From: Acaryochloris marina S15
Lineage (GTDB): Bacteria > Cyanobacteriota > Cyanobacteriia > Thermosynechococcales > Thermosynechococcaceae
Length of the DNA: 32,000 nucleotides
Direction: 5' to 3'
NCBI RefSeq assembly: GCF_018336915.1
Contig: NZ_CP064923.1
Coordinates: forward strand, 5,400,001-5,432,000
The translations under genes were made by a program, and so were the position numbers. Below are positions 1-32,000 of the stretch, one piece after another. The notes below the pieces were generated by a model. That model worked only from the letters and a program-made list of their open reading frames with translations. It was not told the DNA's origin and did not search any database. Within the stretch, counting starts at the first letter, position 1. Each line of letters begins with the position of its first letter.

Positions 1-71
1 CCAAACTCTTCAGTGACGATGCCAAGGCGAGTGAATCAGCCATTGGTCTGCTGCTGCGGTCTATCGGTGCA

Positions 72-3000
72 ATGCCGACGGAAGCCTATAACTACTTTTT
101 ATTGGCTAACCTGTATTGGTCACAACGCCAGTTTGACCTAGCCCTGGACTTATATCGGTTTGCAGCCTGTCTAGAAGATAAGGAGCAAACCTATGGCCAC
201 AGCTATTTTCTGGCAGCTCGGGGCTGTCGACAAACGTCTGTGGCCTTACAGCTCTTACAACAACGGTGGCACCGGGACCAAAAGCAGTCGACCCGTCCTG
301 TTTATGCTTTGGCTATCGCCTATGACCATTTAGATCGCCCGTCCGAAGCCATAGAGGTTTTGGAACAAACCCAAGCCTGGCACCCGGACGATGGCGATTT
401 ACTGTTATATCGGGCCAAGTACCTGGGCGAGCATGGTCAGTTTGCCCAAGCCCATACCCTGCTAGACGAGGCCAAAGCCAAAACAGCCCATAGTCATTGG
501 TTAAGTACGGCTGCCAAACTCGCGCAGTTTGAATACAAGCCTGACAAAGCCCTCGACCTATGGCAACAGCTCGTCACAGCCGATCCTTTGGATATCGAGG
601 CGAATCGCGCTGTCAGTCAACTGTTAGCAGAACAGGAAGGAGTCACTGCCGCCCGTGAGTTTTTAGCAGCCACCTGCAGCACCTTCCCTGACCATGCCGG
701 GTTACATCACCTCTGGTATGAACAGGTGCAAGAGGGAGATCCGATCGTCGCAGAACAGGTGCTGCAACGACTGGTGGAGATTAACCCTAAAGACGCTTGG
801 TCCTGGCGACAGATTGCCTGGCAATTGGGTCGACAACAGCAGCTAGAGGCAGCATTTGAAACCTGCGAAACCGCTCAGCACCTAGATCCTCACAGCACGG
901 CCTATTTCACCATCTATGGGTGTCTCTGCATTTTGGCAAAAGACATGCCCACCGCTAAGACCGCGTTTAAAGAGGCGATTCAACGGTCTGTAGACTCTAG
1001 CCGAGCCATCTCAGAACTGATGGATATTTGCCAGTCCATAGAAGAACAAAAAGACGTTCTCGACTTTATCTTTCAAGAGTTTCAGCAACAGGTGATTACG
1101 GGGGATAGCCTGTTCACCTTTTATCAATACGCTCGCACTGTCTTGACGCCCGCAGACTTTGATCAACGCATACAAGAAGTTCATGCCGCTCGGCCCGATT
1201 TATGGCAGGCCTGGACCGTCAGGAGTCGGCAGCTCCTCAGCAGCGACCGAACAACGGAAGCCTTGGCAATTGCAGGGGAAGCAGCGGAGCGCTTTCCCCT
1301 CTTACCCAGAGTTTGGGTGGATTTAGCGATCGTGCATCGTACCCGCAAGGATGATGAGGCAGAAGAACAAGCCCTGCAAACCGCTTTACGAATTAATCCC
1401 GGGTGGGACAGCGCCATTCAACAGTTGGCGGATCTTTATGACCGCACTGATGCTCTAGACAAATGCAAAGCCCTGTTAGAAACAGCCCTGATGCATTCAC
1501 CCCTGGAGGCCTATCTTCATGGCTATCTTGCAGATGCACTGTGGAAACTGGATGGCCAAGAGACCGCACTGCAGCACTTACAGAAGGCCCTTCGCCTTGA
1601 TTCTAACTATGACTGGGGATGGAACAAGTTAAGAGAATGGGCTCAAGCATTGGAGCGTCTGCATCTAACCGCAGATCTGGCTCGGGAGCTAACAGTCACT
1701 CGATCGGGAGAGGCCCAATCCTGGTTGCGGTTAGCTGAGCACCTGGCCGAGGAGGACACGCTGGATGAACGGCTTGCTGCTGTAGATCAGGCGATTGAGC
1801 TCAATCCTTGCTATTGGGATGCCTATGATTTGAAGGCTCGGGTGTTGGCAGCCGCGGAGCGATTTGAGGATGCGATCGCAACCTGTACTCCCACCCAATT
1901 AGATGATGACTTACCCGTATCCTTGGCAGCTCGGGCCGCTTGGATTAAATACCAGCAAGGCAAGTTTGACGAGGCCATCCAAGACATGCAGGCTGTGGTT
2001 GCCAAAGACCCTGGCTATTATGCGGGATGGTATACCCTGGCCGATTGGTATCGGCAACAAAACAACCTAGAAGGATATCTAACTGCAGCGCAACAGCTGG
2101 TGCGGCTAGCTCCCAAAGATGCCATTTCGTGGGGATATCAGGGAGACGCTAAACACAAAACAGGGGATCGGTTAGGCGCGAAAGCAGATTTTCGCAAAGC
2201 CTTTGAACTAGATCCTGAATATAGCTTTGCAGGGTTGAGTCTATTTGATCTGGAATTAGAGGGCCTGGAGACTGAGTCAGCAGCAAAGACCCTAGCTCAA
2301 TTAAGGGAGCAGGATAATGATGAATTTGTCTTGGCTCGTACCGTCCAGTTAGCAGCCAGACAAAATGACCTTAGTACTGCCACTCAAACCTTAGAGAAAC
2401 TGTGTCTCTATCCCTGCGACTCTGAATGGCCCTTGAACACAGCCGTTGAGACTATGATTGCGGCTAATTGGACCACTCAAGCCCAAACCATTTTATTTGA
2501 CGCCTTCCCTCAGCCCAAGGTCTATCCACAGGTCGGGCATCACTGGGTCTATTGTTGTGTCAAGCTGAAGCAGCAGAAATTTTGCCAGAAGCAATTACGT
2601 AAGTTCCATCCTGAAAATCCAGTCCAAAGACAGGCACTGATCACCTATATCCGAATTTTGTCTTATCGCAATTCTTCCGCTCCCCTGATGAAGTTTCTTA
2701 GGGCGAACCGTGACGTCTTGAGATCGCACACTGAAACCTGGGGCATCGTGGGGTATGCCTTATCAGAACGGAAAGAGCACAAAATCAATCTCAAATGGTT
2801 ATCCGATTGGAAAAATCGTAGTGAGGTGCAGCCTTGGATGCTACTCAATCTGGTTCAATCATTCCAAGCAACCAAGGATCCTGCTAACGCTATCCCAGTC
2901 AGTCAATATGCCCTCACACTCCCAGACGATGATGGCACCCCAGTCCATCGGCTCTGGTTAGCTTATGCAGCGAGCTATGAAGGGCAGACTGCCAAAGCCA

Positions 3001-3353
3001 GTCAATATTTGCAGGACATTAATCCACAATATTTGGAAAAGGAATATCTGTTTCTTCAATATCTAGTGAAAGCCAATCTGGCGATTGACTGCCAAGAACT
3101 GCCCCGTCATCAGCGTATGGAACAAGCCAAGTTACATGTCCAGCAAGCGATGGCTGTGCATCCCGAGTTTCGAAGTCGTTTTTATTGGCAGCATGTTTTT
3201 TCGAATAGCGTGTGGAGAATTGCTAAACGGCGTCAAAGTATCAGCGGTTATATCTGGGCTCTCTCCCAAAGCATTCCACCCGATATCTTCTGGGCCATTA
3301 TCTATCTACTGGGAACGTTCTTTTTTCTCATCCTCAAAATTATGAATCCGTGA
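72..3353 (+). CDS. Large TPR-repeat protein with C-terminal membrane anchor (5' end may lie outside the window)
   Basis: 1093-codon ORF with recurrent TPR-like helical pairs (e.g. AYNYFLLANLYWSQRQFDLALDLYRFA; AWSWRQIAWQLGRQQQLEAAFETCETAQHLDP; GWYTLADWYRQQNNLEGYLTAAQQLVRLAP). Hydrophobic C-terminus IFWAIIYLLGTFFFLILKI. The same frame has no stop from nt 3, so the true start could be upstream of the window. Confidence 0.8.
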   Translation: MPTEAYNYFLLANLYWSQRQFDLALDLYRFAACLEDKEQTYGHSYFLAARGCRQTSVALQLLQQRWHRDQKQSTRPVYALAIAYDHLDRPSEAIEVLEQTQAWHPDDGDLLLYRAKYLGEHGQFAQAHTLLDEAKAKTAHSHWLSTAAKLAQFEYKPDKALDLWQQLVTADPLDIEANRAVSQLLAEQEGVTAAREFLAATCSTFPDHAGLHHLWYEQVQEGDPIVAEQVLQRLVEINPKDAWSWRQIAWQLGRQQQLEAAFETCETAQHLDPHSTAYFTIYGCLCILAKDMPTAKTAFKEAIQRSVDSSRAISELMDICQSIEEQKDVLDFIFQEFQQQVITGDSLFTFYQYARTVLTPADFDQRIQEVHAARPDLWQAWTVRSRQLLSSDRTTEALAIAGEAAERFPLLPRVWVDLAIVHRTRKDDEAEEQALQTALRINPGWDSAIQQLADLYDRTDALDKCKALLETALMHSPLEAYLHGYLADALWKLDGQETALQHLQKALRLDSNYDWGWNKLREWAQALERLHLTADLARELTVTRSGEAQSWLRLAEHLAEEDTLDERLAAVDQAIELNPCYWDAYDLKARVLAAAERFEDAIATCTPTQLDDDLPVSLAARAAWIKYQQGKFDEAIQDMQAVVAKDPGYYAGWYTLADWYRQQNNLEGYLTAAQQLVRLAPKDAISWGYQGDAKHKTGDRLGAKADFRKAFELDPEYSFAGLSLFDLELEGLETESAAKTLAQLREQDNDEFVLARTVQLAARQNDLSTATQTLEKLCLYPCDSEWPLNTAVETMIAANWTTQAQTILFDAFPQPKVYPQVGHHWVYCCVKLKQQKFCQKQLRKFHPENPVQRQALITYIRILSYRNSSAPLMKFLRANRDVLRSHTETWGIVGYALSERKEHKINLKWLSDWKNRSEVQPWMLLNLVQSFQATKDPANAIPVSQYALTLPDDDGTPVHRLWLAYAASYEGQTAKASQYLQDINPQYLEKEYLFLQYLVKANLAIDCQELPRHQRMEQAKLHVQQAMAVHPEFRSRFYWQHVFSNSVWRIAKRRQSISGYIWALSQSIPPDIFWAIIYLLGTFFFLILKIMNP

Positions 3354-3438
3354 ATTCGGCAGTTACCTCCTACCCCTTGGCCCTGGCACAATCCCTAGGG
3401 CATACATCAGCTAGTCCGGTGACAGGATCAATGGCAGA

Positions 3439-4599
3439 TCAGTGTCGCTGGGCAGCAGTCATAGGGATTTGCAGCTGAGCTTGTAAAGGCTGATCGGATT
3501 CAATGACTAACCCTTGGCCTCCCTGTTGGTGACCATTTGCAGTATTAGGATGCGGCCAAAATAGCCAACAACTTCCTGGCGGTAATGCTGATATACCACT
3601 CGGATCAGCCGTCAGCCAGACAACAGACTGTTGGGGAAGCGGCGCAACCGTCACTTCTCCGGCTTGCACTTGGGCGAGGGTTTCTAAGATGGCTTGTCGC
3701 CCCGTTTGCAACCCGATCTGGGCCGTCCATAGCTGCACCTGATCTTGATGCTTTTGGCCGTAAGCATAGAGAGACGCTGCGGCAATGACCGCTTGTTCAA
3801 ACTGATCAGACTGCCAGTTACCAGAACTATCCAAAGCAATGACCAGGGTTTGCCCCCCCGCAAACATTTCCAGCTCGCGAATGCGCAGTTCATTATGGCG
3901 GGCACTGGTGCGCCAATGGACCAGTCGCAGAGGGTCACCCCAGCGATAGGGGCGAATTGACCGAGTTACCCCTTCATTATTGTTGTGGGGACCAATCTGT
4001 TGGGCTTGACGCTGGCGATCTTGCTCATGACCTGAATGATCTAGCAGGGGGCATTGCTGTAAGGGCAAGATTTGGGGATAGACAATCGCCTTGGCCTTGA
4101 CGGGGCGACTCCGGCGACACCAAAACAGTCCTAAGGGTGCCGCACTTCGCAACTGTACATTTTGCCAACGATAGACCCCCCTTTGTTCCGGTTGAAGGGT
4201 ATAGGTCCAGGTGTGGGTCGCTTGGGAAGGAATATCAGCAATGCTGTGAGCGGTGACGGCTCCCAGATTTTTGGGTGGGTGGTCCTGGACCTGTAACAGG
4301 GACTTCGCAGATTTGGTCGAGTTAGACAGCTTTAACCCTAAATTCAGGGATTCACCCACACTAACGGGCACTAGGGGCAGTCGCTCCACCTCCAACCCTT
4401 GCAAAGACTTAATCGGTAAAACGGCAGAGACCAATAACAGCCCTAACCCCAGTCCCCCTAGAACGTATAACCAGCCCGCTAGGGTATTCGCCGCAGCTAG
4501 CAAAAAAAATGTCGTGAGGCCCAAGATTACCCAACCCGCATAGGCTGGCACGGCCCAATGGGTTTCTAACCAAGAAGCGAGTTTATGGATGAGATGCAT
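3439..4599 (-). CDS. DUF58 domain protein (vWA-like, N-terminal double transmembrane segment)
   Basis: 386-aa ORF. N-terminal hydrophobic stretch WAVPAYAGWVILGLTTFFLLAAANTLAGWLYVLGGLGLGLLLVSAVL. Characteristic DUF58 motif RPYRWGDPLRLVHWRTSARHNELRIRELE. Confidence 0.8.
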   Translation of the reverse strand: MHLIHKLASWLETHWAVPAYAGWVILGLTTFFLLAAANTLAGWLYVLGGLGLGLLLVSAVLPIKSLQGLEVERLPLVPVSVGESLNLGLKLSNSTKSAKSLLQVQDHPPKNLGAVTAHSIADIPSQATHTWTYTLQPEQRGVYRWQNVQLRSAAPLGLFWCRRSRPVKAKAIVYPQILPLQQCPLLDHSGHEQDRQRQAQQIGPHNNNEGVTRSIRPYRWGDPLRLVHWRTSARHNELRIRELEMFAGGQTLVIALDSSGNWQSDQFEQAVIAAASLYAYGQKHQDQVQLWTAQIGLQTGRQAILETLAQVQAGEVTVAPLPQQSVVWLTADPSGISALPPGSCWLFWPHPNTANGHQQGGQGLVIESDQPLQAQLQIPMTAAQRH

Positions 4600-4629
4600 A
4601 GGGAAGGGGGCTGCAGCAATCAGGCCAGT

Positions 4630-6033
4630 TTAAAGGGTCCTGTCTTGAGCATTCCCTACAGCCGTTGACCAAGAAACACCCCGAATCGAGCAATCTAGCA
4701 GCTGCATAGGATGGAGCACAGGAGTCGTATGGTCCTGTTCATCTAAATGTTTGCGAATCTGCATGGTACAGCCCACATTAGCTGAGGCAATTAAGGTGGC
4801 CCCCGTTTGGGTGAGGTTCTGCACTTTTTGCTGCCCTAATTCTTCCGCGATTTCCGGTTGGAGAATGTTGTAGACCCCAGCACTGCCACAACAGAGAAAG
4901 GCATCCCGGGGTTCCCGGAGTTCTATACCGGGGATTTGCTGCAGGAGACGGCGGGGCTGCGCCTGAATTTTCTGGCCATGCAGCATATGGCAGGCATCTT
5001 GATAGACGACAGCCAGGGGGTCTGACTGCAGGGGAGACAAAGAGGTGGTTAAGCCTACTTCATCCAGGAATTCTTGGACATCTTTGACTTGGTGGGCAAA
5101 GGCTTGGGCGCGTTCGCCATAGGCGGCATCGTCCTGCAAGATTTGGCCATATTCCTTGAGGGTATGGCCACAGCCCGACGCATTGACAATTACAGCATCC
5201 AAGTCCGTATCAGCAAAACTATCTATCATCTGCCGGGCCAAATCTTGGGCCTGCTCAACTTGGCCTTGGTGGTGGGGAAGGGCAGCACAACAACCCTGAC
5301 TTTTGGGAATCACCACTTCGCAGCCATTTGCCGTCAACACGCGAATGGTAGCTCGATTGACTTCAGACAAAAAGAGCCGCTGGATACAGCCCAAAATCAG
5401 GCCCACACGATAGCGGCGTTTTCCCTGGGCAGGAAAGATTTCAGGTTCTGGATCCGCAAACGCTTGGGATTCAATTTGAGGAAGCAGGGACTCCATCGCA
5501 ACGAGGGATTTGGGCAAGACTCGTTCCAGCAGCCCCGACTGGCGCACCATCGTTTGCAAGCCTAGTTTCTGGTAGAGCTGCAATGGTCCTAACAGTCGTC
5601 GTAATCGCTGAGGGTAGGGCAGTAACGAAAACAGCATTTTCCGCAGTAATCGCTGAGGCAAGCTACGTTGATAGTTCTGTTCAATCTGGGCTCGGGTTGA
5701 GGTAATCAGCTGGTCATACTCGACCCCAGATGGACAAGTGGTCACACAGGCCAAACAGCCTAAGCAGGTATCAAAATGGCCAACGGCAGCGTCCGTCAGG
5801 GTAAAGTCGCCCTGGTTGAGACCGTTCATTAGATAGACTCGACCCCGAGGAGAATCGGTTTCTTTACCAATCACCCGGTAGCTGGGGCAGGTGGACAGAC
5901 AAAACCCGCAATGAACACAGCTATCGATCAAAGACTGTTCAGGGGATGCAGAGGGCTTCGCTGGCTGCTCGGGCCGATCCACGTTCGCAGCAGTCACCTG
6001 CAAAGAGCTGGGTGATTCAGAAGTAGTCATCAA
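4630..6033 (-). CDS. glcF: Glycolate oxidase/dehydrogenase iron-sulfur subunit (Fe-S + CCG domains)
   Basis: Two ferredoxin-type clusters (CVHCGFCLSTCPSY, CLGCLACVTTCPSG). Two cysteine-rich CCG-type motifs (SQGCCAALPHH, FLCCGSAGVY). Start overlaps the glcE stop by 4 nt. Confidence 0.85.
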   Translation of the reverse strand: MMTTSESPSSLQVTAANVDRPEQPAKPSASPEQSLIDSCVHCGFCLSTCPSYRVIGKETDSPRGRVYLMNGLNQGDFTLTDAAVGHFDTCLGCLACVTTCPSGVEYDQLITSTRAQIEQNYQRSLPQRLLRKMLFSLLPYPQRLRRLLGPLQLYQKLGLQTMVRQSGLLERVLPKSLVAMESLLPQIESQAFADPEPEIFPAQGKRRYRVGLILGCIQRLFLSEVNRATIRVLTANGCEVVIPKSQGCCAALPHHQGQVEQAQDLARQMIDSFADTDLDAVIVNASGCGHTLKEYGQILQDDAAYGERAQAFAHQVKDVQEFLDEVGLTTSLSPLQSDPLAVVYQDACHMLHGQKIQAQPRRLLQQIPGIELREPRDAFLCCGSAGVYNILQPEIAEELGQQKVQNLTQTGATLIASANVGCTMQIRKHLDEQDHTTPVLHPMQLLDCSIRGVSWSTAVGNAQDRTL

Positions 6034-7373
6034 ATTCCACCAACGAAACGATCGGGATTCAAAATATTGTGAGGGTCAAATTGCTGCTTGAGCTGTTTCA
6101 TACTGGCGAGGGCGTTGCCAGGATATCCCCATACATCCAGGCTGCGCTTCAGTGCTGGCGGCGCGTCTAAAACCGTTAAAAATCCTTGGGCATTTTGACA
6201 GTGGGATCGCAACTCCCGGATCCATTCAACCCCAGGGGAGGGGTCCTTGCCTATGCCTTCCTGTTCTAATCGCAAAACTCCCGTGCCGCTCCCCGCATAA
6301 ATTCGTCCCCAACCGTCAATCTTCTGTTGTTGGCAATACTGATCAAACTGGGCCAGAAATTTGGAGGATTGAGCAGGCAGCACGCCAAATTTGCACACTA
6401 GGGCTGATGATTGAGGCGTTTGCCAAAACTGCTGGGTGAGCTGTTGCCAAAAGTCTATATCTGGGTCGGCGGAGAGGGTGATACTAGATAATCCTTGGGC
6501 CTGTTGCAGGATGCGATCGCACTGGGCTACCACACTCTCTTCTAAACTTTGGAAGCGCACCGCTAAGACCAGCTCACCGTCTACCGTCCCTGGAGGCAAG
6601 ACTGCAGGAGAGAGCAAATCCACCGCCATTGGGGTCAAGGTACTTCTGAGTAAGGTTCGGGTCAGCTCAGTAATTTGGGATTCAGTGCCACCAACCACCA
6701 CCGTTGCCGACGCTTCCGGCAGGGGATAGAGACGCAGGGTGACCTCAGAAATCACCCCCAAGGTGCCAAAGGCCCCAGTCATTAACTTCATTAAGTCGTA
6801 ACCGGCCACATTTTTGACGACTCGACCGCCTGCCTTGGCCGATTGTCCGTCCGCCCGCATAAAGGTAATGCCAATACACATATCCCTTAAACTGCCGTAG
6901 CGATGCCGTAAGCTGCCGCCATCACGGGTGGCGATCAGTCCTCCCAGGGTTGCCGTTTGAGGATAGGCCGGATCCAGGGCAACATATTGTCGGAACGTCG
7001 CTAATTCAGCCTGCAGGGTGGCCAAAGAGAGTCCGGCTTCCACGGTTACGGTTAAGTCACCCGTCGCATGGGCCACCACTCGATTGAGGCGCTGGGTACA
7101 GACCACCAAGTCAATCTGCTGGGTGAGGCCGCCCCAGTGGAGTTTGCTGGCTTGACCACATACCAATAGTCGCCAGCGCTGTTGATGGGCAACCGCCATC
7201 ACGGCAGCTAATTCGGGTTGGGTCCGAGGGTAAACAATATGGGTCGGCAGGGAAGCTTGATCAAAAATCTGTTCGGAGGGAGAGAGCAGGGCGGTCTCAG
7301 ATAACAGCAAGACCTGCTCAGGGCCAACAATCGGGATCAGTTGTTGGGAAAGCGCAGCAGTTGATAGAACCAC
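6030..7373 (-). CDS. glcE: Glycolate oxidase FAD-binding subunit (PCMH-type FAD-binding oxidoreductase)
   Basis: 447-aa ORF with FAD-binding-4-like region (VVCTQRLNRVVAHATGDLTVTVEAGLSLATLQAEL; GGRVVKNVAGYDLMKLMTGAFGTLGVISEVTLRLYPLP). Immediately upstream of and translationally coupled (ATGA overlap) to glcF. Confidence 0.8.
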   Translation of the reverse strand: MVLSTAALSQQLIPIVGPEQVLLLSETALLSPSEQIFDQASLPTHIVYPRTQPELAAVMAVAHQQRWRLLVCGQASKLHWGGLTQQIDLVVCTQRLNRVVAHATGDLTVTVEAGLSLATLQAELATFRQYVALDPAYPQTATLGGLIATRDGGSLRHRYGSLRDMCIGITFMRADGQSAKAGGRVVKNVAGYDLMKLMTGAFGTLGVISEVTLRLYPLPEASATVVVGGTESQITELTRTLLRSTLTPMAVDLLSPAVLPPGTVDGELVLAVRFQSLEESVVAQCDRILQQAQGLSSITLSADPDIDFWQQLTQQFWQTPQSSALVCKFGVLPAQSSKFLAQFDQYCQQQKIDGWGRIYAGSGTGVLRLEQEGIGKDPSPGVEWIRELRSHCQNAQGFLTVLDAPPALKRSLDVWGYPGNALASMKQLKQQFDPHNILNPDRFVGGI

Positions 7374-7595
7374 AATAAACGGCGTGATAAGTCAGCGGGA
7401 GTTGAGCAGTTTAATCAAACTGTTTATCCACCATAAACGGTATCCCAGACTGCAGACAAATCAATTAACCTGCCCAATCGGATCAGCGGCCAGACTTAGC
7501 ACCCAGAGATCGTCTAAGTCATCCTGTTTAGCCAGCCTTACCCACCACTAAAACGTCATTCCCCTAGACTTGAGTGGTTTTCGCATCCAGCCCCG

Positions 7596-7877
7596 TTATT
7601 CGTATTGAAAGTTGCCCACCAGGGGGAACTCATACTGAAGATCGCCACTTAACGTATATTCATAATCTGGGTTAAAGGCTTCATCATTCAGCAGGTAGTA
7701 ATGATAAAAGCCAGGGTGGGGGTAACTACTGTTGAAGAAACCCGCCGAAGGAATAAAGAAGGGAATCGGCGAGACTGAATTGGTAGGGAAACCAAAAACG
7801 ACCTGGGTTTGAGCAGCCGCCGCAGTGGGTAAGCACACAAGGGCTAGACTAGCCAGGGCAAGCATCGTGAATTTCAT
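7596..7877 (-). CDS. Small secreted aromatic-rich hypothetical protein
   Basis: 93-aa ORF with signal-peptide-like N-terminus MKFTMLALASLALVCLPTAAAAQ. No recognisable domain. Confidence 0.5.
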   Translation of the reverse strand: MKFTMLALASLALVCLPTAAAAQTQVVFGFPTNSVSPIPFFIPSAGFFNSSYPHPGFYHYYLLNDEAFNPDYEYTLSGDLQYEFPLVGNFQYE

Positions 7878-8157
7878 GACAGGTCCCTTCTCAGTAGGAA
7901 GTAACGATAAGCAATAAGGCCCAACACCTCAACCGAGATCATAAGGACTCATAAACCTTAAATTTTTTCTCTGACCAAAAAACTTAAGCATCTAGCCATT
8001 TCATTCATTAAATTAGATAAGAAATAGCACAGAACGCTTTAGCTTTGATCGTACCTAAAGCTTATCGTCAACTGAGTTAGCCATGTAATCTAGGCAACAA
8101 ATATCAGCATGGATGTAAAGAAAAGTAAATCTAAGGCAAGACATGTAAAGCGACTCT

Positions 8158-8182
8158 GCTCTACCTCTTGCAGAGATAGAGC
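8158..8182 (-). terminator. Stem-loop downstream of the 8217..8930 gene (possible terminator, no U-tract)
   Basis: gctctacctct-tgc-agagatagagc gives an 11-bp stem with one mismatch and a 3-nt loop. It lies ~35 nt past the stop of the minus-strand gene. No T-run follows on either strand. Confidence 0.3.
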
Positions 8183-8216
8183 CTACAAAGCTGATTTCAT
8201 CAAGACTTGAGCTACT

Positions 8217-8930
8217 TTAGGGATAGTTAAAGTCAGCATTCACATCAGGCTGAGCTAACGGATCCCCCGGCAGAACTTGAGACAAGGCCGCAACATCATC
8301 TTCTTCAGCAGGTAAGCACACCTTGGTCGCCCAAGTCCCTACATACTGAGTCACTCGCAATGTCCGGCCCGGCTCAATTTTCATCCGGTCGATTTTGGCT
8401 TTAGACAAGCTGGTGACCAATCGTTCACCTGTGGGGGACACCAGACCCAACTTATTCTCTTCCACCACAATCACCGTCCCCTCAAAGACCCGGCGCACGC
8501 GGGCCGAGTCTAACTTAACGATCTGGTCATTGCCATTGACATCAAACCCCACCAAGCTGCCACGGCGGAAGGTTTGAGTCGCACCGTTGGCCGCCACTTT
8601 ATAGGTTCGAGCCGTACCATCGATTAAGCGCACCGACAGCTGATCGCCTTTTAAGGAACGGACTAATCCATATTGACTCAAAATTTCGGTGGGTCTAACG
8701 GAAGGCGTCGTTAAGGCAGTTTGGGTGGTGTCGGGAGCAGCCTCGGGCGGATTGACCGGTATCGTGACTGGCTCAAACGGTCCCAAGACCTCGGCATCGC
8801 GAGAAAAATTGTTGGCAATGGACGCTGAGTCCTCTGTCACTAGATCCCTGGCTTGGGCATGGCTGGCAACGGTTGCACTGATCAGTGTGAGGCAAATGAT
8901 GGAAGATGAAGCGAGGGATTTTACCAGCAT
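8217..8930 (-). CDS. Secreted hypothetical protein
   Basis: 237-aa ORF. Signal-peptide-like N-terminus MLVKSLASSSIICLTLISATVASHAQA, then a Pro/Thr-rich linker and a beta-rich C-terminal region. No family recognised. Confidence 0.6.
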   Translation of the reverse strand: MLVKSLASSSIICLTLISATVASHAQARDLVTEDSASIANNFSRDAEVLGPFEPVTIPVNPPEAAPDTTQTALTTPSVRPTEILSQYGLVRSLKGDQLSVRLIDGTARTYKVAANGATQTFRRGSLVGFDVNGNDQIVKLDSARVRRVFEGTVIVVEENKLGLVSPTGERLVTSLSKAKIDRMKIEPGRTLRVTQYVGTWATKVCLPAEEDDVAALSQVLPGDPLAQPDVNADFNYP

Positions 8931-9304
8931 TTCTTTGCCGCCTTGACCAATTTAAAGGTTTACTTAAAAATTGCGATAAAACTGAATTTTGTGAAGGAGA
9001 AATTGTTAATAATTCCTCAATTTTTCGAACTTGAAGCAATTTTTTATATCAAAAGAATACCCTATTCAACAAAAGAACAGCAAGGGACTTATTCGGGCTG
9101 CAGACAGCAAAATTGGGGTTGGAATTCATTTTTTACAGGTTTATCCCGAAATTTCGGGGTTCCCTGGTTTTTGGAGTTTTTACAAACTGATCACAAAAGC
9201 TTAAAGAAATGGGATCGCATTTTATGGGACCTTAATTAGCAACACAGCAGTTCGAGATCTTCTCACCTCTGCTAGATTGCTCCAGACACGGGTAAACAAG
9301 GGCT

Positions 9305-11275
9305 ATGTCACAACCCACGATTGAATCCATCCTGCAAGAACAGCGCCTGTTTCAACCGCCTGCAGACTTGGCGGCCCAGGCCGAAATCAAAAGTGCTGAG
9401 GAATATGAGCAGCTTTATGCCAAGGCAGAAGCTGATCCTCAAGCATTTTGGGCTGAACTCGCAGAGAAGGAACTGGACTGGTTTGAAAAATGGGATACGG
9501 TGCTGGACTGGCAGCCCCCCTTTGCCAAATGGTTTGTCGGGGGCAAGCTCAATATCACCTATAACTGCCTGGATCGTCACCTCAAAACCTGGCGACGCAA
9601 CAAAGCCGCTCTAATTTGGGAAGGAGAGCCAGGGGATTCTCGCACCCTGACCTATGCCCAACTCCATCGGGAAGTCTGCCAAACCGCCAACGTTCTCAAG
9701 CAGCTGGGAGTGGGCAAGGGCGACCGGGTGGGTATTTATATGCCGATGGTACCGGAAGCTGCGATCGCAATGTTGGCTTGTGCCCGCATCGGTGCCCCCC
9801 ATACCGTTGTCTTTGGTGGGTTTAGTGCGGAAGCCCTCAAAGATCGCCTCAACGATGCCGAAGCCAAGCTAGTAATTACCGCCGATGGTGGCTTCCGCAA
9901 AGATAAAGCCGTCCCTTTAAAAACAGCCGTCGACAAAGCATTAGCCGACAATGGTGCTCCCAGTGTTAAAAACGTGTTGGTGGTGCAGCGCACCAAAGCA
10001 GATGTGACGATGGCATCCGGTCGCGATCACTGGTGGCATGAGTTAGTACCGACGGCCTCAGCAGACTGCGCACCCGAACCCATGGACAGCGAAGATATGC
10101 TGTTCATTCTCTATACCAGTGGTACGACTGGAAACCCTAAAGGGGTGGTGCACACCACTGGCGGCTACAATCTCTACACCCATATGACCTGCAAGTGGGC
10201 CTTTGACCTCAAGGATAACGATGTCTACTGGTGTACGGCGGACGTGGGCTGGATTACTGGCCATAGCTATATTGTCTATGGCCCCTTATCCAATGGTGCT
10301 ACCTCTCTGATGTATGAAGGGGCTCCTCGGGCTTCCAATCCAGGCTGTTTCTGGGATGTGGTGGAAAAATATGGGGTCAATATCTTTTATACCGCTCCCA
10401 CCGCCATCCGAGCCTTTATTAAATTGGGCGATCAACATCCCCAAGCCCGCGACTTATCTTCTCTGCGAATTTTAGGCACCGTCGGTGAACCCATTAACCC
10501 GGAAGCCTGGATCTGGTATCAGCAGGTCATCGGCGGCGGCAAATGCCCGATCATTGATACCTGGTGGCAAACAGAAACTGGTGGCTTTATGATTACGCCC
10601 CTGCCGGGTGCAACTGCAACCAAGCCGGGCTCTGCCACCCGTCCCTTCCCAGGGATTTTGGCGGATGTTGTGGATTTGGACGGCAATCCTGTTGCAGACA
10701 ATGAAGGGGGCTATTTAGTGGTGCGCCATCCCTGGCCCAGCATGATGCGCACGGTTTATGGGGATGACGATCGGTTCCGTCGCACCTACTGGGAACATAT
10801 CCCTCCCAAAGACGGCAAGTATGTTTACTTTGCTGGAGATGGCGTCCGCCGAGACGAAGATGGGTACTTCTGGATCATGGGCCGCGTCGATGACGTGATC
10901 AATGTGTCCGGTCATCGCCTGGGTACAATGGAAATTGAATCGGCTCTGGTATCCCATCCAGCCGTAGCAGAAGCCGCCGTTGTCGGTCGTCCTGATGACC
11001 TCAAAGGGGAAGATGTGTTTGCCTTTGTCACTTTAGAAAATACCCATCCCCCCAGTGACGATCTCAAAGTTGAACTCAAGAAGCATGTGGTCAATGAGAT
11101 TGGCGTAATTGCTCGTCCCGGCGAGATTCGCTTTGCTGATGCCTTACCCAAAACCCGCTCTGGCAAGATTATTCGGCGGTTTTTGCGGAACTTAGCTAGC
11201 GGTGAGGACATTGCTGGCGATGCGTCCACTATGGAAGACCAAAGTGTTCTAGACAAACTCCGGCAAGGATCCTAG
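9305..11275 (+). CDS. acs: Acetyl-CoA synthetase (AMP-forming)
   Basis: 656 aa. AMP-binding signature [11 protein letters not shown]. Also WWQTETGG, the C-terminal [11 protein letters not shown] motif, and a typical Acs N-terminus ([17 protein letters not shown]). Confidence 0.95.
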
Positions 11276-11309
11276 CGCCTGCAAGAGGAAAACCGTATAC
11301 GGTCTATTC

Positions 11310-11357
11310 GGTGTAGTTTTACCCCATCTCTGCGGGTAATCTACACCAGATTTTTTT
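11310..11357 (+). terminator. Rho-independent terminator of acs
   Basis: ggtgtag(tt)ttaccc-catctctgc-gggtaa(t)ctacacc gives 13 bp of stem in two segments. It is followed by aga and TTTTTTT (11351-11357), 35 nt after the acs stop. Confidence 0.75.
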
Positions 11358-11401
11358 GGGTGGGTCTGGGAGAATGAAATCACTGAAGTACAGGACCTTC
11401 A

Positions 11402-11686
11402 ATGAAACAACCCTCCTTGTTTAAGCTGTTTCAAGACGCCTTTCGCCAAGGCATTCGTCATCCAAAATATCGCTGGGCTCTGATCGCGGGCACCCTATTT
11501 TATCTGGTCAGCCCGTTAGATATTGCCCCTGATGTTTTACCTATCGTGGGTTGGATTGATGACGGTGTACTGGTAACCTTCCTGATTTCTGAAGTCTGTC
11601 AGCTCATGTTAGAGAACAAGAAAAACGGCACCTCAGAAGACACGTTTGAAGCCGCAATTGATATTGAAGCAAACCCCGTTGTTTAG
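11402..11686 (+). CDS. DUF1232 (YkvA-like) small membrane protein
   Basis: 94 aa. Motif YLVSPLDIAPDVLPIVGWIDDGVLV is typical of DUF1232. Confidence 0.75.
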   Translation: MKQPSLFKLFQDAFRQGIRHPKYRWALIAGTLFYLVSPLDIAPDVLPIVGWIDDGVLVTFLISEVCQLMLENKKNGTSEDTFEAAIDIEANPVV

Positions 11687-11727
11687 TCGCCTCACCCAAC
11701 AACTTGCAGCACTGGAGATTTTTACAG

Positions 11728-12273
11728 ATGGACAACACCACCCCCATGAACTCTACATTTGACCAAATTAAAACTGAAAGTGGGACTCGCAGCCAGCGGA
11801 TTGGCAAGATCCTCAAGGATGCCTTTACTCAAACATCAGCAGAATTGAAAGAAGGGTATACCATTGTTCGCCCCCTAGCTGCTGAAATGTCTGCCACGGT
11901 CGCTGCAGACTTAAAAGACAAGCGCCATCAAGCCTCTAGTAACTTCCAAGAAGCCTGGGGTAAAGAGACAGACTCAAAGTCAACCTGGGAACGTTTGCAA
12001 AGAGTCTTCCAGGTCATGGCCAATGCGATTCAAAAGACCTTCGCTCCTCCCCTGCAAAAACAGGCCACTCGCGTCGATACCAAATTCACTGACCAGTATG
12101 GTGGCTCCTACACATCCATAAAGCACGGACTCCAGTCTCTTAAAAACTGGTACGTCAATGCTACGGATGCTGCCACCCCTGCTGATTCATCCACCCAGCC
12201 CCTAACTGTGGTGACCCATGACAACGTCACGGTGGATGTGGTCGCCTCCCCCATCGAGGCTCCGGTTCAGTAA
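11728..12273 (+). CDS. Hypothetical protein
   Basis: ORF open from 11704 (TTG). The first ATG is at 11728 (MDNTTPMNSTF...). No recognisable domain. Same orientation as, and close to, the DUF1232 gene. Confidence 0.55.
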   Translation: MDNTTPMNSTFDQIKTESGTRSQRIGKILKDAFTQTSAELKEGYTIVRPLAAEMSATVAADLKDKRHQASSNFQEAWGKETDSKSTWERLQRVFQVMANAIQKTFAPPLQKQATRVDTKFTDQYGGSYTSIKHGLQSLKNWYVNATDAATPADSSTQPLTVVTHDNVTVDVVASPIEAPVQ

Positions 12274-12415
12274 ATCTGTGGGCATGGATTCAGCCCCTAA
12301 GTCGCTCACTACACTTCCCTCTTCAGATCTTGAAAGACCTGACTCTGCCGCTAGGATAGAGTTGAGACTCCCTTCAAGTCTGGAGGGATTTTCTTTGTTT
12401 GAGTGATCATAGATT

Positions 12416-12922
12416 ATGGCTTCCCTGATCCAATCCCGTTCTTTAGAAGAGTTGCTGGTTACGGCGATTGCGATGGTTTCCAACCGGCCTGTGGCCATCG
12501 CAACTCAATCCCACATAAACCAATTCGATAAAGCAGGCAAACCCTACATTGATCACCCCCTGCGAGTGATGGGAGCGGGCAATACCCTCCCCGAGAAAAT
12601 TGTGGGTGTCCTCCATGATGCCGTGGAAGACTCAGAGTTAACCCTGGTGGCGCTCACTGAGGCAGGATTTCCCGCAGAGATTGTGGCTGCCATTGATGCA
12701 ATTACCAAACGCCAGGATGAACCCTATGACACTTACCTAGGCAGAGTCATGGCGAACTCCATCGCACTACGGGTCAAAATTGCAGATATGACAGACAACA
12801 TGGATATCAGCCGCATTGCCCAGCCAACGGATCAAGACTGGGCCAGATTGAAAAAATATGAAACCATCCTGCCGCGACTACGGCTGCAGCAAGAGCAGGG
12901 ATTAAAACGGCGTAAAGATTAG
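12416..12922 (+). CDS. Small HD-domain protein, RelA/SpoT-type (p)ppGpp hydrolase-like (small alarmone hydrolase-like)
   Basis: 168 aa. IDHPLRV ... VLHDAVEDS ... AIDAITKR ... VKIADMTDNM matches the H..HD..ED..N layout of the RelA/SpoT hydrolase HD domain. No synthetase domain. Confidence 0.7.
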   Translation: MASLIQSRSLEELLVTAIAMVSNRPVAIATQSHINQFDKAGKPYIDHPLRVMGAGNTLPEKIVGVLHDAVEDSELTLVALTEAGFPAEIVAAIDAITKRQDEPYDTYLGRVMANSIALRVKIADMTDNMDISRIAQPTDQDWARLKKYETILPRLRLQQEQGLKRRKD

Positions 12923-12992
12923 CAAAGCAGGTTGCTTGCCTAGTCAATAGAACACAACAATAGAGTTGAACGCTGAATTAGGCGATGTTTGA

Positions 12993-13361
12993 GTGAAGTT
13001 ATTTTCTGTTTTGATTGCTTTTAGCCGAAAAGCTGGCTTATGGATGGGTCTAATCGGGGTGTGGTTAGGGATCAATCTCTCCCCTGCCTGGGCTACTCCG
13101 CCTGAGGCCTCGGATGGAGCGATGCTCTTTGAGAACTACTGTGCAGGCTGCCATCCCAAAGGCGGCAATATTATTCGTCGCGGTAAAACCTTAAAACTAA
13201 AATCTCTCAAACGAGATAGTTATGACACCCTGGAACCCCTCACTGGTATAGTCACCGAGGGCCAAAACAATATGCCCGGATTTGCAGATAAGCTCGATAA
13301 TGCTCAAGTTGAGACCGTGGCCCAGTTTGTTCTAGAACAGGCTAACCACAACTGGAAATAG
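12993..13361 (+). CDS. c-type cytochrome, cytochrome c6-like
   Basis: 122 aa. Signal-like N-terminus ending SPAWA. Haem-binding CAGCH. A downstream Met ligand context (QNNMPGF), as in cytochrome c6 paralogs. GTG start. Confidence 0.8.
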   Translation: MKLFSVLIAFSRKAGLWMGLIGVWLGINLSPAWATPPEASDGAMLFENYCAGCHPKGGNIIRRGKTLKLKSLKRDSYDTLEPLTGIVTEGQNNMPGFADKLDNAQVETVAQFVLEQANHNWK

Positions 13362-13379
13362 GACTTTAGGAGTAGGCCC

Positions 13380-13964
13380 TTGACACCTTTGAATATCAAA
13401 ATCGCCACTCCAGCAGAAGCAGAGGACTGTCTAACGGTTCTGACCTTAGCCTTCTGCAATGATCCAGCCATCCGGTGGATGTTTCCACAGCCCGCTCAAT
13501 ATGCCCAAGGTTTACCGCTATTTGCCCAAGCTTTTGGCGGTGCCGCGTTTCAGCAGGGGACTGCATTCTATACAGAAGGGTTTGGGGCGGTTGCCCTCTG
13601 GCTACCGCCGACTGCTCAGCCGGATGAAGCAGCTCTAATGACCTTGATTCAGCAAGGCGTTGAGGCCAGCCAACAACCCGCCCTCACCTCTATTTTGGAA
13701 CAGCTCGGTGGGCACCATCCCCAAGAACCCCATTGGCATTTAGCGATTATCGGTACCGATCCGATCTGTCAGGGGCAAGGATGTGGATCTGCATTACTCA
13801 CCCATACCCTTGCGATCTGCGATCAACGGCAAGAGCTGGTGTATTTAGAAGCGACGAACCCTCGTAATGTTGCCCTGTATAAAAAGCATGGCTTTGAAGT
13901 ATTGGGTACAGTTCAGGCAGGGAATTCACCAACCCTCTATCCCATGCTCAGACAGCCACAATAA
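13380..13964 (+). CDS. GNAT-family N-acetyltransferase
   Basis: 194 aa. Acetyl-CoA binding-type segment ICQGQGCGSALL followed by YLEATNPRNVALYKKHGFE. TTG start. Confidence 0.75.
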   Translation: MTPLNIKIATPAEAEDCLTVLTLAFCNDPAIRWMFPQPAQYAQGLPLFAQAFGGAAFQQGTAFYTEGFGAVALWLPPTAQPDEAALMTLIQQGVEASQQPALTSILEQLGGHHPQEPHWHLAIIGTDPICQGQGCGSALLTHTLAICDQRQELVYLEATNPRNVALYKKHGFEVLGTVQAGNSPTLYPMLRQPQ

Positions 13965-14003
13965 ACCCTATAATTAATCTTCCCCTTAGCCAGGAGCGTT
14001 ATC

Positions 14004-14726
14004 GTGCCTACCCTTGGTGTCAATATCGATCATGTGGCGACTATTCGCCAAGCGCGTCGTACTGTGGAACCAGATCCAGTGGCAGCAGCGGTATTAGCAG
14101 AATTAGCGGGTGCTGATGGCATTACCGTGCATCTGCGGGAAGATCGGCGGCATATTCAGGATCGGGATGTCGAGGTGTTGCGAAAAACCGTCCGCACCCA
14201 CTTGAATTTGGAAATGGCGGCGACGGAGGAGATGGTTGCCATAGCACTTCGTATCCAACCCGATTATGTCACCCTGGTGCCGGAAAAGCGGGAGGAAGTG
14301 ACGACAGAGGGAGGGCTAGACATTGTAGGACAGCAAGCCCATATGGCCGATGTGGTCAAGACCTTACAAGCTGCCAATATTCCCGTTAGTCTGTTTATTG
14401 ATGCCGACACCGCCCAAATTGAAGCATCGGCTCAAGTACAGACTAAGTTTATCGAACTGCATACGGGGACTTATGCGGAAGCGAAAGGTGAAGTCCAACA
14501 GGCCCAGGAGTTGGAAGTGTTGAAACAGGGTTGTGAACTCGCCCTTGCATTGGGACTCCGAGTCAATGCTGGTCATGGTTTGACCTATTGGAATACCTAT
14601 CCCGTGGCCTGTCTACCGGGGATGGAAGAGCTAAATATTGGCCATACGATTATGAGTCGGTCGGTGTTGGTGGGTTTGGAACGAGCGGTGCGAGAAATGA
14701 AAGAAGTCATCGCAGGTCGAGGCTAG
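14004..14726 (+). CDS. pdxJ: Pyridoxine 5'-phosphate synthase
   Basis: 240 aa. N-terminus [15 protein letters not shown], then HLREDRRHI, then VNAGHGL. These are canonical PdxJ motifs. GTG start. Confidence 0.95.
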
Positions 14727-15133
14727 GTTGACAGTGCCGTTACCTGCTGACATATCCAAGCACGCATAATTTAGGTCTAAATAGCAGATATCTTCACTGT
14801 TAGAGTTCTTCTCATTCTATCTGGGGGAAGATTCAGTGGGGCCTGTCAGGGATGAAACTTAAACAACAAGCCACAGTAAAGCTTCGGCAGGGTTTGCCTT
14901 TCGGATCGAAGACTTTATTGTCTTGGAATGATCAGCCTTGTCAATAAGATTGAGCAACCTGAAAAGAATTGGCCTATTCTTGGATTCCACTTGTGATAGA
15001 TAAATCATTACCCCCCGATATTTTTGCAACGCTAGAAAGCCCAGTTTATACAACCGCAATTTCTCCTAACGGGCAACAAGTCGTTGCAGGGTTAAAAGAT
15101 GGTTCTCTACATCTTTTCGATCTAGTGGAGGGC

Positions 15134-16746
15134 CAGCCCATCGGCCAACCCTTCGCGGGACATTCTGGCTATGTCTGGTCCGTCGCCTTCTCCCCTGATG
15201 GAAAAACCATCGTCAGTGGCAGTTATGACAACACCCTGCGCTTGTGGAATCTGGACGGACAGACCATCGGCCAACCCTTCTCGGGACATTCTGACACTGT
15301 CAGGTCCGTCGCCTTCTCCCCTGATGGAAAAACCATCGTCAGTGGCAGTGATGACAACACCCTGCGCTTGTGGAATCTGGACGGACAGACCATCGGCCAA
15401 CCCTTCGCGGGACATTCTGGCTCTGTCTGGTCCGTCGCCTTCTCCCCTGATGGAAAAACCATCGTCAGTGGCAGTTATGACAAAACCCTGCGCTTGTGGA
15501 ATCTGGACGGACAGACCATCGGCCAACCCTTCTCGGGACATTCTGACACTGTCAGGTCCGTCGCCTTCTCCCCTGATGGAAAAACCATCGTCAGTGGCAG
15601 TGATGACAACACCCTGCGCTTGTGGAATCTGGACGGACAGACCATCGGCCAACCCTTCGCGGGACATTCTGGCTCTGTCTGGTCCGTCGCCTTCTCCCCT
15701 GATGGAAAAACCATCGTCAGTGGCAGTTATGACAAAACCCTGCGCTTGTGGAATCTGGACGGACAGACCATCGGCCAACCCTTCTCGGGACATTCTGACA
15801 CTGTCAGGTCCGTCGCCTTCTCCCCTGATGGAAAAACCATCGTCAGTGGCAGTGATGACAACACCCTGCGCTTGTGGAATCTGGACGGACAGACCATCGG
15901 CCAACCCTTCGCGGGACATACTGGCTCTGTCAGGTCCGTCGCCTTCTCCCCTGATGGAAAAACCATCGTCAGTGGCAGTGATGACAAAACCCTGCGCTTG
16001 TGGAATCTGGACGGACAGACCATCGGCCAACCCTTCGCGGGACATTCTGGCTCTGTCTGGTCCGTCGCCTTCTCCCCTGATGGAAAAACCATCGTCAGTG
16101 GCAGTTATGACAAAACCCTGCGCTTGTGGAATCTGGACGGACAGACCATCGGCCAACCCTTCTCGGGACATTCTGACACTGTCAGGTCCGTCGCCTTCTC
16201 CCCTGATGGAAAAACCATCGTCAGTGGCAGTGATGACAACACCCTGCGCTTGTGGAATCTGGACGGACAGACCATCGGCCAACCCTTCGCGGGACATTCT
16301 GGCTCTGTCAGGTCCGTCGCCTTCTCCCCTGATGGAAAAACCATCGTCAGTGGCAGTGATGACAACACCCTGCGCTTGTGGAATCTGGACGGACAGACCA
16401 TCGGCCAACCCTTCGCGGGACATACTGGCTCTGTCAGGTCCGTCGCCTTCTCCCCTGATGGAAAAACCATCGTCAGTGGCAGTGATGACAACACCCTGCG
16501 CTTGTGGAATCTGGACGGACAGACCATCGGCCAACCCTTCGCGGGACATTCTGGCTCTGTCTGGTCCGTCGCCTTCTCCCCTGATGGAAAAACCATCGTC
16601 AGTGGCAGTTATGACAAAACCCTGCGCTTGTGGAATCTGGACGGACAGACCATCGGCCAACCCTTCTCGGGACATTCTGACACTGTCAGGTCCGTCGCCT
16701 TCTCCCCTGATGGAAAAACCATCGTCAGTGGCAGTGATGACAAAAC
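15134..16746 (+). repeat. Tandem array of ~12.8 near-identical 126-bp (42-codon) WD40 units with a 252-bp higher-order period
   Basis: Direct reading shows invariant blocks such as tccgtcgccttctcccctgatggaaaaaccatcgtcagtggcagt and accctgcgcttgtggaatctggacggacagaccatcggccaacccttc recurring every 126 nt. Differences are limited to 7 codons per unit. Confidence 0.95.
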
Positions 16747-17231
16747 AGTATGTTTGTGTAAACGCACCATTGAGAAAGACTTCAAACTCCTGTGGATGTG
16801 CCCTCCCATCATTGCCAAACCCATTAAAAATTTATCTGAGCTGATCGGCAATATCCTCATTTCTCAGGGAATCAAAAACGATCGAGCGTTTGGTCATGAT
16901 GCCTTAGATGTCGAGGATGAAATTAATGCTTTAACTGAAGTACTGCTACTCAGGAGTTTGACCCCTCCAGTTGCCGTCGGCCTATTAGGCAATTGGGGCA
17001 GTGGAAAATCGTTTGGCATGCATCTCATTCAATCCCAGATCAAGGCTCGACGACGCCAAGCACTGACATCAGAAGAAGCCTGGGGAAAGTGGAACCCCAG
17101 GCAAGAAGCACAGATTGAACGCATGTCACCATTTGTGGGTCATGTTTACCAGATTCAATTCAACGCCTGGACCTATGCCAAGTCCAATCTTTGGGCAAGT
17201 TTGATGCAGGAAATCTTTTATGAATTGAATC

Positions 17232-17240
17232 GACAAATTA
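17232..17240. repeat. Left copy of 9-bp target-site duplication GACAAATTA
   Basis: Identical 9-mer directly abuts both IS ends (17232-17240 and 18727-18735). Confidence 0.85.
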
Positions 17241-18726
17241 GGGCGTAAGCAAAGGATCGGGGATGCATGGCTCAAAGAAAAACGGGTCAAGGACAATAGA
17301 TCCTGTACCCGAACCAAAAAACTATCATGACCCTACCATCGCAATTGCTAACCGTGCTAGCCCATGACGAATTTCTAGAACAAACTGAAGCACTCAAAGT
17401 ATCAACCAGCCTGAGTCAGATGGTTTATATCGTTCTGCAAATGGGCTTGTTTCTAGCTCGCTGTCTTCTGGAGGATGAACTCTCAAGGCGCGCGAAAGCA
17501 GTATTTGTATGGCCTGTATGTACTACCTGCGGAACCCGCTTACATTCGAAGGGATGGGAATCTCGTCAGATGCAGACACTGGTAGGCACTATCTCTTGAA
17601 AGCGACGGGTGGGCCGTTGTCCCAAAGGATGTCCAGGCAGTCTGTTGACTCCCCTGGATCAAGCCATTGGGATTGCCCCCTATCAGCACAGCAGCGAAGA
17701 ACTGGTGCGTCTGGGCTGCTTGTTGAGTCTGTTCATGCCCTATGAACTGGCCAGTTGGATGCTGGGTCAGTGGAGTGGTCTATCCGTGAGTCCATCCAGT
17801 TTGTGGAACTGGGTGCAATCCGTGGGTAACAAAGCTCAGCAGGAATTAGAAGCTCAACTCAACGCTCAATCATCAGGGACTCAGGCCCCTTGTGAAGCGA
17901 TTTCAGAGATGTTATCTGCTCTACCTTTGGCCATTGCCGCCGATGGTGTGATGGTCCCCTTTCGCCCCACCCCGAACTCACCCAAGGGAAAAATCCAGTG
18001 GCGAGAAGTCAAAGTCGCCATCTTAGCTCGCCTGGGAACACGGGTTACCCGAGCTAAAAAGGAGGTCCCCCAATTACTGCGTCGAAGACTGGTGGCAGTA
18101 TTGGGCGATATCGACCAGTTCATCCCTTTACTTCAACTCGAAGCTCACAAACAAGACTTTGAATCTGCTCCAAAAGTCATCTGGCTCAGTGATGGGGGAC
18201 GAGGCTTCTGGCGAGTCTATCGCACCTTGTTCTCTCATTGTGCTGTGGCAGTCCTCGACTTTTTTCATTCAGCAGGCCATCTGGCACGAGCAACTAAAGC
18301 GATGTTTGGAGATGCCCGCTCTGCTCAAGCCCAAGCCTGGTTCCGGCACTGGCGACACCAATTGCGACACGGGCAACACCTACTTGTATTACGGTCCTTG
18401 ACGATATTGATTCACTCACAACTGTTAACGGGAAAGTCTTTTTCAACGTTGCTCCAGGTGCAGGCTTATTTCCAACGCCATCATAACCACATCCGTTATC
18501 GGCACTTTGAACAGCAACAGATTCCTCTCGGGTCAGGAATGGTTGAAAGTGCATGCAAGTGGTTGATTCAGCAGCGCTTTAAGGGAGTTGGCATGCGCTG
18601 GAGTGAGGATGGTTTCAACCATTTACTGATCTTGAGAATTGCCTGGGTCAATGAACGGTTTGACTCCTTATTCCCAGAGGTGACCATTCCGAAAACTAAG
18701 GCATCCCCGATCCGCTAAATACGCCC
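17241..18726 (+). mobile_element. Insertion sequence, 1486 bp, single DDE-type transposase (ISKra4-like; family assignment tentative)
   Basis: 26-bp imperfect terminal inverted repeats: left gggcgtaagcaaaggatcggggatgc (17241-17266), right gcatccccgatccgctaaatacgccc (18701-18726). 21/26 positions match by my alignment. Flanked by the 9-bp direct repeat GACAAATTA. Interrupts an otherwise continuous reading frame. Confidence 0.9.
17327..18718 (+). pseudogene. IS transposase reading frame interrupted by one in-frame TGA (17597-17599)
   Basis: ORFs 17327..17599 and 17609..18718 are in the same frame, separated only by TGA plus three sense codons (..TLVGTIS*KRRVGRCPKGC..). Cys-rich zinc-finger-like segment CTTCG...CPKGC. 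Candidate DDE residues in IAADGVMVPF, WLSDGGRGFW and GSGMVESACKW. Confidence 0.7.
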
Positions 18727-18735
18727 GACAAATTA
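18727..18735. repeat. Right copy of 9-bp target-site duplication GACAAATTA
   Basis: See left copy. It directly follows the right IR. Confidence 0.85.
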
Positions 18736-21716
18736 CCTTAGAACAAAAATTGGGCCGTTTTTTAAGCAATAAGGATGCCCCACTCACTGAAAACGCATCG
18801 CCAACCAGTCCTGCTCATCGGGGCCAGCATTACACTCCCTATAAATTTCTGAATTATTATATTCTCCGCCACTATCGGCTGATCCAATCCTTCTATCGAC
18901 CGATTAAAAACACAATCTATGCATTTTTTATAGCATTTCTTTCTTTCTTAGATTTAGCGATTGGGCAACTCATTATTCATCTAGGAGTGATATTTCTCAC
19001 TATTCTTTGGATCATCCTTTTTCTAACCACTCCACTCTTGCAGTGGCTCACAGAAAAAATTCGCTTCAAGTCTTCAGATATAGATTGGGTTGATAACCTT
19101 GGTGAGTTTATTGAGGCTTTACTCTTTATTTATATAGATTGGTTAAAAAGACAGCTTATAACATATTATTTTCCCCAGATAAATCACTTACCAAGTGCAA
19201 GCAAGTTAGACTACTTCTTGCAGTTTGTTGAGCGTAGTTTATTTTTCTTTTTGGAAGGTTTTCCAAAAAGAATACGGGATCGAATAACTTATTGGCAACG
19301 CCAGCAAGGGGCATTAGAGTCAACAGAAGCAGAAAGCCATTCCCCGCAAACACCACTTGGTATAGACGAGAACCTCCAATTCGGTGAAATTGCTCGTGTC
19401 AATCAAGCTTTACGTCAAGGCGGGCCATTATGGGAGGTCCTATATGAAATCAACGAGGCAGATGCCGATGTCCTCCTCGAACAACGGCTTAGCAAGGAAG
19501 ACAGAGCAAAGTGGAACAACTTAAAATCCAATCAAGAAATATCCAATGTCCTTTGGTCAACGCTAGATAAAATTCAACGACAGAAAAATCAGAATTTTCA
19601 AGCCTTAGAGCAAAAGCTTAAAGAAGCCGAGAAAACGTTAGAACGAAAGCAAAAAAGCAACAAAATTAGTATCAATCAGAAACTCAATCAACGAAAAATA
19701 AGAGCGCTCTGGACACCGTTTTTTAACGGTATAGCGCGGCTCAAATTTTCTAAGGAGGACATCGAAGCCTATTCTGCCGCTGGCACATCGTTTCAAAAGT
19801 TTCGTGACACCATTAAAAGCTGGCAAGGCTTACTTGCCTTATTTTGTATGGGGTTGTTGATTGCGCTCACCGCTAGTTCTGAAAGTCGAGAAGCAATTAC
19901 CCAACTGTTACAAACCATCCTGAATTCTCAAGCCCTTCGTAACCTCATACCTGAATGGATCAAGAACAGTCTCAATTCACTAGTCTCTTGGCTTCCTAAG
20001 GCAATCCAAGCATTTCCAACCTGGCTTCAGATTGGATCTGCGACGTTGATTAGCTTACTACCCGTCATAAAAGCCCTTACAACTTACATTGGCTCAGTCC
20101 AAAAAGAGCAAGCTCGCATTCAAGGCGAAAAAGAGACCTTAATCCAACAGTCCCAAGACAGAGTCACATCAGAAGCCCAAGAAGTCGCTCAGCTACGTTT
20201 AAGAGTCGAAGAAGAACGCCAACAATTGGGACCAAATGCCCAATATCCTTCTCTACTCGACTTCGTCAACGCTCGAATCTCAGGCGATGACTATGGTAAA
20301 CATCTGGGTCTCATGCAGCAAATCAAACAAGATCTTGCAGCCTTATCCTCACGTCTGACCCTGAATCAAAGCAATGAGCAAGATATTCAACAACTATTTC
20401 CCCGCGGTCCTGCCAGAGTATTTCTCTACATTGATGATCTCGATCGTTGTCCCCCCGACCGCGTCGTTGAAGTGCTCGAAGCAGTCCAGCTTCTCCTTAA
20501 TACCAAACTATTTGTCGTCATTTTAGCCATTGACGATCGCTACATTGCCCGCGCGTTAGAACAAGTTTATGCAGGCGTTCTCAAGCGCCGAGGCAAACCC
20601 TCTGGCATCGACTACTTAGAAAAAATCATCCAAATCCCCTATCGACTGCGTCCTATTTCACCCGATACCGTTGAAAGATACTTTCGTTCACAGCTCACCA
20701 TCAAAAAAGAAGATCAGTCATGTGATAAAGGCACAGCACAACAGACTATCTCACATCTCAGTACTAAGCCTTCAGGTCACTCTCATTCAGAATTAAATCA
20801 ACTTGAGAGTCAGTATGTTCAAGACACAGTCAACTCAGAGTCTGAAAAATTACAGCCCACAACAGATAAAGTAGATAATCCATCAAACCAAAATGGTGAA
20901 TCGATAACTCAGAACCTCACCTCCTCTACTAAATCCTCAGAGGAAAATTTACCCAGTCCTAAACCATCTGAGTCATATGCCAAAGCTGCTGTCAGTCCAA
21001 GCACAGAACAAGCAGAACGTCTAAAAGCTTCCGTGAATGAACCGGAGACCAATACTAGTTCTAACGAGAGCAATGCAGAGCCATTAAACAAACCTCCGAC
21101 TCCAGAAGAAGTCACCTATATCTCAACGATTGCAACCGTCGATGCATTTGATGAAGAGGAACTCAAGCTTTTAGTCGATTGCTGTAAATATGTGGATATA
21201 ACCCCTCGAACAGGCAAAAGGTTAATCAATATCTACAAAATCCTACAAATTATTTGGAAAAAGAGGCATAAGGAAAAAGATCACGATCTTCCCTCTGATC
21301 AAACAAAGCGAATAGTGATGTCATTTCTTGCATTATCAGGCAGATACCCTGACTTTATGCGCAATCTCTTTGACGAAATCGATATGCTACTGGAGAAAGA
21401 AACTTTTGCTTCAACCAATGGAGAGATACTCATAAATCCTTCGATTCATCTATCTCTCTCAGAAACACTTGAGACTCTAGCCCCCACAAGCGATTCAAAA
21501 AACTCCCAAGATTTTCACACCAAGAGAGAATGGGATCGTTTCACCTCAGACATTAAACGCATGGTGGCGGACTCTTACACTACAACCGCAGACCCTGTTC
21601 TCACCTTAGATCGCAGAACCTTTTCTTTAATGCTTTCATTCTGCTTTGTGGGAGATCTTGGCTATGACCCAGATGATCACCCAGTGAACGTTCCAACACT
21701 TCAAAATCCTGAATAA
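18736..21716 (+). pseudogene. 3' part of the IS-disrupted WD40-KAP NTPase gene (TM insert, coiled coils, Walker B, disordered insert, C-terminal helical region)
   Basis: In frame with the 5' part once 17241..18735 is removed. Hydrophobic segments IYAFFIAFLSFLDLAIGQLIIHLGVIFLTILWIILFLTTPLL, LLALFCMGLLIALTA and WLQIGSATLISLLPVIKAL. Walker B VFLYIDDLDRC (20418-20450). KAP-like C-terminal ITPRTGKRLINIYKIL. No ATG start of its own (the track uses TTG 18750). Confidence 0.85.
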
Positions 21717-21989
21717 TTCACATTCGTCTGCAAGACTGCTTGAGCAGAGATTACCATTGGCGACCTCAACATCTAACCACTTTGTAAGTAGAGTGCAGTC
21801 TGCATTACACCCAAACAGCAAAATATGATGATGCCATACGGAAAAAGCGAAGTTTGCCAACAATTTTGCTAACAGACTCATTCAACGGGACGGTGCAATA
21901 TCTACACTATCCATGCAATGGCGTTATGATCTTCTCAAGCAACCTGGACCTTTTATGGTGATCGCGTCTCAGCAAACAATCCATAGATT

Positions 21990-22394
21990 ATGCCCCATAT
22001 CCCCTCCTTAACCCAGGTGCAATTAGAAATTCTTCGCCTCGCGAAAGAGAATGATGGTGAAACGCTGCAACTATCCTTTGAATCCCCCGTCATGGGTCAG
22101 GGTGAACCCCCCAGCGATCATCCTCCTTTAATGCAAGAGATGATTGACCTAGGCTTACTCGAAGTACAATCCAGTCGGGTCTATTGCGATACTTCTCGAT
22201 TTCAGAGAGATTGCTGGTTTGAATACTGCGCCAATTTAGAACTGCCCTCCATCTACGCCTGGGAATTATGGCGCCAAGAATTTATTGAGAAGCAGGAAGG
22301 ATCAACCACACTCATCTCGCCTGGAGAAGAATTTGAAGATTTCAGCTATGTGTGGGTACAAGAAATGATATTTCGGGCTGTTCAACCCAGCTAA
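21990..22394 (+). CDS. Hypothetical protein (orphan)
   Basis: 134-aa ORF with ATG start, acidic. No recognisable domain. The N-terminal LTQVQLEILRLAKENDG is only vaguely HTH-like. Confidence 0.45.
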   Translation: MPHIPSLTQVQLEILRLAKENDGETLQLSFESPVMGQGEPPSDHPPLMQEMIDLGLLEVQSSRVYCDTSRFQRDCWFEYCANLELPSIYAWELWRQEFIEKQEGSTTLISPGEEFEDFSYVWVQEMIFRAVQPS

Positions 22395-22564
22395 CGCTGG
22401 GATTATGGCTTTTACTCGAAAAAGTGAACATTCCCGAAGAGTCCGTCGTATTTTTGGGTAAATCTTTGAGCGAGTGAACCTTTGCCACTACTATTTGCAG
22501 CTCAGATTAGAAGCTTTCACTCACACTTAGCTATTCTAGAATTACCCTTAGTGAGATTAATGTG

Positions 22565-23077
22565 ATGGGCCAAAAAATCTTTAGTCCTGGTGAACTTGTT
22601 GAAGAAAGTGGCTTGTATCCCGTTGTTGGCCCTAGAGGTGGAGACAAAGGATACGAAGTGACTGCCGTAAAAGGAGAACCTTTTCCACCACTCCCTGAAA
22701 AAGGATGGGGATTTGGCAAACCTCAGTTAGCCAAAACAAGTGCAAGCCACTCAAGTGCAGCCCTAGTTGAGTATTCGCCACCCGAACTACCGAATCATCG
22801 TCCTATCACTACAGGGAATCTAGCGTTAGTCCCCTCTGAGACATTGCCCGGTGGCCGTCCTATACTGGTCGGAACCCGTCAGGTGAGTAGCTTTGATCAT
22901 TTACCTCAACATCGTCCTGTCTTTGAAAGTGATTTGAACATCGTGGCGATGGTCGGCGATCGTCCTGTGATTAGCTTAGATTCATCCCTCATTCCCTCAG
23001 ACTCTTTACCAGGCAATCGCCCCATTGCCGAGAACAACTCTTCTCCAAGCGGGAATTTGATGGGTTACTTAGATTGA
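22565..23077 (+). CDS. Hypothetical protein: YjzC-like N-terminus plus five degenerate LPxxRP(I/V) repeats
   Basis: ATG at 22565 (GTG at 22562 also possible). N-terminus FSPGELVEESGLYPVVGPRGGDKGYEVTAVKGEPFPP resembles the small YjzC family from memory. C-terminal half carries LPNHRPI, LPGGRPI, LPQHRPV, VGDRPV and LPGNRPI at ~17-22 aa spacing. Confidence 0.55.
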   Translation: MGQKIFSPGELVEESGLYPVVGPRGGDKGYEVTAVKGEPFPPLPEKGWGFGKPQLAKTSASHSSAALVEYSPPELPNHRPITTGNLALVPSETLPGGRPILVGTRQVSSFDHLPQHRPVFESDLNIVAMVGDRPVISLDSSLIPSDSLPGNRPIAENNSSPSGNLMGYLD

Positions 23078-23313
23078 TGGTGTGTCACACCTAATGAGAG
23101 GCTGGCAGTCAATCTAGCCACCTCGTCCCAAGCATTAGACAAACTCAGTCTTGCGGAATCAGATTCTCGCAAATCTTTAAGCAAGTATCGGATCATTCTT
23201 GTACCCAATTCTCTAAGCGTGGCATAAGTGGGCTGCAGTGAAGTGCCATATCTATGCAGTGAGTCGTCTCTTCTGGACGCATCACCCATGCTAACGGGAG
23301 AGACCATCTTCAC
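23065..23313 (-). CDS. Questionable small ORF (82 aa)
   Basis: It is the only ORF in the 366-bp gap before recN. It overlaps the end of the preceding gene by 13 nt. No motif recognised. Confidence 0.25.
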   Translation of the reverse strand: MKMVSPVSMGDASRRDDSLHRYGTSLQPTYATLRELGTRMIRYLLKDLRESDSARLSLSNAWDEVARLTASLSLGVTHHQSK

Positions 23314-23444
23314 ATCTGGCCTAGCTCTGGCATTGATTCACGCCGAATAAAAATCCGTTAGACATCAGTCATTATTTTCCGCCTTCCCTTTCAGAAGACC
23401 TGCAGATCAGTAAGATAGATAGGATCTGAGTTGGCCGTTCCAGT

Positions 23445-25229
23445 ATGTTGCTGTCCCTCCGCATCGAAAATTTTGCCCTGATCGACACCTTAGATCTGAC
23501 CTTTACGGATGGATTGAACGTGCTGACGGGAGAAACCGGAGCCGGGAAGTCCATTTTGCTGGATGCCATCGACTTGATCTTAGGGGGCAAAGCCCTCAGC
23601 TCCATGCTCCGTACAGGCGAATCTCGTACCTTGCTAGAAGCCAGCTTTAGTCTCACTCCAGCGCTTAATACTTGGCTGACCGCCACCGATATCGATCCCT
23701 TAGATGACTTGCTGGTGTGCAGTCGCGAAATTTCGACCCAAAGCACCTTGCGCAGTCGCTTTCGGGTCAATGGCGTTGTCGTCAACAAACAGCAGATCGC
23801 TCAACTCAGGGAACAATTGATCGAAGTAACTGCCCAAGGCCAAGCCGTGCAGTTAGGCCGAGCCGATCGCCAACGACAATGCCTGGACGGATTTGGTGGG
23901 GGACCACTTCTCAAGCAGCGACAGCAGGTTGCCACTGCCTTCACCCGCTGGCAAAAACTCACCACAGAACTCAATACCTTTCGCCAAAACGAACAGCAGC
24001 GCCTCCAAAATATCGATTTGCTCCGGTATCAGCTGCAGGAACTCGATACCGCAAATCTCGCCGACCCCAACGAGCAAACGGATTTAGAACAGGAACTGCA
24101 GCGCCTCAGCCATAGCGTTGAACTAGAACAGCAAAGTTATCAGGTCTACCAGCTCCTCTACGAAAAGGACCAAGGGGACGCCTGTGGCGATCTGTTGGGT
24201 CAGGCCGAATCCATCTTGGTGGATATGAGCCAGTACGACTCGCAGCTTGAGCCGATGCTGGAGCTGGTGCAGCAGGCCCTGACTCAGGTGCAAGAGGCCG
24301 GATCTTTAATTAATGCCTATGGCAATACTGTGGAAACAGATCCTGAACAACTGCAGTCCGTAGAAGCGCGACTGATGGAGCTGAAGCAGATTTGTCGCAA
24401 GTATGGGCCGAGTTTGGCAGATGCGATCGCACATCACCATACCATCCAATCCCAATATGCCGACCTCACGGGCGAAGGCCAATCCCTAGACGAGCTAGAG
24501 CAAGCCGCCGCCGACTGTGAAGCCAAGCTGCAGAAAGCCTGTGACAAGCTAACGGCCCTGCGCCAGAAAGCTGCCCAGCAGCTAGAAGCTCGTATCTTAC
24601 AAGAGCTAAAACCCCTCGCCTTAGACAAGGTGCAGTTTCAGGTCGGATTACAGCCTCTCTCGCCCACCCAGAATGGCGCGGATCAAATTCAGTTTCTCTT
24701 TAGTGCCAACCCTGGTGAAGCCTTACAGCCCCTCTCTGAATCCGCCTCAGGGGGTGAAATGAGTCGATTCTTGCTGGCTCTCAAAGCCTGCTTTTCCCAA
24801 GGGGAAGGCGTGGGCACCCTGATCTTTGATGAAATTGACGCAGGAGTCTCGGGTCATGTCGCCCAGGCAATTGCCACCAAGCTATACCACCTCAGTCAAA
24901 ACCATCAGGTTCTCTGCGTCACCCATCAACCCATGATTGCCGCCATGGCCGATGCCCATTTCCAGGTGCAAAAACAGGTTGTGATTCAGAGGGCAAACTC
25001 AGCCAGCACCCAAGCCGCCGAGCGGACAGTAGTGCAAGTCACGTCCTTGAATGACCAACAGCGACGGCAGGAATTGGCAGAAATTGCCGGGGGCCAGACC
25101 ACTCAGCAGGCTCTCACTTTTGTGGATTCCCTCTTGCAACAGGCCGGGCAAGTGCGACAAAGCTATGCCAACGGCAAAACCGCAACAAAGACCAAAAAAG
25201 CCAAAAAGCGAGCCGTTAACTCTGCTTAG
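23445..25229 (+). CDS. recN: DNA repair protein RecN (SMC-like ATPase)
   Basis: 594 aa. N-terminal LRIENFALIDTLDLTFTDGLNVLTGETGAGKSILLDAI (Walker A). Long coiled-coil middle. C-terminal signature/Walker B SGGEMSRFLLALK ... LIFDEIDAGVSG. Confidence 0.95.
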   Translation: MLLSLRIENFALIDTLDLTFTDGLNVLTGETGAGKSILLDAIDLILGGKALSSMLRTGESRTLLEASFSLTPALNTWLTATDIDPLDDLLVCSREISTQSTLRSRFRVNGVVVNKQQIAQLREQLIEVTAQGQAVQLGRADRQRQCLDGFGGGPLLKQRQQVATAFTRWQKLTTELNTFRQNEQQRLQNIDLLRYQLQELDTANLADPNEQTDLEQELQRLSHSVELEQQSYQVYQLLYEKDQGDACGDLLGQAESILVDMSQYDSQLEPMLELVQQALTQVQEAGSLINAYGNTVETDPEQLQSVEARLMELKQICRKYGPSLADAIAHHHTIQSQYADLTGEGQSLDELEQAAADCEAKLQKACDKLTALRQKAAQQLEARILQELKPLALDKVQFQVGLQPLSPTQNGADQIQFLFSANPGEALQPLSESASGGEMSRFLLALKACFSQGEGVGTLIFDEIDAGVSGHVAQAIATKLYHLSQNHQVLCVTHQPMIAAMADAHFQVQKQVVIQRANSASTQAAERTVVQVTSLNDQQRRQELAEIAGGQTTQQALTFVDSLLQQAGQVRQSYANGKTATKTKKAKKRAVNSA

Positions 25230-25435
25230 TTTTGTGACAAGGATGTAGAAGCTCGTAACGAAGGCCACCCATCTGTAACGGCTATGAGTCCTGATGCCAA
25301 CATTCGGGGCACTTTAAAGATACGAACCCGCTGCCCAGTTTTACGTGTGACTTTCCCCCACTCAACCCAGAGAAAACACTCTTTTGGGTTGGTGAATCGA
25401 TCGAACTTTTCGCTATCTTCTGTCCCTGAATATTC

Positions 25436-26203
25436 ATGGTCTCTGAACGATTGTCACAAGCCCTACAGGCTTTGGAGCATCATCCTCAACACCTTCGCAT
25501 CCGAAAATTAATTTACTTTGTCAGTCATCAGCATTGGCCGAGCGATCGCATTCCACAAGACCTTATGCAGCTCGATGTCTTGGTTCCGATCTTGCTCGCC
25601 CAGGTGACCACCGCTCAAGACTTAGGCCATCTGTTATCCAAGCGAGCTGCCAAGCTCAATAAATCCAAAACCTATCTGCCCATTGCCGACGCCATTAGTC
25701 AAACGTTGGCTCCCCTCTGTCAGTCCACGCCTACCATGCCAGACTATGGAGTGCCAGAAGCACTCAGTCCATCTCCCATTGGGGCAGGGGCAATCTACAG
25801 TCTGTTTGACCTAAAAGCAGCCCTAATGCAGTCCACCAACCCGCTGAAAGCAAAAATCTTGATCTTTTCAGCTCTCTATCATCCCTTTAGTTTCAGACGT
25901 CAAAATTGGTTGAACCTAAAGCAACGCTCCTTAGATAAATTACTGCAAACCCTATTCACCACCTATCCCAGCTTTGCGGCCCTAGAACAGAAGTTGATGC
26001 AAACGGCCGATCAGCTAGACACCCTCGATCAGAGTCAACAAGTGGTTCATGCCCTATTACGGGCCGTCCTTCCCCAATACCGAGGTCAATCCCTCGCCAC
26101 GCTAGAGAAACCAGGGCCAGAACCGTTAATCCAGACTGCAATCGACGACTTAGGAATTGAAGATGATATGCTCACTTGCCAATTAGTGACCCAGGCTTCC
26201 TGA
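25436..26203 (+). CDS. Hypothetical protein
   Basis: 255-aa ORF with ATG start and ordinary composition. It ends 5 nt before the pentapeptide-repeat gene start. No domain recognised. Confidence 0.6.
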   Translation: MVSERLSQALQALEHHPQHLRIRKLIYFVSHQHWPSDRIPQDLMQLDVLVPILLAQVTTAQDLGHLLSKRAAKLNKSKTYLPIADAISQTLAPLCQSTPTMPDYGVPEALSPSPIGAGAIYSLFDLKAALMQSTNPLKAKILIFSALYHPFSFRRQNWLNLKQRSLDKLLQTLFTTYPSFAALEQKLMQTADQLDTLDQSQQVVHALLRAVLPQYRGQSLATLEKPGPEPLIQTAIDDLGIEDDMLTCQLVTQAS

Positions 26204-26208
26204 AGGAT

Positions 26209-27201
26209 ATGAAAGCTAAAGCACTACTTAAACAATATGCTGACAATGTCTTTGACTTCAGTGGTCAAACTCTAGCAGGCGTAGATCTAGCAGGGGCTGA
26301 CTTGATTGGCATCAATCTATCAGCAGCGGACCTACGCAATACAAATTTGAGTTTGGCCTACTTGAATCGAGTGGATCTGCAAACTAGCAACCTGACCCAA
26401 AGCAACTTGAGCGGGGCTACCTTGGCTCAGGCCAACTTAAGCCAAGCAAACCTCACGGATGCAGCCCTGCATGGGGCGAATCTACAACGCGCCGTCCTAT
26501 TCAAAGCCGATCTGACCTTGGCAGATCTAACAGATGCCAATCTGATGGAAGCCGATCTGCGGGAAGTCACACTCCGCAGTACCAACCTCACAGGAGCTTG
26601 TCTACGCAGTGCCAACCTGCGGGAAGAAAATCGCAACTGTGCAGATCTTAGAGGAGCTGTCCTCGATGGGGTCGATCTTCAAGGGGCCAATTTACATGGA
26701 GCCGATCTGAGCAAAGTTAGCTTACAAGGAGCAAATCTCCGCAATGCCAATTTGCGAGCAGCCAATTTGGCCGGGGCCGATCTACAGGGCGCTAATCTTG
26801 AGCAAGCCTTGCTGATTGAGGCCAATCTCCAGCAAGCGAATCTGAGTCACGCCACCTTAGCCGATGCAAAGCTAGAGCGAGTGAATCTCCAGATGGCTCA
26901 GCTTGTCAACAGTGATTTAAGCGACTGCACCTTGGTGGAGAGTGACCTCAGTCAAGCCAATTTGCAAGGCGCAATGCTATATCGCAGTCGGCTGAATCGG
27001 GCCAATCTCAGTCGGGCAAACCTAACAGCAGCTAACCTGCAAGAAGCATTTCTGATTCAAGCATTTTTAGCCAGAACCGATCTCACGGATGCGAATCTCC
27101 AAGGTGCCAATCTAACCCGTTCAGATTGGAGTAGTGCAATTCTAACCAGAACCGTCTTAACGGGAGCGACACTACCCGACGGTACAGCCTGTGAAACTTG
27201 A
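26209..27201 (+). CDS. Pentapeptide-repeat protein
   Basis: Nearly the whole protein is A(D/N)LxG/A(N/D)Lxx pentads (ADLAGADLIGINLSAADLRNTNLSLAYLNRVDL...). The ORF is open from 26176, but the ATG at 26209 follows the upstream stop and is the likely start. Confidence 0.9.
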   Translation: MKAKALLKQYADNVFDFSGQTLAGVDLAGADLIGINLSAADLRNTNLSLAYLNRVDLQTSNLTQSNLSGATLAQANLSQANLTDAALHGANLQRAVLFKADLTLADLTDANLMEADLREVTLRSTNLTGACLRSANLREENRNCADLRGAVLDGVDLQGANLHGADLSKVSLQGANLRNANLRAANLAGADLQGANLEQALLIEANLQQANLSHATLADAKLERVNLQMAQLVNSDLSDCTLVESDLSQANLQGAMLYRSRLNRANLSRANLTAANLQEAFLIQAFLARTDLTDANLQGANLTRSDWSSAILTRTVLTGATLPDGTACET

Positions 27202-27236
27202 CCATCGTCGCAACAATTTCAACGGCTAACCCAGTG

Positions 27237-27839
27237 TTAGGTTTGAGGAGTTGCTTCAATATTCATCGCCTGATCAACTTGGGTATATAAGTGGGCTAGA
27301 TCAGAGTTGTTATCAATCACAACTGTAGCCCGGTGAGCTTTTTCGATTAGAGGCATTTGGCTAGCAATTCTAGCTTCCGCCTGAGATCTAGATATAGCGT
27401 CCCGCTCCATTAACCGCTGATACTGCTGCTCATCATCACAAACCACCACCCAAATTTCCGAGGCTAAATCCGTCATCTTTGCTTCAAACAATAACGGCAC
27501 CACCGCCACCACAATTGGATCCGTGAGTTGTCGTTGAGCAGACAGAATGCGATCTCGCACATAGGGATGAATTTGGCCCTCTAGCCAAGCGCGTTCAGAC
27601 TCATCATGGAAGACAATATTGCCCAGCTGCTTCCGATCTAGATTGCCATCTGCCAGCAGAATCTCTGCTCCATATCGTTGGGCAATATTGGCTAAAGCTA
27701 CTGACCCTGGTTTCACAGCATCGCGGGCGTAAATATCTGCATCCAAAATAGGCAATTCATAGCGTGTTTCTAGATAAGCAGCAACGCTAGATTTTCCCGT
27801 CGCAATCCCTCCCGTCAACCCAATAATTCGCTGTGTCAT
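27237..27839 (-). CDS. coaE: Dephospho-CoA kinase
   Basis: 200 aa. P-loop IGLTGGIATGKSS at the N-terminus. Typical CoaE length and layout (ILDADIYARD, PLLFE). Confidence 0.9.
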   Translation of the reverse strand: MTQRIIGLTGGIATGKSSVAAYLETRYELPILDADIYARDAVKPGSVALANIAQRYGAEILLADGNLDRKQLGNIVFHDESERAWLEGQIHPYVRDRILSAQRQLTDPIVVAVVPLLFEAKMTDLASEIWVVVCDDEQQYQRLMERDAISRSQAEARIASQMPLIEKAHRATVVIDNNSDLAHLYTQVDQAMNIEATPQT

Positions 27840-27964
27840 TTCCTTCGCTTTGCCAACAGACCTCTTGCTAGATTTTAAAGGGTGGCTTCAGGAATTTATC
27901 CAACTATCTCAACACGACTCGCATCTGGTCATTCACCAAACAGAGATCAAAGATTGGCTATGAT

Positions 27965-27990
27965 ATTACCTGAATACCTATTCATATATT
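27965..27990. promoter_or_regulatory. Candidate ArsR/SmtB-type 12-2-12 operator upstream of the metal ATPase
   Basis: attacctgaata-cc-tattcatatatt. The core TGAATA-CC-TATTCA is a perfect inverted repeat (27971-27984), and 9/12 positions match over the 12-nt arms. It ends 20 nt upstream of the ATPase ATG (28011). Confidence 0.5.
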
Positions 27991-28010
27991 TATGGATTGA
28001 GTGAACGGAT

Positions 28011-29906
28011 ATGACCGCCTCTCATACTCACTGCTGTGGCCACCACCCACCCGAAACATTCAATCTGAGGCAAACTGCAACGCCGATTGCGATCGCAACC
28101 CTACTACTACTGATTGGCATCTTCGGCAACGAACCGCTGCACAATACGCCATTTGCGATCGCAGAGTATGCCATCCTTATTCCCGCCTACTTAATTAGCG
28201 GCCGTCAGGTCCTCACCACCGCAGGCCGCAACATTCTCCGGGGAGAGATGTTTGACGAGAACTTCTTGATGACGATTGCGACGTTGGGTGCGATCGCAAT
28301 TCATGAGCTCCCTGAAGCCGTCACCGTGATGCTGTTTTTTCAGATAGGAGAACTGTTTCAAAGCTATTCTGTGGGGCGATCACGGCGTTCCATTCAGGCC
28401 CTCCTAGAAGTCCGCCCCGATACCGCCAACCTGCAAGTCAACGGCGAGTTTAAACAGGTTGCACCTGAAACCGTCAGCGTAGGTAAAGTGATTCAGGTGC
28501 GGCCAGGGGAAAAAGTACCGTTAGATGGCGAGATTCTATCCGGCACCTCCCAAATGGATACCTCAGCTCTGACGGGGGAATCCATGCCGCGCAGCATTGC
28601 CCCAGGAGACACAGCTCTAGCAGGCATGATCAATCAGTCCGGGGTATTGACTCTCAAGGTCACCAAACCCTTTAGCGAGTCGTCGATTGCCAAGATTTTA
28701 GACCTAGTCAAAAACGCCAGTCACAAAAAAGCCCCAACTGAAAAGTTCATCACTCAGTTTGCTCGCTACTATACGCCGATGGTGGTGTTGATTGCAGTTG
28801 CGATCGCACTTCTGCCTCCCCTATTCATTGCTGGGGCAACCCATGCCCAATGGACCTATCGCGCCCTCGTTCTGCTAGTGATTTCTTGTCCCTGTGGTCT
28901 GGTGATTAGCATTCCCCTCGGCTACTTTGGTGGCGTCGGCGGGGCTGCGAAGCAGGGCATTTTGGTCAAGGGAGCTACCTATCTAGATACCCTCACCCAG
29001 ATCAAAACTGTCGTCTTCGATAAAACAGGCACCCTAACCCAAGGCAATTTCCAAGTTACCGAGGTGGTTTCTGAAAATGGTCTCAGTGACCGTCAAATAT
29101 TAGCCTTAGCCGCCCATGCTGAATCCCACTCCAATCACCCCATCGCCCAATCCATTCGACAGGCCTATGGGCAGCCGGTGGACGAGTCCACTGTCCAAAC
29201 CCATGAAGAAATTGCCGGTCACGGCGTTCGAGCCCAGATCAACGACTGCACCATCCTGGTAGGCAATGATCGACTCCTGCATCATGACAATATCCCCCAC
29301 GATGTTTGCACAGTAGATGGCACAGTGGCCCACTTAGCCGTTGAGGGTCAATATACAGGACGGATTCTGATTGCCGATCAGGTCCGAGACGATGCTGCTG
29401 ATGTGCTACAAGCACTCAAAACCCAGGGAATCAAAACTGCAATGCTAACGGGAGACAATCAGACCGTCGCCAAAAAAATTGCTCACCAATTGGGGCTAAC
29501 GGACTATCGGGCTGAACTGTTACCAGAAGATAAGGTCACAGCACTAGAGGGATTCTGGCAGCAAGCCCATCAAAAGGTCGCATTTGTTGGCGATGGCATC
29601 AATGACGCTCCTGCGATCGCACGAGCAGATGTCGGTATTGCCATGGGTGGTATCGGCTCAGATGCAGCCATTGAAACAGCAGATGTGGTGATTATGGCGA
29701 ACACGCTCACCAAAGTGGTGACAGCGATCCAAATTGCCCATAAAACTCGCCGTATTGTCTGGCAAAATATCGCGGTCGCGTTGGGAGTCAAAGGTCTATT
29801 TCTGCTCCTGGGCACGATGGGTATCGCCACGCTTTGGGAAGCTGTGTTTGCCGATGTCGGCGTTGCTCTACTAGCCATCTTCAATGCTGGACGTATCTTG
29901 AAGTAG
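28011..29906 (+). CDS. Heavy-metal translocating P1B-type ATPase (CPC type, Zn/Cd/Pb-like)
   Basis: 631 aa. LTGES actuator motif, CPC in SCPCGLVIS, DKTGTLT phosphorylation site, SNHP, GDGINDAP hinge, and a C-terminal TM Asp context FADVGVALL. Short His/Cys-rich N-terminus (HTHCCGHHPPE) with no ferredoxin-like HMA domain. Confidence 0.9.
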   Translation: MTASHTHCCGHHPPETFNLRQTATPIAIATLLLLIGIFGNEPLHNTPFAIAEYAILIPAYLISGRQVLTTAGRNILRGEMFDENFLMTIATLGAIAIHELPEAVTVMLFFQIGELFQSYSVGRSRRSIQALLEVRPDTANLQVNGEFKQVAPETVSVGKVIQVRPGEKVPLDGEILSGTSQMDTSALTGESMPRSIAPGDTALAGMINQSGVLTLKVTKPFSESSIAKILDLVKNASHKKAPTEKFITQFARYYTPMVVLIAVAIALLPPLFIAGATHAQWTYRALVLLVISCPCGLVISIPLGYFGGVGGAAKQGILVKGATYLDTLTQIKTVVFDKTGTLTQGNFQVTEVVSENGLSDRQILALAAHAESHSNHPIAQSIRQAYGQPVDESTVQTHEEIAGHGVRAQINDCTILVGNDRLLHHDNIPHDVCTVDGTVAHLAVEGQYTGRILIADQVRDDAADVLQALKTQGIKTAMLTGDNQTVAKKIAHQLGLTDYRAELLPEDKVTALEGFWQQAHQKVAFVGDGINDAPAIARADVGIAMGGIGSDAAIETADVVIMANTLTKVVTAIQIAHKTRRIVWQNIAVALGVKGLFLLLGTMGIATLWEAVFADVGVALLAIFNAGRILK

Positions 29907-30362
29907 TCTGCAGCAAGCCAAATCTTTTTACTTTCACTCAAGGGCTACCGGATAAGTATTAGAGGTCATTACCAAGATGAAGTGGGGCAAGCCTCGAACA
30001 GCCCAGGTGCATGTGAGCCTCTCAATGTCTGTGCTTCAGCAGAGAATAGCTTCAGGCTATTTAAATATTCTGACTCATACTTTTTGCCTTTAAAACTAGT
30101 GCAATCAATATATTGCAATTAGGAATTTGACTCATCCGAATATTTGCAAGGCTTATCAATAATGGACAGATCTTGATATGCCACGCTTTTTGCTTTGAAC
30201 AGATTCTGTTGATCATCATAATGATGCAAAAAGCAGAGCAATCGTTACACCTAATCCCTACATACCTCGTAAATACAAAAGCTTTGGTATTTGTTCAAAA
30301 CCTCTAAAAACAAGGGAAAGCTATGCTAAATAGCCTATTGTAGGCTCTCAGGAAAATTAGTT

Positions 30363-30839
30363 ATGACCTTTAAATTGCTTCGAACTGTCATCTCCAACAA
30401 TTTATGTTTGGGTATTTTTGCAACAGCTTTCATGCTCTTTGCAGGTTGTTCCTCAGACAGTCCATCAAAAAGTGGTGATGCGAATTCACCAGACAAGGCT
30501 ATATCTGCTGCTCTTCAAGCCGCCAAAGAGAAAGAAACGATTGCTAAAAGCGCTATTGGAGCCACTAATAGAGCACAGCAAATTCATTTACTTGAAAACT
30601 CAACTTTTGCAAATTCCTTCGGTGCACTGGGTCTTAGCCCAGATTTTGGAATTGATGCATTCTATGATCTGCAGATTGTGTCAGCTGATGCGGGTCGCGC
30701 TTATTTAACAGCAAGTGCAAAGCAACCCAACTTCAAGAGCTTCAGTGGTGTAGTCATTAATGCCAACGGCACAACCACAGCTAAAATCTGTGCAACAAAA
30801 TCTGCATCTCAAACTCCGCCGCCGATAGATTGCAAGTAA
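30363..30839 (+). CDS. Putative lipoprotein related to cyanobacterial type IV pilin-like G/H family proteins
   Basis: 158 aa. Lipobox-like LFAGC after a hydrophobic leader. IGATNRAQQIHLLENSTFANSFGALGL resembles, from memory, the conserved NRAQQ.Y.LE...F core of the pilin-like G/H family. No prepilin G|F cleavage motif. Sits in an AT-rich patch. Confidence 0.5.
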   Translation: MTFKLLRTVISNNLCLGIFATAFMLFAGCSSDSPSKSGDANSPDKAISAALQAAKEKETIAKSAIGATNRAQQIHLLENSTFANSFGALGLSPDFGIDAFYDLQIVSADAGRAYLTASAKQPNFKSFSGVVINANGTTTAKICATKSASQTPPPIDCK

Positions 30840-30985
30840 TATCACGTTTAATCTGGCGGAAACTTTTAAGCAGGTTATTTTGGGAATATGCTGTATCGGT
30901 GCAATCTTTGAACGGTGCTGAATTATGCGGATAACATGGGCATTTTAGTGTTGCAGAGTGCTGTGGCCCTCACCGCTACAGCGAG

Positions 30986-31301
30986 TCACTTTGGTGTCAG
31001 TGGGTTGCGATCGCAATCTCCATACATATTCCAACTCACTCCATCCACCTGAGCCCAAATCACAACCTGGCGATTCAGTTCGGCAGCAATGCTTCAAGTG
31101 AAACGACCAGTGCAAGGTTTATCTGAATCTTTGCCCATCCGTTGGCAACCCTCCCAATAGTCTTCAACCACATTACGGAAAGAGGTTTCTAACTCATTAA
31201 CGGTTTCTCCATCAAAGGCAATCACATCCTCCCACCCGGCCAAAGAAGATTCGATCTTCAGCATCCAACTGAATAACAACTTCATACCCTCTATATTCCA
31301 T
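30986..31301 (-). pseudogene. hicB: Decayed hicB-family antitoxin gene (one frameshift + one in-frame TGA)
   Basis: Minus-strand reading: MEYRGYEVVIQLDAEDRIFFGRV.. (frame 1, from 31301), then after a frameshift near 31229-31235 ..EDVIAFDGETVNELETSFRNVVEDYWEGCQRMGKDSDKPCTGRFT, then TGA (31094-31096), then in the same frame SIAAELNRQVVIWAQVDGVSWN.. Together these match the HicB layout, including the C-terminal RHH-like segment. Confidence 0.65.
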
Positions 31302-31435
31302 CAGTTATTCCCGCTCTGAAAAAAAAATATTACAGATGTAACCCACCTCACCATTCTTTTACGAGTAAAAGAGTATCCTACCCATAGGTGAGGCCGTTTG
31401 CTGGAGAAATCGACTGATGAGAAAGCAATACCACC

Positions 31436-32000
31436 ATGAATCCTTTTTATCCAGGCTATTACACGGAAAATGAGCTAAGAGACTTTGGTTTCAAATCCGT
31501 TGGCCAGAACGTTCAAATAGCCAAGAACTGTACCATTGTTGGCCTTGAAAATATCGCGATCGGTGACAACGTTCGCATTGATGCCTATTGTTCCATTTTT
31601 GCCCATAAGGAAGGCTGGGTCACATTAGGCTCCTTTATCCATATTGGCGGCTATTGTCTCCTATCTGCTGGAGACGGCATCCGGATGGATGATTTTAGCG
31701 GTCTCTCTCAAGGGGTCCATCTCTACAGCAGAACCGATGACTACACGGGCAAATTCTTAACTAATCCCACCGTACCCAAGAAATACACTGGCATCGTCGG
31801 GGGAACGATTACCCTGGGCCGCCATGCCATCATTGGCTCCAGCTCCGTTATTCTGCCCAAAGTTGCTATTGGCGATGGCACCGCCGTGGGGGCACTATCC
31901 TTAGTTACAAAAAGCTTAGACCCTTGGGGCGTATATTTCGGCAGTCCAGTCAAAAAGCTGAAAAACAGATCTAAACGGCTGCTGAAATTGGAAGCAGAGT
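31436..32000 (+). CDS. Hexapeptide-repeat (left-handed beta-helix) acyl/acetyltransferase, 3' end outside the window
   Basis: The ATG at 31436 opens a frame with no stop to the window end, so it is absent from the ORF track. MNPFYPGYYTENELRDFGFKSVGQNVQIAKNCTIVGLENIAIGDNVRIDAYCSI... with repeated [LIV]-G-x-x-x-x hexads (IGDNVR, IGGYCL, LGRHAI, IGSSSV, IGDGTA). Confidence 0.75.
   Translation, partial: MNPFYPGYYTENELRDFGFKSVGQNVQIAKNCTIVGLENIAIGDNVRIDAYCSIFAHKEGWVTLGSFIHIGGYCLLSAGDGIRMDDFSGLSQGVHLYSRTDDYTGKFLTNPTVPKKYTGIVGGTITLGRHAIIGSSSVILPKVAIGDGTAVGALSLVTKSLDPWGVYFGSPVKKLKNRSKRLLKLEAE

Follow-up and report, generated by a model that had tools for sequence, protein, structure and literature searches.

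Positions 14993-21716 of the window (the whole stretch of 32,000 nucleotides that was analysed) very probably hold a single chromosomal gene of an Acaryochloris strain, which encodes a WD40-KAP NTPase of about 1742 (up to 1750) aa and is split by an insertion sequence (IS). On the forward strand, an open reading frame (ORF) of 759 aa (14969..17248) ends at a TAA codon (17246-17248) 8 nt inside the IS, and a second ORF of 988 aa (18750..21716) lies beyond it. In silico removal of 17241..18735 (1495 nt) gave a frame of 2272+2981 = 5253 nt with 1750 codons, one terminal stop and zero internal stops, reading ..FYELNRQIT/LEQKLGRFLSNK.. across the junction. The 9-bp target-site duplication GACAAATTA is perfect in both copies (left, 17232..17240; right, 18727..18735); the direct repeat itself reads CGACAAATTA (17231-17240 and 18726-18735), its leading C doubling as the final base of the right inverted repeat. 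The 5' fragment of the gene spans 14993..17240 and the 3' fragment, including the stop codon, 18736..21716, both on the forward strand. All coordinates and numbers given in the preliminary description for the ORFs, repeats and excision were reproduced. Its figure of 1750 codons holds for the maximal ORF counted from TTG 14969, while the likely start is GTG 14993 (about 1742 aa), since one syntenic ortholog (L086) begins with VIDQSLPPDIF at the corresponding GTG and another (L013) has an ATG one codon downstream. The NCBI annotation of the 3' fragment covers its last 821 codons only, under the name 'P-loop NTPase fold protein'.

The inserted element (17241..18726, +, 1486 bp) belongs to the ISKra4 family. 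Its left inverted repeat (17241..17266, 26 nt) is 81% complementary to the right arm (18701..18726), and the transposase frame of 463 codons (17327..18718, +) scored 266 bits against NF033572 (cut-off 205). Terminal inverted repeats, a 9-bp target duplication and a transposase score above the family model cut-off are shared with ISKra4 elements (p-MULT 4 Mutator-like transposases; PMC3942029), from which the window transposase differs in an in-frame UGA at a Trp codon (TGA 17597-17599). In the related ISMich2 group a -1 frameshift is reported instead (PMC3942029). The Trp codon is conserved in the family, and the UGA at it is a conserved feature rather than fresh damage, so the transposase may still be functional. 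The second copy, 99.7% identical with identical ends, lies on plasmid pMB01 of Acaryochloris sp. 'Moss Beach' and is flanked by its own 9-bp duplication, ATTGCGATC; together with the exact empty site in L013, it argues that the split did not arise by chance.

The empty site in L013 carries a single GACAAATTA and matches at 109/120 nt, ungapped. In both syntenic Acaryochloris relatives (L013 and L086) ..FYELNRQITLEQKLG.. is read straight through, as is the junction in about 75 further homologs, bearing out the earlier expectation of uninterrupted orthologs across ..NRQIT/LEQKL.. and of one gene split by an IS. The KAP region forms one ORF across the junction in nearly all of the 80 species-level loci; besides L013, the sole split among the loci listed is in L001, positioned elsewhere than the junction. 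The junction sits within the family's most conserved motif, and its residues N163-R164-Q165-I166 are invariant.

The IS entered a conserved helix after the second core strand, duplicating 9 bp and parting Walker A from Walker B. With the 5' product stopping after 3 codons of the IS and the 3' part lacking a proper start, the NTPase can no longer be produced as a single chain; the gene is thus inactivated, in agreement with the preliminary description. The insertion is recent, as the halves are otherwise intact, with no second lesion in either over 5253 nt, the duplication is perfect, and the gene is under purifying selection relative to its ortholog. Against L013, dN/dS is 0.24 at dS 0.38 (0.04 in the Walker A half, 0.21 in the rest and 0.61 in the linker), and the gene was thus constrained through most of this divergence. 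The disruption is an ordinary IS event in a member of a large, already annotated family; public databases already annotate WD40+KAP proteins as such.

Three other readings of the split were weighed. That the two ORFs are naturally separate WD40 and KAP genes, joined in frame by coincidence, has a negligible probability: the database does list the 3' part as its own 821-aa protein, but the Walker A and Walker B motifs of a single P-loop domain end up on either side of the split, some 75 homologs run through the junction as one ORF, two syntenic relatives have empty sites, and the repeats and duplication belong to a known IS with a second copy elsewhere, which together refute it. The IS could also be seen as a reversible on/off switch whose precise excision restores the gene, as the frame is exactly recovered once the element is removed together with one copy of the repeat, and the transposase, with its conserved UGA, is perhaps still functional. 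However, any duplication-making insertion gives exact restoration on paper, precise excision is rare for DDE-type IS elements, and the data contain no sign of switching, leaving this very improbable. A neutral accident in a gene already dispensable and under relaxed selection, rather than selection against a costly gene, deserves more weight, though we consider it unlikely. In the L086 ortholog a conserved Trp is replaced by a stop codon (..SLEA, stop, GKWKP..) and a frameshift lies around the second transmembrane helix, the L013 ortholog has a 4-nt insertion within the WD40 array, and no orthologue from other Acaryochloris genomes, e.g. MBIC11017, was among the matches named by source. The low dN/dS and the absence of other lesions in the window halves speak against relaxed selection, and some of the lesions in L013 and L086 could be assembly errors, as both are short-read assemblies in which the repeat array is also collapsed.

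The N-terminal part of the split gene (14993..16759, +) consists of 14 WD40 units of 42-43 codons each, thirteen of them near identical. Tandem Repeats Finder reported a 126-nt period with 12.8 copies and 95% matches at 15126-16743. The 14 blades are predicted to form two 7-bladed propellers, as first suggested from the letters alone: the WD40 part matched the Nostoc punctiforme propeller 2YMU by sequence (E 3e-237) and by fold (E 1.6e-75), and half of its model fits the 7-bladed WRAP-T propeller with a TM of 0.98. The cyanobacterial highly repetitive WD40/WRAP propellers represented by 2YMU share with it 56% identity over 14 blades, two 7-bladed propellers and a W/R-type variable position preceding SVAFSPDG, whereas the window propellers continue into a KAP NTPase. 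Within the set of 11 internal blades all nucleotide differences are nonsynonymous and confined to 7 codons, a pattern that amounts to few changes (two main blade types, 6 codons apart; 7 variable codons overall). Unit positions 35, 19, 17, 16 and 37 vary among blades and are also the most variable within 13 orthologs, and they coincide with the WD40 top-face hotspots noted in PMC5587647; the near-identical blades vary at predicted top-face contact positions only.

The rest of the protein matched KAP_NTPase (Pfam PF07693) in two stretches with an E value of 1.2e-35 and 123.6 bits (cut-off 20), confirming a KAP-family NTPase with its Walker motifs on opposite sides of the IS. The 14 blades are followed by the Walker A half, with GNWGSGKS (16988..17011, +) and the FNAWTY motif (17159..17176, +), which forms strand two of the P-loop core; the insertion point lies in the helix after it. 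Beyond the IS come a hydrophobic hairpin of two predicted transmembrane helices (18915..19040, +; mean Kyte-Doolittle 2.1-2.2), a long helical region, and a second hydrophobic pair, namely a third predicted transmembrane helix (19821..19880, +; 1.6) and a fourth, weaker one (20022..20090, +; 1.3), so that the membrane segments proposed earlier fall between the Walker motifs. A further helical stretch leads to the Walker B half (VFLYIDDLDRC, 20418..20450, +) with the KAP helical region, then to a disordered, low-complexity linker (20703..21110, +) that is poorly conserved and enriched in S, P, E, Q, N, T and K, and whose counterpart in P0001 (residues 819-955) has a pLDDT below 50. The protein ends in a conserved C-terminal helical region (21111..21713, +; ..DITPRTGKRLINIYK.. 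to ..SFCFVGDLGYDPDD..), the start of which is matched by the C-terminal end of the KAP profile. The AlphaFold model of an 82%-identical ortholog places core-sheet strands 59-64 and 116-123 5' of the junction and strands 710-717, 743-749 and 784-787 3' of it, with the junction itself within helix 132-160 (pLDDT about 90). None of the solved structures searched resembles the KAP part.

The preliminary description had read this architecture as an NLR/STAND-type immune sensor. An immune-sensor reading is plausible, given the effector domains of clade relatives, the top-face blade variation and a taxonomic spread resembling that of known conflict systems, but the STAND assignment did not stand, as the NTPase is not a STAND protein (no NACHT or NB-ARC match was found in it) and its repeats are N-terminal. 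In other members of this KAP clade the N-terminal place of WD40 is taken by TIR, caspase+nSTAND1, trypsin+VMAP-M1 or PNP (nucleoside-phosphorylase) domains, or by long helical-repeat arrays. The idea is not new, as PMC8195603, PMC10907252 and PMC13001434 already describe KAP ATPases that take the place of STAND NTPases in conflict systems, as well as KAPs bearing accessory or repeat domains. The WD40-KAP family may act in immunity, and we give somewhat less than an even chance to the intact protein being a membrane-anchored sensor/switch of conflict or immunity type. Its variable propeller top faces would bind a foreign or danger-signalling protein, and binding would lead to nucleotide-dependent oligomerisation of the KAP module at the cytoplasmic face of the membrane. 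The output might be membrane perturbation, as reported for PifA, since the WD40 variants are without an enzymatic effector domain. The gene would have been lost repeatedly in Acaryochloris, as is often the case for costly immune genes.

The genomic surroundings are of another kind. The gene lies in a housekeeping region, with acs, cytochrome c, GNAT and pdxJ upstream and recN, coaE and a P-type ATPase downstream. The anticipated defence-island enrichment was not found: PADLOC gave no credible match in the window (the sole ones, on RecN, apparently reflect generic ATPase similarity), and the 126 neighbour genes in 21 other WD40-KAP loci gave no defence-island signal, the few mobile or defence matches among them being TnsB and TnsC, each in two members, a single reverse transcriptase, and MazF-type toxins in three members. 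No neighbour gene was conserved across 80 loci, arguing against partner genes; homologs numbered zero in phage genomes and 7, all weak, on plasmids. A rival reading takes the intact protein not for an immune sensor but for a signalling NTPase or scaffold at the membrane, comparable to animal Kidins220/ARMS; its propellers would recruit cellular partners, and the IS would simply have removed a dispensable accessory function. In its favour are the lack of a defence-island signal here and in the 21 other loci, the syntenic chromosomal housekeeping locus in three Acaryochloris-lineage genomes, long-term purifying selection, the missing enzymatic effector domain and the order of parts, as Kidins220 is said to have repeats and then KAP. 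The Kidins220 order is also summarised in PMC13001434. The TIR, caspase, trypsin and PNP domains at the same position in sister proteins, top-face-only repeat variation typical of diversifying recognition surfaces and repeated gene loss count against it, and we hold the scaffold role to be rather doubtful.

Among known systems, PifA (F plasmid, phage T7 exclusion by abortive infection) is likewise a KAP-family NTPase acting at the membrane, where it causes depolarisation and leakage according to the account cited in PMC13001434, but it is plasmid-borne, carries no WD40 repeats and reportedly has no membrane helices. The anti-phage system Qat likewise includes a KAP-type ATPase, QatA, yet no QatB, QatC or QatD was found near the WD40-KAP gene. 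PADLOC/NCBIfam similarity to QatA, PifA and PDC-S20 covered the Walker B region only and was far below the family thresholds (38 bits to PifA; 69.5 bits to QatA against a cut-off of 600), which weakens the immune-sensor reading. STAND/NLR sensors with WD40 (Apaf-1, fungal HET-E/NWD, bacterial Avs) share the repeat sensor plus NTPase switch and very similar blades varying at the top face, as in highly repetitive WD40 proteins (PMC5587647), whereas the window NTPase is from a different clade, has N-terminal rather than C-terminal repeats and inserted membrane helices, and is without a separate effector domain. Tmn, a YobI-family membrane P-loop NTPase of defence that detects a phage protein and has its action at the membrane (PMC13001434), similarly has anchoring helices within or beside its P-loop domain, but it belongs to a different family, lacks an accessory repeat domain and assembles into a decamer exporting Mg2+, while KAP oligomerisation is only proposed. 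Kidins220/ARMS, likened by plan only, pairs an N-terminal protein-binding repeat array with a downstream KAP NTPase that has four membrane helices, but its repeats are ankyrin and the protein, which includes SAM and PDZ-binding parts, is a scaffold of eukaryotic signalling. KAP family P-loop NTPases (PF07693) share Walker A GxxGSGKS, Walker B hhhhDDLDR and hydrophobic helices between the two. The family is reportedly sporadic in distribution with members often disrupted, and the same holds in the subfamily of the window gene, which is set apart by unusually long helical insertions (~640 residues separate the two Walker motifs) and by a conserved C-terminal domain of ~200 aa after the disordered linker.

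Two forward-strand open reading frames (ORFs), 14969..17248 and 18750..21716, were confirmed on either side of an element whose inverted-repeat arms, 26 nt each, lie at 17241-17266 and 18701-18726 and were 81% complementary in the repeat finder. The first ORF is ended by a TAA 8 nt into this element. The repeat finder also returned CGACAAATTA as a direct repeat (17231-17240 and 18726-18735); because the right arm ends on its leading C, the target duplication is the 9 bp GACAAATTA. Excision of 17241..18735 gave 5253 nt with a single stop codon, the terminal one, and the junction ..FYELNRQIT|LEQKLGRFLSNK.., and the ORFs, repeats and restored frame described beforehand were all recovered in place. 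The transposase frame of 463 codons matched the NCBIfam ISKra4-family model NF033572 with 266.1 bits against a cut-off of 205. A second copy of the element, 99.7% identical and with identical ends, is carried by Acaryochloris sp. 'Moss Beach' on its plasmid pMB01 and is accompanied there by its own 9-bp duplication, ATTGCGATC. Since the pMB01 copy has the same ends and a 9-bp duplication of its own, the element spans 17241-18726 (1486 bp), and its boundaries and duplication are independently confirmed. With a family transposase, inverted repeats and a duplication of fixed length at a second site, the interrupting element is an insertion sequence (IS) of the ISKra4 family. The pMB01 copy (L081, NZ_CP071718.1 83943-85428) carries one +1 and one -1 indel relative to the window copy, about 345 nt apart, so that the deposited 'ISKra4 family transposase' CDS there begins in a shifted frame; judged by these indels, this copy looks defective.

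The junction was then compared with that of relatives. A genome scan gave 80 loci from different species, and the KAP region is a single ORF over the junction in nearly all of them. Homologs read FYELNRQI(T/S)LEQ(K/Q)LG at this point, with N-R-Q-I invariant in a 12-sequence alignment. In L013, an Acaryochloris sp. metagenome-assembled genome whose ortholog (P0001) shares 82% amino-acid identity, pdxJ and the same intergenic region lie upstream of the gene, and the empty site ..AATCGACAAATTA|CCTTAGAACAAAAA.. holds a single GACAAATTA and, over 120 nt aligned with no gaps, agrees with the excised window at 109. In L086, a third genome with this synteny (order: cytochrome c, GNAT, pdxJ, the gene, recN), the IS is absent and the junction is uninterrupted. 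Uninterrupted orthologs, two of them syntenic, are therefore present in related genomes, and the empty sites together with the single ORFs bear out the claim of the preliminary description that one gene has been split by the IS. Exact-sequence look-ups of P0001 and P0002 returned no contigs, and the ortholog was obtained through the genome scan. An 821-aa database entry, 'P-loop NTPase fold protein [Acaryochloris marina]', shows 100% identity to the 3' gene fragment, a sequence match that places the window in an Acaryochloris chromosome. The outcome is chiefly an annotation correction, in that the fragment behind the 821-aa entry and its 5' counterpart are a single IS-disrupted gene.

The window gene has no ATG start (14969-14995). 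The L086 ortholog begins VIDQSLPPDIF at a GTG, and the L013 ortholog has an ATG one codon further on; hence GTG 14993, not TTG 14969, is the probable start of the window gene. A promoter and terminator scan of 14700-22000 gave the same counts as shuffled sequence, and Rfam and tRNA scans of the window gave no matches.

The interrupted protein matched Pfam KAP_NTPase with 123.6 bits (E 1.2e-35, cut-off 20). The match falls into two stretches, the stronger of them over profile positions 72-290 of 293, and both Walker A (GNWGSGKS) and Walker B (VFLYIDDLDRC) are invariant or nearly so in 58 homologs. By sequence, it is a member of the KAP family. A search for its relatives showed a large family, with 13,598, 5,413 and 1,932 clusters counted at E<=1e-3, 1e-10 and 1e-30, respectively. 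A Pfam search for a STAND-type domain (NACHT, NB-ARC or related) found none, returning only KAP_NTPase and, below threshold, AAA_22. The sequence upstream of the IS encodes Walker A and FNAWTY, and that downstream encodes Walker B. In a model of the KAP part of the 82%-identical ortholog (pLDDT 73.5), the core strands come from both sides of the junction (59-64 and 116-123 upstream; 710-717, 743-749 and 784-787 downstream), and the junction falls after residue 149, inside the helix 132-160 (pLDDT about 90). According to the model, the 5' and 3' halves are parts of one P-loop domain, as had been proposed from the distribution of the Walker motifs. Membrane helices are predicted to be inserted between Walker A and Walker B, with two strong hydrophobic helices at aa 818-838 and 839-859 (Kyte-Doolittle 2.1 and 2.2), a moderate one at aa 1120-1139 (1.6) and a weak one at aa 1187-1209 (1.3); these four segments are also helical in the structural model. 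Searched by sequence against the PDB, the KAP part had no match, and Foldseek with the KAP model gave nothing significant (best Cdc6, E 0.13, and RdrA, E 0.29), so that no structural relative can be named.

The WD40 part consists of 14 units with a spacing of 42-43 codons and strong Pfam WD40 and propeller matches, and it matched the Nostoc 'highly repetitive propeller' 2YMU by sequence with an E of 3e-237. The AlphaFold model of this part had a pLDDT of 91.5, with a dip near residue 300; its best structural match was again 2YMU (E 1.6e-75), and one half fitted the 7-bladed WRAP-T with a TM of 0.98. The 2YMU match and the WRAP-T fit indicate two modelled 7-bladed propellers, in line with the earlier reading of the 14 blades. 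The array qualifies as a highly repetitive WD40 (WRAP-like) double propeller, for which a 7+7 blade fold and an internal identity of 0.7 or more are required; the mean pairwise identity of its 13 similar units is 0.81 (81%). Among the 11 internal blades (15126-16743), the nucleotide differences are all nonsynonymous, none is synonymous, and they are confined to 7 of the 42 unit codons (12, 15, 16, 17, 19, 35 and 37). The most variable unit positions in 13 orthologs from other species are 35, 19, 17, 16 and 37. We take positions 17, 19 and 35 of the unit to be the WD40 top-face 'hotspot' positions (Wu et al. 2012). According to Hu et al. 2017 (PMC5587647), the hotspot sites of highly repetitive WD40 proteins are diverse. 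Two blade types, A-S-G-S-W-Y-K and S-S-D-T-R-D-N, alternate in the array, and a few blades are recombinant. The array is also covered by long ORFs outside the frame of the gene, at 15122-16675 (minus strand, 517 aa) and 15171-16844 (plus strand, 557 aa); they were rejected as genes and most likely arise from the near identity of the repeats.

As for the consequence of the insertion, the 5' product terminates at ..NRQIRA*, the 3' part has no proper start, and the IS parts Walker A from Walker B. From these features we infer that the gene is inactive, which agrees with the inactivation by transposition put forward in the preliminary description. The halves are otherwise free of lesions over the 5253 nt. 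Against L013, dN/dS was 0.24 overall at a dS of 0.38, and by region it was 0.04 upstream of the junction, 0.21 downstream of it without the linker and 0.61 in the linker. The lesion-free halves and these ratios point to constraint for most of the history of the gene and, on such sequence grounds, the insertion is recent. In the L086 ortholog (6961-10712), a stop takes the place of a conserved Trp (..SLEA*GKWKP..) and the reading frame shifts around the second membrane helix; the L013 ortholog (9650-13501) has a 4-nt insertion, a TCAG duplication, in the WD40 array. Counting the window IS, the gene looks damaged in all three genomes of the lineage, and the damage differs from one to the next. 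The L013 and L086 assemblies are short-read, with the repeat array down to 2-3 blades, probably by collapse, and because of this the lesions of these two orthologs need confirmation.

The transposase frame of the IS (17327-18718) contains an in-frame TGA at 17597-17599. A fresh nonsense mutation, and thus a dead IS, was considered and is ruled out by the same TGA in four diverged elements. A partial copy on plasmid pREB4 of A. marina MBIC11017, 87% identical, has the TGA at the same codon, as do three more elements whose C-terminal transposase ORFs (P0200, P0149 and P0134) share 65-75% protein identity with the query. The TGA lies at 1557-1559 in L082, 589-591 in L083, 532-534 in L084 and 336-338 in L085, these being the loci with related elements. 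All five elements show a 90-codon ORF followed by TGA AAG CG in the same frame, with the protein conserved on both sides. Among 25 gene calls of at least 410 aa, the motif could be located in 17, and every one of these has Trp at the TGA position. Gene calls shorter than 410 aa account for 95 of the 120 closest homolog clusters, many of them beginning just past the TGA position, and the TGA separates the CxxC half from the CxxxC half of what looks like a zinc-binding motif. Given this pattern, read-through of the UGA, probably as Trp, would be the simplest route to a working transposase, and the IS lineage may limit transposase production through programmed read-through of this UGA, which is conserved at a Trp codon. 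A -1 frameshift has been reported in the related ISMich2 group (PMC3942029), and our literature search found no report of read-through in the ISKra4 family. The transposase UGA could add a new case to the recoding events that control transposition. Around the UGA, the consensus fold amounts to a 6-bp hairpin that is weak and contains a single compensatory pair, and we make no claim for it.

The genomic setting gave little sign of defence. The window neighbours are housekeeping genes, namely recN (TIGR00634, 564 bits), pdxJ, coaE, acs and a P-type ATPase, besides a GNAT gene, and PADLOC produced no credible match among them, the RecN-only matches resembling generic ATPase similarity. No gene family is conserved as a neighbour from one locus to the next. 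The largest cluster of neighbour genes, histidine kinases from 23 loci, was rejected as a partner since its members are assorted and their distance and strand vary. Among the 126 neighbours at 21 WD40-KAP loci, raw counts of mobile or defence matches were low, with TnsB and TnsC in two members each, one reverse transcriptase, MazF toxins in three members and a few others. The window protein had no full PADLOC match, neither its locus nor the 21 others lay in a defence-gene setting, and the expected defence-island setting of the locus and its homologs was thus not observed. The expected mobile context of the homologs fared no better, with none in the phage collection and only 7 weak ones on plasmids. 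At L002 (1441-4378) and one other WD40-KAP locus, genes of a type V-K CRISPR-associated transposon lie a few kb away; TnsB matched with E 1e-122 in L002 and at best 4e-214 in the other member, and TnsC was found in two members. On the Nostoc sp. PCC 7120 plasmid pCC7120alpha (L087, 124768-135368), a KAP-family protein of 2297 aa (6894-nt CDS), 45% identical over the KAP part, adjoins an opposite-strand gene for an NB-ARC domain protein.

Support for an immune role comes from the company that the KAP part keeps. Relatives with KAP matches of E<1e-100 carry other N-terminal modules, including trypsin-like peptidase with VMAP-M1, TIR, PNP/UDP phosphorylase, and caspase with nSTAND1, and further relatives have helical-repeat arrays of more than 1000 aa in the N-terminal position. 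In the 80-locus scan most of the family is cyanobacterial, with many filamentous hosts, and the remaining loci are mostly from Chloroflexota, Myxococcota, Gemmatimonadota and Planctomycetota, a spread that agrees with the one reported for NTP-dependent conflict systems (PMC7159879). KAP ATPases in place of STAND NTPases in conflict systems have already been published (PMC8195603), KAPs are listed targets of diversity-generating retroelements (PMC10907252), and a 2026 preprint describes KAPs as often combined with repeats and accessory domains, to which sensing and execution are ascribed (PMC13001434). JGI and NCBI already label WD40+KAP proteins as such; the architecture and the KAP-for-STAND idea are thus known, and our literature search found no experimental work on any WD40-KAP protein. 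A candidate immune sensor is a reasonable reading of the gene, weakened by the absent defence context.

A wider reading, to which we give somewhat less than even credence, is that the WD40-KAP proteins are NLR-like immune receptors anchored in the membrane and form a class of their own, mainly in filamentous cyanobacteria. Recently amplified blades would be held uniform by conversion, with diversification confined to the contact residues of the top face. Killing or arrest would be the direct work of the membrane hairpins inserted in the P-loop domain, and the locus would be lost repeatedly, here through the IS, because it is costly. Should the proposed immune role be right, cyanobacteria and other multicellular bacteria would have, in the 1,932-cluster family, a membrane-based counterpart of the NLR/Avs sensors. 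The reconstructed gene, the empty-site orthologs and the variable top-face residues provide a concrete construct and mutants for testing.

The likeness to NLR/STAND-type immune sensors drawn in the preliminary description holds in part: the relatives with effector domains and the top-face blade variation favour it, whereas the non-STAND NTPase, the N-terminal repeats and the lack of defence context stand against it. The STAND/NLR proteins belong to a separate NTPase clade and have the order effector, NTPase and C-terminal repeats, whereas the WD40 array is N-terminal here, as in all of about 25 WD40-KAP loci; some relatives have a separate nSTAND1 domain, which the window protein lacks. The PADLOC and NCBIfam matches to PifA, QatA and PDC-S20 were all partial and far below threshold. 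For PifA the model matched only protein residues 1221-1412 (E 1.6e-10, 38 bits), and QatA reached 69.5 bits against a cut-off of 600, with pdxJ, the GNAT gene, recN and others in place of qatBCD neighbours. The protein is thus not a STAND/NLR protein, not PifA and not QatA. With Kidins220/ARMS it shares the plan of a repeat array followed by a KAP domain with membrane helices, the repeats being WD40 here and ankyrin there.

Follow-up and report, generated by a model that had tools for sequence, protein, structure and literature searches.

Propellers made of near-identical WD40 blades have been described in bacteria as "recently amplified propellers", and papers by Chaudhuri (2008), Dunin-Horkawicz (2014), and Afanasieva (2019) reportedly deal with such propellers too. 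In the WRAP protein Npun_R6612 (PDB 2YMU; Nostoc punctiforme), two 7-bladed propellers are built from 14 blades, each 42 residues long, which differ by approximately 10 point mutations, with no synonymous difference; the protein's first strand is not homogenised, its relatives are often broken by frameshifts or stop codons, and a P-loop NTPase is its fusion partner (PMC9218822). A WD40 protein class whose internal repeats are much alike (Highly-Repetitive or HR WD40, identity of at least 0.7) is enriched in cyanobacteria, with low inter-repeat dS and with diversity concentrated at predicted interaction hotspots (Hu 2017, Sci Rep 7:10585; PMC5587647). In fungi, the HNWD/NWD genes (HET-E, HET-D, and HET-R of Podospora anserina) carry 42-residue WD units of approximately 85% or more internal identity, with repeat-number polymorphism, concerted evolution via shuffling, and positive selection at approximately four sites on the surface used for interaction (PMC4986451). 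That these genes act in heterokaryon incompatibility has been demonstrated by genetics.

In KAP NTPases, hydrophobic or transmembrane insertions separate the Walker A and Walker B motifs. A common KAP core, fused to accessory regions that vary, is shared by the phage-defence members of this family (F-plasmid PifA, QatA, PDC-S20, and EF_KAP). Phages are restricted by PifA, QatA, and EF_KAP, the last of which requires its Walker B motif, and the anti-phage action of KAP NTPases has been shown experimentally in Firmicutes (PMC13552941).

Here, we describe a WD40 repeat array in Acaryochloris marina S15, within a window of 32,000 nucleotides that comprises positions 5,400,001 to 5,432,000 of contig NZ_CP064923.1. 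We consider it probable (roughly 0.7) that a large cyanobacterial NTPase of WD40-KAP architecture has the array as its N-terminal, ligand-binding domain and that the array serves as a diversifying sensor, in an allele that is now disrupted.

Results

Anatomy of the array and variation between its units

Tandem Repeats Finder reported a single array at positions 15126-16743 of the window, with a period of 126, 12.8 copies, 95% matches, no indels, and a score of 2984. Cutting the sequence in 126-nt steps from 15134 gave 13 units, all in frame with the ORF at 14969-17248, and Pfam PF00400 (WD40) matched 13 stretches (E = 1.7e-179). This agrees with a first-pass annotation, in which 13 near-identical WD40 units of 126 nt had been described. 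Units 1 to 13 occupy 15134..16746 on the plus strand, unit 13 departing from the repeat past column 101. They are preceded by unit 0, a degenerate and unhomogenised first WD40 blade (15008..15133, plus strand; translation LPPDIFATLESPVYTTAISPNGQQVVAGLKDGSLHLFDLVEG), which brings the blade total to 14. Unit 0 is kept between orthologues, and the same kind of opening unit is found in the orthologous arrays L002, L004-L007, L012, and L015. Further long ORFs overlap the array in other frames (15171-16844 on the plus strand and 15122-16675 on the minus strand); we regard these as by-products, because the periodic sequence is stop-free.

The nucleotide identity from unit to unit was 94.4 to 100% (mean 97.1%) and the amino acid identity 85.7 to 100% (mean 91.4%; 12 full units, pairwise). 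When all 13 units were compared, nine variable nucleotide columns were found, spread over eight codons: codon 2 (CCC/ACC, P/T, in unit 1 only), codon 8 (GCG/TCG, A/S), codon 11 (TCT/ACT, S/T), codon 12 (GGC/GAC, G/D), codon 13 (TCT/ACT/TAT, S/T/Y), codon 15 (TGG/AGG, W/R), codon 31 (TAT/GAT, Y/D), and codon 33 (AAC/AAA, N/K). Seven of these had been listed before, and all seven stand, but the count has to be raised to eight by the P/T change of unit 1, which had been missed. As had been claimed, every one of the nine columns is nonsynonymous and none is synonymous; the sole synonymous difference, GGC versus GGA, lies in the final codon of the degenerate unit 0 at the left edge. The unit table also bears out the order A'-B-A-B-A-B-C-A-B-D-C-A-B, as well as the 252-bp AB periodicity, which is perfect across 15233-15919, and in all units W occurs with Y and R with D. 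There are only six distinct unit types, and this linkage therefore amounts to approximately one ancestral split, not 13 independent observations; since one such split suffices, we rejected the linkage as a sign of co-selection.

An A occurs in 7 of the 9 variable columns and 8 of the 9 are transversions, a composition that would fit targeted hypermutation, e.g., by a diversity-generating retroelement (DGR), as the maker of the differences. DGRs, however, target C-type lectin or Ig folds in which one region varies, and not blades in tandem. Two columns (G/T in codon 8 and T/G in codon 31) have no A state, and a reverse transcriptase match was absent among the scanned ORFs of the window. On the latter two grounds we rejected the array as a DGR target and give this origin next to no weight, even though DGRs diversify putative sensors, KAP-linked ones included, in multicellular bacteria (PMC10907252).

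The array belongs to a KAP NTPase gene split by an insertion sequence

The array lies in the 5' part of a disrupted WD40-KAP NTPase gene (14993..17240, plus strand), within the ORF at 14969-17248, whose mechanical start is TTG at 14969. GTG at 14993 is the more likely start codon, and in the Acaryochloris orthologue L001 an ATG stands one codon past the position of this GTG. Translation of the stretch behind the array (16747..17240, plus strand) shows that the last blade is completed there and is followed by a linker and then by N-terminal sequence of the KAP NTPase core. This core segment has a Walker A motif, GNWGSGKS (16988-17011, residue 674 of the restored protein), and a weak match to the KAP protein QatA (profile positions 25-71).

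The coding sequence is then interrupted by a 1486-bp insertion sequence of the ISKra4 family (17241..18726, plus strand), for which all three hallmarks were found: terminal inverted repeats, which are 26 nt long and imperfect (17241-17266 and 18701-18726), a transposase (NCBIfam NF033572, 222.9 bits versus a cut-off of 205), and a 9-bp target-site duplication, GACAAATTA, with its left copy at 17232..17240 and its right copy at 18727..18735. The direct repeat CGACAAATTA is found at 17231-17240 and 18726-18735. The transposase frame is itself broken by an in-frame TGA (17597-17599). A full-length copy, 99.7% identical and annotated as ISKra4 transposase, is located on plasmid pMB01 of Acaryochloris sp. 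'Moss Beach', where it has its own 9-bp duplication (ATTGCGATC).

Beyond the insertion, the gene continues with its 3' portion, including the C-terminal region, over 18736..21716 on the plus strand. This portion matched PF07693 (KAP_NTPase) with E = 7.5e-26 and 91.5 bits, the gathering score being 20 (profile positions 73-290), which places the protein in the KAP P-loop NTPase family, and it is 100% identical to P0002, a "P-loop NTPase fold protein [Acaryochloris marina]". The Walker B motif VFLYIDDLDR is encoded at 20418-20447 (residue 1319 of the restored protein). Between the two Walker motifs, as in other KAP proteins, lie hydrophobic segments, with membrane insertion predicted at approximately 18969-19025 and 19812-19880 (residues 836-854 and 1117-1139; Kyte-Doolittle peaks of at least 1.6). 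Deletion of 17241-18735 joins both parts in frame and yields a single ORF of 1750 aa, so that, as read from the restored sequence, the array forms the N-terminal domain of a KAP P-loop NTPase of that length. The ISKra4 insertion point falls between the sequences for Walker A and Walker B; the present allele is therefore most likely non-functional and probably dead.

Fold and predicted contact positions

The units show what is expected of WD40 beta-propellers, i.e., GH...WD units of approximately 42 residues, four-stranded blades, and a closed propeller. An AF2 model of the array had a mean pLDDT of 93.5, with three clear strands per unit (a, codons 14-19; b, codons 25-30; c, codons 35-39) and bridge residues for strand d; in the region of unit 0, strands were placed within residues 18-43. 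The 14 blades form two 7-bladed propellers in this model, and a drop in pLDDT at residues 291-310 marks the boundary of blades 6 and 7. The top PDB match in Foldseek was 2YMU (E = 3.2e-76, 56% identity), while 7BIG, a 7-bladed WRAP-T design, was matched with a target-normalised TM-score of 0.98 and an rmsd of 0.9 Å.

Codons 13 (S/T/Y), 15 (W/R), and 31 (Y/D) aligned without gaps to Y131, F133, and F149 of WDR5, in the fragment GHSNYVF...SGSFD (residues 127-158 of the full-length chain), the same correspondence that had been proposed in the first-pass annotation. In WDR5 these three residues contact WIN-site ligands (PMC11094138). In the AF2 model, the loop ahead of strand a holds codons 8 and 11-13, strand a itself holds codon 15, and the b-c turn holds codons 31 and 33, in line with the earlier assignment of the remaining sites to the d-a loop and the b-c turn. 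The differences between blades are thus predicted, from alignment and model, to sit on the top face, at positions with which WD40 proteins hold their ligands.

Recent homogenisation of the internal blades

Over 12 units, pS was 0, whereas dS versus the Acaryochloris orthologue L001 was 0.38 for the KAP part and 0.64 for pdxJ. The lack of synonymous differences in the array, set against the KAP dS of 0.38, fits recent amplification or homogenisation. Nucleotide identity was likewise 0.82 to 0.95 within arrays versus 0.54 to 0.70 between distant lineages. At the left edge, strain L018 has the array consensus GAC GGA CAG ACC where the window has GAG GGC CAG CCC, a clustered tract of four nucleotides that looks conversion-like. 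Both unit 0 and the last part of unit 13 have diverged from the repeat, yet they are conserved in L001 and L019.

We also considered paralogous arrays of the same unit that would allow exchange between loci. This was rejected: a search of a 5.8-billion-sequence protein database gave no protein more than 68% identical to the array, and P0175, an HR WD40 paralogue in the same genome, is 61% identical. A scan of JGI metagenomes at the DNA level with conserved unit segments gave no match.

The number and order of the units are known from one assembly, and collapse, expansion, or consensus polishing of repeats could in principle have produced either of them, or the near-identity of the units. Short-read assemblies do break or collapse at this locus, and the array does therefore defeat assemblers: the contigs of L017 and L018 stop inside unit 1, and L001 (a MAG) and L019 hold two to three units with a 4-bp frameshift. 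The window, however, lies in a 5.88-Mb contig, and the array is in frame throughout, without indels, and made of six unit types in a non-trivial order. Its blades number exactly 14, which AF2 folds into two closed propellers of seven, and this number agrees with 2YMU and with orthologous arrays of 7 or 13-14 units. An independent read set of L017 gave a left junction identical base for base. An assembly artefact is, on balance, improbable.

Variation is concentrated at contact codons

A random non-stop mutation in the unit is nonsynonymous with a probability of 0.69 to 0.77, and the probability of nine nonsynonymous columns out of nine is accordingly 0.037 to 0.095. The all-nonsynonymous count is borderline by itself; the stronger evidence comes from the positions. 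With the hotspot codons 13, 15, and 31 fixed beforehand from WDR5 and WDSP knowledge, at least four of the nine variable columns fell within these three codons (P = 1.3e-3), and at least eight of the nine fell within two top-face loop segments (P = 1.7e-4). The same codons vary elsewhere: in nine orthologous arrays, the variable codons of our array ranked 1, 2, 4, 5, 7, 8, 11, and 12 of 42 for within-array entropy (Mann-Whitney p = 4.9e-5), and six of the eight were among the eight most variable columns (P = 1.4e-4).

The earlier suggestion of diversifying selection was borne out in part by Nei-Gojobori (NG86) estimates on the nine orthologous arrays. For codons 8, 11, 12, 13, 15, 31, and 33, dN/dS was 1.60 pooled (range 0.94 to 5.5), from pairwise counts that are not independent, versus 0.33 (range 0.11 to 0.49) for the scaffold codons, which by these sequence comparisons are under purifying selection. 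The pooled value of approximately 1.6 is near neutral for several arrays (0.94 to 1.5), and part of it could be relaxed constraint on surface loops. It might thus be argued that one or two blades were amplified neutrally and very recently, and that differences persist where the fold tolerates them. The probability of just 0.04 to 0.09 for nine of nine and the near-neutral values of several arrays are in keeping with this, and Pereira & Lupas (2022) view such arrays chiefly as fresh amplifications (PMC9218822). On the other side, three orthologous arrays reached a dN/dS of 3.2 to 5.5 at the variable codons, and the enrichment held for hotspot codons that had been chosen in advance. Eight nonsynonymous columns occur in approximately 16 nonsynonymous sites (seven codons), while the approximately 30 synonymous sites per unit carry none. 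Neutral sites cannot outpace synonymous sites in evolution. Neutral amplification as the full account is therefore unlikely in our view, and diversification of a sensor surface is preferred. Recent homogenisation and hypervariability at contact codons, both proposed in the first-pass annotation, hold; that selection on this allele is "ongoing" is doubtful, since it is split by the insertion sequence.

Genomic context and orthologues

The neighbouring genes (pdxJ upstream, a GNAT acetyltransferase, cytochrome c, and recN) include no defence genes flanking the locus, which is syntenic in three Acaryochloris lineages. The KAP part had an ω of 0.24, showing that the gene was constrained through most of its history. 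In PADLOC, the KAP core weakly matched PDC-S20, QatA, and PifA (E = 1e-18 to 3e-11; PifA, E = 3.4e-11), each over the segment around Walker B only, and the NCBIfam score for QatA was 56 bits versus a cut-off of 600. All of these observations would suit a scaffold for housekeeping or signalling that has endogenous partners and no non-self role, in which the blades tune the binding of self proteins.

Other observations are unexpected for such a scaffold. Orthologues in two other Acaryochloris lineages look damaged or collapsed, and independent knock-outs by insertion sequence, stop codons, and frameshift are found in related lineages. In a scan of one genome per species, Acaryochloris was represented by MAG L001 alone, with no Acaryochloris marina record. 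The WD40-KAP architecture was also found in Pseudanabaena, Phormidium, Leptolyngbya, Hormoscilla, and Anabaena, and among further KAP relatives there are modules of the TIR, caspase, trypsin-like, or PNP (nucleoside phosphorylase) kind; swapping of N-terminal modules, for TIR, caspase, or peptidase modules in related KAPs, is a hallmark of conflict systems (PMC7159879). Hypervariability at contact sites is, moreover, atypical for a fixed partner. Taken together, we give the scaffold only a small chance.

Discussion

The internal blades have undergone very recent amplification or homogenisation through unequal recombination or gene conversion, in registers of 126 bp and 252 bp; this wiped out all synonymous divergence, and both edge blades escaped. 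The sole differences retained between blades are amino acid changes at predicted top-face ligand positions. We propose that the propellers would act as a diversifying sensor surface. By analogy with PifA, QatA, and EF_KAP on the one hand, and with the STAND-WD40 proteins Npun_R6612 and Apaf-1 on the other, ligand binding would switch a membrane-associated KAP NTPase. With the gene disrupted by ISKra4, the pattern would record past selection. An immune-sensor role for the WD40-KAP protein is suggested by the same analogies. The gene may also simply be dispensable, because this allele is disrupted and the orthologues in the two other Acaryochloris lineages are damaged.

More tentatively, and with more doubt than confidence on our part, WD40-KAP NTPases could constitute a distinct, undescribed class of cyanobacterial immune receptors in which W/Y and R/D blade cassettes, sometimes as 252-bp AB dimers, are shuffled. 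If so, unequal recombination would build new top-face specificities in a bacterial counterpart of fungal HET-E/NWD shuffling, on a KAP chassis instead of STAND, in receptors that are intracellular or membrane-proximal and subject to fast birth and death, including knock-outs by insertion sequences.

If the sensor reading is true, the pairing of homogenised repeats with diversified contact residues would extend beyond STAND/NLR-type receptors to KAP NTPases. This regime was previously known from fungal NWD genes and Nostoc WRAP proteins, and phage defence by the KAP family has been shown only recently. The array would be a very clean natural case, with 14 blades, nine substitutions at predicted contact positions, and two blade types, suited to testing how blade composition determines specificity, and the insertion-sequence knock-out and damaged orthologues would illustrate the fast turnover expected for conflict genes.

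The fungal genes had been named as the pattern to which the array conforms. The evolutionary regime does appear to be shared, by analogy, but the gene type is another: HNWD genes are eukaryotic, with WD40 units C-terminal to a NACHT NOD and an N-terminal HET or other effector, whereas the array stands on the N-terminal side of a KAP NTPase in a cyanobacterium, the Acaryochloris origin being shown by the 100% identical protein P0002 and by copies of the insertion sequence on Acaryochloris plasmids. No NACHT match was found with Pfam or NCBIfam, KAP being the sole NTPase, and these scans together with the homologues led us to reject a fungal origin and a NACHT domain. Fungal repeats are also exchanged between paralogues, whereas the array has no relative above 68% identity. 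Bacterial precedents fit better.

The phage-defence KAPs, in turn, have no WD40 array, their alignment to the KAP of the window is limited to the Walker B region, and QatA is part of a four-gene system whose partners (QatB-D) were not found within the window; the protein is thus not assigned to the Qat or Pif anti-phage systems. Apaf-1 combines two WD40 propellers with a P-loop NTPase, senses cytochrome c, and matches the array by sequence (E = 6.7e-75) and by fold; unlike the array, its propellers have 7 + 8 diverged blades and lie C-terminal to an AP-ATPase (STAND), with a CARD effector. With an internal identity of 0.857 to 1.0 (mean 0.914, 12 full units), the array belongs to the HR WD40 class, for which at least 0.7 is needed; the survey that defined this class mentions neither KAP nor Acaryochloris (PMC5587647).

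Npun_R6612 (2YMU) was the top sequence match to the array (E = 2.8e-237). Like the array, it is cyanobacterial and has 14 blades of 42 residues in two 7-bladed propellers with no synonymous differences; the array's near-identical blades and its conserved, unamplified first blade are likewise those of recently amplified propellers. The blades of the two proteins are approximately 56 to 60% identical, and in the alignment those of Npun_R6612 alternate W, R, and N at the equivalent of codon 15. The propellers of Npun_R6612, however, are on the C-terminal side of a STAND ATPase whose gene shares an operon with TIR-STAND, whereas the array is on the N-terminal side of a KAP NTPase bearing hydrophobic insertions and has no evident partner gene; the scanned ORFs gave no match to TIR or STAND, and the upstream gene is pdxJ. 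No new category is opened, because the phenomenon and its interpretation have already been published for bacteria. The array closely parallels the recently amplified propellers already known from bacteria; what is new is the KAP partner.

Organization of the WD40 array

Tandem Repeats Finder (TRF) detected a single array, 15126-16743, with a period of 126, 12.8 copies, 95% matches, and no indels; by this method, the window holds no second high-identity tandem array. Cut in 126-nt steps from 15134, the 13 units were in frame with the ORF 14969-17248 and translated as QTIGQPF[A/S]GH[S/T][G/D][S/T/Y]V[W/R]SVAFSPDGKTIVSGS[Y/D]D[N/K]TLRLWNLDG. A degenerate unit 0 (15008-15133) lies directly 5' of the array and unit 13 departs from the repeat past column 101, which brings the protein to 14 blades. 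TRF and the unit comparison agreed with the first-pass annotation that the near-identical WD40 units are real, and its account of the unit order, of the W-Y and R-D linkage and of the AB dimers was reproduced throughout, the 252-bp periodicity being perfect and unbroken over 15233-15919. Compared column by column, the units vary at nine nucleotide positions, which fall in eight codons (2, 8, 11, 12, 13, 15, 31, and 33). The seven variable codons listed previously were all recovered; the count was one short, the P/T change of unit 1 (codon 2) having been overlooked. As claimed, every difference was nonsynonymous (nine of nine columns; no synonymous column).

Transversions made up eight of the nine variable columns of the array (15134-16746) and A was involved in seven, a spectrum that is unusual for neutral mutation and would fit selection for radical amino acid changes. 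Long ORFs in other frames also cross the array (15122-16675, minus strand, 517 aa; 15171-16844, plus strand, 557 aa), and these most likely reflect a 126-nt unit that lacks stop codons rather than genes.

Variable positions lie on the predicted top face

By sequence, the top solved structure was 2YMU, a highly repetitive propeller from Nostoc punctiforme (E = 2.8e-237), followed by WRAP-T designs, Apaf-1, and WDR5. A 24-residue segment of WDR5 (residues 127-150 of the full-length chain) gave a gap-free alignment with unit codons 9-32, in which codons 13, 15, and 31 correspond to Y131, F133, and F149, as had been proposed for the S/T/Y, W/R, and Y/D sites. These WDR5 residues make contacts to WIN-site ligands (PMC11094138). 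An AlphaFold2 model of the residues encoded by 14993-16780, obtained from alignment A3, had a mean pLDDT of 93.5, with strands a, b, and c at codons 14-19, 25-30, and 35-39, respectively. These limits, in agreement with the original proposal, place codons 8 and 11-13 in the d-a loop and codons 31 and 33 in the b-c turn, and codon 15 is residue 2 of strand a. The top face of a WD40 propeller is made up of the d-a and b-c loops. Foldseek also ranked 2YMU first (E = 3.2e-76), and one 7-bladed WRAP-T design superposed on the model with a target-normalized TM-score of 0.98 and an rmsd of 0.9 Å. A dip in pLDDT at residues 291-310, the blade 6/7 boundary, indicates that the 14 blades form two 7-bladed propellers.

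Probable selection on the predicted contact positions

For the consensus unit, the chance that a random point mutation not creating a stop is nonsynonymous is 0.69-0.77, giving P = 0.037-0.095 for nine of nine, and the all-nonsynonymous count alone is suggestive only. More weight comes from where the variable columns lie. For hotspot codons fixed beforehand as 13, 15, and 31 (the R1-2, R1, and D-1 sites; 9 nucleotides), the probability of at least four of the nine columns falling inside them was 1.3e-3, and that of at least eight falling inside the two top-face loop segments was 1.7e-4. Variation in the array is confined to predicted contact positions and synonymous divergence is absent: no synonymous difference was found at the ~30 synonymous sites per unit over 12 units, and the total synonymous tree length must therefore be below ~0.1 substitutions per site. 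The same period saw eight substitutions at the ~16 nonsynonymous sites of seven codons.

The same positions are hypervariable across the family. In nine orthologous arrays, within-array entropy peaked at the window's variable columns (ranks 1, 2, 4, 5, 7, 8, 11, and 12 of 42; Mann-Whitney p = 4.9e-5). A dN/dS comparison in these orthologous arrays gave a pooled Nei-Gojobori (NG86) estimate of 1.60 for codons 8, 11, 12, 13, 15, 31, and 33 (range 0.94-5.5) and 0.33 for scaffold codons (0.11-0.49).

The array is fused to a KAP NTPase gene split by an insertion sequence

Past the last blade, the ORF runs on into a KAP P-loop NTPase with the Walker A motif GNWGSGKS (16988-17011) and ends at 17248; the remainder of the KAP_NTPase profile (positions 73-290) is matched by the following large ORF, 18750-21716. 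Between them, separating Walker A from Walker B, lies a 1486-bp ISKra4-family insertion sequence (IS; 17241-18726) with 26-nt terminal inverted repeats (17241-17266 and 18701-18726) and a direct repeat on both sides. Its transposase scored 222.9 bits (NCBIfam ISKra4 cut-off, 205), and the frame is broken by an in-frame TGA (17597-17599). Plasmid pMB01 of Acaryochloris sp. 'Moss Beach' carries a copy that is 99.7% identical and has a 9-bp duplication of its own. Two 1-bp indels that compensate each other (around 17330 and 17676) and a single substitution distinguish the two copies, so that in neither is the full-length ISKra4 profile contained in a single reading frame.

Deletion of 17241-18735 restored a single uninterrupted 1750-codon ORF, encoding 14 WD40 blades followed by the KAP NTPase with Walker A at residue 674, strongly hydrophobic segments at 836-854 and 1117-1139, and Walker B (VFLYIDDLDR) at residue 1319. 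A database protein encoded on a 5.88-Mb contig, 'P-loop NTPase fold protein [Acaryochloris marina]', matches the 3' fragment with 100% identity. The 759-aa WD40 fragment was absent from the protein database in a protein search, which we take to mean that it is annotated as a pseudogene.

At 19000-22000, a stretch covering the KAP gene's insertion and C-terminal half, G+C is 0.40-0.45 (~0.50 elsewhere) with a strongly negative GC skew, and the encoded segments are coiled-coil-like, S/N/E/Q-rich, and of low complexity. Pfam, NCBIfam, and PADLOC gave no match to two ORFs downstream of KAP (21990-22394, 134 aa; 22562-23077, 171 aa); in the Acaryochloris lineage L019, the interval from KAP to recN holds ORFs of comparable length (134 and 170 aa). 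Within the window, no defense island surrounds the WD40-KAP gene; its neighbors are cyanobacterial (acetyl-CoA synthetase, cytochrome c, GNAT acetyltransferase, pdxJ, recN, a pentapeptide-repeat protein, and a P-type ATPase). Other repeat proteins in the window are a 1093-aa TPR protein (72-3353) and the 341-aa pentapeptide-repeat protein (26176-27201).

The array in Acaryochloris lineages and other cyanobacteria

In the syntenic metagenome-assembled genome L001, KAP is 87% identical in the best tblastn segment and 83% over the full alignment. Divergence of L001 from the window was dS 0.38 and ω 0.24 for KAP and dS 0.64 and ω 0.04 for pdxJ; the gene was thus constrained over a time span in which dozens of synonymous differences would be expected in the array, which has none. 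The L001 array (9365-9990) has three units, namely unit 0, one unit with a 4-bp GTCA insertion, and the last unit, a size that is likely due to short-read collapse. Its units differ from those of the window at the same hot codons, and synonymous differences are also present. L019 (KAP 73% identical; 6900-8300) retains unit 0 and one unit only, with several stop codons in KAP. Both syntenic orthologues are damaged or collapsed, through either decay or short-read artifact.

Two Logan short-read contigs with identical pdxJ, L017 and L018, stop within unit 1. L017 matches the window exactly, while L018, from a different strain (SRR17348482), reads GAC GGA CAG ACC at the unit 0/unit 1 junction (L018:2640-2680). 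This equals the array consensus, in contrast to GAG GGC CAG CCC in the window (15125-15145). These four clustered changes look like a gene-conversion tract extending the homogenized zone, and are direct, if small, evidence that homogenization differs between strains. Since a one-genome-per-species scan gave no A. marina record, the WD40-KAP gene is suggested not to be universal in this species.

WD40-KAP fusions of 1100-1900 residues were common in cyanobacteria, among them Pseudanabaena, Phormidium, Leptolyngbya, Hormoscilla, and Anabaena. Orthologues had 7, about 11, or 13-14 units, with a within-array TRF identity of 81-92%. Similarity of units was higher inside a lineage (0.82-0.95) than across distant lineages (0.54-0.70), and Pseudanabaena species showed no positional orthology, so that arrays must be re-amplified or homogenized in each lineage separately; unit 0 and the shortened last unit are retained through this process. 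We give the evolutionary description as a whole a probability of roughly 0.7.

The same genome encodes, outside the window but on the same 5.88-Mb contig, a second highly repetitive propeller in P0175, a 1307-aa DUF4062-nSTAND1-WD40 protein of the WRAP-type, classical nSTAND1-WD40 kind, whose 14 C-terminal blades (74% mean identity) vary at codons 11-13, 15, and 31, as in the window array.

Comparison with known systems

In further KAP relatives, TIR, caspase, trypsin-like, PNP (nucleoside phosphorylase), or peptidoglycan-binding modules take the place of WD40, and such module swapping is typical of conflict systems according to Aravind and colleagues (PMC7159879). The propellers could act as a sensor that captures, on its top faces, a protein that varies and is probably foreign, and ligand binding would switch the KAP NTPase, predicted to be membrane-associated, by analogy with the defense KAPs PifA, QatA, and EF_KAP, to which the match is weak. 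PifA mediates T7 exclusion with membrane permeability lesions, and EF_KAP has been validated experimentally, its defense being Walker B-dependent (PMC13552941). The STAND-WD40 sensors Apaf-1 and Npun_R6612 offer a further analogy for a ligand-switched NTPase. We put the odds of this immune reading at about even.

The first-pass annotation had likened the array to fungal NACHT-WD40 genes, which is the wrong taxon and family, the host being cyanobacterial and the NTPase a KAP; the fungal NWD regime (PMC4986451) is the eukaryotic counterpart of a bacterial phenomenon that is already published. The class of Highly-Repetitive WD40 proteins was defined by Hu et al. (2017), who also pointed out its hotspot-site diversity (PMC5587647). 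Npun_R6612 has 14 blades in two 7-bladed propellers, about 10 point mutations with 0 synonymous substitutions, and a conserved, unamplified first strand; many relatives are disrupted, and the pattern was interpreted as rapid innate-immunity turnover (PMC9218822). The array belongs with Highly-Repetitive WD40 and recently amplified propellers, and falls outside fungal HNWD and STAND-linked WRAP proteins. Our literature search, of incomplete coverage, found no paper on WD40-KAP proteins. New here are the KAP NTPase as partner and the N-terminal location of the array, together with the local detail of AB dimers built from two blade types, the apparent conversion tract at the array edge, and the knock-out by an IS.

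What the first reader, a model, noticed from the sequence alone, without database searches (positions are those of the whole stretch)
16988..21716. KAP module: ~645 codons between Walker A and B holding four predicted TM helices and coiled coils, plus a ~135-aa disordered insert
After removing the IS, Walker A (16988) and Walker B (20418) are ~645 codons apart. The intervening sequence has two adjacent hydrophobic helices (IYAFFIAFLSFLDLAIGQLIIHLGVIFLTILWIILFLTTPLL, ~18915-19050) and two more (LLALFCMGLLIALTA ~19830-19880; WLQIGSATLISLLPVIKAL ~20010-20090). These are separated by charged, heptad-like segments (QNFQALEQKLKEAEKTLERKQK; EQARIQGEKETLIQQSQDRVTSEAQEVAQLRLRVEEERQQL). TM helices inserted inside the P-loop domain are the defining oddity of the KAP family (Kidins220/ARMS, PifA; Aravind et al. 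2004). In addition, a Ser/Thr/Asn/Glu/Pro-rich low-complexity stretch (~20704-21110: KKEDQSCDKGTAQQ...NKPPTPEE) splits the NTPase core from the C-terminal helical region (ITPRTGKRLINIYKIL). A cytoplasmic WD40 sensor wired to a membrane-embedded NTPase suggests nucleotide-dependent membrane remodelling or permeabilisation as the output. This is hypothesis only.
Basis: partly seen in the sequence, partly recalled or inferred. Interest (0 to 1): 0.65.

Follow-up and report, generated by a model that had tools for sequence, protein, structure and literature searches.

The report
IS-broken WD40–KAP membrane NTPase gene
This is an ordinary, though unusually long, member of the known KAP family of membrane-anchored P-loop NTPases, fused to a WD40 repeat sensor as in many cyanobacteria and knocked out in this genome by an insertion sequence.

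Summary
Removing a 1,486-bp ISKra4-family insertion sequence and one copy of its target duplication restores a single 1,750-codon ORF. The repaired junction is identical to an intact 82%-identical Acaryochloris ortholog. Walker A (aa 674) and Walker B (aa 1319) lie 645 residues apart. Pfam KAP_NTPase (E 1e-35) covers both motifs, so they belong to one domain.

The stretch between them holds a strongly hydrophobic 48-residue hairpin (TM1/2), a good TM3 and a weak TM4. All four are conserved as hydrophobic segments in about 30 cyanobacterial WD40-KAP homologs. TM3/4 match the single hairpin found across the wider family. TM1/2 sit in a clade-specific, fast-evolving insertion of about 200 aa. AlphaFold2 gives long helices on either side of TM3/4 and a 116-aa disordered linker (aa 1424-1539). 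A polar linker of 79-237 aa occurs at this site across the family.

TM helices inside the P-loop domain are the published hallmark of KAP NTPases, and WD40-KAP fusions are already annotated. Related KAP modules carry TIR, caspase, nSTAND1 or EAD7 domains, which points to a conflict or immunity role. Membrane permeabilisation as the output remains untested. The gene is dead here. Verdict: new member of a known kind, low to moderate interest.

The parts
14969..17240 (+). 5' part of the interrupted gene: N-terminal WD40 region plus the first part of the KAP NTPase (through codon 757)
   Evidence: ORF list and translation; repaired ORF; WD40 Pfam hits
15126..16743 (+). WD40 tandem array: 12.8 copies of a 126-bp unit at 95% identity. 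The 13 42-aa units differ at only 7 positions.
   Evidence: TRF; repeat comparison
16988..17011 (+). Walker A / P-loop GNWGSGKS (aa 674-681)
   Evidence: invariant G, G, K columns in the 85-sequence alignment
17231..17240 (.). left copy of the target-site duplication (C)GACAAATTA
   Evidence: the repeat finder D12
17241..18726 (+). ISKra4-family insertion sequence. Inverted repeats at 17241-17266 and 18701-18726. The transposase reading frame runs 17327-18718 and is split by an in-frame TGA at 17597-17599.
   Evidence: a 99.7% identical copy lies on Acaryochloris sp. 'Moss Beach' plasmid pMB01
18726..18735 (.). right copy of the target-site duplication
18736..21716 (+). 3' part of the interrupted gene (codons 758-1750 plus stop)
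18786..19379 (+). clade-specific, fast-evolving insertion (aa 775-972) that contains TM1/TM2; absent from the 2-TM relatives
   Evidence: alignment mapping; low identity; only 3 phmmer hits among 1.8 billion representatives
18909..19052 (+). hydrophobic hairpin TM1/TM2 (aa 816-863)
   Evidence: KD peak 2.86; Hessa-type sum -4.2 for TM2 and +3.9 for TM1; present in all close homologs
19380..19745 (+). conserved cytoplasmic helical region (aa 973-1094) ending in a 66-residue helix that holds the QNFQALEQKLKEAEK segment
   Evidence: AF2 pLDDT about 87-95 over aa 974-1073, falling towards the membrane end; helix 1029-1094; motifs conserved in both subfamilies
19818..19886 (+). TM3 (aa 1119-1141)
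   Evidence: KD 1.75; 61% identity across the clade; aligns with the first half of the family-wide hairpin
19887..20009 (+). TM3-TM4 loop (aa 1142-1182) with amphipathic helices, predicted extracytoplasmic; very short in the 2-TM relatives
20010..20102 (+). TM4 (aa 1183-1213); weak here, clearer in homologs
   Evidence: KD 1.47 here against 1.6-2.3 in about 21 of 32 close homologs
   Evidence: AF2 helix 1195-1255, pLDDT 79-94; 3.5-3.6 periodicity
20418..20447 (+). Walker B VFLYIDDLDR (aa 1319-1328)
   Evidence: D, D, L, D, R, C are invariant columns; AF2 strand 1317-1324
20733..21080 (+). disordered polar linker (aa 1424-1539)
   Evidence: AF2 pLDDT below 50; about 10% identity; the linker between KIIQIPY and TPRxxKR is 79-237 aa family-wide and 186 aa here
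21102..21716 (+). conserved C-terminal helical region (aa 1547-1750) with the TPRTGKRLINIYK and SFCFVGDLGYDPDD motifs. Its first ~50 residues fall inside the Pfam KAP profile.
   Evidence: AF2 pLDDT mostly above 90; invariant P, R, R, N, F columns; Pfam match reaches profile position 290 of 293

Best explanation
A chromosomal gene, almost certainly from Acaryochloris, encodes one 1,750-aa protein of the KAP P-loop NTPase family and was recently knocked out by an ISKra4-family insertion sequence.

Shown:
- The N-terminal ~620 aa are 13-14 nearly identical WD40 blades.
- The rest is one KAP NTPase domain. Its Walker A and Walker B halves are separated by a 645-aa insertion, and its helical C-terminal region is set off by a ~116-aa disordered linker.
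- The insertion carries two hydrophobic hairpin regions. TM3/TM4 correspond to the single hairpin present throughout this KAP family. TM1/TM2 lie in an extra ~200-aa segment specific to the cyanobacterial WD40-KAP clade.

Inferred:
- All four segments span the membrane with both NTPase halves, the WD40 propellers and the C-terminal region in the cytoplasm. An even number of spans is required for this. K/R-rich flanks lie on the proposed inner side, though K+R density in the proposed outer loop is not much lower.
- The long helices 1029-1094 and 1195-1255 connect the nucleotide-binding head to the TM3/TM4 hairpin.
- The intact protein probably acts as a one-gene, NLR-like conflict or immunity sensor-switch. 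The variable WD40 top face binds a trigger. The KAP head then binds or hydrolyses NTP and changes its oligomeric or conformational state at the membrane. The output is either a disturbance of the membrane or recruitment of partners there.
- In this genome the gene is split at codon 757/758, so the full protein cannot be made.
For: Gene structure and repair:
-. The junction is identical to the intact ortholog, with shared upstream synteny.

KAP membership:
- Pfam PF07693 E 1e-35, 123.9 bits against a cut-off of 20, spanning both motifs.
- The same profile aligns as a single stretch in relatives.
- The DDLDRC and GxxGxGKS columns are invariant.

One folded domain:
- AF2 pLDDT is above 90 on both halves of the core; pTM 0.64.

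TM segments:
- Hydropathy and positional conservation in 85 homologs.

Topology:
- K+R counts in the flanks.
- The region aa 973-1090 precedes the hairpin, on the Walker A side, in the 2-TM relatives.

Linker:
-.

Conflict or immunity role:
- Related KAP modules are fused to EAD7, TIR-nSTAND1, caspase-nSTAND1, a kinase and Kelch.
- Kaur et al. 2021 describe KAP ATPases displacing STAND NTPases in counter-invader systems (PMC8195603).
- KAP proteins have been shown experimentally to protect against phage, dependent on Walker B (PMC13552941).
- PADLOC hits are domain-level only, to PDC-S20, QatA and PifA.
- WD40 variation is confined to 7 positions per blade.

Stand-alone gene:
- No conserved neighbour in 31 loci; the flanks are housekeeping genes.

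Recent IS insertion:
- Perfect target duplication, a 99.7% identical IS copy elsewhere, and both gene halves free of other lesions.
Against: - No dedicated topology predictor could be run. TM1 and TM4 are marginal in this protein on a free-energy-type scale.
- AF2 draws aa 794-865 as one continuous helix rather than a hairpin.
- The stalk fragment modelled alone was of low confidence (pTM 0.34), so the head-stalk-hairpin picture is not established.
- Foldseek found no significant structural relative (best E 0.17), and there is no PDB sequence relative.
- The genomic context is housekeeping, not a defence island.
- No WD40-KAP protein has been studied experimentally as far as the searched literature shows.
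- Acaryochloris is unicellular, whereas such systems are described as enriched in multicellular bacteria.
Confidence: 0.6

Rival explanations
1. The TM insert is itself the effector. Trigger binding to the WD40 domain and NTP turnover would drive oligomerisation, so that the TM hairpins form a pore or ion-export path, causing membrane leakage, depolarisation or plasmolysis.
For: - The WD40-KAP proteins carry no recognisable enzymatic effector domain and have no conserved partner gene. An output must therefore reside in the chain.
- The clade gained an extra TM hairpin.
- There are precedents. PifA causes depolarisation and nucleotide leakage. Tmn, another P-loop NTPase with inserted TMs, forms a decamer with a central pore of about 25 Å and exports Mg2+ (PMC13001434).
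Against: - PifA itself is reported to lack TM helices, and Tmn belongs to a different family (YobI), so both are analogies.
- The E. faecalis KAP defence was reported not to act by abortive infection and to need its C-terminal region (PMC13552941).
- The conserved C-terminal region (aa 1547-1750) could equally be the output module.
- No computation here addresses pore formation.
Confidence: 0.25
2. The TM helices are only a membrane anchor. The protein would be a nucleotide-regulated scaffold that assembles or disassembles membrane-associated complexes, possibly unrelated to immunity. This is the role proposed for Kidins220/ARMS, with the WD40 propellers acting as a protein-docking platform.
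For: - This was the original general prediction for KAP NTPases. It comes from Aravind et al. 2004, which I recall from memory because the paper is not in the library. [quoted passage not shown]
- WD40 propellers are classic scaffolds.
- The genomic context is housekeeping.
- EAD7-KAP relatives are expected to recruit effectors in trans (PMC7159879).
Against: - The near-identical WD40 units vary only at a few positions. That pattern is typical of diversifying recognition modules rather than fixed scaffolds.
- Sister architectures carry death or immunity domains such as TIR and caspase.
- Loss to an IS fits a dispensable accessory gene.
Confidence: 0.2
3. Only some of the hydrophobic segments truly cross the membrane. 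Either TM2 and TM3 alone span, or the hairpins dip in from one side without crossing. The topology would then differ from the 4-span model.
For: - TM1 (+3.9) and TM4 (+5.1) score no better than a buried core segment of the P-loop fold (aa 1338-1356, +4.8) on the simple insertion scale.
- KD for TM4 is 1.47, below the usual 1.6 threshold.
- AF2 shows aa 794-865 as one helix.
Against: - If only TM2 and TM3 spanned, the conserved region aa 973-1090 would lie outside the cell. That region sits on the Walker A side in the 2-TM relatives and is modelled with pLDDT above 90.
- TM4 is clearly hydrophobic in most homologs.
- The 48-residue uninterrupted hydrophobic stretch fits two spans.
- Marginal helices commonly insert as hairpins with a strong partner (general knowledge).
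Confidence: 0.2

Closest known systems
KAP family P-loop NTPases (Pfam PF07693; Aravind, Iyer, Leipe & Koonin 2004), in particular the cyanobacterial WD40-KAP proteins annotated 'P-loop NTPase fold protein' or 'KAP P-loop domain protein' (Pseudanabaena, Phormidium, Leptolyngbya PCC 7376, Nostoc, Anabaena)
   Same: - Walker A GxxGxGKS and Walker B hhhhDDLDRC.
- TM helices inserted between the two motifs.
- C-terminal helical region with TPRxxKR.
- N-terminal WD40 array.
- 38-82% identity over the whole KAP module.
- From memory of the 2004 abstract: two or four TM helices inserted in the domain, and a tendency of prokaryotic members to be disrupted into pseudogenes. Both apply here.
   Different: - Nothing essential differs.
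- This copy belongs to the long-insert, 4-TM subgroup, with Walker A to B spacing of 600-700 aa against 375-530 aa in the 2-TM relatives.
- It has one of the longer polar linkers: 186 aa against a family median of 122.
- It is interrupted by an IS.
Kidins220/ARMS (animal KAP NTPase)
   Same: From memory: repeat domain at the N-terminus (ankyrin there, WD40 here), then a KAP NTPase with four TM helices arranged as two pairs between Walker A and Walker B, with the NTPase on the cytoplasmic face.
   Different: - The repeat type differs.
- From memory, the TM pairs are much closer to Walker A and to each other in Kidins220.
- Whether the extra hairpin is homologous or gained independently was not tested. 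Kidins220 did not appear among the hits.
- Kidins220 is a signalling scaffold in neurons.
PifA (F plasmid), QatA (Qat system) and PDC-S20: KAP NTPases in phage defence
   Same: They share the KAP core around Walker B. PADLOC E-values are 4e-11 for PifA, 2e-17 for QatA and 1e-18 for PDC-S20, each covering only ~75-190 residues. NCBIfam QatA scores 69.4 bits.
   Different: - The scores are far below family cut-offs (QatA 69.4 against 600).
- There are no QatBCD-type partner genes nearby.
- PifA is reported to lack TM helices (PMC13001434).
- None of these carries WD40 repeats.
Tmn (YobI-family P-loop NTPase with two TM helices inserted in the P-loop domain)
   Same: A membrane-integrated P-loop NTPase with TM helices after Walker A, cytosolic repeat 'arms' that sense a phage protein, and sensor, switch and effector in one chain (PMC13001434).
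   Different: It belongs to a different family. Neither Pfam nor NCBIfam returned a YobI-type match for this protein. From memory, Aravind et al. 2004 regarded the TM insertions in the two families as independent.
STAND/NLR-like bacterial immune receptors (Avs, bNACHT, nSTAND1) and fungal NLRs with highly similar WD40 repeats (HET-E/NWD)
   Same: Tripartite logic of repeat sensor plus NTPase switch. The WD40 units are near-identical and vary at a few surface positions. KAP can replace STAND in such systems (PMC8195603).
   Different: - There is no NACHT, NB-ARC or nSTAND domain; only AAA_22 below threshold.
- The repeats are N-terminal rather than C-terminal.
- The NTPase is membrane-embedded.

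Membership tests
KAP family P-loop NTPase (PF07693) | Profile match above the curated threshold, covering the N-terminal (Walker A) and C-terminal (Walker B) parts as one domain | tested here: met
   123.9 bits against a cut-off of 20, E 1e-35. Two stretches; the larger covers profile positions 72-290 of 293. In relatives a single stretch covers profile positions 5-288.
KAP family P-loop NTPase (PF07693) | Intact Walker A GxxGxGK[ST] and Walker B hhhhDD[LIV]DR motifs | tested here: met
   GNWGSGKS at aa 674 and VFLYIDDLDRC at aa 1319. These columns are invariant in 85 sequences.
KAP family P-loop NTPase (PF07693) | Two or four TM helices inserted within the NTPase domain (a feature of the TM-bearing members) | tested here: met
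   Hydropathy shows four segments, two strong and two marginal. They are conserved in position across homologs. No dedicated topology predictor or experiment was available.
KAP family P-loop NTPase (PF07693) | NTP binding and hydrolysis, and cytoplasmic orientation of the P-loop domain | not testable with these tools
   Inferred only, from intact motifs, the even number of spans and K/R-rich flanks on the proposed inner side.
QatA (Qat anti-phage system ATPase, NF041923) | Score above the equivalog cut-off, with QatB/C/D partner genes nearby | tested here: not met
   69.4 bits against a cut-off of 600. The neighbours are pdxJ, a GNAT acetyltransferase, cytochrome c, recN and similar genes.
PifA | Full-length similarity to F-plasmid PifA | tested here: not met
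   The PADLOC PifA model matches only module residues 588-780, against profile positions 107-271 of 720, E 4e-11.
STAND / NLR NTPases (NACHT, NB-ARC, nSTAND1) | A STAND-type NTPase domain | tested here: not met
   No NACHT, NB-ARC or nSTAND hit. AAA_22 scores 19.2 bits, below its cut-off of 27.
ISKra4-family insertion sequence (the interrupting element) | Transposase matching NF033572, terminal inverted repeats and a target-site duplication | tested here: met
   222.9 bits against a cut-off of 205 for the 369-aa ORF. 26-nt inverted repeats and a 9-10-bp direct repeat. The plasmid copy is annotated as an ISKra4 family transposase.

The most novel reading that the evidence does not exclude
The cyanobacterial WD40-KAP clade could be a membrane-integrated, single-chain analogue of NLR immune receptors. 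A recombining, hypervariable WD40 sensor would control a KAP head that is joined to a TM hairpin by two ~60-residue helices. The TM insert, enlarged in this clade from two helices to four, would itself be the effector and open an ion or nucleotide leak on activation. That would be a new effector principle for KAP NTPases and a first mechanism for the TM-bearing members of the family.
Probability: 0.2. Interest if true: 0.6.

Novelty: new member of a known kind. Interest (0 to 1): 0.3.

Why it matters
TM-bearing KAP NTPases have been known since 2004, but no structure or mechanism is available for them. KAP proteins were shown experimentally to defend against phage only recently (PMC13552941).

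The comparison made here gives a usable map of the family:
- a universal TM3/TM4 hairpin flanked by two long helices;
- a clade-specific second hairpin;
- a universal disordered linker in front of a conserved C-terminal region.

It also identifies intact homologs that could be tested, for example those in Pseudanabaena and Phormidium. The particular gene in this window adds little. It is a typical clade member and is inactivated by an IS, which fits the known tendency of prokaryotic KAP genes to decay.

Tried and rejected
- The look-up of encoding contigs for P0001 and for the window's own product P0002 found nothing on record. Context came from the search for related loci instead.
- Aravind et al. 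2004 is not in the library under its DOI or PMC id. Statements about it rest on my memory of the abstract and on how later papers cite it.
- A PDB sequence search found no hit at E ≤ 1.
- Foldseek of the full AF2 model against the PDB gave only insignificant AAA+/ORC/ClpX/RdrA-type hits. The long alignments to Rad50, MukB and dynein had probability ≤ 0.12 and rmsd above 30 Å, and I reject them as evidence for an SMC-like stalk.
- AF2 of the isolated helix-TM3-loop-TM4-helix fragment, run to test for a self-contained antiparallel stalk, gave pLDDT 60.7 and pTM 0.34 from only 13 sequences. This is inconclusive.
- An exhaustive phmmer search with the clade-specific insertion (aa 775-972) found 3 hits, all from the same clade or fragments. 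I found no donor family for the extra hairpin.
- Conserved-neighbour search: the only recurrent neighbours in 31 loci were histidine kinases, in 8 loci at varying positions and strands. I judged this to be chance, given how common they are in cyanobacteria.
- The PADLOC 'mad3' hit of the downstream ATPase is explained by that gene being RecN.
- My crude heptad screen flagged only aa 1221-1255. It is not a validated coiled-coil predictor.

Full report
**1. What is in the sequence**

On the + strand an ORF runs from 14969 to 17248. It encodes a WD40 array followed by GNWGSGKS. A second ORF in a different frame runs from 18750 to 21716 and contains VFLYIDDLDR.

Between them lies a 1,486-bp element.
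- It has 26-nt imperfect terminal inverted repeats at 17241-17266 and 18701-18726.
- It is flanked by a direct repeat (C)GACAAATTA at 17231-17240 and 18726-18735.
- Its ORFs match the ISKra4-family transposase model: 222.9 bits against a cut-off of 205.

Deleting the element and one repeat copy (1,495 bp) brings the two ORFs into frame. The result is a 1,750-codon ORF with no internal stop. The repaired junction ...FYELNRQITLEQKLGRFLS... is identical in the intact 82%-identical homolog P0001 and closely similar in more distant ones. The repair is therefore correct.

A 99.7% identical copy of the IS lies on plasmid pMB01 of Acaryochloris sp. 'Moss Beach'. The closest homolog locus is an Acaryochloris MAG with the same upstream gene order: DUF1232, two unknown ORFs, cytochrome c, GNAT, pdxJ. 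The window is therefore almost certainly Acaryochloris chromosome.

The target duplication is perfect, the IS is nearly identical to other copies, and neither gene half has any other lesion. The insertion is recent.

**2. Checking the observation**

Walker A starts at 16988 (aa 674) and Walker B at 20418 (aa 1319), 645 codons apart once the IS is removed.

Pfam KAP_NTPase matches at E 1e-35, 123.9 bits against a cut-off of 20. Its stretches cover both halves. In relatives the same profile aligns as one stretch across the whole region. AlphaFold2 models both halves of the core with pLDDT above 90, and overall pTM is 0.64. The two motifs belong to one domain.

Hydropathy results:

| Segment | Residues | KD peak (19-aa window) | Hessa-type sum, kcal/mol |
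|---|---|---|---|
| TM1 | within 816-863 | 2.86 for the 48-residue stretch | +3.9 |
| TM2 | within 816-863 | 2.86 for the 48-residue stretch | -4.2 |
| TM3 | 1119-1141 | 1.75 | +1.4 |
| TM4 | 1183-1213 | 1.47 | +5.1 |

The Hessa scale values were recalled from memory. On that scale TM4 is no better than a buried core segment of the P-loop fold (aa 1338-1356, +4.8). In this protein alone, then, two helices are convincing and two are marginal.

The family comparison settles most of the doubt. In an 85-sequence alignment the hydrophobic segments fall in the same columns. TM1/2 and TM3 are present in all 32 close homologs. TM4 reaches KD 1.6-2.3 in about 21 of the 32. Sequence identity in TM1/2 is only 0.26-0.29, so hydrophobicity is what is conserved.

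The quoted 'coiled-coil' segments lie inside AF2 helices aa 1029-1094 and aa 1195-1255. Conserved hydrophobic positions there repeat every 3.5-3.7 residues. Actual pairing into a coiled coil was not demonstrated.

The polar insert is disordered in AF2, with pLDDT below 50 for aa 1424-1539, and is essentially unconserved.

**3. How the features are distributed in the family**

A search of 5.8 billion proteins returned 108 relatives. The close ones are cyanobacterial WD40-KAP proteins from Acaryochloris, Pseudanabaena, Phormidium, Leptolyngbya, Hormoscilla, Xenococcus, Nostoc and Anabaena. They are annotated 'P-loop NTPase fold protein', 'KAP P-loop domain protein' or 'WD40 repeat protein/predicted KAP-like P-loop ATPase'.

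Two layouts exist.
- The wider family has a Walker A to B spacing of 375-530 aa and a single hydrophobic hairpin. That hairpin aligns with TM3 and TM4 of this protein.
- The close clade has a spacing of 600-700 aa. It has a ~40-60-aa loop between TM3 and TM4. It also has an extra ~200-aa segment (aa 775-972) carrying TM1/TM2.

That extra segment evolves fast. An exhaustive phmmer search of 1.8 billion representatives found only three hits, all from the same clade or fragments.

The region aa 973-1094 and the helix after TM4 are conserved in both layouts.

The polar linker between the KIIQIPY and TPRxxKR motifs is 79-237 aa in 75 family members, with a median of 122. It is 186 aa here, and composition is similar everywhere.

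**4. Topology and architecture (inference)**

An even number of spans is needed to keep both NTPase halves on one side of the membrane.

In the 2-TM relatives the conserved region aa 973-1094 precedes the hairpin and must be cytoplasmic. If it is cytoplasmic here too, TM1 and TM2 must both cross the membrane, or neither does.

The flanks of the proposed inner side carry 3-4 K/R in 20 residues. The TM1-TM2 turn has none, and the 47-aa TM3-TM4 loop has 4. The contrast in K/R density is weak.

The picture that results is as follows. The WD40 propellers, NTPase head and C-terminal region are in the cytoplasm. Two long helices lead from the head to the TM3/TM4 hairpin. A second hairpin is added in this clade.

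I tried to test the 'stalk' idea by modelling the fragment aa 1025-1260 alone. The result was of low confidence (pLDDT 60.7, pTM 0.34, 13 sequences). AF2 also drew aa 794-865 as one continuous helix. These structural details remain open.

Foldseek found nothing significant in the PDB, and there is no sequence relative with a solved structure.

**5. Function**

The gene stands alone. No neighbour is conserved across 31 loci. Its flanks here are housekeeping genes: acs, cytochrome c, GNAT, pdxJ, recN, coaE and a P-type ATPase.

The evidence for a conflict or immunity role is comparative.
- Closely related KAP modules carry EAD7, TIR-nSTAND1, caspase-nSTAND1, protein kinase, Kelch or peptidoglycan-binding domains at the N-terminus.
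- Kaur et al. 2021 describe KAP ATPases replacing STAND NTPases in counter-invader systems (PMC8195603).
- EADs are proposed to recruit effectors (PMC7159879).
- KAP-domain proteins protect Enterococcus against phages in a Walker-B-dependent way (PMC13552941).
- PifA is reported to cause membrane depolarisation and nucleotide leakage. The unrelated TM-inserted NTPase Tmn forms a decameric membrane complex that exports Mg2+ (PMC13001434).
- The 13 WD40 units are 95% identical at the DNA level and differ only at seven positions per 42-aa unit. From memory, these positions correspond to the top-face hotspot positions of WD40 blades and resemble the diversifying WD repeats of fungal NLRs.

My best reading is a one-gene sensor-switch anchored in the membrane.

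Two outputs cannot be told apart with the data in hand. The other is that it is only an anchor, and the output comes from the conserved C-terminal region or from partners acting in trans.

**6. Membership and novelty**

The defining KAP features that could be tested are met: the profile match, the Walker motifs, and the inserted TM helices by hydropathy and conservation.

The protein is not a QatA orthologue (69.4 bits against a cut-off of 600). It is not a PifA orthologue, since only a partial core match was found. It is not a STAND NTPase.

TM helices within the P-loop domain, in twos or fours, are the published hallmark of the family. From memory, the same 2004 paper also noted a tendency of prokaryotic KAP genes to be disrupted. 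WD40-KAP fusions are already annotated in databases.

This is a new member of a known kind. The only modestly new points are comparative: the 2-TM core plus a clade-specific second hairpin, and the universal disordered linker.

Because the gene is inactivated here and its traits are family-typical, interest is low to moderate.

Noticed in passing
window 15126-16743: The WD40 array is 12.8 copies of a 126-bp unit at 95% nucleotide identity. The 13 42-aa units differ at only 7 positions (10, 13-15, 17, 33 and 35 of the unit that starts DGQTIGQ). This pattern resembles the highly similar, diversifying WD repeats of fungal NLRs. The long ORFs in other frames and on the opposite strand (15122-16675 on the - strand, 15171-16844 on the + strand) are by-products of the repeat.
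   Followed up: partly
window 17597-17599 (inside the IS, 17241-18726): An in-frame TGA splits the ISKra4-family transposase into 90-aa and 369-aa parts. The same TGA is present in the 99.7% identical copy on Acaryochloris sp. 'Moss Beach' plasmid pMB01, where only the downstream part is annotated. It could be a shared defect or a recoding signal.
   Followed up: partly
L008 7656-8300 (Acaryochloris MAG, orthologous gene): The ortholog keeps only about 1.5 WD40 units, preceded by repeat sequence read in the wrong frame. This is most likely short-read collapse of the near-identical repeats rather than a real domain loss.
   Followed up: no
window 25436-27201; L027 314-3989: A 255-aa ORF with no family match and the adjacent pentapeptide-repeat gene lie about 4 kb downstream of the KAP gene here. 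Homologs of both lie upstream of the KAP gene in an Okeania MAG. This is seen in one locus only, so it is probably chance.
   Followed up: no
window 23445-25229: The PADLOC 'mad3' hit (E 5e-27) for this ORF is misleading. It is RecN (TIGR00634, 563.8 bits against a cut-off of 407.85).
   Followed up: yes
window 21990-23077: Two ORFs directly downstream of the KAP gene (134 aa and 171 aa) match nothing in Pfam, NCBIfam or PADLOC. They are absent from the syntenic Acaryochloris MAG locus.
   Followed up: partly
proteins P0066 and P0073 (homologs, not in the window): In some relatives the TM-bearing KAP module sits C-terminal to a complete effector-STAND unit (caspase-nSTAND1-KAP, TIR-nSTAND1-KAP). 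One chain therefore carries two different NTPase switches, with KAP in the position where STAND proteins usually carry their sensor repeats.
   Followed up: no
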